Assembly (NCBI GenBank): GCA_038087875.1
Contig: CM075988.1
Location: 9,054,001 to 9,118,000, forward strand
DNA: 64,000 bases
Source: Malacoraja senta
Lineage: Eukaryota
Direction: 5' to 3'
Positions 1 to 64,000 of the stretch are shown here, one piece after another. How positions within the stretch are numbered: the first letter of the stretch is position 1; each line of letters begins with the position of its first letter. The notes below the pieces were generated by a model. It was not told the DNA's origin, made no database searches, and worked only from the letters and a program-made list of their open reading frames with translations. The position numbers and the translations under genes are program-made.

Positions 1-491
1 GTAAAAAAGTTGCCCCACACATCTCCTTTAAACTTTGCCCCTTTCCTTCCTGACTCTTATACTCAAGCGTACCGCCTGCCTTCTTTAACACTTTGTCTAC
101 TTGTGTTGACAGTTTCAGTGAGCAATGGACTGGGACCCCAAGATCCATCTGTACATCAATGCTGTTAAAGTGTCATGTCATTAATTGTATTCTTTCCCCT
201 TGCGTCCAACCTCCTAAGGTGCAAGACCTTTTTTTAGCCTTTCTGGTTGCTGTCAATTTCTCATTGGTACTATTCACAATGATGAGTTAGTCTACTAGAA
301 AATATGAAATCAAAACATGTAGTCAATTTTACTTCGGAGTCACGTGAGTGACTACGTGAAGAAGACCCCGTCCAGCCGCACACGCGTCATTATCGATCAG
401 ACGCATAGCGTTCATGACCGTGTGTGGAGAAGCAGCAGCTCCTCCAGGCGGTGAGTAAAGCGAATTTAAAGTAAAAATCGGACAAGGTAAG
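1..491 (+). repeat. Apparently identical duplicate of 33010-33500 (CR1 fragment plus DIRS left end), cut off by an assembly gap
   Basis: Matches 33010-33500 with no difference seen. The ORF track gives the same 65-aa peptide at 93..290 and 33102..33299. Includes the DIRS left terminus from 326. Confidence 0.95.
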
Positions 492-691
492 NNNNNNNNN
501 NNNNNNNNNNNNNNNNNNNNNNNNNNNNNNNNNNNNNNNNNNNNNNNNNNNNNNNNNNNNNNNNNNNNNNNNNNNNNNNNNNNNNNNNNNNNNNNNNNNN
601 NNNNNNNNNNNNNNNNNNNNNNNNNNNNNNNNNNNNNNNNNNNNNNNNNNNNNNNNNNNNNNNNNNNNNNNNNNNNNNNNNNNNNNNNNNN
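492..691. other. Assembly gap (200 N)
   Basis: Run of N in the sequence. Confidence 0.99.
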
Positions 692-995
692 TATAGGGGA
701 ATGGAGAACCAGACAACATAGGTTTAAGGTAAGGGGGGGAAAGATTTAATAGGAACACGAGGGGTAACTATCACACAAAGGGTGGTGGGTGTATGGAATC
801 AGCTGCCGGAGGAGGTAGTTAAGGCAGGTACTATCGCAATGTTTAAGAAGCATTTAGATTGGTACATGGATAGGACAGGTTTAGAGTGATATATGCCAAA
901 CGCAGGCAGGTGGGATTAGTGTAGGTGGGACATGTTGGCTGGTGTGGGCAAGTTGGGCCGAAAGGCCTGTTTCCATGTTGTGTGACTATGACTGA
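692..995 (+). mobile_element. CR1-clade (HER1-like) LINE 3' end fragment
   Basis: Degenerate ORF2 C-terminus (RT/H..KV.G.RF) and the tail ttgggccgaaaggcctgtttcc..gactatga shared with other copies in the window. Confidence 0.8.
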
Positions 996-3900
996 GTGTT
1001 ATGAGTGAGAAACATCAGGGATGTCCATATCACCTGCTCCATGGTGGGCACTGATGACTGTTGCATTGATAACTGCCTAACTCACGCTTATTTCCATTGC
1101 TTTGTCTCCCAGACAAAAGCACTCACAACATTCTGTTACACCTAACTCATGTTTAAGGTCTCAAGCATCCTGTAAAGGGGGTTCTTCTCAGTGAGGTCTT
1201 CTAAAGACAAGCCGCGACTTTCAATCTGAAGAAGGGCCTAAACTTGAAATGTCACCCATTCCTTCCCTCCAGAGATGCTGCCAATCCCGCTGAGTTACTC
1301 CAGCATTTTGTGTCTATCTTCGGTTTAAACCAGCATCAGCAGTCCCTTTCTGCACATCGATCCAGGGCATTTGGGTTAATCAGGTTTATTTCTCCAGTTT
1401 TTTTTATTTGCTGATACATTAAGTTCTTAATTCTCCTTCGATCCATGATTCTGCAATATTTCCAGTATATTTATTTTTGCCTCTTCTCCGATATCAAATA
1501 TTAGTTTACATTTCAGCTACTGCCCTATTCCCCACTATAGTTTATCCTGCATCTGTTTCCAAGGAACCCAAACTTACTTAATTCTTTAAATTAAAGCTCA
1601 CTGAAGTCTGTAACAAGACCTGAACCAAATTCTCCTCATCAGCCTGACGAAGGGTCCTAAAACGTCATCTGCCCATTCCCTCCACAGATATTGACTGACC
1701 TGAACACCTCCAGTTCTTTATTCTATGCTCGAGATACCAGAACAGCAGTCTCTTGTGACGTTTATTAACTCAATTTTAAAATTCACATTCGATTTTTTAA
1801 AAGTCGGCATCAAAATCTCTAGTTCCAGTGACCCTAGTCCTAAACTCTCTCCCTTATCCTCCGCCTCCACTCTATTTAACCTAGAATATCAAAATCTACC
1901 CTCTTGTTTTTAACTGAGAAGGTAACAGGGTAATTTAAGAAACAAAACTGTTCAGGCGTATTAAATTCAAAGAACAGGATAGTTTTCCAATGTCCATTTT
2001 ACAATTAAGGTCACAAAATAATAAATGTCTTTGATCGAGCTGCCTGCCTTGACAAATTGCCTGCCGTGTCTGCCTACAATATTGGTGCTGTCCATTTCAC
2101 AAACTGACGTGCTCTGGGATATCATAGGTAAAAGCTGCTATTTAAATACAAGACCACTCATTCTTTATTATCATTAATCACATCAGATAGAAAATAAATT
2201 AGCTCCTTGCTGAGGCAGTATGACATTGGGCAGTGAATAGGTTCAGTGTTTTATAAAGTTTTGAGAGATTTTGTCACATGAATTAGGATAAAAAAATGCT
2301 ACCATAATGTTATGTCTATCAGCAGGACATGCAGCATCTCTTGGAGAAGGAATGGGTGACGTTTCGGGTCGAGACCCTTCTTCACCCATTCCTTCCCTCC
2401 AGAGATGCTGCCTGTCCCGCTGTGTTACTCCAGCTTTTTGTGTCTATCTTTGGTTTAAACCAGCATTTGCAGTTCCTTCTTACACAGTTCTGTCTATCCA
2501 TTAACCTTTACAATCCAGACTTAATTGAGGAGGTTACCACCTGATAATTCATCCCATCTTTATCTTTAGCATTGTATTATCCTGGAGCTCACTTCTTACT
2601 CATACCTCCTTAAAACATGAAAATCTGCTTTGTTGGCATTACCAGCATTCAAACTTCCATTCAACAGATCAAAAACATAAAAATGAAAGCTAGATTCTGA
2701 ACAACTGGATCCCTTTGAAGCAAAGGTGTAGCAATTGAAGGAAGAGTCTGATGGTTCATTAGGGAAGATGGCAGCTTGGTACAGGATGTCATTGCAGTGA
2801 GATTAATCCTTTCATTTGTAGCCATTTAATATCCCATTTGAACTGACTTCACAAACAACCAACAATCAAAACTGACACCAGATAGATATTTGAATATTTT
2901 GAAACTCATCAAGGCATAAAGAAATCACTAATGATTGTGGGTTCGGGTTGCAATTACTGGTTACCCATTCATTTTTTTAAATTTATTGCCCTGTTCATTT
3001 CCGGATACAGACAACAAAATTGGAATACACATCCACCTATGATCCGAAAAGCTCCACTGAAGAATAATAAATAATTCATTGGAACTAGTAAGCGTTACCA
3101 ATAAGGAGGTTAAATCTGTGAAAATTGGATTTATACAGTCAAGTTCAGAAGGGTGCACACACTCACATAAAGGTAAAATACCACCACAGCGGCGAGAGCT
3201 CCTCGTCACAGTTCCTTAGGGGGGGGGGGGGGGGGGAAGGAGGGAAATGATCAGAGTTTAAGTTTACTTGGGTGTCAGAGGGTCACAGCATTGGAGTGCT
3301 TTGGCCTGTGTGTGTAGACGTGGCGGAATTAAGCAACAGGAAGGCGTTGTCTTGCCTACAGTAGGTTATTGAACCATGCTGTGCTGTATCCGTAGGAATA
3401 AGCAGGTAAAATGTTTGATTCAGCTTTCTCTATTGTATTGTTGAACAATGTACTTTGGAAAGGCAGAGTGCATGGAAGTGTAGCAACATGCGAATGCTGC
3501 TAAACTAGTTCATTCTTAAAGGACATCTGTACATAAAGATTGTTGGAAATGTTAGGAGAGTGCTCAGCACATTTTTCTTTCTCCTTAGAGATTGTTCCTC
3601 CGCAAAATGTCCTCACTGTTTATCTTCTCACGATCTGGTGAAGTATTGGGATGAGATCAGTATATGTGCTGAATGAAAATGGTCTCTGGGGATCCGTGAT
3701 CAAATTTCGTAACTGGTAGGATATTGTTAATGATTGCCAGCGGAAGAATATTATGATGTATGATTCATACTTTCCTCCTCAAAATGTCATATGTAACAAT
3801 GTCAACAAGTATTTTTAAAGCTATATATGGCACAACAGAGTGATATTTCTGCAGCACACCAATGAGATGAAGAGCAATGGTTTAATTAAGACTGGATGCT

Positions 3901-4440
3901 CTTCAGTCCTCTGAGAGTGTGTCAGACCTCAGTTTGTAAATGCTGCTCGGGGTTAAAAAAAGAAATATAGTAATTAGTTCACAGAATGTTCAAACATCTT
4001 TCTTATTATGCCAATTAATTCATTTAAAAATAAATTCTAAGGCCAATGCTTCAATTGTCATTGGAGTAAGAAGTAATTCTGTAATGATCTCAATTCAATT
4101 TTTTTGTTTTGAATTACTCAGGAATGCTGTAGGTCCAGACTAAGGATTATAACAACATTTCTAGATATTCTTACTGTTTTGCGCAAACATCTGAGGTGGA
4201 AATGGGGCAGTTTGGGGATTACGGAAGGCACGGTAGGTTAATTGGCCTTCAAATTGCCCCTCGTGTGTAGGAAGTTGATGCTTAAGTGGGATAACATGAG
4301 ACTAGTGTAAACAGGTGGTTGGCGTGGACTCGGTGGGCCGAAGGGCCTGTTTCCATACTGTATCTCCAAACAGAACAAAGAGGGACCCGGAGTGGGGCGG
4401 CCGCCGAGATATCAGAGGGGGTCCCAGCATGGGCGGTCAT

Positions 4441-4726
4441 GATGGCGCAGCGGTAGAGTTGCTGCCTTACAGCGAATGCAGTGCCGGAGACCCAGGTTCG
4501 ATCCTGATTACGGGAGTTTGTACGTTCTCCCCGTGATCTGCGTGGGTTTTCTCTGAGATCTTCGATTTCCAAAGACGTGCAGGTTTGTAGGTTAATTGGC
4601 TTGGTAAATGTAAAAATTGTCCCTTGTGGGTATAGGATAGTGTTAATGTATGGGGATCGCTGCTCGGCGCAGACCCGGTGGGCCGAAGGGCTTGTTTCCG
4701 CGCTGTATCGCTAAACTAAACTAAAA
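4441..4726 (+). mobile_element. tRNA-derived V-SINE (HE1-like)
   Basis: A box tggcgcagcgg, B box ggttcgatcc, V-domain gagtttgtacgttctccccgtg, CR1-like tail gggccgaagggc.tgtttcc and (ctaaa)n. Confidence 0.85.
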
Positions 4727-4944
4727 GCATTCCGGTAATTAATTCCAATGGATGGAGGAATTGCTTTACAGATTTGTCCTGAATGGCTGTTCATCTACAT
4801 ATATTGAGCTATTCGATGGTTCCAGATGCCCAGACAAGTGAAATCACATCCTTTCACCTGTCTTTTCAACCCCTGGAAGAATGTTGCTTACAGGTATTTC
4901 AATAAGGTTCTTCTGGAATGTCTGTTTATTCTTTCTTCATAGGG

Positions 4945-5410
4945 AGACGATCGGATAATGGTTGGACAAAGGCTAAAGTCAAGTGGTACGATTATAAGTT
5001 TGTAGGTTAGTTACCTAAAATTGAAGAACTCAATGTTCATACCATTGGGTTGTAAACCAAAGGAATCTAATGCAGCTGGAAACCTTTAGCGTTGACCTGA
5101 GACCACCTGAAGCCTCTTTGCCACCTGGAGCCTGCACTGCCTTGCAAGCACCCCTCTGCGATGTGGACTCTTATACATCGGTGAGACCAAACGTAGACTG
5201 GACGATCCTTTCGCTGAACACCTTCGCTCAGTCCGCTTGAACCTCCCTGATCTCCTGGTTGCTAAACACTTTAATTCTCCTCCCCATTCCCACACAGACC
5301 TTTCTGTCCTGGGTCTCCTCCATTGTCAGAGTGAGGCTAAATGCAAATTGGAGGAACATCTCATATTTTGCTTGGGCAGCTTACAACCCAGTGGTATGAA
5401 TATTAAAACA
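4945..5410 (+). mobile_element. Penelope-like element GIY-YIG endonuclease fragment, preceded by an inverted fragment (~4945-5065)
   Basis: From ~5160 translates as CGLLYIGETKRRL.D.FAEHLRSV...VAKHFNS..HS...E.HLIF.LG.LQP.GMN, a typical PLE GIY-YIG C-terminus. Confidence 0.8.
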
Positions 5411-6959
5411 TCTCTACATTCCAAGTTGTTGGCAACTTTGTAACAGTTTGTTTATGTGCTGAGAATAACAATTGCAGACATATTAAAACATTCATGAGAA
5501 TAATAGCTTCAATATAACTGCAAATCCAGTCACTTTCCATGTTATTTGTGTGCTGGTGGAGCGAGATAGTTTCCATTGAACTTTAGAGCACATAGATCAA
5601 GAGGTCTACATGGTGGTAGCAATGCCAGAAGATCTTCAGTTTTAACTATCTACTTCAATGGAAGTTAATCTAATCATTAATTAAATGATAACACTTTATC
5701 CAGATGAAAACCAGTCTGAAGAAGAGTTCTGTCCCAAAACGTCACCCATCCTTTTTCTCCAGAGATGCTGCTTGACCCGCTGAGTTATTCCAGCACTTTG
5801 AGTCTATCTTCGGTAAAAACCGTGACCTTCAGTTTCAAGAACATCTTCCCATTAACCATCAGGCTCTTAAACCGCACTGCACAACCACAAGCCTACCTCA
5901 GCAACGATCTACTATGGACTTTGTATAGATTGCACTATATACTTCAATGTGCTCTATAATGGTCAGGTTAGCTAGTATTATTCAGTATCTTATTAATATT
6001 TAAATAATTTATTGTATTATTGATTATTCCATATGTATTTGTTCTGTTGCACTAATATGGCTGTATGGCTGATGTAAATAAGATTGTCCTTGTTTTGTTA
6101 CCCATTGCATTGAAACAATTAAACACTCTTGACATTTGATTCTCCTAATCAGATTGGGGTATTGTCATCTGGAGATTGTTAAGAGATGTAAATTGTAAAG
6201 CTAGAGAGTAGTAACACATTGTTATCACCATATAGATGTACAAGTTTTCCACCACCATTTTTTCCCTTTGCAAAATTACCTAGGAAATGGACAGACTCCA
6301 GTTTTCATACTAGTTTCCCTCCCCCCTGACTTTCAGTCTGACGAAGGGTATCAACCCGAAACATCACCTATTCCTTTCCTCCAAGATGCAGCCCGACCCG
6401 CTGAGTTTAGCATTTTGTGCCTATCTCCAGTTGTATAGAGCCTGTTCTCATATTTGTCATTTGCTTTGCTTAAACCTATAATGAAAATGATAACATTTAC
6501 TGGATGCTGGGTTTTATAAAAATATATCACAGGTGATTGATTGAATTGATTGAAAGATGCAGCATAGAGACAGGGCTGACAGTTCACTCAGTCCATGTCA
6601 AACATCCATCATCACACTAGTTCATACTAGTCATTCCACTTATGCATCCACTCCCTACACACCAGGGTGAAATTACAGAGGCCAATTAATGTTTAAAAAA
6701 AAACACACACATCTCTGGGATGCAAGAGCAAAGCAGAGCATCCGGAGGAAACCCACGCAATCACATAGAGAACATGCAAACTCCACATAGACAGCACCGT
6801 GGTCAGGATCGAATCCGAGTCTCTGGCACTGTGAGACACTGTAGGAGGAAAGCACAGATTATTTTTTTTATTTTGAATGCCTCATAATATTGAGGCATGA
6901 TAGGAAGTCTACAACATGGACAGTCAGCACGGCCTTTGAAAAGTTTAAGCAGTAAATGA

Positions 6960-8250
6960 AGAGTCAAGAGTCAAGAGAGTTTATTGTCATGTGTCTCAGA
7001 TAGGACAATGAAATTCTTGCTTGCTGTAGCACAGCAGAATATTGTATGAATAAATACAGAACAGATCAGTGTGTCCATATACCATAGAATATATATATAC
7101 ACACAGAAATAAACAGATAAAGTGCAATAGGCTGTTATGGTTCAGAGTTTGGTTGAAGTTGTGCTTAATAGTCCGATGGCTGTGGGGAAGTAGCTGTTCC
7201 TGAACCTGGATGTTGCAGATTTCAGGCTCCTGTACCTTCTACCTGATGGCAGCGGAGAGATGAGTATGTGGCGTTTTTGAGGCAGCGACTGCGATAGATC
7301 CCCTCGATGGTAGGGAGGTCAGAGCCGATGATGTTTACAACTTTTTGCAGCCTTTTCCGGTCCTGGACGCTCAAGTTGCCTAACTAAGCCACGATGCAAC
7401 CGGTCAGTATGCTCTCTACTGTGCACCTGTAGAGGTTCGATAGAGTCCTCCTTGACATACCGACTCTCCGTAATCTTCTCAGGAAGTAGAGGCACTGGTG
7501 TGGTTTCTTTATATTTGCATCAGTGTTCTGGGACCAGGTGAGATCTTCGGAAATATGCACGCCCAGGAATTTGAAGTTCTTGCCCTTTCCACCATCGACC
7601 CGTTGATATAAACGGGACTGTGGGTCCCTATCCTACCCCTTCCAAAGGCAACAATCAGTTCCTTGGTTTTGCTGGTGTTGAGAGCCAGGTTATTGTGCTG
7701 GCAGCATTTCATCAATCGGTCGATCTCACCTATACTCTGACTCGTCCCCATCAGTGATACATCCCACAACAGTGGTGTCGTTGGCGAACTTGATGATGGA
7801 GTTCACACTATGACCGTCATGAATATAGAGTGAGTACAGCAGAGGGCTGAGCACGGAGCCTTGAGGTGCTCCCGTGCTGATTGTTATCGAGGATGACACA
7901 TTTCCACCAATACGGACAGATTGTGGTCTGTGAATGAGGAAGTCGAGGATCCAATTGCAGAGGGATGCGCAGAGACCCAGATCTGAGAGCTTGGTAACCA
8001 GCTTGGAGGGGATGATGGTATTAAATGCCAAGCTGTAGTCAATGAATAACAGCCTGACATGAGTTTTTGTCGTCCAGTGGTCCAGAGCGGAGTGGAGAGC
8101 TAGTGAGGACGCATCCACCGTTGATCTGTTGTGGCAGTAGGCGAACTGCAGTGGGTCCAGGTTTTTGTCGAGGTAGGAGTTGATTTGCGCCATGATCAAC
8201 CTCTCAAAGCACTTCATCACCACAGACGTTAGTGCCACTGGTCGATAGTC
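6960..8250 (-). mobile_element. 5'-truncated Rex1/Babar-type LINE (RT domain and 3' end), frameshifted
   Basis: ORF 7726..8238 ([12 protein letters not shown]...DPLQFAY...LLFIDYS.AFNTI...GAPQG.VLSPLLY...KFANDTT) continues in 7509..7769 (LNTSKTKEL). Short-repeat tail (tcttgac)n near 6960. Confidence 0.85.
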
Positions 8251-9039
8251 AGCGTTTCCTGTTTGCCAGACAAAATTGCTTTCAGTAACTACATTTTTAA
8301 TTGTGTCTTAAAAAGTGTCAGTGGAACTAATTTTACGTACCTCTGTCATGCTCCATAGCAATAGCTTAGTTGAGGTCACACAGACAGTGTCACCTCAACC
8401 CTGTAACGCACTAAAGAGTCTTAATGTTCCTGTGCAAATGCATCACTGGGAGACTGTGTGGGAAAATGTCTGCTTCTTAATGGACTGACCAGTGGATCAA
8501 TTAATCTTACTATATCAACTTGTAGCCAGAGATATACACTAAAAATGTATAACAACACACAGAGATCTGAATGTATAATTTTGCACCATGTGTTATGCAG
8601 CTATCTATATAACTAAAAGTCTAATCTTGACCACTTCCTGTCTGCGCTCTATATTGATTTTAGAAAAAAACGCTACCATATATCGCTAGGATATTTGGTC
8701 ATCTTACTTACAGTTCTCCTCCGCTGAGGCAGCCCCTAGGATTTTTCCGATCGGTGAAAAATAAAAAGGTTATGAGTGTTTAAAAAATCTTGAGATCAGC
8801 TGATTGGTCCTCTTGCCTGTCAATCACCACGGTGAAGGTAACGCCCCTTCCAGGGGGGGTGGGGGGCGGGCAGGTCTATAAAACCCCAGATGCCTGGATG
8901 TGAGTCTGTCACTGTGGAAGATCGCGAGGGAGTGTCCACAACTGTGATTCTAAGCTGTGAATCAACAGAACTGTTAGTCCGCAATGTACTTGCAATAAAT
9001 GATTTGTTAGCCCTTATGACAATGCAATGAGTTTGGCAA

Positions 9040-9272
9040 TTTGATGGCCTGCACTCTACTTAAAATGCTGTGAACTTGAATGTGGTGGCCTGCACTCTGC
9101 TTGAAATGTTGTGAAACTGAATGTGGTGGCCTGCACTCTGCTTGAAATGCTGTGAAACTGAATGTGGTGGCCTGCACTTTGCTTGAAATGCTGCGAAACT
9201 GAATGTGGTGGCCTGCACTCTGCTTGAAATGCTGTGAAACTGAATGTGGTGGCCTGCACTCTGCTTGAAATG
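9040..9272 (+). repeat. 41-bp minisatellite inside Helitron H1 (~5.5 copies)
   Basis: Unit gtggtggcctgcactctgcttgaaatgctgtgaaactgaat. Confidence 0.9.
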
Positions 9273-9289
9273 GAATTTCAAGGAATAGC

Positions 9290-9648
9290 CATGAGTGAAC
9301 TGCCAGCCCACCAGCCTTGAGTGACTGATCTGCCAGCCCGCCAGCCCTGAGTGACTGAGCTGCCAGCCCACCAGCCCACCAGCCCTGAGTGACTGAGCTG
9401 CCAGCCCACCAGCCCTGAGTGACTGAGCTGCCAGCCCACCAGCCCTGAGTGACTGTGCTGCCAGCCCACCAGCCCTGAGTGACTGAGCTGCCAGCCCACC
9501 AGCCCTGAACGACTGAGCTGCCAGCCCACCAGGCCTGAGTGACTGAGCTGCCAGCCCACCAGGCCTGAGTGACTGAGCTGCCAGCCTACCAGGCCTGAGT
9601 GTCTGAGCTGCCAGCCCACTAGTCATAAGTGACTGAGCTGCCAGCCCA
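9290..9648 (+). repeat. 30-bp minisatellite inside Helitron H1 (~12 copies)
   Basis: Unit gagtgactgagctgccagcccaccagccct. Confidence 0.92.
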
Positions 9649-9969
9649 ATAATCCATTCTGCCCACAATGTCCATACTAGCTCCCTGGAAACCAGTCCCT
9701 TCGGCCCACATCACCCATATTAGTGCTCCAGAAAGCCCCCCCCCCTCACTGGCCACCAATATTGGAATTGGTGGAGAGGTGGAATATTGCGTTGGGAGAC
9801 CAGCCCTCCCGTGTGAACATGGGACCCAACGGGTCCCACTTTGTCTAGTATTTATTAAAGTGCATATACTGTAAGGTTAGTATATTGTATAAATTATACT
9901 TACTGTTAGGGGATATTGAAAAACTAAATAATCACTCAAAAACAGGTCCATTGTCCAAGGTTTATTAAA

Positions 9970-10850
9970 TAAGACACAAAATGCTGGACTAACTCAGCAG
10001 GTCAGGGATCATCTCTGGAAAATTTGGATAGGTGATGTTTTGGGTCGGGACGCTTCTTCACACTGATTGTGGTGGTGGAGGGTCGAAAACTAGAAGAGAG
10101 ACAAAACCTGGCCAAGTTATAGATGGATACAGGTGACGAGGTGAGAGGTGCAGGGGGGGGCGGGGTTGTGTGGGGTCGATTGGATAATAGTTGGCCAGAG
10201 GCTAAAGTCAAGTGGTATGAGATAAGCATAAAATAAGTTTGTAGATCAGTTACCTAAAATTGAAGAACTCAATGTGCATACCATTGAGTTGTAAGCTACC
10301 CAAGTAGAATATGAAGTGCTGTCCCTCCAGTTTGCACGTGACCTCATTCTGGCAATGGAGGATGGCCAGGACAGAACGTTCAGTATGGGAATGGGAAGGG
10401 GAGTTAAAATGGTTAGACCATAATGGCATTGGTCTTGTCGACAGGTTTGATGACAAGGTTGGGATTAGTTTAAGTTTGCACTGTGCTGCACGTTCAGAGG
10501 GGATGAGAATGGATTGGGCAATGGAGCGGAGAAGTCAAGACTTTCAATATCACATCTGTAATTGGAAATGAAAATGTCCATAGAGGGTTAAAGGCCAGAG
10601 GGAAGTGCACAAGTGAAAGGGGATCATCGACGGGGAGGAAAGAATTCATCACTGAAGAAATAGGCATGGAGGTAGAAGCAGGAGAAGAAGAAATCAATTT
10701 TATTTTGGCACTGCTGAGGATGAAGAATTGTGGACCATGCCACATTTGAGAAGCCAAGGACTGGTGGGAAAGAGAGAGAAAGGGACAAATGGTACAGATG
10801 CTTTGTGGTGCTTTGTTCAGAACCCTTCTCCAGACTTGTTGAGAAACCCA
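9970..10850 (-). mobile_element. Internally deleted Penelope-like element (terminal repeat, endonuclease C-terminus, RT N-terminal remnant)
   Basis: ORF 10250..10456 (NHFNSPSHSH...HFIFYLGSLQLNGM). VIKPVDK motif on the minus strand at ~10430-10456. Terminal repeat at 9970-10065. Confidence 0.7.
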
Positions 10851-11424
10851 TCTGAAACTTTGTTTAAGTGCTGTTCAAACATGAGCTGTGGTAAAGGCAA
10901 ATAGGTCCCACGTGAAGGCCAGACTTGGGGTACAGGCTAATTAATTCCCTCCAACAGAGAAAAGGACCATCTCACAGATGGGGCATCCCCTGGTATGAAA
11001 GTCAAGTGTTCAATCCACTACTCCACTGCCTTACATCCACTGAAAGTCTCTTCCACTGCAACGGAAAAAGACAGCACACAGAAGGAGGAAGGAGATAAAA
11101 TATTCAATCGTTTATGTTTCCATTCGCCTTTAATATTGTGTCCATCACATTTTGTTACGATCTGTCAGTTTTCTCAGAATTGAGCTGACTTCTTAATGCA
11201 CTATCTGCCTGACATTTCCTCTGAGGTTATTGTTTGTGTGCCATTGATCATGTGTTGCCTTGCAATTGTACATTTGTTAACATATCCTCATGGTAGAACA
11301 TTATCAAATGACGACCGGACATTTTGCCTTTGGCTCCTTTTAGTCAATAGATGAAGATTGGGGGAAGCATCTTGAAACTCACCTTTCGATGATAATTCCA
11401 TTCCTCTGGAAAAATATAAACATT

Positions 11425-12020
11425 TAGAGTCATAGAGAGAGTCATAGTGTGATACAGTGCAGAAACAGCCCCTTCGTCCCAAATTGCCCACACCGACCAA
11501 CATGTCCCAGCTACACTAGTCCCACCTGACAGCATTTGGTCCATATCCCTCCAAACTTATCCTATTCATGTACCTGTCTAACTGTTTCTTAAATGTTGGG
11601 ATTGTCCCTGCCTCCTCTGGCAGCTTGTTCCATACACCCACCACCCTTTGTGTGAAAAAATTACCTCAGATTTCTATTAAATCTTTTCCCCTTCACCTTA
11701 AACCTATGTCCTCTGGTTCTCGATTCACCTACTCTGGGCAAGAGACTCTGTGCATCTACCTGATCTAATACCCTGTATGAGATCATCCCTCATCCTCCTG
11801 CATTCCAAGGAATAGTGTCCCAGCTTACTTAACCTCTGCCTTTTGCTCAGACCCTCTAGTCCTGGCAACATCCTCGTAAATGTTCTCTGTACCCTTTCTA
11901 GCTTGACAACATATTTCCTATAACGCGGTGGCCAGACCTGAACACAATATTCTAAATGTGGCCTCACCAGTGTCTTATACAACTGCAACATGACCTCCCA
12001 ACTGCTATACTCAATACTCA
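11425..12020 (-). mobile_element. CR1-clade LINE 3' fragment
   Basis: ORF 11725..12021 (LQLYKTLVRPHLEYCVQVW.P...LERVQR.FTRMLPGL) is the CR1 ORF2 C-terminus. Tail (gactctat)n. Confidence 0.88.
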
Positions 12021-14214
12021 CCTTCTACACTCATATTTCTCAAACATGCTTAAAATCTATTAGATCCTTCGTGTCCTTTTTTTACAGTACATTTCTCTCA
12101 ATGTGTTCACCTGCAATCATTCATCAAATGTTTCGTTTTTAGTTTGGAGATACAGCATGAAAGCAAACACAAAATGTTGGAGTAACTCAGTGGGCCAGGT
12201 AGCATCCCTGCAGAGCCTGGATTCAGGTCGGAGCCCTTCTCCAGACTGATTGTAGGGGGACGGGAAAGAAAGTTGGAAGAGGGATGGGGCAGGGCAGAGC
12301 ATGGGTGGGAATAGGTGAATGAAGATGGAGTAGGAGAATCATTGTTGATGGGCATGGGGTGCAGAAGGAAACTTAATGATGATGAAGGAACGGTAACGGA
12401 GTTTAGCAGTGCTGGAATAAGTGGCATTTGGGTGGTCAGGAGTAACAGCAGTAATAGATGCTGTCCCTTCTCTCCACAGCCTCCAGATGCCCAGCAGGTA
12501 ACTCTGTGTTGTGCTTTCCTGAACACAGTGACTGTCATGATGTGGGCTGCTATACCATGCAGTGGATCCTTTGTTGGCATATTGAAAATACCCAAATACT
12601 GTTGCATTCCTGGCTGAGTGTTATATGTATTCTGTCCTTTGTAGAATTGATGGGCCGAATGTTCTAATTCTGCTCCTATAACTTATGAACTTATGAACAT
12701 AGGCCACTCTGGCCCATTGAGTCGATGCACCCTCACGGAGTAAACCCCTCATCCCACTAGTGTTTCCTATGGTCTATTCTCCCCACAAGCGTTTCACTCC
12801 CTCCAGATTAATTCTGGACCACCTAGTTACGCCGATGGCAGATGCTGCTAAGGTCAAAGCTTGTCTCCAAGGTGTACAATGCCGCATAGAATATATTAGG
12901 AAGACCCTTGTGGATTATTCATGCCTTTGGAGAAGAATCTACAAAGCCCATACTGCAGGAAACTGTGCAAAGGTCAAATTATTTGGTTAATTGGGATGCA
13001 TGTGGCTATTGACATTCTAATTCAATCATTTGATAATGTGGAATTATTCTCATTAAGTGTACAAGAGCAGAACGGGGGCCACTGTTTTGAGTGGTCACAT
13101 TTGAACTAGGCTCTGATTGTTCTGTCAGCAGCATATTCCGTGTAAGTGAGAGAAATAAAACAAATACCTTTTACAGTTCAGAGTATAAAATATAGTGACA
13201 TTGCACATTCAATTGAACAAACATTCAATGTAATATCTGGAAGATTATCCAGAAAAGTATTTAAGACAGGTGAAAAGGGTACCTTTTAAATTATACATGT
13301 TACATGCTTTTTAACAAAAAGGATGGGATTCAGTAACTACAGTATGCTTTAAGTTGGATTTCTGCCAAGAAGAAGGATTATTCCATTGAGGGTCTCACTA
13401 AAATTCCCATGAAGCCATCTTTGACAAAGTATTTAATTAGTACAGTATCAGAAGGGAAAATTCTGACTTTCAAAGATTTCAATTTTTGATGCTAATGATC
13501 GACTCATTCATTGAAATGAGCTGTGAATTCCCTCTCATCAACAAATTTATTTTAACTTTCTTTGAACTGATCACAGCTTTAATGCAGCCATTAGACTAAC
13601 AATAGACAATCGGTCCAGCAGAAGATATTTTGTTTATGATTTTATACGAGATTCTAAAAATTGTTGTAATCTATTTCCTTCTTGACAATATTCCCATTGC
13701 AAACTCAAAGGGGTCAGGTGAAAGAAGCACTTGCCCTGAAGTTTGAGCAACCTTGTTGACCAGGGACTCCACGAAATGCTATGGACACAGGCCATTTGAA
13801 GATTTGTGTTGTTGTTAAATATTAACTCATATTTGCCTAGAAATTCAGATATGATGCTAAATATTTCCATGAGCATCGGTCTGTTGTTATCCGTCACTGT
13901 TATTTATTTCATTAACTTAATGATCAAAATTCAGTGGGTATGTACAATACTGTTCGACACATTGAATGCTAGCAACCACTAAATTAATTTCTAAGCATCT
14001 GGGTTCTCCTGCACTATTATCATTATGGGTTAAAGCCTTCATCCAGGAATTGCTTCAGATTCTGTGCTAGCTGGAGCTAAGTCCCTAATGATATAATTGG
14101 CCTACAGATTAAGAGTTGTTTTGATTCAGTTCAATGTTTTTACTAATTTCTCAATTTGTATGTTTTTTCCCTTAACTGTTCCCTTATCTTATTATTTTTG
14201 ACATACATCTGAAT

Positions 14215-14482
14215 TTAGGTTAGTTTATTTTGGAGATACAAATTGGAAATGGGTCCTTTGGCCCACTGAGTCACGCCGACCACCGATCACCATACACATA
14301 TCCTACAGACGAGGGACAATTTACAGAAGAGAATTAACCTACAAACCTGCACGTCTTTGGAATGAGGTGGAAACCGGAGCACTCTAAAGAAAATCCAGGG
14401 AGAACGTACAAATTCCGTACAGACAGCACCCGTAGTCAGGATCAATCCCAGGTCTCTGCCGCTATAAACCATCAACTCTACA
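14215..14482 (-). mobile_element. HE1-like V-SINE
   Basis: Reverse complement of the SINE consensus (V-domain and tail). Confidence 0.8.
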
Positions 14483-15189
14483 GACTGGTTTTTTTTGTTG
14501 TATTATTCGCCTGTGTTGTAATGGTTTTTGGCACCTTTGCATGTCAGATTGTTAAAGCTATCAACAACTTTGGCACAATTCAATGTTCCACTCACAACTT
14601 TGACTTTTGTCGAAGCTTGTTAGAGACAGAACCTCACACTTTATGAACTGAGGCTCAGTTTCCATTCAGAATTCAAACCTGGGCAGTGTTGGTGTATAAA
14701 GGAATGCTGGCTTAGTCTCTTTAATACTTCTCAAATGACAATCCATCCTGTCTGTTTTGTTTACATTGAATGACACAGTTTTAATCTTTCTATAAAACTC
14801 TGTCACATTTTCAATTTTGATCACAACTCCTTAAATGCCCCTTAATTATCAGATTATTAATTTGTCACTTTTCATTGGTCAAAACAAGCAATTTGGACAT
14901 AAATATCCAATGGTTGGTCAGTAAGTTTGCAGACATCAAAATTGGGGGATAATGAGGCATGTTTTTGAACTTTACTGCAGGGTACAGATCAGTTACAAAA
15001 ATGGAAGGAGAAGTGGCGGATGGAATTTAATCAGAGCAAAGGTGAGGTGTTGCACATTGGTATGTTGTATGTAAGGGGAAAGTATAAAGGTAATGATGTG
15101 CAGAAGGACCTTTCTCTGGTCTGTATGACTGTGTGTCTATGATTCTAAACCAGTGAGACGCTGGAGAATATGCAAGTTCCTACTCAAAT

Positions 15190-15620
15190 TACCCTTCCTG
15201 ACCTGAGCCTCCTCCATTATCAGAGTGAGGCCCAGCGCAAATTGGAGGAACAGCACCTCATATTTTGCTTGGACAGCTTACATCCCAGTGGTATGAATAT
15301 TGAGTTCTCTAACTCCAAGTAACCCTTGCTTTCCCTCTCTCTCCATCCCTCCCCTTCCTAGTTCACCAACTAGTCTGACTGTCCCCCTGATTAAATGTTA
15401 TCTCTGTATGCTTTGTTGTCACCTTTTCCAAGCTAACAATGATCTATTCTCCATTTTCCTTAAAACCTCATCCCCTTTGATGTTTAGTTTTCACACCTTA
15501 TCTGTGTGTCTCCCTCCCCCTGACTCAGTCTGAAGAAGGCTCAACGCGAAACGTCACCCATTCCTTCTAACCAGCGATGTAGTCTGTCCCGCTAAATTAC
15601 TCCAGTATTTTGTGTCTATC
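15190..15620 (+). mobile_element. Penelope-like element 3' end with terminal repeat
   Basis: EEQHLIFCL..LHPSGMNIEFS followed by a 3' region ending in ctgaagaagg...gaaacgtcacccattcc. Confidence 0.75.
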
Positions 15621-16765
15621 CTTGAACTCTTTATCCCATCACTGTGAGAATGCCTCCATAGAAGGATGGAGGTAACTACAGATGGTGTCACCGTGAAGGG
15701 CATTAGGGACTGCCAGTGGCTCCCTCATTTATTCATCTCAAGCATGGATTAAAACGAGAAAATTGCGGGGAAAGAACAATGGATTTTGCATTCCTTTGAG
15801 ACTGGATTATAAACCAGATACTGTGAATACACATCTGATATTCTGTGACCAGACATCACCAGATTGTTAACCATGCAGTGTTAATTAGTTTTGAACAAAA
15901 TAGCTTGCTTAATTCCCAAAGGAAATATGGGCTCTTCTGCAAAATGTTTCACTTGTGATTTTTTATAGACGGATATATTCCATTAGCCTTAGTCCATTGA
16001 CAAGGGTGGCTGAATCAATCACAATGATCAAAACAAGTCAAAAACTAACAAATTCTCAAATTAATGCAGGACTTTAATTAGTCAGACCCTGGAGATCTCA
16101 CATTCTCACAGTTATCACCACTAATTAGGCGTATCTGGAGTAAAATTACATTAACCTTTCAGGAAAAGCAGAATGTGAAAATGTTCATTTAACACCGAAC
16201 GTGAAAGACAATCTCGTTTACTCATCTTCCTGCTGGGGTCTGGTATTACCCCAGGCTGGGTGTCCGGTATTTTTCCGGTCATAGAATCATAGAGTCATAC
16301 AGCGTAAAAATAGGTCCTTTGCCCCAACATGCCCACACCAACTAACGTGTCCCATCTACATGAGTCTCACCTGCCTGCATTTGGCTCATCTATATTACTA
16401 AAAGTAAGATCTTGACCACTTCCTGTTTTTCTGTTTCATGATTTTTGAAAAAACGCTGCCACTTACGGCTGTGATTTTTGGCCATCTTACTTAGAGTCAC
16501 CCTCCGCTGCGCAGGACAAGAGGATTTTTCCGATCAATGAAAAATAAAAGAGTTATTAATGTTTAAAAAATGTTGACATTCTCTCTGCTGCCCCTGCTGG
16601 TGGGAGGGGGAGGGACTATAAAACCCAGAAGTGTTGCGCCTCACTCAGTCTCTGCAAGATGGAGGAAGTGAGAGGGTCAAGTCTTTCTGAGCTGTGAATA
16701 ACACTGAACACATGTCTACTCACCTGTGAGTGCCCTTAATGTGGTTTGAAAATGAAAATGTGGTT

Positions 16766-17116
16766 GCTTTGAAATGCTGCACTGCAAATGGTTGTTGGTG
16801 GTGGTAACTGCTTTAAAATGCTGCACTGCAAATGGTTGTTGGTGGGGGTAACTGCTTTGAAATGCTGCACTGCAAATGGTTGTTGGTGGTGGTAACTGCT
16901 TTGAAATGCTGCACTGCAAATGGTTGTTGTTGGTGGTAACTGCTTTGAAATGCTGCACTGCAAATGATTGTTGGTGGTGGTAACTGCTTTGAAATGCTGC
17001 ACTGCAAATGGTTGTTGGTGGTGGTAACTGCTTTGAAATGCTGCACTGCAAATGGTTGTTGGTGGTGGTAACTGCTTTGAAATGCTGCACTGCAAATGGT
17101 TGTTGGTGGTGGTAAC
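16766..17116 (+). repeat. 44-bp minisatellite (8 copies) inside Helitron H2
   Basis: Unit gctttgaaatgctgcactgcaaatggttgttggtggtggtaact. Confidence 0.93.
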
Positions 17117-17294
17117 TTGACTACTTCCTGTTTGCACTGTATATTGATTTTAGATAAAATGCTACCGCTTACGAATGTGATTTTTGGCCGTCTTACTCAG
17201 TCCCCCTCTGCTAATCAGATGCAGAGGATTCTTCCCATCAACGAAAAATAACAGTGTTATTAGTGTTTAAAAAAATGTTGAGAATCTCTCTCTC

Positions 17295-17382
17295 CTGTCA
17301 ATCACACCATGAAAGCCACGCCCCTTCTGGTGGGAGGGGGGAGGGATTATAAAACCCGGAAGTGTGGGTGTGGCTCAGTCTC
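17295..17382 (+). promoter_or_regulatory. Putative Pol II core promoter cassette carried by the Helitron
   Basis: CTGTCAATCA (17295-17304), GCCACGCCCC, G-rich box, TATAAAA (17348-17354), CCGGAAGT, and Inr-like TCAGTCT with its A 29 nt from the TATA T. Similar arrangement at 16617-16651 and 8817-8883. Confidence 0.45.
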
Positions 17383-17506
17383 TGCAAGGTGGGGGAGGGA
17401 GAAGTCACGACTGTCTGAGCTGTGAATCAACTGAACACACTGAATGTCTACTGAACTGTGAGTGTGGTGTTTATGTGGTGTTTTGTGTGGTTTTATGATG
17501 ATTTTA

Positions 17507-17772
17507 TGGTGGTTTCACCCTGCTTGAAATGGCATGAAACTGCATTTGAATGTGGTGGCCTTGCACCCTGCATGAAATGGTATGAAACCACTTCCATTTG
17601 GTTGTCTTGCACCCTGCTTGAAGTGGTGTGAAATTGCACTTGAATTTGGTGGCCTTGCACCCTGCTTGAAGTGGTATGAAACTGCACTTGAATTTGGTAG
17701 CCTTGCACCCTGCTTGAAATGGTAGGAAACTGCATTTGAATTTGGTGGCCTTGCACCCTGCTTGAAATGGAA
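17507..17772 (+). repeat. ~48-bp minisatellite (~5.5 copies) inside Helitron H2, related to the 41-bp unit of H1
   Basis: Unit approx. tggtggccttgcaccctgcttgaaatggtatgaaactgcatttgaatt. Confidence 0.88.
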
Positions 17773-19769
17773 TTTCAAGGAATAACAGTGAGTCAACTGA
17801 TCGCCCACCAGCCATGAGTGATCTGCCAGCACATCAGGGTTGAGTGACTGAGCTGTCACCCCAAGAATCCATTTGGCCCACAATGTCCATACTAGCCCTT
17901 TGGAAACCAGTCTCTTCAGCCCACAATACCCATACTAGCGCTCCAGAAAGCCCCCCCCCCCCCACTGGCCATCAATATTGGAATTAGTGGAGAGGTGGAA
18001 TATTGCGTTGGGAACATGGGACCCAATGGATCCCACTTAGTCTAGTATCCCTCTAAACCTATCATATCCATGCACCGGTCCAAATGTTTCTTAAAGGTTG
18101 CGATAGTCCCTGCCTCAACTACCTCCTCCGGAAGCTCATTCCATACACCCACCACACTTTTTGTATAAAAGATACCCCTGAGTTTCCTAATAAATCTTCT
18201 CCCCCTTCACCTCAAACCTATGTCCTCTGGTTCTCGACTCCCCTACTCTGGGCAAGAGACTCTGTGCGTTTACCCGAGCTATTCCTCTCATGATTTTGTA
18301 CACCTTTATAAGATCACCCCTCATCCTCCCGCGCTTCAAGAAATGGGGTCCTAGCTCAGACAACCTCAGTCTGTGACTACAGGAAGTAAACAAAAGCAGA
18401 CTTCGATGCATCAACACATTTTTGAAATACAGCGCGCCGGCCATATAGAATTGTTTGAAGAAACAGCCCCCCCAAAATATCAGCCAGTAAATATCTTTAC
18501 TGAGGGTCAGTCAATCAATCTGGTGCGAATTTCAATCTCCTGGTTTAATTCAAATACTTCATGACACATCATTCTCCATATGAGCCAAGATTGACACAGA
18601 ATGTGAAATAGACTGATCTGGTCATTCTTCAAATGCCTTTCTGAAAATAAAAAGCAAACCGTGTAATTGCATTATTTATTATGGCAACAATATATTTTGC
18701 TTGGAGTTCAGATGATGGAAGGTTTACTGGAGGGGAATATTCAGATGAAAGGAAATAAATAAAACATGAAGGTGACATTCAGGGAGGAAGAGACAATTTG
18801 CACAGTGAGTGGTATCCTTGCTCTAATGGGAGCAAGAAGACATTTTTCTCTTGTTTAGCTGGTTGGCATCCTCCAGTTAATTGGAGCAGTAACAAGAAGC
18901 TTTGCTTCTCTCAGCTGTTCAGGCCAGGTTGTGGACAGAACCTTCTGTTCCTTCTGTCTCATGTCCGGCTGTGGATATCTGTTGTTGCCCGATCAGATAA
19001 GGCATTGTTTTGCCTGATTGATCACGATTGCTTGTTAAGCTACAACCTTAAGGCTGTTCTGTAAATTGAAGAACTAAAGAAAATAAAATTTTAATCACAG
19101 AACTTCAGAATATCCAAAGGCATAACACAGCCAATGAAATGTGTGGCCACTGATGTCGTGAAGAGAAATATTTAGCATAACCAGTACAGAAAATGTTTTT
19201 TTCAAGTTTATCAAATGCCCGAAGTTTCAGCTTCACACAGAATCAATTCAATCCCAGATAGAAATTAAATACTGGGGCTGGAATGATTCCTTACAGATGA
19301 TCTGCATGACCTGTACTTTTTCCCTTAACGAGAAAAATAGGTTACAATTTTGATTAAGACTCAACTAGATGAACCCAATCTTTATTTTTGATTATCTTTA
19401 AGTGAATCAGTGTGGTTTAGTAATGCCTGATTCTGTCTTAGACCAATGCCAACACTCTAATGGGAGAATGTATTTGAACACCAAGTAACAAGACTCTTAA
19501 CTAGAAAGGTGATCTATGGCTCCAGATGTCACTGACTGAGTCCAACATCAGGTGCAGAGATCATTGTTGTATCTAATACTACCCAACATTTGTCATGATC
19601 TTGAGACTGGCTTTGTTTGAAACACTACTGGAATTTAATTACTGGACTTTAGTAACACAAATAATTTTGCCCGTTGGTATGGTCTTCTCAGATATCAAAT
19701 AGTGTTTTCTCTGGTTGAGTGGACAGAGCCCCGAGCTTGTCAATTAGTTTGAGATAGTTTGATTGCACT

Positions 19770-21330
19770 AATTCAGCCTAACAAAGGATATATTCATTGA
19801 GCAAATATACTGTATATTCAAAAAGCATTTAATTACATTGACAGGTGATGATCTTTCCTTGCCAGACTGCAGGGAGACTCCCCTGTGGCTATTGTGGTCA
19901 GACTTGTGTCCTTTCCTGAAGATGCTCGTGGTCAATGCATCTTTAACGTTCATTGCAATTTCCTCATCTTCCCTGATATGGGCAATGAGATTTTGGCTGA
20001 AGCCTTTTTAGGACTGAAGCCCTTCACTGCCAAGTTATCGGACTTCAGTAGTGATACCATCTGTTCCTGGGGTTATGTTTATTTTTGAGCTGAGTTATGG
20101 CCTTCTTGACTTCTTGTTGAACAGGCGGGGAGGCACAGTGTTCGTGTTGCTGCCTCACAGCACCAGAGAGCCGGGTTCAATACTGACTACCGGTGCTGTC
20201 TGTACAGAGTTTGTACGTTCTACTTGTGACCACGTGGGGTTTTTCCGGGTGCTCCGGTTTCCTCCCACACACCAAAGACGTACAGGTTTGTAGGTTAATT
20301 GACTATGGTAAGTTGCTCAATTGTCCCTAGAGTGTGTAGGTTAGTGTGCGGGGTGATCGCTGGTCAGTGCAGACTCAGTGGGACGAAGGGCATGTTCCCG
20401 CAATGTATCTCTGAAGTCTGAAGTCTGAGTGGAGGCAAGGCTGGTGTAAGATGGGCTGTTTTGGGATCGAGTCAGCTGTGTTCACACCAAGGTAGAATCA
20501 CAGTTGAGGAGATTATAGTCACAGAGAGAGATGCTGCGTGGAAATAAACCCCTTGGCCCATCGAGTCCATGCTGACTATCAAACACAGATTTTTATTCCC
20601 CCACATTCTCATCAACTCTACCCCAGATTCTTCCATTCACCTATACACATGGACCAGTTAACCTAAGCAAACAAAAGCCCCTGATTTCAGGGAGAAAATG
20701 CAAAGTTCACACAGACAACAGTGAAGGTCAGGATTGAACTGTGATCACTGGTGCTATGTGGCAGCACCTCTACCTTTTGTGCCACTGTGTCATCTAAAGA
20801 TGTTTGAAGTGCCCTTTCTGTAGGTGTTCAATGCATCTCTGTTCCTGATAAGTTCATCTCCATTTCTGGTTCTCATTGCATGGCGCCTTGGGTGCTGAAG
20901 CCTTAGATTTTTATTTTTCTCAGGCCTGAAGAGCTAACACATATCATGGGTGTCAATATATTCCTGAGACTTACTCTCTTCATCTACCATCTGCTCTTTC
21001 GGTCCCAGCTTTTCTGCTGGGTCTCTGTATTCTGGTATCTTTTTTTTTTGCTTTGATGGAGGGTGAAAATTCCAGTCCGGGAACACCTTACACTTGCATT
21101 GAATTAGTCCCTCGATCTCCTGGTCATTCTCTACAAACCAGTCCTTGTTACTTCTGTTCGAGTAACTGAGAATTTGTTCCAAGATGCCAATTATGGCAGG
21201 TTTCAATTTGGCTCATCAACTGTGGACATTCTGCTGCTCTTGGAGCGAACAAGTTGTTTGTAGGACGCTACCTGAGAAACTGCAGGTTTTCTGATTCGTT
21301 GAGAATTTTGACATTGTCCCCTGAATCGGA
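19770..21330 (-). mobile_element. Old RTE-type LINE remnants interrupted by SINEs
   Basis: Minus-strand peptides KDA..T.IFRKG.KSD.N.HRGVSL (19768..19953) and KDWF.END.EI..LI (20934..21206), typical of RTE ORFs. Confidence 0.55.
20130..20425 (+). mobile_element. HE1-like V-SINE
   Basis: tRNA-like head, V-domain, CR1-like tail. Confidence 0.82.
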
Positions 21331-22557
21331 GCGCAGATTTCATCCAAAGATGGACACAAAGTACTGGAGTAACTCAGAGGGCCAGGTATCGTCTCCGGAG
21401 AAAAGGATTAGGTGACGTTTCAGGTCAAGGCTCTTCTTCAGTCTGAAGATAGACACAAAATGCCGGAATAACTCAACGGGTCAGGTATCATCTCAGAAGT
21501 AAAAGATTAGGTGATGTTTCAGGTCGGCGCTCTTCTTCAGACTGAATGTAAGGGGTGGGGGTGGGAGTGAAGAGCTGGAGGCAAGGTTCTGTTAAGGATG
21601 CTATAAAAATACAATGGATCTTGTTGATAATGTGAAAGAATATATTATTACTCTGGATCTGATTCATGACAGTGCAAGACTGAAATTTAAATAAAAATAA
21701 CCAAGAATACATATCTGGAAGAAAATTCAATTATGGATATGAGTGGCATCCAAAATAAATAAATAAATGATATCCAACAAAATAGAGATGATGTGTGCTC
21801 TACAGAGGATTTAGAAAGTGCGAGGGTCTCAGAATTTCCCTTAATTATCACAATTGTAATCTTGCCATTTCCACTGTTTTAGCTTTAGGGAGCTAATCAA
21901 CTTTCTCCCCAATTTGAAAGATAAATCACTTCAAGGATAATAATTGTACGTGCTTTCTGGGAATAAAGTGTGTCACTGAGTAATGGAGCTTATTCAAAAT
22001 TGTAATCATTAGATTGCCGACTCAAATTCCTGGATACCCTGAATCACATATTCAGGAAATAAATAACACACGAGAGGGTATGTATGCGTGTGAGCAAAAC
22101 AAAGAGCTGCAGTCTGATTAATCAAGCACTCATGTTTGTGCTCTTGACATTTTAGTTGAGAAGAAGCAAACAAGTCTGAAGAAGGGTCTCGACCTGAAAC
22201 GTAATCCATTCCTTCAATCCAGAGATGCTGCCTGTCCCATTGAGTTACTCCAGCATTCTCTGCCTATCTTTGGTGTAAACCAGCATCTGCAATTCCTTCC
22301 AACACATTACAGTGAAGAATGTCTTTATTTGCTCCACTCCCTATCCTGAATCTTCTTTGCAATCGTGTAGTCGTTCCTATGAATTGATGTCGAGAATTTC
22401 ATAATCTTAGTTTATTCAGATATAAGCATTTGCTTTAGCCTCAAGGTATTATCTGAAATAAATTATTTGTTATTTCTAGATGTGTAAAAATCAGCAGAAT
22501 CGTTGACAGTTCGGAATAAAAAGACTGATTTTATATGTGCAACTATTTAGAATATCT

Positions 22558-22812
22558 GGTGGCGTGGCGGTCGAGTTGCTGCCTTTACAGCGCCAGAGAC
22601 CCGAGTATGATCCTCCTGACTATGGGCGCTGTCTGTACGGAGTTTTATGTTCTCCCCGTGACCTGCGTGGGCTTTCTCCGAGATCTTCGGTTTCCTCCCA
22701 CACTCCAAAGAGGTACATGTTTGGAGGTTAATTGGCTTGGTATAAATGTAAATTTCCCTAGTGGGCATGAAGGGCCTATTTCCGTGTTTGTTTCTCTAAA
22801 ACTAAACTAAAA
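22558..22812 (+). mobile_element. HE1-like V-SINE (internal deletion)
   Basis: tRNA-like head, V-domain, (ctaaa)n tail. Confidence 0.8.
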
Positions 22813-24511
22813 TACCTTTATACGACTTAAATACCCATATTATAAACACACCATCCTCTGAACCAATGTGGGGAGGCTATGATGCGTGATTTGAAAGGCA
22901 AAATATATCCTTCCTGCTATTGGAACTAGACTGGCGTACAATATTCCAGATATGGACTCACTGGTGGCCTGCATAATTGAAGAAGTTTCCACTCTTGCTC
23001 CCAAATTCTCTTTACAACAAATGCCAGTGTACCATTTGTCTTCCTAATTGTTTCCTGTTCCTGATTGTTGTTTTTATCTAAATTGTGTGCGAGAATATCT
23101 GGATCCTTCTGAACACACCTTTCAAACCTAAAACTATTTCTAAAATATTCGGCTTTTTTATTTCTTCAATGTGTAACAAACACTATTTTCTGCATTATAT
23201 TTTATTTGCCATGGTTTTGGCCATTCAATTAATTTGTCTGTATCTCCGAGAAACCACACCGCATCTCTTCTCAGACCTCATACTTCCATCCACCAAAGTT
23301 GTGTCATCGGCGTCCTTGGATATATTGTACTTGATCCCTTCATCAAAATCATTGAAATAGATTGTGAACAGCATTGATCAGAGGACAACAACACCTTACT
23401 GTTCACAGCCTTTCAACCTGAAACAGAAAACCCACTTAATCCCACTTTTTGCTTCCTGTTTGTTAACCAACCCTCAATACATGCTAATATATATATATTA
23501 CCAACAATAATGTGCACTCCAATTTTGTTTAATAACCTCTTGTGTTTTCATCGGTCACTCCAAACGAGTATGAATGTCCTCTCCATAGGGTTGTCTACTT
23601 GTGGGTCTGCAGATGTCTGTAGAGGTCAATCTGCAATCCGCACAGCTTGGTGCAACGTGGAGGACTTAATCCAGGGTGCTATTCCCTCTATGGAGGACGC
23701 CTGTGAGTGACTTTGTTTAATGTGGGGAAACTGGTGCACAGACAGCCACCACATGGTTCTTGACAGATCTGGGTCAGTATCCAGTGGCATGAAATCCAAG
23801 ACGACCGGAAACCCTTTTCTGCTGCAGCCTTCATCCGCTTTCCCAGCCGTTGTGACACTCCACTAAAGTGTGCCATCATCCTCCGCATGTTCCACCATTG
23901 AGGTCTTCGTTGGATTGCTCTTTGTCAGAGATCTCCCCCTCGACCTTACCGCCATGGATGGCCCTACCAGAGACGGCATTGCTCTCAGGACCACAAAAGC
24001 TTCTCCACCGCGACAAAGTGACAATCCATGGTCAAATACCTCTATTAGTTAGATTACTGTCATCAGTACACAGTTAGCTCCCACTCTTGTCTGCCTACTT
24101 TCTCCCTTTTTTTATTTTATCATGAATTTTCCGAAGAGGTGCTAATTGGCAATTGGTTGACACCCGGTGCAGTTTTCCTCTCTCCAGCCCAATTTGTTAA
24201 TGTCTAACGATATGGGCTGACATGAGCTAAATTCTGATTTAAATTGCTGTGCTTTCCATAAACAAACTCGTTAACCTTCTTCAGGCCTTCACCTTCAAAT
24301 TCCAATGTTGCTCAGAAACAATCATAAGCCAGTCTGAAGATAGACACAAAAAGCTGGAGTAACTCAGTGGGTCAGGCAGCATCTCTGGAGAAAAGGAATA
24401 GGTGATGTTTCAGGTCGAGACCCTTCTTCAGACTTCAGCTGAGTTACTCCAGCTTTTTTGTGTCTTTGGTTTAAACCAGCATCTGCATTCCTTCTTACAC
24501 ATAAGTCTGCC

Positions 24512-24599
24512 TTATTGATTGGGAACAGAAAGAGAGGTAGATTTCAAAACAATAACAAATTGATAATGAACTCACTCTCTTTCTGTTCCCAATCAATAA
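24512..24599. repeat. Perfect 25-bp inverted repeat with 38-nt spacer
   Basis: ttattgattgggaacagaaagagag (24512-24536) / ctctctttctgttcccaatcaataa (24575-24599). Confidence 0.9.
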
Positions 24600-25574
24600 T
24601 GAAATTACTTTCTGATTTTGAATCCAGAAATCGGAGTCTTGCACAAGCCGTTGAACTCTCATAAAGTAGGAAATATTTTGCACATATTCTTCACTAAGGA
24701 ATCCAACCAAACATAACTCATCTTAGCTGTGTGTGTAAGAATGGAAGAGGCTTCTGAAAGTTGCCAGACTGTTCGTTAGTTAAACACAAAATGCTGGAGT
24801 AACTCAGCGTGTCAAGCAGCATCTCCAGAGAAAAGGAATAGGTGACGTTTCGGGCCGAGACCCTTCTTCGTTAAGTTTAGTTTATTGTAACGTGTACTGA
24901 GGCTCTGTGTAAAGCTTTTTTGTCACTTGCTATCCAGTCAACGGAAGGACTATACATGATTAGAAACGAGCCGCCACACTGTACAGTTAAAGGGAATAAC
25001 GTTTAGCGCAAGATAAATGCTGCTGTTGGAGTAGAGGATTAAACGAGTGGAGCGATTGTAATGAATGATTACAGATCCGATTCTGGGACCAACATGTAGA
25101 GGGTCGCCTGGCTTGGGCCCCAAGGGGTTGACGATACAAGTGTTATTATCACTATTCTAAAAACAGAAAGATTTTTTAAAATTGGACGAGTAGCTGCTGA
25201 TGTATTTTGATTGGGCTTGTGCACATACTGTAAATATGGTGTTGGTTATTCCTCTGCGTATGTTATCACATTGGAAATCCTGAGCTCTTTTAGGTGATCT
25301 AGGTTAGCTTTGACATGAAGATCTCAACGCTGATATGTGGCTGTTGTGCCTGATCAGATAAAACATGGCAATGAGCAAAAAGGAGCATGCATTGCCAGTA
25401 GCTGATATTTTTAAGAACACCAACACTGTCCAAAATGGCTCAGGTACCAGAGAATATGTGCTTCAAATTGGGTGTTGCAAAAGGGAATACTTCTCGGTTA
25501 CTTTAAAAGAAAATCTTGGTAGTCTCTGCTTTAGCACAATTAATTGTTCTGACATTTATGCCAAAGTGTGTGTG

Positions 25575-28500
25575 ATTTTACTTCGGAGTCAGTTTAGTGA
25601 TTCCATGAAGAAGACCCGTCAGGGCGCATCCGTGTCATTACGTCGGTTGCATTGGCGCACGGACCAGCGGGAGGACGGAGCTCCTCCTGTGGTAAGTATT
25701 TTTAGAGTAATTTTAAAGAGTTTTAAAGCTCCAGCTAAGTGAGAAACTTAGCTGGAGTAAAAAAGTTTCCTTTACTGTGGTGCTGTGCTCTGTGTTTTGT
25801 TACAGGCAGCACCATGGTGAAGACGAGCAGGGGAGGACAGAGCTCCTCCTGTAGTAAGTACTTTTTAAGTACTTTTATAGTTTTAAAGCTCCAGCTAAGT
25901 GGGAAACTTAGCTGGAGTGAAAAGTTTCTGTTTTGTGGTGCTCTGTGTTTTTTATTACAGCAGCACCATGATGAAGACGACCAGGGGGAGGGCAGCCACA
26001 GGTAAAGCATAGGAGAGCCGCGGGAATGCGGTCTGTCAGCGGCTGCCTCGTACCCCTGCACAGTCGCTGACCGGGAGCGGGGCGACTTCAGACTGAGTGC
26101 TAAAAAGCACCAAAGCCTACGCCAGTCGTTTGTAAGGCACGGGGAAGACTGGGTGGCCCTCGGACTCAACTGAGTCGGGCCACAACGAGCCTGTACGGGG
26201 CTGGAGACGTTTTTAAACGGTTCTCCCAAAAGGAGCATCTCATTCAGAGGTTGCTCCAGAAACGCACACTCCGGGGAGGAGTCGTGTGGGCGGTAGGTTG
26301 CAGAAAGGCCACGCCGGCAGCACCTGGTAGAGGGCTGCTTAAAGCACCCTCATGCATGAGGTGAGTGCAGAGGGTCAGCTAAGTTCTGACCCCGACTCTG
26401 ACGGAGACTTGGAAATTAGCGAAGAACGACCGTTGTCAGAGGTCCATTCTCTGGCAGCACGATTCGCTGTCCAGTCAGAGTATGGAGTGCCACTGGGAGA
26501 ACAGCTGGCCTCTACGATAGGGTCAGCTCAGTTCTGACCCGACTCTGATGGAGACTTTGTTGAATAGCGAAGAACGGCTGTTGTCAGAGGTCCATTCTCT
26601 GGCAGCACGATTCGCTGTCCCGTCAGAATATGGAATGCCACTGGGAAAGCGAAGACGGCCGTTGTCAGAGTTCCCATCTCTGGCAGTATGATTTGCTGTC
26701 CAGTCAGAGTCTGGAATCACCAAGAGACGGGGTAACTGCGAGTTACTGAAGGTGCCAGCAGTGATATGGAGCCAGATGGGCGTGGGCGTGCAGTGCCCAG
26801 GAGATGAAGCTGCAGAGAATCCTGAAATTACTTGGCTCAGGAATCACGGCGTTCGCGAGAACGGTGGATGGAGGGCATGTGTCGGAGATGAAGCAAGAGG
26901 TACTAGGGTTGCTTGGTAGCACCCATTTTTGAGATACATTGTCTCAGGGAAAGTGCCATTCGGCCCACCATTAATTCAAGATTGCAGTATTTTTCCAGCC
27001 TAGCAACATACAGCCGGCCAACCTACTCTTCGGAGAGGACCTCGCCAAGAGAGTCAAGGACATGGATGATGAGGCAAAGACAGTGGACTTTATCAAGCCA
27101 CCGGCAGTCGGCAAGTTTCCAAAAAAGAAAGTACCCCGACAAACGAAGCGGGAACATGGTCAAACATTGGCTTTCCCGCCAAGGAGCCGGGGGACAACGT
27201 CATCCACCAGGTACCAAGGAGGTAGGTGGGCCTGGTTCTCAGGTGCACATATCAAATGTGACACAACTTAAATCTGGGGTACATTACATCTGTTTCTGGG
27301 ATGAATGGAAGCAAATTTCCTTAGCTCTGTTTATACAGAGTGTTATTCAAAGGTTTCGAATAGATTTCAATCCAAATTGTGATTTGCACATTCAGCATGT
27401 TCTTGGGAGAACTATTCAGTTTTCATTAACAGAACAGATGGATGTTCAGACTGCACTTGCAAGCTTATGTGATAAAGGTGTAATGGTAAAGTTGGTTCAC
27501 CAACCCCATCAATTTGTTTCTAATATTTTCCCAGGCCAAAAAAGGATGGGGGATATAGTATAGACATTGTAAGATGGAATTGTCACTGCCAAGCAACTGG
27601 GTCAAGAGGATGCTATATGGCGACTATAGAGCTTAAAGATGCGCATTACTCAATGTCTGTTGATTTGCAGGATAAGGATATTTGAAATTCACCTGGATGG
27701 ATCAACTATGGCAACAAAATTGTTAAAACCTATAATAGGCATGCTGAGAGGCCAGGGTCAGGTGCTCATGGCTTAACTTGATGATATCTTGATTACAGAG
27801 GTATCCAAGAGAACAGCTGAAGTAACAGGTGATAGTTGTTAAATCCAATTTTCAAAGATTGGGCATTATTCATCCAGAGGAATCCAAATTAACACCTGAC
27901 TACTTGGGTCACATTTGATTCAATTAAGTGACTGCCCAGGGAAAAAAGGGTAGAGCTAATTGACAGGTGTATCAAGCTAATTGAGGCATTAAGGATGCAT
28001 TTGGGTCATTATAATAGACCTAGGCCGTTATCAGTAAAGGCTATTTCTGATTTGCAATGGTGGATTCACCATGTGGCCAGAAGTTATAGCAAGGTAATGC
28101 TTGACCAGCCTTCTATGATTTTGCAGATGAATGTCATTGCACTCGGGTGAGGTGTCACGGATACGAGTTTCAGCTGTGGAGGCAGATGGACTGAGCAAGA
28201 GGCATCGCTTCTGCAGACATGGGCAATTAACTATTAAGAGGCTTTTATGGATAAGGCTTATTGCTCTAACAAATGTAATCTGCATATTCAGTTTCAGATT
28301 GACAATACTACGCAAGTGGCATATATATTAATCACATCAGTGGAATCAAGTCGGTATTTTGTGACAGATTGGCTAATCACATTTGGGCCTGGTACATTGA
28401 AATATATATTTCAGCTATTTATCTACCAGGTAGATTCTACATAGTAGCAGACGCCAAGTCACGAAAGTTCCATGACAACATAGATTGGATGTTGAACCAG

Positions 28501-29515
28501 GAGGTGTTCAATAATATAGTACTTATATATGAATGCCAGATATCGATTTGTATTGCATCAAGGTTCAACCATCAGCAGCCTAAATAGGTTTCATGGGAAC
28601 CAGACCAGGTGGCAGTTGCAATTGGTACTTTGACGTTACATTGGGGTGGTATGTTTTATATATTTTTCTACCATTTTGCCTAATAGGTCGGAGTCTGCAA
28701 GAAATCAAGCAGGATGCCGCTTTGGGGGTGCTTGTAATACCTAATTGGCCGAATCAAGCATGGTTCCCTTTGATGTTACAGTTAGGGATCCAACCTCTTT
28801 TTGGTGGTTGCCAAGCGTAGGAATTGACTGGATCATCCACTAACATGGGAAAGTCATCTGTTATGTGATCGTATTGACTTGTTAATTTGCAGGTTTTAAG
28901 AACGCCATACCTGGATCAAGGACTGTCTGGGTGAACGGTGGACATGATCAAATGCCGTTCGGCAAGAGGCTGTTTGCAAATTCAGTATTAAGTCCTGTTT
29001 AGGTTCCCCTGGGATAGAGGGGTTACTGTTTGTTTTGATTATTCAAATCAATTGTTATTGCATGATATTAAAATTTCATGTTTAACGCATTATTGATTGT
29101 TTCTCATCGAAAGTCAATCAATGCAGTGAGAAGCCGGGATTTGGATCTACGGCATAAAATCACAGAGCTTTGAACTCTTCATGGAATCACTAAAGTGACT
29201 CCGAAGTAAAATAGTAAGATTAAACGAGAACTTACCAGTTTGAAGTTTAATCGTTATTTTATGAGGAGTTACGTTGTTGATTACGTGCCCGCCATGCCCA
29301 ACCCTCTCTCATAAAAAAAGTCATATGGTAGTTCTGATGTTGCTCATCTTAATATGTTACTTCAAATATTGTGTTATCTGTGATTTCATACCGCTGCTTT
29401 GAAGATTGACGCGCATGCGCCCTGACGGGTCTTCTTCACGTAATCACTAACGTAACTCCTCATGAAAATAACGATCAAACTTCAAACTGTTAAGTTCTCG
29501 TTTAATCTTACTATT
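25575..29515 (+). mobile_element. Decayed DIRS1-type retrotransposon (family B) lacking most of the tyrosine recombinase
   Basis: Left end ATTttacttcggagtc...gaagaagacccgtcagggcgca, ICR ~29177-29287, right ITR from ~29407 ending cttactATT. Disrupted RT (QFVSNIF, D.ILI), RNase H (IDNTTQVAY) and MT (FLPFCLIGR.LQEIKQD...PNWP.Q.W) remnants. Confidence 0.9.
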
Positions 29516-30307
29516 AATATTTGATGTGAGGAATCAGGTCCGATGGACTGACACACGCATGGAGATATCTGCAGCAGGCAATGTGAATTAGGCAGAGTCA
29601 GTGAAAGATACAGCATGGAAAATAAGGTGGGGAGAAAGTTTGTGAAGAGTGGTCATGGTCAGGCAAATGCTGGCAAGGATGCAGGTAAGGAGGCAGATGG
29701 GTGGAGATGGTATCTAAGCTAGAGGTGAGATGGAGTCAAAAGGATATCAGATAAATGGAAGCAAAATTAGGAGTTGAATGTAAAGATGGAGGGGGGTGAT
29801 GTAGGTAGAAGTGGAAGGGGGCTGGGAAAAAAGAGGGAAGATAAAAAGAATGGGGCACTCGGAGAAGGGCGGGGCAGGAGATGAGTGAATTGGGAGATGA
29901 GGTAAAAGGGACAGGATGCTGGGGAGGGGGATGAGAAGGGGGTGGTGGTTTACTTGAACGATTTGTGGGGAGGGGGATGAGAAGGGGGTGGTGGTTTACT
30001 TGAAATTGGAGAATGCATTGTTCATACTGTTGGGTAGTATGCAGAATAAGAAGTGCCCAGTTTGTGTCGTGCCTTTGGGTTCTATTTCAATGTGAGATGT
30101 TGAAATATAAATCTAAGTCCACTTTTGTGGCGGTAACTCATCTTTTAGATTTCTCCACCAGAGGCACGGTGGAGGCTCAGTCACTGGACATATTCGATAG
30201 AACTGGACACATTAAAGGAATCACAGAATACCACATGGTCAGTGCAGTAAAGTGTCAATATGGTAGCAGATCAGCTGTGATCTTATTGTGGATGAGCAGA
30301 TCCAAAG

Positions 30308-30603
30308 GCAGCATGGTGGCGCGGCGGTAGATTTGCTGCCTTACAGCGCTTGCAGCGCCGGACACCTGGGTTTGATCCCGACTACGGGTGCTGTCTGTAT
30401 GAAGTTTGTACGTGACCAGGTGGGTTTTCTCCGAGATCTTTGGTTTCCTCCCACACTCCAAAGACGTACAGGTATGCAAGTTAATCAGCTTGGTGTACTT
30501 GTGAATTCTCCCTAGTGTGTGTGCGGGGATCGCTGGTTGGCGCGGACTCGATAGGCCGAAGGGCCTATTTCCGTGCTGTATCTCTAAACTAAACTAAACT
30601 AAA
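30308..30603 (+). mobile_element. HE1-like V-SINE
   Basis: tRNA-like head, V-domain, (ctaaa)n tail. Confidence 0.83.
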
Positions 30604-31113
30604 CAAAGTGCTGGATGGCTTGTTGCTGCTCTAGTTCTCTTGTTCTAATGCACCTATCTCACCAGGGACTAACTTTACTGTACCACTCTACTGTTTTGTT
30701 TTTAAATTGCTGTTTTTGTTTCCCTTATTCCTTCCGCCCACAATATTTAATATGTAAAAGAATATGTGATTCTGTTCCATTCTGTTTGTAGTTTGTTTGT
30801 TTGTTTGTTTGTTTTTTGCACAAAGTCCGCAAGCATTGTGTATCTCGTATGTGTGTGACAAATAAACTTGACTTGACTTGACTTGACATATGTTCCCAGG
30901 AAATAATTTCAAAAGGCATTGATGTCAAATGTACCTCAATGATCATACTTTATTATCACATGTGTAATATCCCTGGAGAAAAGGAACAGGTGGCGTTTCG
31001 GGCCGAGACACTTTTTCAGACTGACCAAAGGTAACTAATGGTTAACTAGATAGGCAAGCAGCTTAACAGAAGGCAAAAAAACATTATAAAGTTCAGATTA
31101 CATCTTAGTTTTG

Positions 31114-31530
31114 TTTAGTTTAGTTTAGTTTATTGTCACATGTGCTAAGGTAGAGTGAAAAGCTTTTTGTTGCGGGCTAATCAGTCAGCGGAAAGAGTCT
31201 TCATGATGAGAATCGAGCCGTCCACAGTGTACAGTTAGATGACAAAGGGAATATTGTTTCAATAAAGTCCATTTAAAGATACTCTGATGAACTTCAATGA
31301 GGTAGATAGTAGCTCAGGACCACTCTCTAGTTTTCGGTAGGAGGGTTAATTTGACTGATAACAGCCGGGAATAAACCGTCTCTGAATCTGGAGGTATGCG
31401 TGAGAACAGATACCTCCAGATTCAGAGACAGTTTCTTCCCAGCTGTTATCAGGCAACTGAACCATCCTACAGAAAACTAACGAGCGATCCTGAGCTACTA
31501 TCTACCTAATTGAAGACCCTCGGACTATCT
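31114..31530. mobile_element. LINE 3'-end fragment (Rex-Babar/L2-like) folded back on itself
   Basis: Tail (tttag)n-ttattgtcac; ~31277-31397 is inverted at 31410-31530. Related + strand tail at ~38563-38842. Confidence 0.6.
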
Positions 31531-32799
31531 CTAATCCTGCGCAATGTGTTGAGATCTGATGCCAGAGACCCATTCATGAAGTAGAACGTGGTGAAGAAAA
31601 AAGTCCAAGCTATCCAACTGGGTTGTTGATCTTAGGAGAAAAACTGTGAAGGTGCAGACATTCTAATGGCACAGGAAGCATCAGAGAGCTAGAAACATAG
31701 AGCTGCATAACTGACTCATTAATATTGAAGGGCAAATCAAGAATATTGCATCATATCCAAACAATGGGGAAAATGTGGAAATGTAGACAAAAGTGATTCT
31801 AAATTGGTTATTAACAAGTTATTTAGGTAGAGAATGACCTACTCATGACAGTTGAACTGACTTCTGAGTAGATTGGGGGGAATAGGAGACCTGGAATGTT
31901 TAATAAACAGGCAGTTTCTCCTTTGGGAATCTCCAAGATGGAAGAAATCAATAGACCGCCTCCTATGTGACACATCACCTGAAGTAACTCAGTATCTGAC
32001 ATGACTTTGTTCCAAATATAAATTAAAACCAGTTGTGACTCAGTACTGAGTGTGGCTTGGAATTTTATATGTCTGACTGCTTGTGTGGCATTAACTAACG
32101 TGTCCCAGTAGCATGTCTGGTTCGGTGCCTGGTATGACTCAGAACGCATTTGGTGTGATTCAGCGGCAGGTTAAGTTTCAATATCTGGCATGTCCTCAAT
32201 ACTAAGTAACCGGTGTGATTCAGAGCAGTGCTTAGTGTCACTTAGTACCAAGTGTGGCCAGTATCTGTTACAACTCAGTGACCAGTATGACTCGGTGTTT
32301 GTTGTGTCTCCGTATGCAATGTGATTCCACAACAGGTTTGACTCGGCACCAAATGAGATGACAACAGAGCTATTCTCAGTAAAGACCAATGTCGAACCAG
32401 ATAAGGGTTTGAAGAAGTGTCCGGACCTGAAATGTCACATGAGTCTGAAGAATGGTCCCGACCTGAAACGTCGCTTATCCATATTCTCTGGAGATGCTGC
32501 CTGACCCACTGAGCTACTCCAGCATTTTGTGTCTTCCCTTGTTTCTATTTTCTATGTTACCTCCCTACAACTAAATTACTGCCCAGCCTTGGAGCACTAG
32601 CTGAGTGGTTTGCTGCTGTTTTAGATGACACCATTTTGTGTCTGTGCAGTTACAAGATGCACTTGTTGCTGTTCCCCAGGGCTAACAATTCCTAAAAGTC
32701 ACCATGGCAACTGCGGCCTAATCAAACTCCAATTTTTAGCCGAAGTTCTGTCAAGACTCACTTGAGTCTGTTTCACGGTTCAACTGTCCCTTGACTTTT

Positions 32800-33225
32800 A
32801 ACATAGAACATAGATACAGCGCAGGAACAGGCCCTTCAGCACACAATGTCTGTGGTGTGCATTGATGCTGATATTCTTCATCTGCCTGAACATGATCCAT
32901 TCCCCTCCACCAGCACATCCCTGTACCCAGCTAAAAGCCTCTTAAATGCTACTATTATATCTGCCTCCTCCACCACCCCCAACAGTGCACTCCAGGCACC
33001 CATCGCCATGTAAAAAAGTTGCCCCACACATCTCCTTTAAACTTTGCCCCTTTCCTTCCTGACTCTTATACTCAAGCGTACCGCCTGCCTTCTTTAACAC
33101 TTTGTCTACTTGTGTTGACAGTTTCAGTGAGCAATGGACTGGGACCCCAAGATCCATCTGTACATCAATGCTGTTAAAGTGTCATGTCATTAATTGTATT
33201 CTTTCCCCTTGCGTCCAACCTCCTA
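32800..33225 (-). mobile_element. Degenerate CR1-clade LINE fragment
   Basis: DLGVPVH.SLK.STQVDKVLKKA (32942..33157) and CR1 tail near 32800. Confidence 0.7.
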
Positions 33226-33573
33226 AGGTGCAAGACCTTTTTTTAGCCTTTCTGGTTGCTGTCAATTTCTCATTGGTACTATTCACAATGATGAGTTAGT
33301 CTACTAGAAAATATGAAATCAAAACATGTAGTCAATTTTACTTCGGAGTCACGTGAGTGACTACGTGAAGAAGACCCCGTCCAGCCGCACACGCGTCATT
33401 ATCGATCAGACGCATAGCGTTCATGACCGTGTGTGGAGAAGCAGCAGCTCCTCCAGGCGGTGAGTAAAGCGAATTTAAAGTAAAAATCGGACAAGGTAAG
33501 TGGTTTCGTTTTTACTTACAGGGCGCTTTTCTTCCCGCTCAGACGTGTTGGCAGAGGTCCACACAAACTCAGA

Positions 33574-35056
33574 ATGGAGAAAGGGCGTAGGGGAAGGAGA
33601 GGCCAGGGACGCACCGCAGGTAAAACCCCCGATGCTAAGGGTAGCGGGCGTCCGGAAGAGGAGGCAGTGGCATCGAAGCCATCAACTCCCGTTACGGTCG
33701 AATGTGCCGTTAAACCGCTGGCGGCGGGGCGCAAGGCAGGACAAAAGTCGGCCCGACCTGTAGACTCGGATGAGTCAGACCCGGAGGTATACCCTCCTGC
33801 AGCAGAAAACGTTATGGCTGCAAGGGTCGCCAGTTTAGACCTCCTGATGGGGAATGATTTACAAAGAACCCCACAGGAGGAACCAGGTCGGTGTTGGCCA
33901 ATGGAGGATACAGCACAGGGTGTGCCTTGGTTGGGACAGGCACAAGGGTGGCCTACAGGAGAGCCATCAGAAATGACTGTGCAAAGTTATTACAGTGGTT
34001 GGCCTACAGGAGAGCCAGTGCCAGAAATGCCTGAAAAAAGGCAGTATATGTGCTGGCCTACTGAAGAGCCAGTACCAGAAATGTCTCAAAAAAGACAGTA
34101 CAAACGTACTTATGTGCCAGCATCGAAAGTTCCTAAAAGGGAAAAATATGAAGTGTTGGCCTAGAGTTGAGCCAGCGCCAGCAGCACCTGAAACAGGGCT
34201 GCCTATCCGTGGGCCTATAAGAGAGCCCGCGCAGGGGGAATCTGGCATTGACTTATCTGAAACAGGGGAGCCAGAATTTACACAACCTGAAGAGGAACAT
34301 CTAGATTCAGAAGATGAATTCTATTAGGATGAGAGCCCATTATCAGAGCTGAAAGTTCCTGGACTAGCACAAAAGTTTGCTGTTCCTAGAATAAAAGGGG
34401 AACCTTTGAGGGATGAAATAGCAATGACTATAAATTATCTACTCTCCCATCAGCTCCAGGAAGTAACTATGGATGAGACTATGAAACAGTATGAGCCTCG
34501 GAGAATTGTGAATTGCTGACAGTTCCAGCAGTGAATAACTTGATATGGGGTTATTTGAGCATTGGTTTACGCTCACAAGAATTGAAATTGCAACATGTAT
34601 TGAAATTGCTGGGGTCAGGCATCACGGCATTTGCCAGAGGTTTGGATGATGATTTTGTATCAGATTCACAACAAGATGCTTTAGCACTGATGTGTGGTGC
34701 GCACTTTGAAATAAATTGTATTCGTAAAAATGCAATAAGACCAAATATTCATCCTAAGTATGCAGGGCTCTGCAAACCAACCAACATACAAATGCCTAAA
34801 TCTGCTGTTTGGAGAGTTTAAAAAAATAAATAATAACCTGAGTGGTATGATGATGTGACCACCAATGCTGAGCAGAGCAGTGCGAAGGCAGTATCCCTAC
34901 AGGCAGAATGCTGGTGCTGGAGAAGGAACAAGTCGATCATTCTCGTATACACGTTGGCGTGATGCACCGGGGATACGTGGAGGTTACAATATGCCTACCA
35001 GAAGGGGACAACAATGGCCGGTGGCAAACCCCAAGGTAGGGGGCCTAGTCTGGTAA
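33574..35056 (+). pseudogene. DIRS ORF1 (gag-like), broken by frameshifts and stops
   Basis: Low-complexity N-terminus with WPxxEP repeats, then NCELLTVPAVN..IW...KLQ...EIN.IRK.AIRP. The homologous region is present in family B (~26450-27000). Confidence 0.7.
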
Positions 35057-35698
35057 GGAAGACAAATGATTCATTTATTCTAAACTGCATTGTAGGATTC
35101 AAAATTGAGTTCTATCCACATTTGGATCCTCCCAAGGCAAGAAAATTCAAACTGGTCACGAATTTTCTCAAAAGAAGAGAATACGTTAATCAAAGGAGAA
35201 TTAGAAACTTTAACCAAAAAGGGGGTAATAGAGAAGTCAGTAGAACAACACCAGCAGTTTGTATCAAATATTTTTCAAAGAACAAAAAAGGATGGTGGTT
35301 GTAGAATCATATTGGATCTGACAAATCTTAACCTTTATGTACAATACAAACATTTCAAAATGGAAACATTTACTAATGCAATTCAGCTAATCACAGAAAA
35401 TTGCTACATGGCATGCATAGATCTGCAAGATGCATATTATTCCGTGGCAATGCATGGTAATGATCAAAGATATTTGAAATTTAGATGGATGAGTCAGTTA
35501 TGGCAATTTAAAGCATTGCCCAATGGTCTGACTTCAGCACCAAGATTATTCACTAAATTGCTCAAACCAATTTTGGCTCTGTTAAGAGCTGAGGGCCATG
35601 TATTAATGGCTTATTTAGATGATATCCTCATTGTAGGGGACACTTTGGCTGCTGCAAAATTGTCAGTATCCAGAGTCGAATACATTTTGAGAAATTAG
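35014..35698 (+). pseudogene. DIRS reverse transcriptase domain
   Basis: FVSNIF...KKDGG.R.ILDL..LN...HFKMET...IDLQDAY...ALPNGL.SAPRLFTK...YLDDIL. Frameshift near the 5' end and a premature stop at 35698. Confidence 0.93.
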
Positions 35699-35727
35699 GT
35701 TTCATTATTCACCTACAAAAATCTAAA

Positions 35728-36432
35728 TTGTTACCAAGCAAAAAGATTGATTACCTAGGGGTCACAATTAACTCCGAACACATGGTAATCACTTTGCCAA
35801 AAGATAAAAAGCTGCAGTTAATTGAAGGTTGCATAAAACTCATTAACGAGGACACACCTTCAATTAGAGAAGTGGCAAGCTTGCTAGGCAAATTAATTGC
35901 AGGGTTTCCAGCGGTCACGTTTGGACCATTGCATTATCAATGTTTACAGAGAGCTAAGGTACAAGCGTTAAAAATGAATAGAGGGCATTTTGACAGGCCC
36001 ATGAAATTAACAATTCAATCCATTACAGAAATAGAATGGTGGATTAACAATGTTTCTAATGCTTCCAGAAAAGTTCTGGTAGAAACACCTTCCGTCACTC
36101 TACAGACTGATGTAACTGCGCTGAGTTGGGGCGCTACTAACATGATTTCCAGCTGTGGTAGGTGGAATGTGAATGAAGTACCTTTGCTGGAAAATCTGGG
36201 AATCAATTACCTAGAGCTATTAGGCGCATTTTACGGCCTTAGATCTTATTGCACTGATATGGAAAATGTGCATGTTCACGTACAGGTTGACAATACTACA
36301 GCTGTAGCATACATAAATCACATGGGTGGTATAAAATCAGAATCATGTGATAAATTGGCAAATGAAATTTGGACCTGGGGTATTGCCAGAAAAATTTGGC
36401 TGTCAGCAATATATTTACCAGGTAAAAATTAA
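35728..36432 (+). pseudogene. DIRS RT C-terminus and RNase H domain
   Basis: YLG...LQTD(VT)..SWG...INYLELL...VDNTTAVAYINHMGG...YLPGK.N, the DIRS RNase H motifs. Confidence 0.9.
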
Positions 36433-36893
36433 TACAATTGCAGACAAAAGATCATGTAAATTTAATGATAATACAGAATGGATGTTAAATCGGAAAAGAT
36501 TCACACAAATTGTCACACAATTTGGAATGCCAGAAATTGATCTGTTTGCATCAAGATCGAACCACCAGTTGCCTAAGTATGTGTCATGGGAACCTGATCC
36601 TGGAGCAGTAGCGGTGGATGCTTTCTCGCTACATTGGGGTGGTATGTTTCTGTATGCGTTTCCGCCATTTTGTTTAATCCACAGATGCATACAGAAAATT
36701 AAACAAGATTCAGCCTCAGGGATTTTGGTAGTACCAGATTGGCCTAAACAGCTATGGTACCCACTGGTGTTAAAAATAATCAAAAAAAAACCTTATGGTT
36801 ATTCCAAAGCAGATTAAACTGCTTGTACACCCTGTGACTGATGAACCACATCCTTTACATGATCGTATTGGTTTGTTGATTTGCAGATTCTAA
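36425..36893 (+). pseudogene. DIRS Dam-like (N6-adenine) DNA methyltransferase domain
   Basis: TEWML...PEIDLFASR.N.QLPKYVSW.PDP.A.AVDAF...W....YAFPPF.LI...LVVP.WP.Q.WY. Confidence 0.85.
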
Positions 36894-36899
36894 GAAGGC

Positions 36900-37871
36900 C
36901 ATATCTTGGAAAGGATTATCAGACCGTACGGTGGATGTTATGACAGCAGCCTGGAGGAATAGTACCCAGAAGCAGTACATCTATATAAAGAAATGGGAGG
37001 AGTTTTGTTCAGGGAAACATATTGCATATAACCCAGCAGAAATTTCAGATGTAATAGAGTTCCTTTCTACTCTATACTATGAATTAAAATTAAGTTATAG
37101 TGCAATTAATACTGCACAAAGTGCACTCTCTGCATATTTAAGCAGTGAATCAGAACAAACTCCAATAGGAGCACATCCTTGGGTCTGTAGGTTTAAGAAA
37201 GGAATTTTCAACTCTAATCCTCCCAGACCTAGGTATACAGAAATCTGGAATGTAAAAGATGTACTGATGTTGCTAAGGAATTGGAATCCAGTTGAAACTC
37301 TGTCATTATCCAAAATCACCATGAAATTGGTTATGCTCATGGCATTAGTTTCAGCTTAGAGAGTTCAAACATTACAGAAACTCAGAATTGATAGAATGAA
37401 AGTAGGGCCAAATGCCGTGACAGTCTATGTCTATGATTTACTGAAGCAAAGTAGACCTTGGTTCACAGGATGCAAGTTGGAATTTTTATCATATCCTACA
37501 GATCCACGACTGTGTGTAGTAACATATGTGAAATGTTACATAGAAACAACAAAAGTTTTAAGAGGCACCGAATTGGCATTTTTTATTAGTCATAAAAAGC
37601 CTCATAAGAAAGTGTCAACACAAACAATTTCACGATGGTTGAAACAGGTGTTGAGATATTCAGGTATTGATACTGATAAAATTAACTCTCATTCCACCAG
37701 GGTGGCATCAACATCAGCGGCCAGGGATTCAGACGTGCAATAGACCTTATTCTCGCGGCCGCAGGATGGGCAAGTGAACAGATGTTTCACAAGTATTACC
37801 ATAAGGAGATTAAAGATCTCAGAGGGTTTGGTGATGCCGTGCTGGATACAGTATTAAATTCCCCATTATAA
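36900..37871 (+). pseudogene. DIRS tyrosine recombinase (in-frame stop at 37357-37359, frameshift near 37740)
   Basis: SAM-like N-terminus (ST.KQY...W..FC), SA*RVQTL, LLKQSRP, HSTR, then AAAGW...FHKYY in the next frame; ends TAA 37871. Confidence 0.92.
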
Positions 37872-38040
37872 TAAATGGGCCTAATTTTGTTACTTTTATT
37901 AAAATAAATAAAACCATTAACTGATTACATTCAAATGTTGTGGTTATGCATTGTTGATTGTGTTTTACTCAAATAGAGTCAATCGATGCAGTGAACACCT
38001 GGATTTGAATCCACGGTGTGAAATCACAGAGCTTTGAAAT

Positions 38041-38152
38041 CTTCACGTAGTCACTCACGTGACTCCGAAGTAAAATAGTAAGATTAAACGAGAACTTACC
38101 AGTTTGAAGTTTGATCTTTATTTTATGAGGAGTAACGTTGAGGGATTACGTG
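38041..38152 (+). repeat. DIRS internal complementary region (ICR)
   Basis: First part cttcacgtagtcactcacgtgactccgaagtaaaa is the reverse complement of the left end; the remainder is the reverse complement of the right-end extension. Confidence 0.95.
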
Positions 38153-39329
38153 CCCTCCGCTCTCACCCTCATAAAAGGATCAAGCTGGTAGTTCTAAGTC
38201 TTTATGCATCTTACTATCATACTTCAGTAATTATCGTCTGTGATTGTCACTCCGCTGCTTTGAAAGATTGACGCGTGTGCGGCTGGACGGGGTCTTCTTC
38301 ACGTAATCCCTCAAAGTTACTCCTCATAAAATAAAGATCAAACTTCAAACTGGTAAGTTCTCATTTAATCTTACTATTATTTAGCAGCATTCTCGTGTTG
38401 TATCCTCCTCCCATAATTCATCCCATTGAAGGTAATGGAATTAGATATTGGATGCTAAATCCACCACACCACATAACAGATTTAGTGCCACCAACTGGGA
38501 TGACTTTTAAGGTCAACATCTCTTTTCCATGAACTGGGATTTTACGTGAGATTTAATATAGCTTCCCAGCTGTTATCAGGCAACTGAATCATCCTACCAC
38601 AAGCAGAGAGCAGTGCTGAACTACTATCTACCTCATTGGTGACCCTCGGACTATCCTTGATCAGACTTTGCTGGCTTAACCTTGCACTAAACATTACTCC
38701 CTTATCATATATATATATATATACGCTGTAAATGGATCAATTGTAATCATGTATTGTCTTTCTGCTGACTGGATAGCACGCAACCTAAGCTTTTCACTGT
38801 ACCTTGGTACACGTGACAATAAGCTAAACTAAACTAAACTAAATTATATATTTGGAAAGCTTGGAGTGAGTTTATTTAAATCAGAATGCTGTTACTACCT
38901 GGTACCCACTGCCTTAAAGTACGTAGAAAATAGATATAATAATATCCTCCCATAGGAAATCTTGCATACGTGCATAAGGATAGTATGAGCAGGGATGTGA
39001 AGCTAATTGAATACCTCACAGTGGGCTTGCATGAATGGTCTCTCTCTGATTGTGTGATGCATAGATTTCCAGAAAGTACTCGGCCTCTCCTTCAGAAGCA
39101 TTTTGTTCTATTTGTTGATGAATATTCCTTGCATTATCATCACAGTTTGCTTCCTTCTACACTAAGCAGCAGCAGCTTATATGAACAAACAGCATGCACC
39201 AATCAAGCTTGCAGTTTTCCCTCACTTTGAGTTGCATCTGGCATTAGATCCGATATTTTGGAAAAAAAATCACAGTAATGCTGCGACCAGTGATATTGCA
39301 GCCTCCATCATGAATATATAGCGTGAGAG

Positions 39330-39595
39330 CACACAAGTGTATGTACGTGTGTTTGTGTGTGCACTTGTGTATGTGTTTGTGAGCGTGTTTGTGTGTGTGT
39401 TTATGAGGGTCTTTGTGTGTGTCTGTGAGGGTGTGCCTCATGTGTGCGTGTCCGTTTGGGTTTTCATGTCTGTGTATGTTCTTGTGTTGTGTGTCTCTCT
39501 CTGTTTATGTTTTAGTGTGTGCCTCTGTGCATCTTTCTGTCTGTATATTTGGATGTCTTGGTGCGTCTGTTTACGTGTGTGTGTGTGTGTGTGCA
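39330..39595. repeat. Degenerate (TG)n-rich simple repeat
   Basis: TG-rich tract ending in pure (gt)n. Confidence 0.85.
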
Positions 39596-39829
39596 TATTT
39601 GCTTGGGGAGGGTGGAGAGGGAGGTGGAGCGAGCATAGTGTTGTAATACCGCACTCCCTGAATCTCTTCTCAATATTGATCACTCAAACTGCTCACCTGA
39701 TACTGAGTCCCAGCGCCGACTTAAACCGTTTGCCCCATAGATGCTGCTTGATCCACTGAGTCCTTCCAGCATTCTGAATTTTGTTCTAGATTTCAGCATC
39801 TACAGACTCCTTTGACATTTTAAAGTCAG

Positions 39830-40470
39830 AAACATACAGCATAAAAAGAGCCCCTTCGGCCCAACTCGCCCATACTGAGCAAGATGCCCCATCTAAGCTA
39901 GTCCTATCTGCCTGCATTTCATCCATATCCTTTTAAATGTTTCCTATCCATGTACCTGTCCAAATGACTTTTACATGTTTTAATTGTACCTGCCTCAGCT
40001 ATATCCTCTGGCAGCTCATTCCATCTATCTACCATCTTCTGAGTGAAAAGGCTGCCCCCTCAGGTTCCCATTACGTTTTTCCCCTCTCACGTTAAACCTA
40101 TGTCCTCTGCTTCTGGATTTCCCCTACCCTGGGTAAATGATTCTGCGCGTTCATCCTATATATTCCCCTCATGATTTTATACACCACTATAAATCAAAAA
40201 ACATTTCGCTGTACCTCGGTACACATGACAATCAACGGAAACTGAAAATGAAATCGCCCCTCGGCATCCTGCACTCCAAGGAGTTGAGTTTGTCCCATCT
40301 CACACTATAGCTCAGGCCCTTGAGTCCTGGCAACATCCTCGTAAATCTTTTCCGGGCATTTTCCAGCTTAATGACATCCTTCCTCTAACAGGGTTACCAA
40401 AACTGAACACAATATTCCAACAGCGGCCTCACCAACGTCTTGTCCAAGTGTAACATAATGTCCCAACTCC
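39830..40470 (-). mobile_element. CR1-clade LINE 3' fragment with a short LINE-tail insertion near 40200-40250
   Basis: Homologous to 11425-12020. Confidence 0.75.
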
Positions 40471-40884
40471 ATGGATTATTATTAAAATACCAAAGTCATG
40501 ATTGAGAAGATGAGGCCGTACAATAATGCTGGTCTTCAGTCTGAATCCGACCTGATACGCCACCTATTCTTATTCTCCAGAAAAAAATACGCCTGACCCA
40601 TTGAGTTACATTAGTATTCTGTGTCTATCTTTGGTATAAACCAGCATCTGAGTTCATTCCTACAGGGCAATGTTGCTGTTGTGTGGAGAAGGTGAAGTGG
40701 GACAATGTTTTTCTACAGACCTTGGTGAATGGAAGATGGAAGCTGGAAGTTGTCAGCCAGGACACTTCTTGCTCTATCTTTCCAGTCTTGCAACAAAAAG
40801 GATGAATGGGGATCTTGATGGGTCAAGTTGGCTCAGTCTTTTGAACATTTCTCACAATTTGATAAACGCGATGGTCGTTTATTT

Positions 40885-41190
40885 ACAGAGTCTTTTACCC
40901 AGAGACGGGCAATCAAGAACCAGACATAGGCTTAAAGTGAGAGGGGACAGATATAATAGGAACCCGAGAGGCCACTTTTTCCACACAGAGGGTGATGGGT
41001 ATATGGAACGAGCTGCCAGAGGAGGTAGTTGAGACAGAAACTATAACAACATTTAAAAGTTATTGGGACATGTATTTAGAAAGGAAAGATTTAAAAAGAC
41101 AGGGGCTAAATATGGGCAGATGGAACTACTATGCATCGGTATGAGCAAGTTGGGCCGAAGGGCCTGTTTCCATGCTGTATGACTCTATCA
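40885..41190 (+). mobile_element. CR1-clade LINE 3' fragment
   Basis: SRTRHRLKVRG.R..RN.RG.FF peptide and tail ttgggccgaagggcctgtttccatgctgtatgactcta. Confidence 0.8.
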
Positions 41191-41615
41191 CTCGATTATA
41201 TTTTGGAGTAGCCCTGAAACCAGAGACCAAAAATGATCACTTGTAATATACCCGTTGGCAGCCTCTGATCCAGTAAATCCTATCAAGAGGAGGCAGAAGA
41301 GATTAGTTTAACTCCGCATCATGTTCAGAGTGGACATTGCGGGCTGAATGGCCTGTTCCTGAACTATTCTGTTCTATATTCTATGAATTAAGTGAGAAAA
41401 GATGTATCGGGTGGCTGACCTCCATCAAATGTGTATGATCACCAGATACCTGCCCATAATGTGCATCAGCCCTCACTTTGGATGTGAAAATCTGAACCAT
41501 GTACAATGAATAGTGATACTATGGAATGTCTTTGTTCATAGCTCACGAGCTGACTCCTGTCTCCAGATGATCAGGAAATAGAGAGTGGCAAATCAGAGCC
41601 ATTAACTGAGCCAGA

Positions 41616-41906
41616 GCAGCACAGTGGCGCAGCGATAGTTACTGCCGTACAGCAGCAGATACCTGGGTTCGATCCTGACTACGGGTGCTGTCTGTATGGA
41701 GTTTGTACGTTCTCCACGTGACAGACATGCATTTGCTCCGGTTTCCTCCCACAATCCAACGACGTAATTGGCTTGGTAAAATTGTAAATTGTCCCTAGTG
41801 TGTGTAGGAGGATAGTGTTGGTATGCGGGGATCACTGGTCAGCGTGGACTCGATGGGCCGAAGGGCCTGTGTCTGCGCTGTATCTCGAAACGAAACTAAG
41901 CTAAAC
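41616..41906 (+). mobile_element. HE1-like V-SINE
   Basis: A/B boxes, V-domain, tail. Confidence 0.83.
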
Positions 41907-42594
41907 ATTTGAAGTCAAATACTAGGCTGGAATTTAGAAGTTGAATTGACACCCTTAGGAGACGTGTAGATAGTACTTGAGGTAGAAGACAGTCACTGCA
42001 GGTGGATGATCCAGATACAGGTGGAGTAACTAGGTTGAGCTTTGGGTCCAGATTCGAAACATCACCTATCCGTGTTCTCTGGAGATGACCAGCTGAGTTA
42101 CTCCAGCACATTTTGTCTTTTCTTGGTAAACCAGCATCTGCAGTTCCTTGTGTCTGGGTTGAGCTTTCTTTGCTAATCCCTTCATTCCTGCATTACACGT
42201 GGTATACACAGAATATGTTATGGCTAGCAATGAGCTACTGCAAACTTTGTTAGTCTTGACACCAAATGAAAAGTAGGTACCTGACTTTTGTTGTTGAATT
42301 TTGCTTTCTTGACAAATTCCCCAGTATAACTTCCCCTAGATGTTTTGAGTGACGGATGGAAATAACTTGTTCATGAATATAGATGAGACTAATTCTATAG
42401 GTATGCAGTATTACATCTGATTGCATTGATTCTTCAATGACTCACTGAGGAAAGCACCACCTCGTGCATTAATTTAGTCATTCAGGAAAGCTTGCACATT
42501 TTCTTCTTGGATTGTTTTGTTGAGTTTTGGCACCATCATGACAATTGGCAAATGCTAGTGAAGGTCTGCTGAGGAGGGATATGTGTCAGCTTAC

Positions 42595-42892
42595 TTTAGA
42601 GATACAACGTGGAAACAGGCCCTTTGGTCCACCGAGTCCGTGCCAACCAGCGATCACCCCATACACTAGCACTATCCTGCACACTAGGAACAATTTACAA
42701 TTAGCAGATGCCAGTTAACCTACAAACCTGTATGTATTTGTAGAGTGGGAGGAAACTAGAGCACCTGGAGAAAACCCACGTGGTCACAGCGAGAATGTAC
42801 AAACTCCATACAGATAGGACCTGTGGTCAGGATCATACCCACATCTCTGGCGCTGTAAGGCAGCACCTCTATTGCTGTGCAACTGTGCCTCC
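42595..42892 (-). mobile_element. HE1-like V-SINE
   Basis: Reverse complement of the SINE consensus. Confidence 0.82.
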
Positions 42893-43518
42893 CCAAAGCT
42901 GAAGGGTGATTTATAATGAGAGATCACCTGGATATCTCTGTTACTGACAGAGCATTTTGCTTATGAGTTGGTTGTCGTAGCTGAATACTTTATTAAAATG
43001 AGATGAGCTTATCCAATGTTACTTCATCTACTCCACAAATCTTCAGACAGTAAAGAGTTATTCTATACTGGGAGAAATGAGCAATTGTTACCTTATTATT
43101 TGAATGGAAAGTCATTTTAAATCACAAATGACAAATGAGTTAATGATATCAGTTAAAAATAGACCCAAAAATACATACCTGTATAATTAACTTAAAATTG
43201 CAATGCAAAAGCTGCAAAATTAATTTCACAAAGGCTAAATATATGTGGGAGCTTAAAAAAAGTGGAGAGAAAATGAGGTCAGAATCATTGAACACAAATC
43301 TCATCTGTATTTATCTTACAACATGTCTGCTGAGAATAGAGAAAAGAGGGGAAAAAATCATTTGCTGATGAAAAGATTCACTGGCAGTGTCGATTGTAAG
43401 TGTGCATGGAAAGAGCCCAAGTTTTGTGTGGGCTGGTGATAGGTCGGTTTGGGCAAATGAATGAGGTTATGTAACCAGTGATGGTCTAGTTTTAACACCT
43501 GCAGAAGCAGATCAGTCC

Positions 43519-43581
43519 AGAAGAGAGAGAGAGAGAAAGGGAGAGAGAGTGAAAGAGAGAGGGAGAAAGAGAGAGAGAGAG
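43519..43581 (+). promoter_or_regulatory. Polypurine (GA)n tract about 100 nt upstream of the start codon (5'UTR or promoter)
   Basis: Near-pure purine run agaagagagaga...gagagagagag within a stretch where I see no TE. Confidence 0.5.
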
Positions 43582-43683
43582 CTTGAGCATAGAGAGTACA
43601 GACTCATTCACAAGCCTCTTGTTTACCTGCAGTAACTATATCTCAGCATCTGATTTTAGGTTCTGAAACCCAGCCGCATTGGG

Positions 43684-43698
43684 ATGGATTGCTGTTCT
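43684..43698 (+). CDS. NRGN: Neurogranin-like gene, coding exon 1 (MDCCS)
   Basis: gggATGG Kozak context; ATG GAT TGC TGT TCT followed by donor gtacgt (phase 0). Matches the neurogranin N-terminus MDCC-x and joins exon 2 in frame. Confidence 0.75.
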
Positions 43699-45774
43699 GT
43701 ACGTATAATTTCCAGTTTTTTTTCTTACTCAATCGGTTGTGATGTGTCTGCTTTATTCAAGTCTGGTGTTTACAGATCCTTTAGTTTTGAAGTTGTTATC
43801 AGTGAGATAAACTGTGAGCTGATAACTAATATTAATGGCATTTGGGTTGTATTTGATTTATATCACTTCAATTAACTTGTTCAATGCGTTGTCTTTCTAG
43901 AGATTAGTTTTTTTCTTAAATCTGTAACTATCACTGAAACTAGCATAATGTCACATAGAGGAGGATTGAAATCTCTCAGGAGTTGCATTTCATGTGTTTA
44001 GGACTTTGTGTTTATTAAAAACAATTCTAAACGAGAAGCACTTCAGCAATGAAGTTTTAACTGAAGAATTGGTGTAACGGCTTTCAGCCGATTTAACTCT
44101 TTGCTTGCTAGATCTTTCTTCAGTAAAGTATACACTGTACAGAAACATCTGGGCTCAAAAAATTATTTCCGAATCTTATGCCTGATAATAATAATAATCT
44201 GGCATTATCAAATTCTCTTTGGCAAAGTTCCACCCAGAAATAAGTATTAGCTTTGAAACACTGTGATGGACATTGTTAAAAATAAACAATTTGTTAGAGA
44301 CATTGCTGCTTTAATGTAAAATTGGTATTATTATTTTGGAGTTTATGAAATTAAAATTATGATTCAAAAATGTCATGATGAATTATTATATTTCTACATT
44401 TTAAATTTAAGCTTAAAGATATTGATGGATTGAATCTATAAGGAAAAGTGGTGGCAGTAACAGGAATATAAAGTTATATGTAAACAAGAGTATTAAGGGT
44501 CTCAACCCAGAACGTTGCCTATCCATGTTCTCCAGAGATGTTGCCTGACCCGCTGTGTTATTCCAGCACTTTGTGTTCTAGAAAGTCAGCAATGCTTCTT
44601 CAGTCACGTAATAATACATATTTGGAATAACTTACCATGTAGGGTAGGTAAACTAAAACTTATAAAACATTTGAAATGCCCTTGGATTAAAACTGGAAGA
44701 GAGAACCAGGAGCTGTGCATGGATGGACCAAAATGTTCTTCTAGTCCTGTTTTGAAAAATGTTGATTAAAAAGTAAGACGATATCTAAAATACAAACGTG
44801 TAGGAAGGACCTGCAGATGCTGGTTTAAACCAAAGATAGACACAAAAAGCTGGAGTAACTCAATGGGTCAGACAGCATCTCTGGAGAAAAGGAATAGGTG
44901 ACGTTTTGGGTCGAGACCCTTCTTCAGACTAATACAAAGTTGTTTGGTGATTCACAGGGCCTAAAGTGTTCATATAATCTTGCTCTTAACACCATTTTAA
45001 AGTGAGAATTGTATTGTTGATGTGAAATGGAACCATTGTACTCATTATTTGGCAAGAGCAGAATGAATGACATTGGATACAACTATGTTACCAATCAGAT
45101 GCATTCTATTTTTGTTAATTCGACCTACTATTTCACATCCACCTGTCTGTCCTGGTGATCCATTGATACTGTGATGGTTTGGAATGGACATGAATGGTTT
45201 ACACTGGGCTGATCCTCTGCACAATATGAGGCCTAAATGGAAACTATGCACCCATTTGAAATTCATGGTGTGTAATGGAAAATTAACATATACCCCAGAG
45301 CAATTTCAAGGCTATCATTAGTTGTGGACATATTAGTTCCTCAGGCCTTGCGTCCTCATTGTTGACTTTCTCCTATCCAGGTAAGTGCCTCCTCTATCGA
45401 AGGAAATGAGTGCCCTTGGGTTACCAATGATGTTGTTCTGGGTGAGGAATATGGAAGCCCTACAGGTGCTTCCCTTCAATTTATCTCCATAAGGAAAGCT
45501 CAGATGGGCAAGTCAATCAGGATTGAATGTTGTCTGACTCCTATATTGTGTTCTGGATATTGCTGAAAGTGTACAACTGACAAATGCTGCCTCGAAATGT
45601 CAAGGGGAAAAAAAACCAAATGCTGGGATGCTGTTTTGCTTCTTGTATGTGATGTTTCCTTTCTAGAAAAATACTGCTCCTCCACCCTTTGTGCACAACC
45701 CCAGCCAACAAAGACTGAGTGTGGCATCTGGTCACAGACTTCCCTTGATACCACAAGGTGCCACAGATACGTGG

Positions 45775-45998
45775 AAGATAGACACAAAAATGCTGGAGTA
45801 ACTCGGCGGGACAGGCAGCATCTCTGGAGAGAATGAATGGGTGACGATTCAGGTCGAGACCTTTCTTCAGTGGAAGAAGGATCACGACCCGAAACGTCAC
45901 CCATTCCTTCTCTCCAGAGATGCTACCTGTCCTGCTGAGTTACTCCAGCATTTTGTGTCTATCTTTGATTTAAACCAGCATCTGCAGTTCTTTCCTAC
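45775..45998. mobile_element. Fold-back pair of Penelope-derived terminal repeats (MITE-like palindrome); second copy at 47565-47772
   Basis: ~95-bp inverted arms centred near 45870. Confidence 0.75.
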
Positions 45999-48839
45999 CC
46001 AGTTACTTGGAAACGGTTCTTAGGTTTTCAGTCATTCCGTTGTAGAGACATAATTGCATTCTCCGTGGTGACATATTTAGAATTGAGAATTTGCCGTGTG
46101 ATGGTTTACAGATACAAGCTCATGCAATGTTCCCCTGGCACTCTAAAGCACAACCACAATATTTATATCTGTAAGCTTTGCTATTTTGAATGTACTGACC
46201 AACCCATGATCTTTTATTTCTTCCCCTGTGTGTTTGTCATCTTTGATAAAAAAATGTTTAAGAAAGAACTCCAAGTGCGTTTTCTCTGGGTGCTCTGGTT
46301 TTCTCCCACACTCCAAAGACGCACAGGTTTGTACGTTAATTGGCTTTGGCAAAAATTGTGAATTGTCCCTAGTGTGTAGGATAGTGTATGGGGGGGGGGG
46401 GGGGGGTGGGGGGAGTCGATCGCTGGTCGGCGTGGACTCAATGTGCTGAAGGGCCTGTTTCCACACTGTATCTCTAAATTCTAAAAGACTATTGTCAAAT
46501 CCATAGCGAGTGTCAATGTCAATGGTCCTTTCTCCTCATAAAGTCACTGATTGCTGATCCATCAGGGATGAAAAAAGATTTTCCATGTGTTATTACCACA
46601 GAAAGTCTGTAATAAAACTCCCCACCCCTCTCTGTTCCACTTCCACTTACAGAATGCTACATGCTTATCTTTACACTCATCATCTCTTTACAGAGATTAT
46701 TTATGGAAAGGTGGTTATCTCTAGTTTCAAAGGAGAACATGTTACTAAGATACATGCTTTTCTTTCTGAAACAAAAAGAGTGCTTTGGTCGGCACAGTGG
46801 CAGAGCACTAGAGTTGCTGGCTTACAGCACCAGAGACACAGGTTCGATCCTGACTATGGGTGCTGTCTGTACGGTGTTTGTACGTTCTCCCTGTGACTGC
46901 GTAGCTTTTCTCTGAGTGCTCTAGTTCCTCACAAAGATGTACAGGTTTGTAGGTTAATTGGCTTCAGCAAAAATTGTAAATGATCCCCAGTGTGTAGTGT
47001 GTAGGATGGTGCTAGTATATAGGGTAATCACTGGTTGTCGTGCACTTAGTGGGCTGAAGGACCTGTTTCCGCGCTGTATCTCTAAAGTTTAAAGTAAAGT
47101 ATTATACTTGGTACTTTAGGTGAGAGAATTCCAAAGTGCAGAACCCAGACAATTCAAGGCATGATTGTTGATGGTGTTTGAATGGGTGGTGGTGGGGGTG
47201 GGGGTGGTGTGGTGAGGGGAGGGGTGAATAGCATTGGGTACAGGGATAGAAACCTAGAATTGGAGCAATGCAGAGGTGTGAAGAAAGACTGAGACTTGGG
47301 AGAGGATTTAAATGGAGGGATTTGAAAACACAAGGAACACAAGGTAGATCAGCATTTGGTTCGTTGTGATCCAGTCTGTAGAAGAAGGAAGGAAGGAAAG
47401 AAATGAAGAAAGCAAAGAGGTTCACTTGGTAGTATGGCAAATTAATATAGTGCAGAGTTTGTTATTGGGCTCTGACGATCATTCCTTTTGGTATACGTTG
47501 CCAGATCTAACTGAGTATATAAATGCAATTTATTCATATTCTATAAGTATTAGTCAGTGTTCATTGCTGGAGTAACTCAGCGGGACAGGCAGCATCTCTG
47601 GAGAGAATGAATGGGTGACGATTCAGGTCGAGACCTTTCTTCAGTGGAAGAAGGATCACAACCCAAAACGTCACCCATTCCTTCTCTCCAGAGATGCTAC
47701 CTGTCCTGCTGAGTTACTCCAGCATTTTGTGTCTATCTTTGATTTAAACCAGCATCTGCAGTTCTTTCCTACCCAGTTACTTGGAAACGGTTCTTAGGCT
47801 TTCAGTCATTCCGTTGTAGAGACATAATTGCATTCTCCGTGGTGACATATTTAACATTGAGAATTTGCCGTGTGATGGTTTACAGATACAAGCTCATGCA
47901 ATGTTCCCCTGGCACTCTAAAGCACAACCACAATATTTATATCTGTAAGCTTTGCTATTTTGAATGTACTGACCAACCCATGATCTTTTATTTCTTCCCC
48001 TGTGTGTTTGTCATCTTTGATATAAAAATGTTTAAGAAAGAACTGCAGATGCTGGAAAAATATTTGAATTAAAGATGGTGACTTTAGATAATTTCCTCTT
48101 CCAATATTTTTAAGCCAAAAGGAGTACCTGCATGATATTGTCCCTTTACTATCTTAGGAAGATGCTCAGTATGACCTACAAGAGGGTGACTTCAAGATAG
48201 GCATTCATAGAAACATAGAAACATAGAAAAATAGGTGCAGGTGTAGGCCATTCGGCCCTTCGAGCCATTCAATATGACCATGGCTGATCATCTAAAATCA
48301 GTAACCCATTGCTGCTTTTTCCCCATATCCCTTGATTCCTTTAGCCCTAAGAGCTAAATCTAAGTCTCTCTCTTGAAAACAATTCACTGAAGAGATACAT
48401 CTTGAAACTAGTATGGAGGACAGGATGTTCCAGACTTTAGGTTGTATAATGAGACAGCCTTAATCCATAAACCCACAGGTGTGGATCTTCCAGGGAAACA
48501 TGAAAAATTTCCTTAAATAACAAAAAATATATATATTTTTCATTAATTTGAGGATATTTGTCAACATCTGAAGTATTTAATAAATTGCAACAAGTATATA
48601 TTCCATTGAGTAATAAAAAATGATGAGAAAATTCAACCAACCATTACAAGCCAAGCATTAAGGGTAATATTACGTGAAAAAAAGTCTTAAATTTGAGGGA
48701 CATTAAGCCCGAAGTTAGGAAGTTTCAGAAAGCAGCAGGTTGACCAGGTTTGATTAAGAGGGACAGAATATAAAGTAGAAAGAAGTGTTAAACAACAAAG
48801 TACAATGTGGAAAAGTATAGAGAGGCGAAAATAAATGTA

Positions 48840-49465
48840 CACACAAGGATCTGCAGATGCTGGAATCGTGGGCAAAATACAAAGTACTGGAGTAATGCAG
48901 TGAGTCAGGCAGCATCTGGGGAGGGAATGGACAGGTGACGTTTCAGGTCAGCACCAGACTGCTTGTATTAGGAGGGAGAACGTTTGAAAAGAGGGGTAGG
49001 GTTGGGACAAAGTTGGGCAAGTGATAGGTGGATGCAGGTGTGGAGGGTTGATTGTCAGATGGGTGTAATAAATGACATAATCGAGAGATGCAAATGATAT
49101 CAGATAAGAAGAGGAGAGGTATGAAATGTAAAGCTAAAGAGATAGAGATGGTGGAAGTGGGCGAGGGGTAAGTGCAAAGAGGGGCAGGATAGTTGGAGAA
49201 ATGGTTGTGCACTGGGAAGGAGACAGATGGGATGTGGGGGGTATTATTTATTTGGAAAATGCAATGTTTGTACCATTGGGTTGTAAGCTACCCAAGCAGA
49301 ATATGAGGTGTTGCTCTAGTTTGCGTGTGGCATCACTCTGGCAATGGATGAGGCCCAGGTTAGAAAATGTGCGATGGGAATGGGAATGGTAGTTAAAATA
49401 GTTAGCAACTGGGAGATCCAGCAGGCCTTGGTGGACCGAGTACAAGTGTTCAGTGAAAAGATCAC
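48840..49465 (-). mobile_element. Penelope-like element 3' part
   Basis: ORF 49248..49445 (LPVANYFN..SHSH...LEQHLIFCLGSLQPNG.N) and terminal repeat at ~48845-48960. Confidence 0.78.
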
Positions 49466-51144
49466 CTTGGTCCCATAGAGAAAAGGTGATTATAACAGGG
49501 AATAAAATTAATAAATAAATATTTTGTATCTGCCTTTAGAAAACATAATTAAAAAAATTCCAGGGAGTCTAAGATTTAAGAACAGTAATGAACTTAACAT
49601 TATTAATTAAATATCTCAGCATTATAAATGAGATTAGCTGCAGGGGAAATGAATATGAAAGTGATGATCTTAAAGTTCCTAATATTCAGAAACTGTGTAC
49701 CAGCACAGGGAAATATTACAAATGACAGACCTCTTCACAAGGACAGAAAAAGAGGAAAATGAAATCCATTGTTAAGAACATAACAGGACACTTTTAAAAC
49801 TAACGTGTCATTAGGCATGGTCAGCATAGTTCTATGAAAGGGAAATAATGTTTGAAATTCTCAAAGTATGTTTTAAGAATATCATAAAGAATAGATAAGG
49901 GTGAACCACTGAGCTTAGAAATTTGAAAGGCACTTAGTAGGTACCTCAGAAAATATTGTTATTTTAAGTAATGGTGCATTGGTTTCAGATAACTAAAACA
50001 TGGGTAGAGAATTGTTTACAGGGCACAATGTAGAAGCTTGGAATGATCAGGTATTTTTAAGCTGTGCAGGATGTTACCAGTGGTGTAGAAAGGAACTGCA
50101 GATGCTAGTTTACACTGAGGATAGACACAAAATGCTGCAGTAACTCAGCGGGACAGGCAGCATCTCTGGGTAGAAGGAATGGGTGACGTCTCGACCCGAA
50201 ATGTCCATGTTGCCAGTGGTGTAGTGCAGGGGCAATCATGAGACTGTAAACATTCACAGTGTTCGTTGTGAGAAGGTGAGAGTATTATAACACTCCAATC
50301 CAATCCAAAGACATGCACGTTTGTAGGTTAATAGGTTTGTAGGTTGTAAACTTCCCTGGATTGCCCTTAGTTTGTAGGATGTGAAACTGGGATAACGGGT
50401 GACCATTGGTTGGCATGGACTCTGGTGGGCCAAAGGGCCTGCTCCCAACCTGCATCTCTAAAGTAAACTAAACTAAACATCTATTTTCACTGCAGATACA
50501 AAAGAAGACAAAAAGTGGAAGTTGGTTAGGGATCTGAAGGAAAAAGGGATATAGGCAGCTGGATCAGAAAGTGGCAGTGAGGCCATAACTCAGGTGTGAT
50601 GTTATTCGGTTTGGCAGGATTAGCAAACAAATGATAGAAAATGTTGTGAATATGCAGTTTGACGAACTGGCTGATGAAAGGTTCATGAAGGAATTAGCAA
50701 GACGCATTATAAGTTCTTATCACAAAATGGTTGGTATAAAGTAGGGGTGTTTTAGTGTAGTTATAAAGGACTCTGATGAGATCCTAACTGGAGTACCATG
50801 TGCAGTTTTCTTCTCTGTACCTAAGGAGGAATATACTTACCTTGTAGAGAGATAGTTCAGATTCACCAAATTGATTCCTGGGATAAGGTGAATTCGCAGG
50901 ATCGAAAAACTATGGTTTATATTCAAAGGTAATGCAAGATTTTGAATCGAAAAGATAAATACAAAGAAGATTGAGAATCTGAACTGCGGAGGATAGTCAC
51001 AGATAAGAGGTCAACTATGTAAAACAGAGATGAGGAAATGAAAATATGCAGTTGTTCAAAAAGATATCTCACCACCACCTTCTCAAGGGCAAATAGGGAG
51101 GGGCAATTGTTCATGGCTTAGCCTACAAAGCCTCCATCCCTTTG

Positions 51145-51435
51145 TTCAGTTTAGAGATACAGTGCGGGAATAGGCCCTTCAGCCCACTGAGTCCACGCCA
51201 ACCAGCGATCCCTGCACATTAACACTATTCTACACACACTAAGGACAATTTTTACATTTACCAAGGCAGTTAACCTGCAAACCTGTACGTCTTTGGAGTG
51301 TGGGAGCAAACCGAAGGTATCGGAGAAAATCCAGACAGGTCACGTGGAGAACATACAAACTCCGTACAGACAGCACCTGCAGTCGGGATCTCTGGTGCTG
51401 CAAGCGGTGTAAGGCAGCAGCTCCACCGCTGCACA
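51145..51435 (-). mobile_element. HE1-like V-SINE
   Basis: Reverse complement of the SINE consensus. Confidence 0.8.
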
Positions 51436-51771
51436 ACAATGCCATGAATTAATATGAAAAGTGAACAGGGCCAGGCAGAGAGTTGGCCATTACCCGGCAG
51501 AGTGTGGATTAGGCTGGAGAGACTGTGTGACCTACTTGCTCCTCTTTCTTGTCTGCTTAAAACACATGGTCCATTCGTTGACTCTATTCTGGATCTCCAG
51601 CAAAACCTTCTGTATGTTTCCTGACCCACAGAACAGATTTGATGTTATTTAATGCAACTGATCTGGTTCCTTTTCTCAGCACTTTCAAGGTTTCTCCCTG
51701 TGAGCTTTCTCAGCTCTTACTGGGCAGTCTATCCAGGGTGGAAATGACCCACTGAAAGGTCTCCTTTTATT

Positions 51772-52445
51772 AGAAACATAGAAACATAGAAAATAGGTGC
51801 AGGAGTAGGCCATTCGGCCCTTCGAGCCTGCACCGCCATTCAATATGACCATGGCTGATCATCCAACTCAGTATCCTGTACCTGCCTTCTCTCCATACCT
51901 CCTGATCCCTTTAGCCACAAGGGCCACATCTAACTCCCTCTTAAATATAGCCAACGAACTGGCCTCAACTACCTTCTGTGGCAGAGAGTTCCAGAGATTC
52001 ACCACTCTCTATGTGAAAAATGTTTTTCTCATCTCGGTCCTAAAGGATTTCCCCTTTATCCTTAAACTGTGACCCCTTGTCCTGGACTTCCCCAACATCG
52101 GGAACAATCTTCCTGCATCTAGCCTGTCCAACCCCTTAAGAATTTTGTAAGTTTCTATAAGATCCCCCCTCAATCTTCTAAATTCTAGCGAGTACAAGCC
52201 GAGTCTATCCAGTCTTTCTTCATATGAAAGTCCTGATATCCCAGGAATCAGTCTGGTGAACCTTCTCTGTACTCCCTTTATGGCAAGAATGTCTTTCCTC
52301 AGATTTGGAGACCAAAACTGTACGCAATACTCCAGGTGTGGTCTCACCAAGACCCTGTACAACTGCAGTAGCACCTCCCTGCTCCTATACTCAAATCCTT
52401 TTGCTATGAATTCTAACATACCATTGGCTTTCTTCACTGCCTGCT
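51772..52445 (-). mobile_element. Young 5'-truncated CR1 LINE
   Basis: Uninterrupted 142-aa ORF2 C-terminus (KKANGML.FI..G.EYRS.EVLLQLY..LVRPHLEYCVQFWSP...RGDLIETYKI) and (atgtttct)n tail. Confidence 0.92.
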
Positions 52446-52449
52446 ATTG

Positions 52450-52757
52450 TTGGTTTAGTTTAGAGACACAGCAAAGCAACAGGCCATTCAGCCCACCGAG
52501 CCCGTGCTGACCAACGACCACCCCATGCACAAACACTATCCTACACACTAGGGGCAATTTACAATTTTACCGATGCAAATTAACCTACAAAACCTGTATG
52601 TCTTTGGAGTGTGGGAGGAATCCAGAGCACCTGACGAAATCCCAGGTGGTCACAGGCAGAACGTACAAACTCTGTACAGACAGCACCAGTAATCAGGATC
52701 AAACCCGGATATCTGGCTCTGTAAGGCAGTAACTACACCTCTATGCCGTTGTGCCGT
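52450..52757 (-). mobile_element. HE1-like V-SINE
   Basis: Reverse complement of the SINE consensus. Confidence 0.8.
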
Positions 52758-52804
52758 CCGTGTATATTCAGTATCCTTCTTTAATTTCTTTAATTGAGAG
52801 ATCT

Positions 52805-53185
52805 TGCCCACAGCCTCAAAGTACTTTTGAAGTCGTTACATAATCAATTTCTGCAGTCTCTTGTGTCTCTGATCAATTACCATAATCAAGATCACCAGCA
52901 TCAATGGGATAATGATCAGGTCATTTGTTTCTGTGGTGTAGAATATTAGCCACACACTAGACATTGCTTCCCTGTTTCACCAGATGTATCACAGGATCTT
53001 TTGTGCCCACTTGTGAGGGCATTATATATTTTGCCTGCCAGGAAAACACAAACCTCCAATAATACAACACTCCTCTACATTCAACTGGAGAGTCCTGACA
53101 GATATTGGGTTTATATGAAATGAGATTGAATCTATAATCTTCTAATGCAGAGGAGAAAATTCTGTTAACTGAGCCAAAGCTGGCA
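52805..53185 (-). mobile_element. Ancient Deu-domain SINE remnant (SacSINE1/AmnSINE1-like)
   Basis: Recognisable Deu-domain words: aagtacttttgaagt, gataatga.cag, aatatt.gcca, ggatctttt, acctcc.a.a.t.ca.cactcc. Confidence 0.5.
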
Positions 53186-54109
53186 CTTCATAGATTATTT
53201 TTGTGTTTTTTGTTTTCCATGCAATACAATGGTCTCTGAATGTCTGGAAATATTGGAGCTCTACCTACTTGTAAAATGATTAGCTCATTCAGTGTTTAGG
53301 GTGACACGGTGGCGCAGTGGTAGAGTTGCTGCCTTACAGTGCCAGAGCCCTGGGTTCCAACCTGACTATTCTCCCTGCAACAACGTGGGTTTTCCCCAGG
53401 TGCTCCGGTTTCCTTCCACACTCAACAGACGTCAGGTTCGATCCTGACTCTGCGTGCTGTCTGTATGGTGTTTGTATGTTCTCCCTGTGACTGCGTAGGT
53501 TTTCTCTGAGTGCTTTAGTTCCTCACACATTCCAAAGAATACAGGTTTATCGGTCAATTCGTGCTAGTGTACAGTGCGGACTCGGTGGGCCGAAGGGCCT
53601 GTTTCCATGCTGTATCGCTACACTAAACAGTGAAACTCGGCCTCACCTATAGCCTGTAATATTGGTTGTGGGTGGCTAAAGCTTTAAATATCCCCTCATA
53701 CACCCTGCCCAGGACTCTTCAAACATGCAGCACATCTAGGGCCAAGGAATAGCAACAGCTTTTATTTATGTAACACTTATAATTTGGGAATGTCTTCCAG
53801 GTTATTCCACAGCATGTTCAATCAAGATTTGACAAGGAGCCAAAGAGCAGACATCAGGGAAGTTTAACAAACCTTTGGTTAGAGGAAAACACAAAGTGCT
53901 GGAAGAACTCAGCAGGTCAGGCAGCAACTGTGAAGGAAATGGACAGACAATGTTTTAACTTGGAATCCTGCTTCAGTCTCAAGAAGGGTCCCAGCCCAAA
54001 ACTTTATCATACAGATGCTACCTGACACGTTGAGTGTAGTTCCTCGTGCCTCCATTTATCAAAAGAATACGTTTTAAGAAGTTTGTAACTAACCCTTCAA
54101 CCACGGTGC

Positions 54110-54410
54110 GGCACAGTGGCGCAGCGCTAATGTTGCTGCCTCACAGCTCCAGAGACCCGGGTTCGATCCTGACCACCGGTACTGTCTGTATGGAGTTTCT
54201 ACGTTCTCCCTTTGACCATGTGCGTTTTCTCTGGGTGCTCTGGTTTTCTCCCACACTCCAAAGACGCACAGGTTTGTACGTTAATTGGCTTTGGCAAAAA
54301 TTGTGAATTGTCCCTAGTGTGTAGGATAGTGTATGGGGGGGTCGATCGCTGGTCGGCGCGGACTCAATGGGCTGAAGGGCCTGTTTCCACACTGTATCTC
54401 TAAATTCTAA
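54110..54410 (+). mobile_element. HE1-like V-SINE (its 3' part is duplicated at 46271-46485)
   Basis: A/B boxes, V-domain, tail. Confidence 0.85.
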
Positions 54411-54715
54411 AAGACTATTGTCAAAGCCATAGCGAGTGTCAATGTCAATGGTCCTTTCTCCTCATAAAGTCACTGATTGCTGATCCATCAGGGATGAAAA
54501 AAGATTTTCCATGTGTTATTACCACAGAAAGTCTGTAATAAAACTCCCCACCCCTCTCTGTTCCACTTCCACCTACAGAATGCTACATGCTCATCTTTAC
54601 ACTCATCATCTCTTTACAGAGATTATTTATGGAAAGGTGGTTATCTCTAGTTTCAAAGGAGAACAAGTTACTAAGGTACATGCTTTTCTTTCTGAAACAA
54701 AAAGAGTGCTTTGGT

Positions 54716-55026
54716 CGGCACAGTGGCAGAGCACTAGAGTTGCTGGCTTACAGCACCAGAGACACAGGTTCGATCCTGACTATGGGTGCTGTCTGTACGG
54801 TGTTTGTACGTTCTCCCTGTGACTGCGTAGCTTTTCTCTGAGTGCTCTAGTTCCTCACAAAGATGTACAGGTTTGTAGGTTAATTGGCTTCAGCAAAAAT
54901 TGTAAATGATCCCCAGTGTGTAGTGTGTAGGATGGTGCTAGTATATAGGGTAATCACTGGTTGTCGTGCACTTAGTGGGCTGAAGGACCTGTTTCCGCGC
55001 TGTATCTCTAAAGTCTAAAGTAAAGT
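54716..55026 (+). mobile_element. HE1-like V-SINE (duplicated at ~46790-47100)
   Basis: A/B boxes, V-domain, tail. Confidence 0.82.
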
Positions 55027-56145
55027 ATTATACTTGGTACTTTAGGTGAGAGAATTCCAAAGTGCAGAACCCAGACAATTCAAGGCATGATTGTTGATGG
55101 TGTTTGAATGGGTGGTGGTGGGGGTGGGGGTGGTGTGGTGAAGGGAGGGGTGAATAGCATTGGGTACAGGGATAGAAACCTAGAATTGGAGCAATGCAGA
55201 GGTGTGAAGAAAGACTGAGACTTGGGAGAGGATTTAAATGGAGGGATTTGAAAACACAAGGAACACAAGGTAGATGATCAGCATTTGGTTCATTGTGATC
55301 CAGTCTGTAGAAGAAGGAAGGAAGGAAAGAAATGAAGAAAGCAAAGAGGTTCACTTGGTAGTACGGCAAATTAATATAGTGCAGAGTTTGTTATTGGGCT
55401 CTGACGATTATTCCTTTTGGTATACGTTGCCAGATTTAACTGAGTATATAAATGCAATTTATTCATATTATGTAAGTATTAGTCAGTGTTCCTTGCCTGG
55501 AGGGGTCATAAAATCAGCCACAGTGTCCATTCCTTTTTATTATTACTGTACCTGCAGTGTCTAGCTGGAAGTGTTTGCTGATAGTTGAGATGGATGGGGA
55601 GGTCCACCTTTGCCCAGCGATGTCTAATGTCCAGCTGGCAAATGCAGATGGTGTTTCTGACCTGGCAGCAGAATCTGTGAGATTCCATTTTGCAGAAAGG
55701 GCGACGTGAAATTGCCGACTGAGCCAGAGCGATAAATCTGAAGAGTAAATCAAATGATTAAAGATGAGGTGATGTGCTAAAAATTGCAACACCTCTCAGA
55801 GAAAACTGGGTTATTATCAATTGCATCTCCCTCTCCGGGAGAACCTTGTCAAGCTGACTTCCTCCTGTCTGAGTTTGGAAATGCGTGAGAATGTGTGCAA
55901 ATGGTTCTTGTTTCAAGGAGCCAATTAGCCACAGTTAGCAAGACGCAGAAGGAAAGGTTATTCTTTTTCAATTGCAGCTATAATAGTGTCTGAGCATGTT
56001 TACTTTGTCACGCTGTGGCTGAGAATTTTTTATCTCGTGTTTTCGAGTTATCAACATATGCATCTTAATAACACCGTATCTTGTGTTTAAAATAAAAGAC
56101 AGCAACCTTTTCCAGAAAGAATGTTTGTAAAGAGACAAAGAAAAT

Positions 56146-56265
56146 TGGGGAGGGTGGGGTGATGGCTGGGGGGAGGGAGGAGGGGCGGGGTGGAGATGGG
56201 GGGTGGAGATGGGGGGGAGGGAGGGGGCGAGAGGGGGGAGGAGATGGGAGGAGATGGGGGGGGGG
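56146..56265 (+). repeat. G-rich polypurine tract (G-quadruplex-prone)
   Basis: Many GGG+ runs separated by short linkers. Confidence 0.75.
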
Positions 56266-56662
56266 ATTTCATACCAGTGGAAGTTGGACAACAAATGTGA
56301 GGGAGATGAGTCCGTAATGTTCCAGGTGCAGTCTCACCTGAGCCTACAATACCCTGATACCGCAACATGAAAGCTTACATCTTACTGCACCTATATTTTA
56401 TCACAGACTCCAAGGAAGGAAAACACATAGAAAAATCCATCTTCAGTAAAAACATCGAGAATCTATAAACTTACTGGAAGAATTCACCATCAACCTCCAC
56501 TACTTATATATAATACTTATGAATGCACAGTGCTGTGAAGAATATTTATCACAAGCATCCATTATGTAATAAGCTTTGCCTTTCACATCCTGTCTTCTTA
56601 TGGAACTGCTCCTAAATCATCCTTTTTGTAATGGGACTGGAAGAATTTAGGTACTGGATAGG

Positions 56663-56982
56663 GCAGCACGGTGGCACAGAGGCAGAGTTGCTGCCTTACA
56701 GCACCAGAGACCTGGGTTCGATCCTGATTATGGGTGCTGTCTGCATGGAGTTTGTACGTCCTGCCCGTGACCTGCGTGGGTTTTCTCCAGGTGCTCCAGT
56801 TTCCTCCCACATTCCAAAGACGTACAGATTTGTATGCTAATTGGCTTGGTAACATTGTAAATTGTCCCGAGTGTGTGTAGGATAGTGTTATTGTGCGGGA
56901 ATCGCTGGTCGGGTCAGACTCAGTGGGCTGATGGGCCTGTTTCCATGCTGTATCTCTAGACTAAACTAAACTAAACTAAACT
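56663..56982 (+). mobile_element. Full-length HE1-like V-SINE
   Basis: tRNA head, V-domain, CR1-like tail, (ctaaa)n. Confidence 0.87.
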
Positions 56983-57957
56983 GGGTCGACCATGAGCAGT
57001 GGATTGGTTACACATCTCTAAGTCACCTTGACAGCTGAAACTTCTTAATTATTTCCCGGTTCAAGTAGAAGACAATTTGAAACATTAGAACAGAAGTAAT
57101 TGAAGCAGGAGTAGGCAATTTGCCCCCTCGTGTATGTTCTGACACTCACTGAGGTCATGGCTGATCTTTTACTTCTTTATCATTTCCCAGCACTAATTTG
57201 ATTCTCAATCTTTACAATCATCTATCGTTCTCTGTTTATAATATACTCAGCCACTCCTAGTAGCCCTCCTAGATGGAGAATTCCAAGATATGCTACACTC
57301 CAGATGAAGAATTGTTATCTTATCTCTGTCCTGACCTTATTTCAAGACAGTGGCTCCTGGTTTTAGACTCCCTAACCAAGGTCAACATCATGTCCACATC
57401 TACCTCATTAAACCCCACAAGCATTTTATGTACATCAACAGGAATACCTCTCATTCTTCTAAATGGGGTGGAGTGTAGAGATAATCTGCTTAGTTCATGT
57501 TCATCCTTGTGGCCCTTGTGGCTAAAGGGATCAGGGGGTATGGAGAGAAAGCAGGTACAGGATACTGAGTTGGATCATCATCCATGATCATATTGAATGG
57601 CGGTGTAGGCTCGAAGGGCCGAATGGCCTACTCCTGCACCTATTTTCTATGTTTCTATCAGTGATAGGAGTAGCATCAGGCCATTCAGCCCATCGTCTAC
57701 CTTTGATCTATCTTTCCCTCTTAACCCCATTAATCTCTCATTAGACAATCCCTTCTTTCCAGCAAACAATCTTCATTGCACTCTATTGCAAGCATTTTCT
57801 TCCTAAGCTGGGAAACCAGGTGTGTCTGTGGTATTCCAGGTGCATATTCACCTGAGCCTGATACTCCAACACTGCAAGATAAAAATATGCTGCACCTGTA
57901 TTTGGTATAATATCTTTAATTATCACAGAGATGCCATAAAACTATGCTCTGTGGCAT

Positions 57958-58250
57958 AGTTTAGTTTAGTTTAGAGATACAGCATGGAAACAGGCCCTTC
58001 GGCCCACCGAGTCTGCACCGACCAGCGATCTCCGCACACTTACATTATCCTACACCCACAAGGGACAATTTACAATTATACCAAGCCAATTAACCTACAA
58101 ACCTGTACGTCTTTGGAGTGTGGGGGAGAAACTGGAGATCCCAGAGAAAAGCTACACAGGTCACGGGAAGAATGTACAAACTCCGGACAGACAAGCACCC
58201 ATAGTCAGGATTGAACCTGGGTCTCTGACGCTCCACCGCTGTGCCACCTT
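57958..58250 (-). mobile_element. HE1-like V-SINE
   Basis: Reverse complement of the SINE consensus with (tttag)n. Confidence 0.83.
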
Positions 58251-61010
58251 GCACTAAGCTTGAAGCTCATCTTGTCAATTTGGCATATACGGTTGCCTTA
58301 AAGTAAAAGCGTTGTGACATGTGTCTGGGGAGCAATCAGTGACTTACATAATACTGTGCCGATGGATGCACCAAGCCGAGAATTCCCAGAACAGAATGTT
58401 CCCTGATTTATTGAGGCAGTGCCATTGTTTGTAAATAAAAATAACGAGATAGATGTAGAAATGATGTTGACCTTGGTTACGGTATCTAAAACCATGGAAT
58501 TTGAAAATGATGCTACCTTTAAAAAAGCTTATCGCCTGCAGGAGAGATGAAAATGAGACATTGCAAATATATAATAGCCATGTGTGGTGAGTAGAATAGT
58601 GATTGGCGGAGATGCTGGTTTACCCAGGGAGTTGTTATAACCTGGAACTTACTGCCATATGGAAGGTGAAGTATGTCACAGGAACATCGATAAACAAAGA
58701 ATGGAGAAAGGAGGAGAGAGAAAAGCATGCAAATAGTGTTGGATGAAAGGGGTTGCAGGAATATTGCGTGAGGCACAAACATTAGCGTGGACCCGCACAC
58801 ATTTATCTCTGTAATCCCTTTCCCTCAGCAAGCTGTGAATTCCAGCACTTGCAAAATCATTGCAAGTCTTTGGCTGCACTCTCCAACGTTATCTTCCTGT
58901 CTCAATAACCCTGTCCCTGGTGCAACCCCCCAGATATGCTGATTGTTCCAAACCCAAGTGTAATCTTTATGGAGATAGACGCAAATTGCTGGAGTAACTC
59001 AGCGCGGGACAGGCAGCATCTCTGGAGAGAAGGAGTGGGTGACGTTTTGGGTCGAGACCGGAAATGTCACCCATTCCTTCTCACCAGAGAAGCTCAAAAT
59101 GCTGGAATAAGAGACTCAAAATGCTGGAATAAATCATCAGTTTAAACCAGCATCTGCAGTTCCTTCCTACACGTAATCTTTATGGAGTCGGCTTGCCTTG
59201 GTTTTGCTGTCCTTGTTCCTGTAGCTGGTAATAGTCATGGGTTTGGAAGGTGCTTTCGAAAGAGCCCTGAAAAGGAATCATCAGCCGCTCAAACCAGCAT
59301 CACTGGGTCATTCTCTTTAGTGCGATAATTGTACTTACCTATTCTAACCATTATCATTGCTTTTTTAAGAAGCAACAACTTGGTGCCGACAATCTTGAAT
59401 TGCAGAAATATATAACTTATTCATGAGTTGGATTATGATTGCTTAGAACTATTTTAGTGCAATTGTTAAATTATCCAATTAATATGTGGACTAAAGCATT
59501 GATTGCATATGGCTAATCCTTTAAATATCTGCTCTGAAATCTCCTTTACTGATTATTCTGAGGCATAAATTTGAAACCTGCAATGGCAGCTGTGAATTTT
59601 TAATTCAAATTTAAATCAGTCTGAAAGAAAAAGTGAATTTTAGAAATGATGAGCATGAGCATTTAGACAAAGATAAGACCTCAGTTCCAATAACTGATTT
59701 TTGAGCTGTACTAAAGTATTATCAATGCTGAATTCAGTACCAGTTGTAAATCAGTCGTGTTCTCTACAGATGGAGATTTAAGTAAGCACGTCAGCTGTGT
59801 AGAATTACAGATGTCCTGTCTTGTACATACTTCTAGCACCCTCTTACCAGTCCACTGGAAAGATAATTGATTGGGAATTTAAAGCTCGTGATTGATCAAA
59901 ACCATTAAAATAGTAAATTGAAGCTCCTAGTATTCAATGTACAGCTTTGTCAGGGGAATTGTCATAAAATGGTTACATTATGGGCCTAATAATGAACAGA
60001 TGATACGCAGAAATGATCAACTGCTACTGTGACAATTGGGGTATTTAAATGCACAGTTAAATTGCAATTTAATTGGAATTTAAAGATAGTTCCAGTAGTG
60101 GTGATTATGAAACCACTGCATTGCTGTAAATCCCATCAACCTCATCATTGAACATTATGGAAAGAAGGAGGCTTTCCTTAACTGGTCTGTGACATTGGAT
60201 CCACAGCAATATGATTAACTCTTCATGCCCTCTAAACTGGGCAAAAAAAGCCATTCAGCATCATAGACAATAAATATATTTTTACTTCCAGCATTTCCAT
60301 TGTTCTTGATGTAAATTTTAAGCACTTTATTAATGCCTTAACTGTCCTTTCATTTCCAGAAGATGCATATGTCCTTCAACTTGATCGTTACAATTAACCT
60401 ATGAATAAGCCACAAAAGGCAACAAATAAATTAATGATCAATAGAGTAATGAATTAGTTAAATCCTGTGTTTAGCTAATTCTTCCATCCAGGACTCCTTA
60501 GACAGTACCTTCCAAATCCATGACATCTAACATCTGGAAGGACAAGGGCGTAGAAGCAGCAGGGACATCATGTATTGAAAAGCATGGAACACTAGATTCT
60601 TGATTAGTACAGGTGTCAGAGGTTATGGGGAGAAGGCAGAAGAATGGGGTTAGGAGGAAGAGATAGGTCAGCCATGATTGAATAGTAGAGTACATATGAT
60701 GGGATGAATGGCCTAATTCTACTCCTATTCCTTATGACCTTATGATTATCACCTGAAAGTTGTCCTCCAAACCATATACCATCCTGACATGGAAGTATAT
60801 CGCCACTCCTTCACCGTCACTGGGTCAAAATCCTGGGACTGCGTCCCGGACAACATTGTGCATGTACCCACACCATTGAAGAAGGCAGCTAAATGGTGTC
60901 TTCCCGAGCCACTCAGGATGGGCAATTAAATGCTGGCTCAGCTTGTAAAACCCACTTCATTTAATATATTTTCATTCAATTTCATATATTTCCCTTCAAT
61001 GACTAGATCA

Positions 61011-61042
61011 GTCTGAAGAAGGGTCTCGACCCGAAACGTCAC
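61011..61042 (+). ncRNA. Minimal type I hammerhead ribozyme-like motif in a Penelope-derived terminal repeat (repeat spans ~61008-61107)
   Basis: CUGAAGA-A-[GGGU cucg ACCC]-GAAA-CGUC with palindromic ACGU in place of stem III; stem I is only 2 bp. Confidence 0.5.
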
Positions 61043-61702
61043 CCATTCCTTCTCTCCAGAGATGCTGCCTGTCCCGCTGAGTTACTCCAGCATTTTGTGT
61101 CTATCTTTAATACATTTAAAAAATGGATAGTCGTGGATGGAATAAATATTGAATGGGAACTTTGACTGATTTTCCAACTCCCTGATGCAAATGATCCTGA
61201 GCTTTGGCTGGAATTGTTGTTCCATTTCATGGCCTGCACACCTGATATTATAGATTTTGACACAGGGACCTGACATCGGTGCTGTGTTTGTTCCAGCTCC
61301 ACTTGCACGTGCTGCTTTAGACTTTGGCCAAGACATTTGCGACATCTGTGAATATCGTCTGTTGACTTGGACAATGTTTGGGAGGAGGTGGGAGAGGTAG
61401 GAAGACTGGAAACCCAGGATGGGAGAGAGTAAGAAACAAATCCAACACCCACGTAAATATTATGGTGCAAGAGTGGCTGGCATTGTTAGATCTGCTTTGC
61501 AGTTTGCCGTTTAACTCCCACCTGTGTGCTAAATCCTGTTGGATTTTGTAGTAATCTCCAAACCAAATACATTTAATATTTGCATTTTATTTTCAACTTG
61601 TGTCATGTTTGCTTGCAGATAAGCCTTGCTTGCAAGAGCCAACTTTTTTGTGAGTAACTTGGTTTCTAAAAGCTGTTTTTTCTTCCCTTGTTTTCCATGA
61701 AG

Positions 61703-62045
61703 GTCAACAAAGAGGAAACCTGCGTGAAGCACGAGGAGGAAGACGTCCTCGACATCCCCCTGGACGACGAGGAAGCAAACGCGGCCGCGGCGAAGATCCA
61801 GGCCAGTTTCCGCGGCCACATGACCAGGAAGAAGCTCAAGGGCGGAGAGAAGGATGAATCCGAGCTGAAGGCAGACGGCACGAGGGATTGTGAGGAAGAT
61901 GCGCCCGCGGATGGGCCCGACGAGACCAGTGCGAGTGCCGGAGACTCGGGAGCAACTGATGCAGGCAAGGAAGGAAAAGAGCAGAGCGGGGCTACCGAAA
62001 AGGCAAAGGATGGGGCATCTGTTAATGGGGACCAGTCAGAGACAG
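61703..62045 (+). CDS. NRGN: Neurogranin-like gene, exon 2: IQ calmodulin-binding/PKC-site motif plus acidic GAP43-like tail
   Basis: Polypyrimidine tract then aag|GTC (phase 0). Encodes VNKEETC...[38 protein letters not shown]...; GC/CpG-rich codon usage. Candidate donor CAG|gtactg at 62045/62046, otherwise reads through to the stop at 62095. Confidence 0.88.
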
Positions 62046-62204
62046 GTACTGTAGGAGCTCATCCTCCCCTGTGGCTGCACCTGCAGTCATCATGACTTTC
62101 TCTAATTCATTCCCTCTTCTCATCTGACTTTCACCTCTCCCTGTTCCTTGAAAATTGTCTCTGCATCCCAATGGAAATGCAAAGTAAACACAAACATAAG
62201 AGGG

Positions 62205-62402
62205 GTTTGATCTTCTGAATCAGCCTACCATGTGGGGCTTCATCAAATGCCTCACTGAAATCAATGTAGATAATGTCCACTGCCCTACCTTCATCAATCA
62301 CCTTTGTCACCTCCTCAAAAAACTCAATCAGTAAGGCATACCCTGCCTTGGACAAAGCCATGCTGACTATCCCCAATTAGCCAATTCTCTTCCAAATGCC
62401 AG
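62205..62402 (-). mobile_element. CR1 LINE RT fragment
   Basis: LIEFFEEVTKVIDEGRAVDIIY.DFS.AFD..PHGRL (62131..62376). Confidence 0.85.
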
Positions 62403-63049
62403 TAAAATGATTTATTGTGTAGGTAAGTGTTGGGTGGAGTTGACAGGCATGTCTGAGAGAATAGATCACGGGGAACTATGGAAGGGAATGGGATTGATGG
62501 GATTGTTCTGAGAACCAGAACATACTCAATGGGCCAAATGGCCTCCTTCTAAGATATAGGAAAAGCAATCTACCATTGGATATGTTATAAGAAAATTGAC
62601 CTTAATGGACTATGCCATAAATGAATTTAAAACTATGTTGACATTATAATGTCAGAACACTATAAGATGATGTACTGACAAACATTAATATTTCAACAGT
62701 GGGTTTCCCTTGATGGATTTTCCAATTTAAAAGCCATTGTAAAGAACATAAAATTGAGTTACTGTCCCAAAGATTATTCATTATTGAGAAATGATGGCAC
62801 AACTCTGTTTGTGTCACAGGGTTGAATGACATCGATTGAAAATAAGATTGAAATTTGTCAGTGGGTCTATTATTTGTCCCAGTTAGAATGGGTTGGACAT
62901 TTTCAACCTATTCTCAATAAAATTCTCAATTAGGACGCAAAGAAGAAAATCATTGCACTTTAAAATTCATTAGCGTTTAATCCAGTACACATTTCCGCTG
63001 GCTGGGCAAAACGCTGCTGATGAAGTCAATAGGTGATGTGCTCCTGAAT

Positions 63050-63415
63050 GTTCACAAGTTCACCAGTTATAGGACTAGAATTAGACCATTCGGCCCATCA
63101 AGTCTACCGCCATTAAATCATGGCGGATCTATCTCACCCTCCTAACTCCATTCTCCTGCCTACTCCCCATAACCCTTGACATCCATTCTAATCAAGAATT
63201 TGTCTATCTCTACCATAAAAATATCCACTGACGGCTTCCACAGCCCTCTGTGGCAATGAGTTCCACAGATTAACTATCCTCTGACTAAAGAAGCTCCTCT
63301 TCACCTCCTTTCTAAAAGTGCGCCCTTTAATTCTTAGGCTATGACCTCTGGTCCTTGACTCTCCCACCAGTGGAAACATCCTTTCCACATCCACTCGATC
63401 TATGCCTTTCATTAT
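63050..63415 (-). mobile_element. CR1 LINE 3' fragment
   Basis: MKGIDRVDVERMFPLVGESRTRGHSLRIKG...FFSQR.VNLWNSLP (63188..63412). Confidence 0.88.
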
Positions 63416-64000
63416 TATGTTGCAGGCAACAGAAGTAGTTCACATGGTAACTTCAGTCAGATGTTGTGTCCAATCCCTGGTGTAAGTCGCCAGGACCTAT
63501 TTCTGAATTTAGCTTTTTTTACCCTTAGCAACACTAACCTAATTGCCAGTTGCTAAGCAAGATGTGCATGACAGAATGCTCTTTCAAAAGCGAGGTGCTC
63601 TGCCTGAAAAGGTAAAATGTTTGCCAGGTCACAGATGCATCTATCAAGATGACAGTGTCTGCCTTCTAAATGATTTCTCATTTCTCTTTCTTTAGCTCAA
63701 TTACCAGAATTGTCCAGGAGAATTGAAAGAAAAATAAAAACGGATTGGTTCATGTTATTTGTCATTCCAAATTTGGCAATTGTGGCTCTGATCGGTAGTT
63801 ATTAGGGGTTCAAGAAAAGTCCTTGGATTGTCTCAGAAAGAGGTCATTCAATACTCTCTGTTCCATAAGAACTTCTTGGTTTTCTGCTCATGTCCTGATT
63901 TTTGATCTCAACAAATCCTTTGTCAAATTGGCTTTTGACATCAGCTTTGAGTTTTGCATAACAATCATATTGACTGAGTCCAACACTGCCTCTATCTATG

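Follow-up and report, generated by a model that had tools for sequence, protein, structure and literature searches.

GAP43 is presynaptic and serves axon growth and regeneration, neurogranin (NRGN) is postsynaptic and serves LTP, and the two are usually treated as separate proteins. A gene in the 64,000-nt stretch of Malacoraja senta DNA analysed here (the window) raises the question of which of them it encodes, since an earlier note read it as a neurogranin head joined to a neuromodulin-like tail and proposed that it retains the ancestral state of the NRGN/GAP43 family or is a third paralogue. Judged from its sequence, the gene is an elasmobranch (skate) orthologue of NRGN, a member of the neurogranin family rather than a GAP43. 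Two first exons, one of GAP43 type (exon 1a) and one of neurogranin type (exon 1b), lie in the same phase upstream of its IQ exon (exon 2).

Table 1 Features of the neurogranin gene of Malacoraja senta, in positions of the window.
Feature	Position	Strand	Remarks
Exon 1a, coding part (MLCCIRRNKQ), GAP43-type	3376..3405	+	Phase 0; donor CAG/GTAAAA; putative intron before exon 2, 58,297 nt
Exon 1b, coding part (MDCCS), neurogranin-type	43684..43698	+	Phase 0; donor TCT/GTACGT; intron 18,004 nt
Acceptor AG with polypyrimidine tract, exon 2	61680..61702	+	In-frame ATG 61697 is the start of incomplete gene models
Exon 2, neurogranin core and most of the acidic tail	61703..62045	+	343 nt; phase 0 start, phase 1 end
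LDIPLDD acidic motif	61748..61768	+	In NRGNs, and as DIDL-x-DP in invertebrate multi-IQ proteins; not in the two GAP43s
IQ calmodulin-binding motif, PKC-site serine retained	61781..61840	+	Pfam PF00612, residues 27-46, E 2.2e-5
Probable internal GC donor, shorter-tail isoform	61965..61966	+	Leucoraja and Rhinoraja X2 models (P0004, P0118) and window sequence
Start of intron 2, formerly read-through end of gene	62046..62095	+	From orthologous models; exon 3 past the window

The exon structure proposed in the earlier note was reproduced at its 5′ side. The MDCCS codons begin at an ATG and run into a GTACGT donor, and exon 2 is preceded by a polypyrimidine tract and AG and opens a frame that yields LDIPLDD, the IQ motif, and the acidic tail. 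The proposed 43698/61703 junction is that of the Leucoraja RefSeq model XP_055516789, and the start and junction of exon 1b are identical in the Leucoraja and Rhinoraja RefSeq models. An MDCCx start directly followed by GT occurs once in the window, compared with 0.007 occurrences per 64 kb in 150 Markov simulations. The warning that so small a first exon is easily missed proved apt, as four records (P0113, P0114, P0122, and P0124) begin at the ATG just before the acceptor. Owing to this in-frame ATG-AAG (61697–61702), records of skate, whale shark, and bamboo shark begin with MK; this is either an artefact of gene prediction or a start without cysteines. Exon 2 is the sole IQ exon in the window, and its IQ motif retains all nine calmodulin-contact residues listed in section 4.1 of PMC9415131. 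The end of the gene at 62095 is probably wrong: orthologous models depart from the window frame after QSET and add a 23-residue segment ending in PEQ. A phase-1 donor (CAG/GTACTG) at 62045/62046 fits this departure, and the PEQ-ending segment was not found in 62046–64000; on these two grounds, the last 16 codons before 62093 are most likely intron. Exon 3, which ends in PEQ, is most likely located beyond the window. The GC donor inside exon 2 probably gives a shorter-tail isoform, to judge by the Leucoraja and Rhinoraja X2 models.

Comparison of exon 2 with named proteins placed it among the neurogranins. It is 96% identical to Leucoraja XP_055516789, and its best eight matches were shark and ray proteins (67–96% identity), six of which are named neurogranin; the annotated elasmobranch orthologues are 71–96% identical, and their full-length models have 133–143 aa. 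Since the best-matching named proteins are shark and ray neurogranins of this same length, the third paralogue of the earlier note is not borne out. The head of exon 2 scored z 12–16 against five of five NRGN heads and z 1.5 and 2.4 against two GAP43s, and the head, AAAK, and HM residues are all NRGN-type. In an unrooted IQ-core tree (46 columns; 25 rows, one chimaera row appearing twice; 16 of 21 inner branches open), the window exon lies near NRGN and distant from GAP43, and the order of events is not given by this tree. The gene shares with NRGN/RC3 the five-residue MDCCx start, a 20-residue IQ segment with the PKC serine, and, as far as gene models indicate, the SPA17-linked locus described below; exon 1 of mammalian NRGN likewise consists of five codons. 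It differs from NRGN/RC3 in the tail, which has about 92 residues over two exons in the skate and its orthologues compared with 25–43 in bony vertebrates, and in the additional GAP43-type first exon, which was not found in any of the bony-vertebrate neurogranin records retrieved.

The tail is the part that had suggested a mosaic with GAP43. Its content of Asp and Glu is about 30%, similar to that of GAP43, but it is Gly-rich and Pro-poor, and the GAP43 tail is the opposite. Compared with the tails of two GAP43s (L001 and L002, which were obtained by a DNA-pattern scan of metagenome contigs and called fish-type by their own sequence, the protein of L001 having no entry in the named collection), four elasmobranch tails scored below their own shuffles in eight of eight comparisons, so that the likeness is compositional only. 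These four tails gave z 11–19 against chimaera and z 1.2–3.0 against lungfish; a tail like that of elasmobranch NRGN is found in the two chimaera models, and the terminal PEQ is common to lungfish and teleost neurogranin. The tail profile PF06614 matched none of 12 chondrichthyan proteins and missed the two GAP43 controls as well. Distant tail homology to GAP43 was thus undetected with two fish-type comparators and a profile that missed its controls.

The earlier note took a short Gly-rich tail as a trait of mammalian neurogranin, which fails here (92 acidic residues in the full orthologue) and is absent also from lizard, lungfish, and teleost NRGN; therefore, it does not define the family. 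TRKK-x-KG, named as a GAP43 hallmark, is common to non-mammalian NRGNs and hence not diagnostic. The possibility, raised in the same place, that long acidic tails are standard in non-mammalian NRGN applies to cartilaginous fishes and does not extend to bony fishes, whose tails have 35–43 aa. In the ESM Atlas, both shark isoforms were nearest to neuromodulin clusters (0.93 versus 0.87 for neurogranin), with recognition values of 2240 and 2247, below the 2300 mark, and the features did not separate the 1a and 1b shark isoforms. This ranking accounts for the earlier impression of GAP43 without showing descent. That the gene is a third paralogue, or a mosaic with a GAP43-derived tail, is extremely improbable: the acidic composition and the ESM Atlas ranking speak for it, and the shuffle scores, the z values against chimaera, the PEQ end, the Gly-rich and Pro-poor composition, the NRGN-type head, AAAK, and HM residues, and the link of the locus to SPA17 in gene models speak against it. 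By these sequence comparisons, it is largely refuted already.

SPA17 bears on the position of the locus. Among the proteins retrieved, 46 combine an SPA17-type start with a neurogranin core, and SPA17 models that end in neurogranin exon 2 are found in chimaera, frogs (among them Xenopus, with two NP_ records), teleosts, birds, and mammals (e.g., P0137, P0140, P0128, P0142, and P0078); many of these records were predicted automatically, and in some, neighbouring genes may have been falsely joined. In the two chimaera models, the orthologous exon is fused with SPA17 and with an Ig V-set gene. Because SPA17 models across vertebrates join exon 2, the locus would be placed with NRGN and the exon beside SPA17. 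These joins suggest that SPA17 and NRGN are, or once were, a single transcription unit. According to PMC9415131, zebrafish nrgnb has the alternative name spa17. The window itself yielded no SPA17 exon, and any such exons would lie upstream or elsewhere. The likeness reaches further, to invertebrate RIIa proteins, in which repeats of a related acidic-IQ unit occur; the mollusc-type SPA17 repeats bear a related DIDL-x-DP-IQ unit. The neuronal neurogranin isoforms differ from SPA17 in having no RIIa domain. Five other proteins (P0152, P0272, P0281, P0288, and P0296) have three IQ motifs and an MGCNTSK start, P0152 being an igloo-like bee protein named neuromodulin. MGCNTSK is probably an independently acquired lipid anchor at the start of the same IQ unit.

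The neurogranin-type start is not the only one available to exon 2. A scan of the window for M-x-C-C yielded MLCCIRRNKQ followed by GTAAAA (exon 1a), on the same strand as exons 1b and 2, 40 kb upstream of exon 1b and with the same phase, and there is no further IQ exon in between. The gene thus reaches far upstream of 43684, the start given in the earlier note, and assembly gaps are absent across 692–64000. Exon 1a is identical in nine of ten residues to the starts of the shark X1 isoforms (tblastn E 0.01), and eight of its ten residues match the mammalian GAP43 membrane-targeting motif as given in PMC2994833 and PMC8946247. It matched positions 1–10 of Pfam Neuromodulin_N with an E of 0.081, below the curated cut-off. 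The full pattern of the exon did not occur in any of 150 Markov simulations and a loose form occurred 0.013 times per 64 kb, the pattern having been defined post hoc from the exon itself. The sequence is single-copy within the window, its start codon has A at −3, and its donor agrees with the consensus at seven of nine positions, as only 1.5% of the 3843 GT sites in the window do. The 5′ flank showed a marginal likeness to the leader of GAP43 L001 (5 of 300 shuffles as high), and the DNA flanking exons 1a and 1b showed no similarity beyond that of shuffles, 105 of 300 of which scored as high. A G run is found at 3220–3238, upstream of exon 1a, and a GA microsatellite at 43522–43580, about 100 nt upstream of exon 1b. 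A purine repeat exists near the GAP43 promoter, and the likeness of the G run and GA repeat to it is probably coincidental.

Both starts are found on the same exon 2 in RefSeq pairs of Cetorhinus maximus, Scyliorhinus torazame, Chiloscyllium punctatum, and Stegostoma tigrinum. The members of these pairs start with MLCCVRRNKQ and MDCCT, respectively, differ by five residues in length, and are identical downstream; those of Cetorhinus are filed under one LOC number. The models are automatic predictions, which GAP43 protein alignments could have guided. As the shark pairs use the MLCCVRRNKQ start, exon 1a is conserved between sharks and skate, and the Malacoraja senta window extends its range to skates. 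Among nine sharks with a record, four have the 1a isoform, three have MDCC only, and two are without any first exon, and no 1a model is on record in the four named batoids. The batoid count would agree with exon 1a being a silent or very minor relic in Malacoraja senta and the gene an ordinary long-tailed neurogranin. We regard this as quite unlikely, as the exon retains an intact ATG, reading frame, dicysteine, set of basic residues, and donor and is 9/10 identical to that of sharks, which would hardly be expected without selection since the shark/skate split.

The first exon of GAP43 encodes exactly the ten residues of the membrane-targeting domain (PMC5583208), and its dicysteine and basic motif is described as an axon-targeting signal (PMC8946247) and as sufficient for acylation and membrane binding (PMC2994833). 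The skate gene resembles GAP43 in this ten-residue exon with a dicysteine and basic residues, in having three coding exons, with an exon 2 that runs from phase 0 to phase 1, and in the IQ motif followed by an acidic low-complexity tail. Genomic GAP43 exon 2 (L002, 631 nt) starts and ends in the same phases as the 343-nt exon here, which opens with three extra residues (VNK, ADK, or GDK) where GAP43 has VEK; this extension gives weak support to an ancestral state of the NRGN/GAP43 family. There are also differences. Positions 11–31 of Neuromodulin_N are unmatched in the skate gene, whereas the GAP43 controls gave E of 1e-9 and 7e-16; the full domain (PF10580, 31 positions) is likewise missing from the shark 1a isoforms, two of four showing trace matches (E 0.64 and 2.1) over positions 1–15 only. 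The skate gene has LDIPLDD, and its tail is half the length of the GAP43 tail and unalignable with it. The structural paper PMC3589724 states that GAP43 and neurogranin have no homology beyond the IQ motif and that the IQ motifs of both bind apo-calmodulin, which is released by phosphorylation. The structure of IQ–calmodulin binding has already been solved (4e50 and 4e53), and the protein encoded here is expected to be disordered.

The restricted occurrence of exon 1a bears on its origin. Of the 187 retrieved proteins carrying [LM]DIPLDD, four start with MLCC and all are from sharks; with Malacoraja senta, the exon is confined to sharks and one skate, and no chimaera model retrieved has an MLCC start. 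Such a distribution would be expected if the exon had been copied from GAP43 into the NRGN locus of an elasmobranch or chondrichthyan ancestor by exon capture or gene conversion, making the gene a derived chimera. This origin is unlikely in our view. Position 8 of elasmobranch exon 1a is N, compared with T in mammalian and fish-type GAP43, and a single copied exon leaves the GAP43-like intron phases and the three-residue extension of exon 2 unexplained; moreover, the exon is fused to SPA17 or Ig sequence in both chimaera models, which show no neuronal first exon of any kind. A separate question is whether one locus makes both proteins because elasmobranchs have no GAP43 of their own, as could be read from the name "neuromodulin-like" given to the 1a isoforms of two sharks and from homologue searches that returned no elasmobranch GAP43. 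These searches returned no GAP43 of any species, mammals, teleosts, and cyclostomes included, and the one among representative sequences yielded chiefly invertebrate multi-IQ proteins, so this blank is uninformative, and we consider such a single-locus arrangement very unlikely. Annotated gap43 genes presumably exist in cartilaginous fishes, and the neighbours of GAP43 are LSAMP and ZBTB20.

The account that we favour, with moderate confidence, is that this NRGN has two alternative first exons on one IQ exon, 1a giving an axon-type and 1b a neurogranin-type calmodulin buffer, and that 1a was inherited from before the split of the two families. We infer that exon 1a is used in Malacoraja senta and would supply the N-terminus MLCCIRRNKQ, whose two cysteines with R6, R7, and K9 would constitute the palmitoylation and axon-targeting signal of GAP43, whereas exon 1b would supply MDCCS, the neutral-to-acidic neurogranin start. 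The disordered body common to both products would hold apo-calmodulin by its IQ motif and release it upon a rise in Ca2+ or PKC phosphorylation of the IQ serine. Because this IQ body is shared, promoter choice would place the same calmodulin buffer in different sites, i.e., at the axonal or growth-cone membrane when 1a is used and in a somatodendritic pool of neurogranin type when 1b is used. At the membrane, the 1a isoform would be expected to act as GAP43 does. Mammalian neurogranin is not known to be palmitoylated. The NRGN of teleosts, bichir, lungfish, and a frog lacks the second cysteine of exon 1b, and this loss fits 1b not being an acylation signal or anchor.

As to ancestry, exon 1a was most likely present in the gene that predated the GAP43/NRGN split, and would have been kept by GAP43 and lost from bony-vertebrate NRGN. 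The GAP43 and NRGN regions are paralogous and derive from an early vertebrate genome duplication. That the GAP43-type exon, the phases, and the three-residue extension co-occur in the jawed lineage that branched off earliest would be explained most simply if exon 1a had been retained from the common ancestor. The ancestral state proposed in the earlier note is thereby supported, but through exon 1a and the GAP43-matching intron phases, which lay outside that note. Loss of alternative exons after gene duplication is a general model of subfunctionalisation; the present case resembles it in that two alternative starts in one lineage are divided between paralogues elsewhere, and differs in that no more is shown here than that the NRGN locus has kept 1a. 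More tentatively, and as a possibility that we regard as less likely than not, GAP43 and neurogranin may have begun as promoter isoforms of one gene, arising from neuronal promoters inside an ancient SPA17 gene (RIIa plus IQ repeats) ahead of its last IQ unit. After the genome duplications, one copy would have kept MLCC and become the presynaptic GAP43, the other would have kept SPA17 and MDCC and become the postsynaptic NRGN, and sharks and skates would still be undivided. If so, a first-exon switch within a single living gene would offer a way to study the split between pre- and postsynaptic calmodulin buffering.

The gene is already annotated automatically, and the databases contain models of the two isoforms, variously named, for four sharks. 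No description of a GAP43-type exon in neurogranin, or of shark neurogranin, was found in the literature searched, most subscription journals being outside its scope. The presence of both diagnostic N-termini on one IQ exon offers a direct, testable account of the origin of GAP43 and neurogranin, and a natural experiment on whether ten residues alone decide between an axonal and a dendritic destination. A two-start locus would also explain the clashing names "neuromodulin-like" and "neurogranin-like" of shark genes, and antibody or RNA assays of GAP43 or neurogranin in sharks and skates may be confounded by it. The SPA17 link would connect these two proteins of neuronal plasticity with an older gene of cilium and sperm.

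Repeats were also noted in the window. Between exons 1a and 1b, a retrotransposon extends from 33010 to about 38400 (+), its domains spread over several frames: a reverse transcriptase (35096–35695), a trace of a Dam-like methylase (36335–36814), and pieces of a tyrosine recombinase (36880–37740), a set that we take to be DIRS1-like. Its first 491 nt (33010–33500) are 100% identical to positions 1–491 of the window, and the latter copy adjoins a gap of 200 N (492–691); the identity means either that the element was copied very recently or that the assembly is at fault. In the intron after exon 1b, recent local duplications (45791–46270 with 47565–48044, and 46271–47572 with 54216–55502) are 97–98.5% identical.
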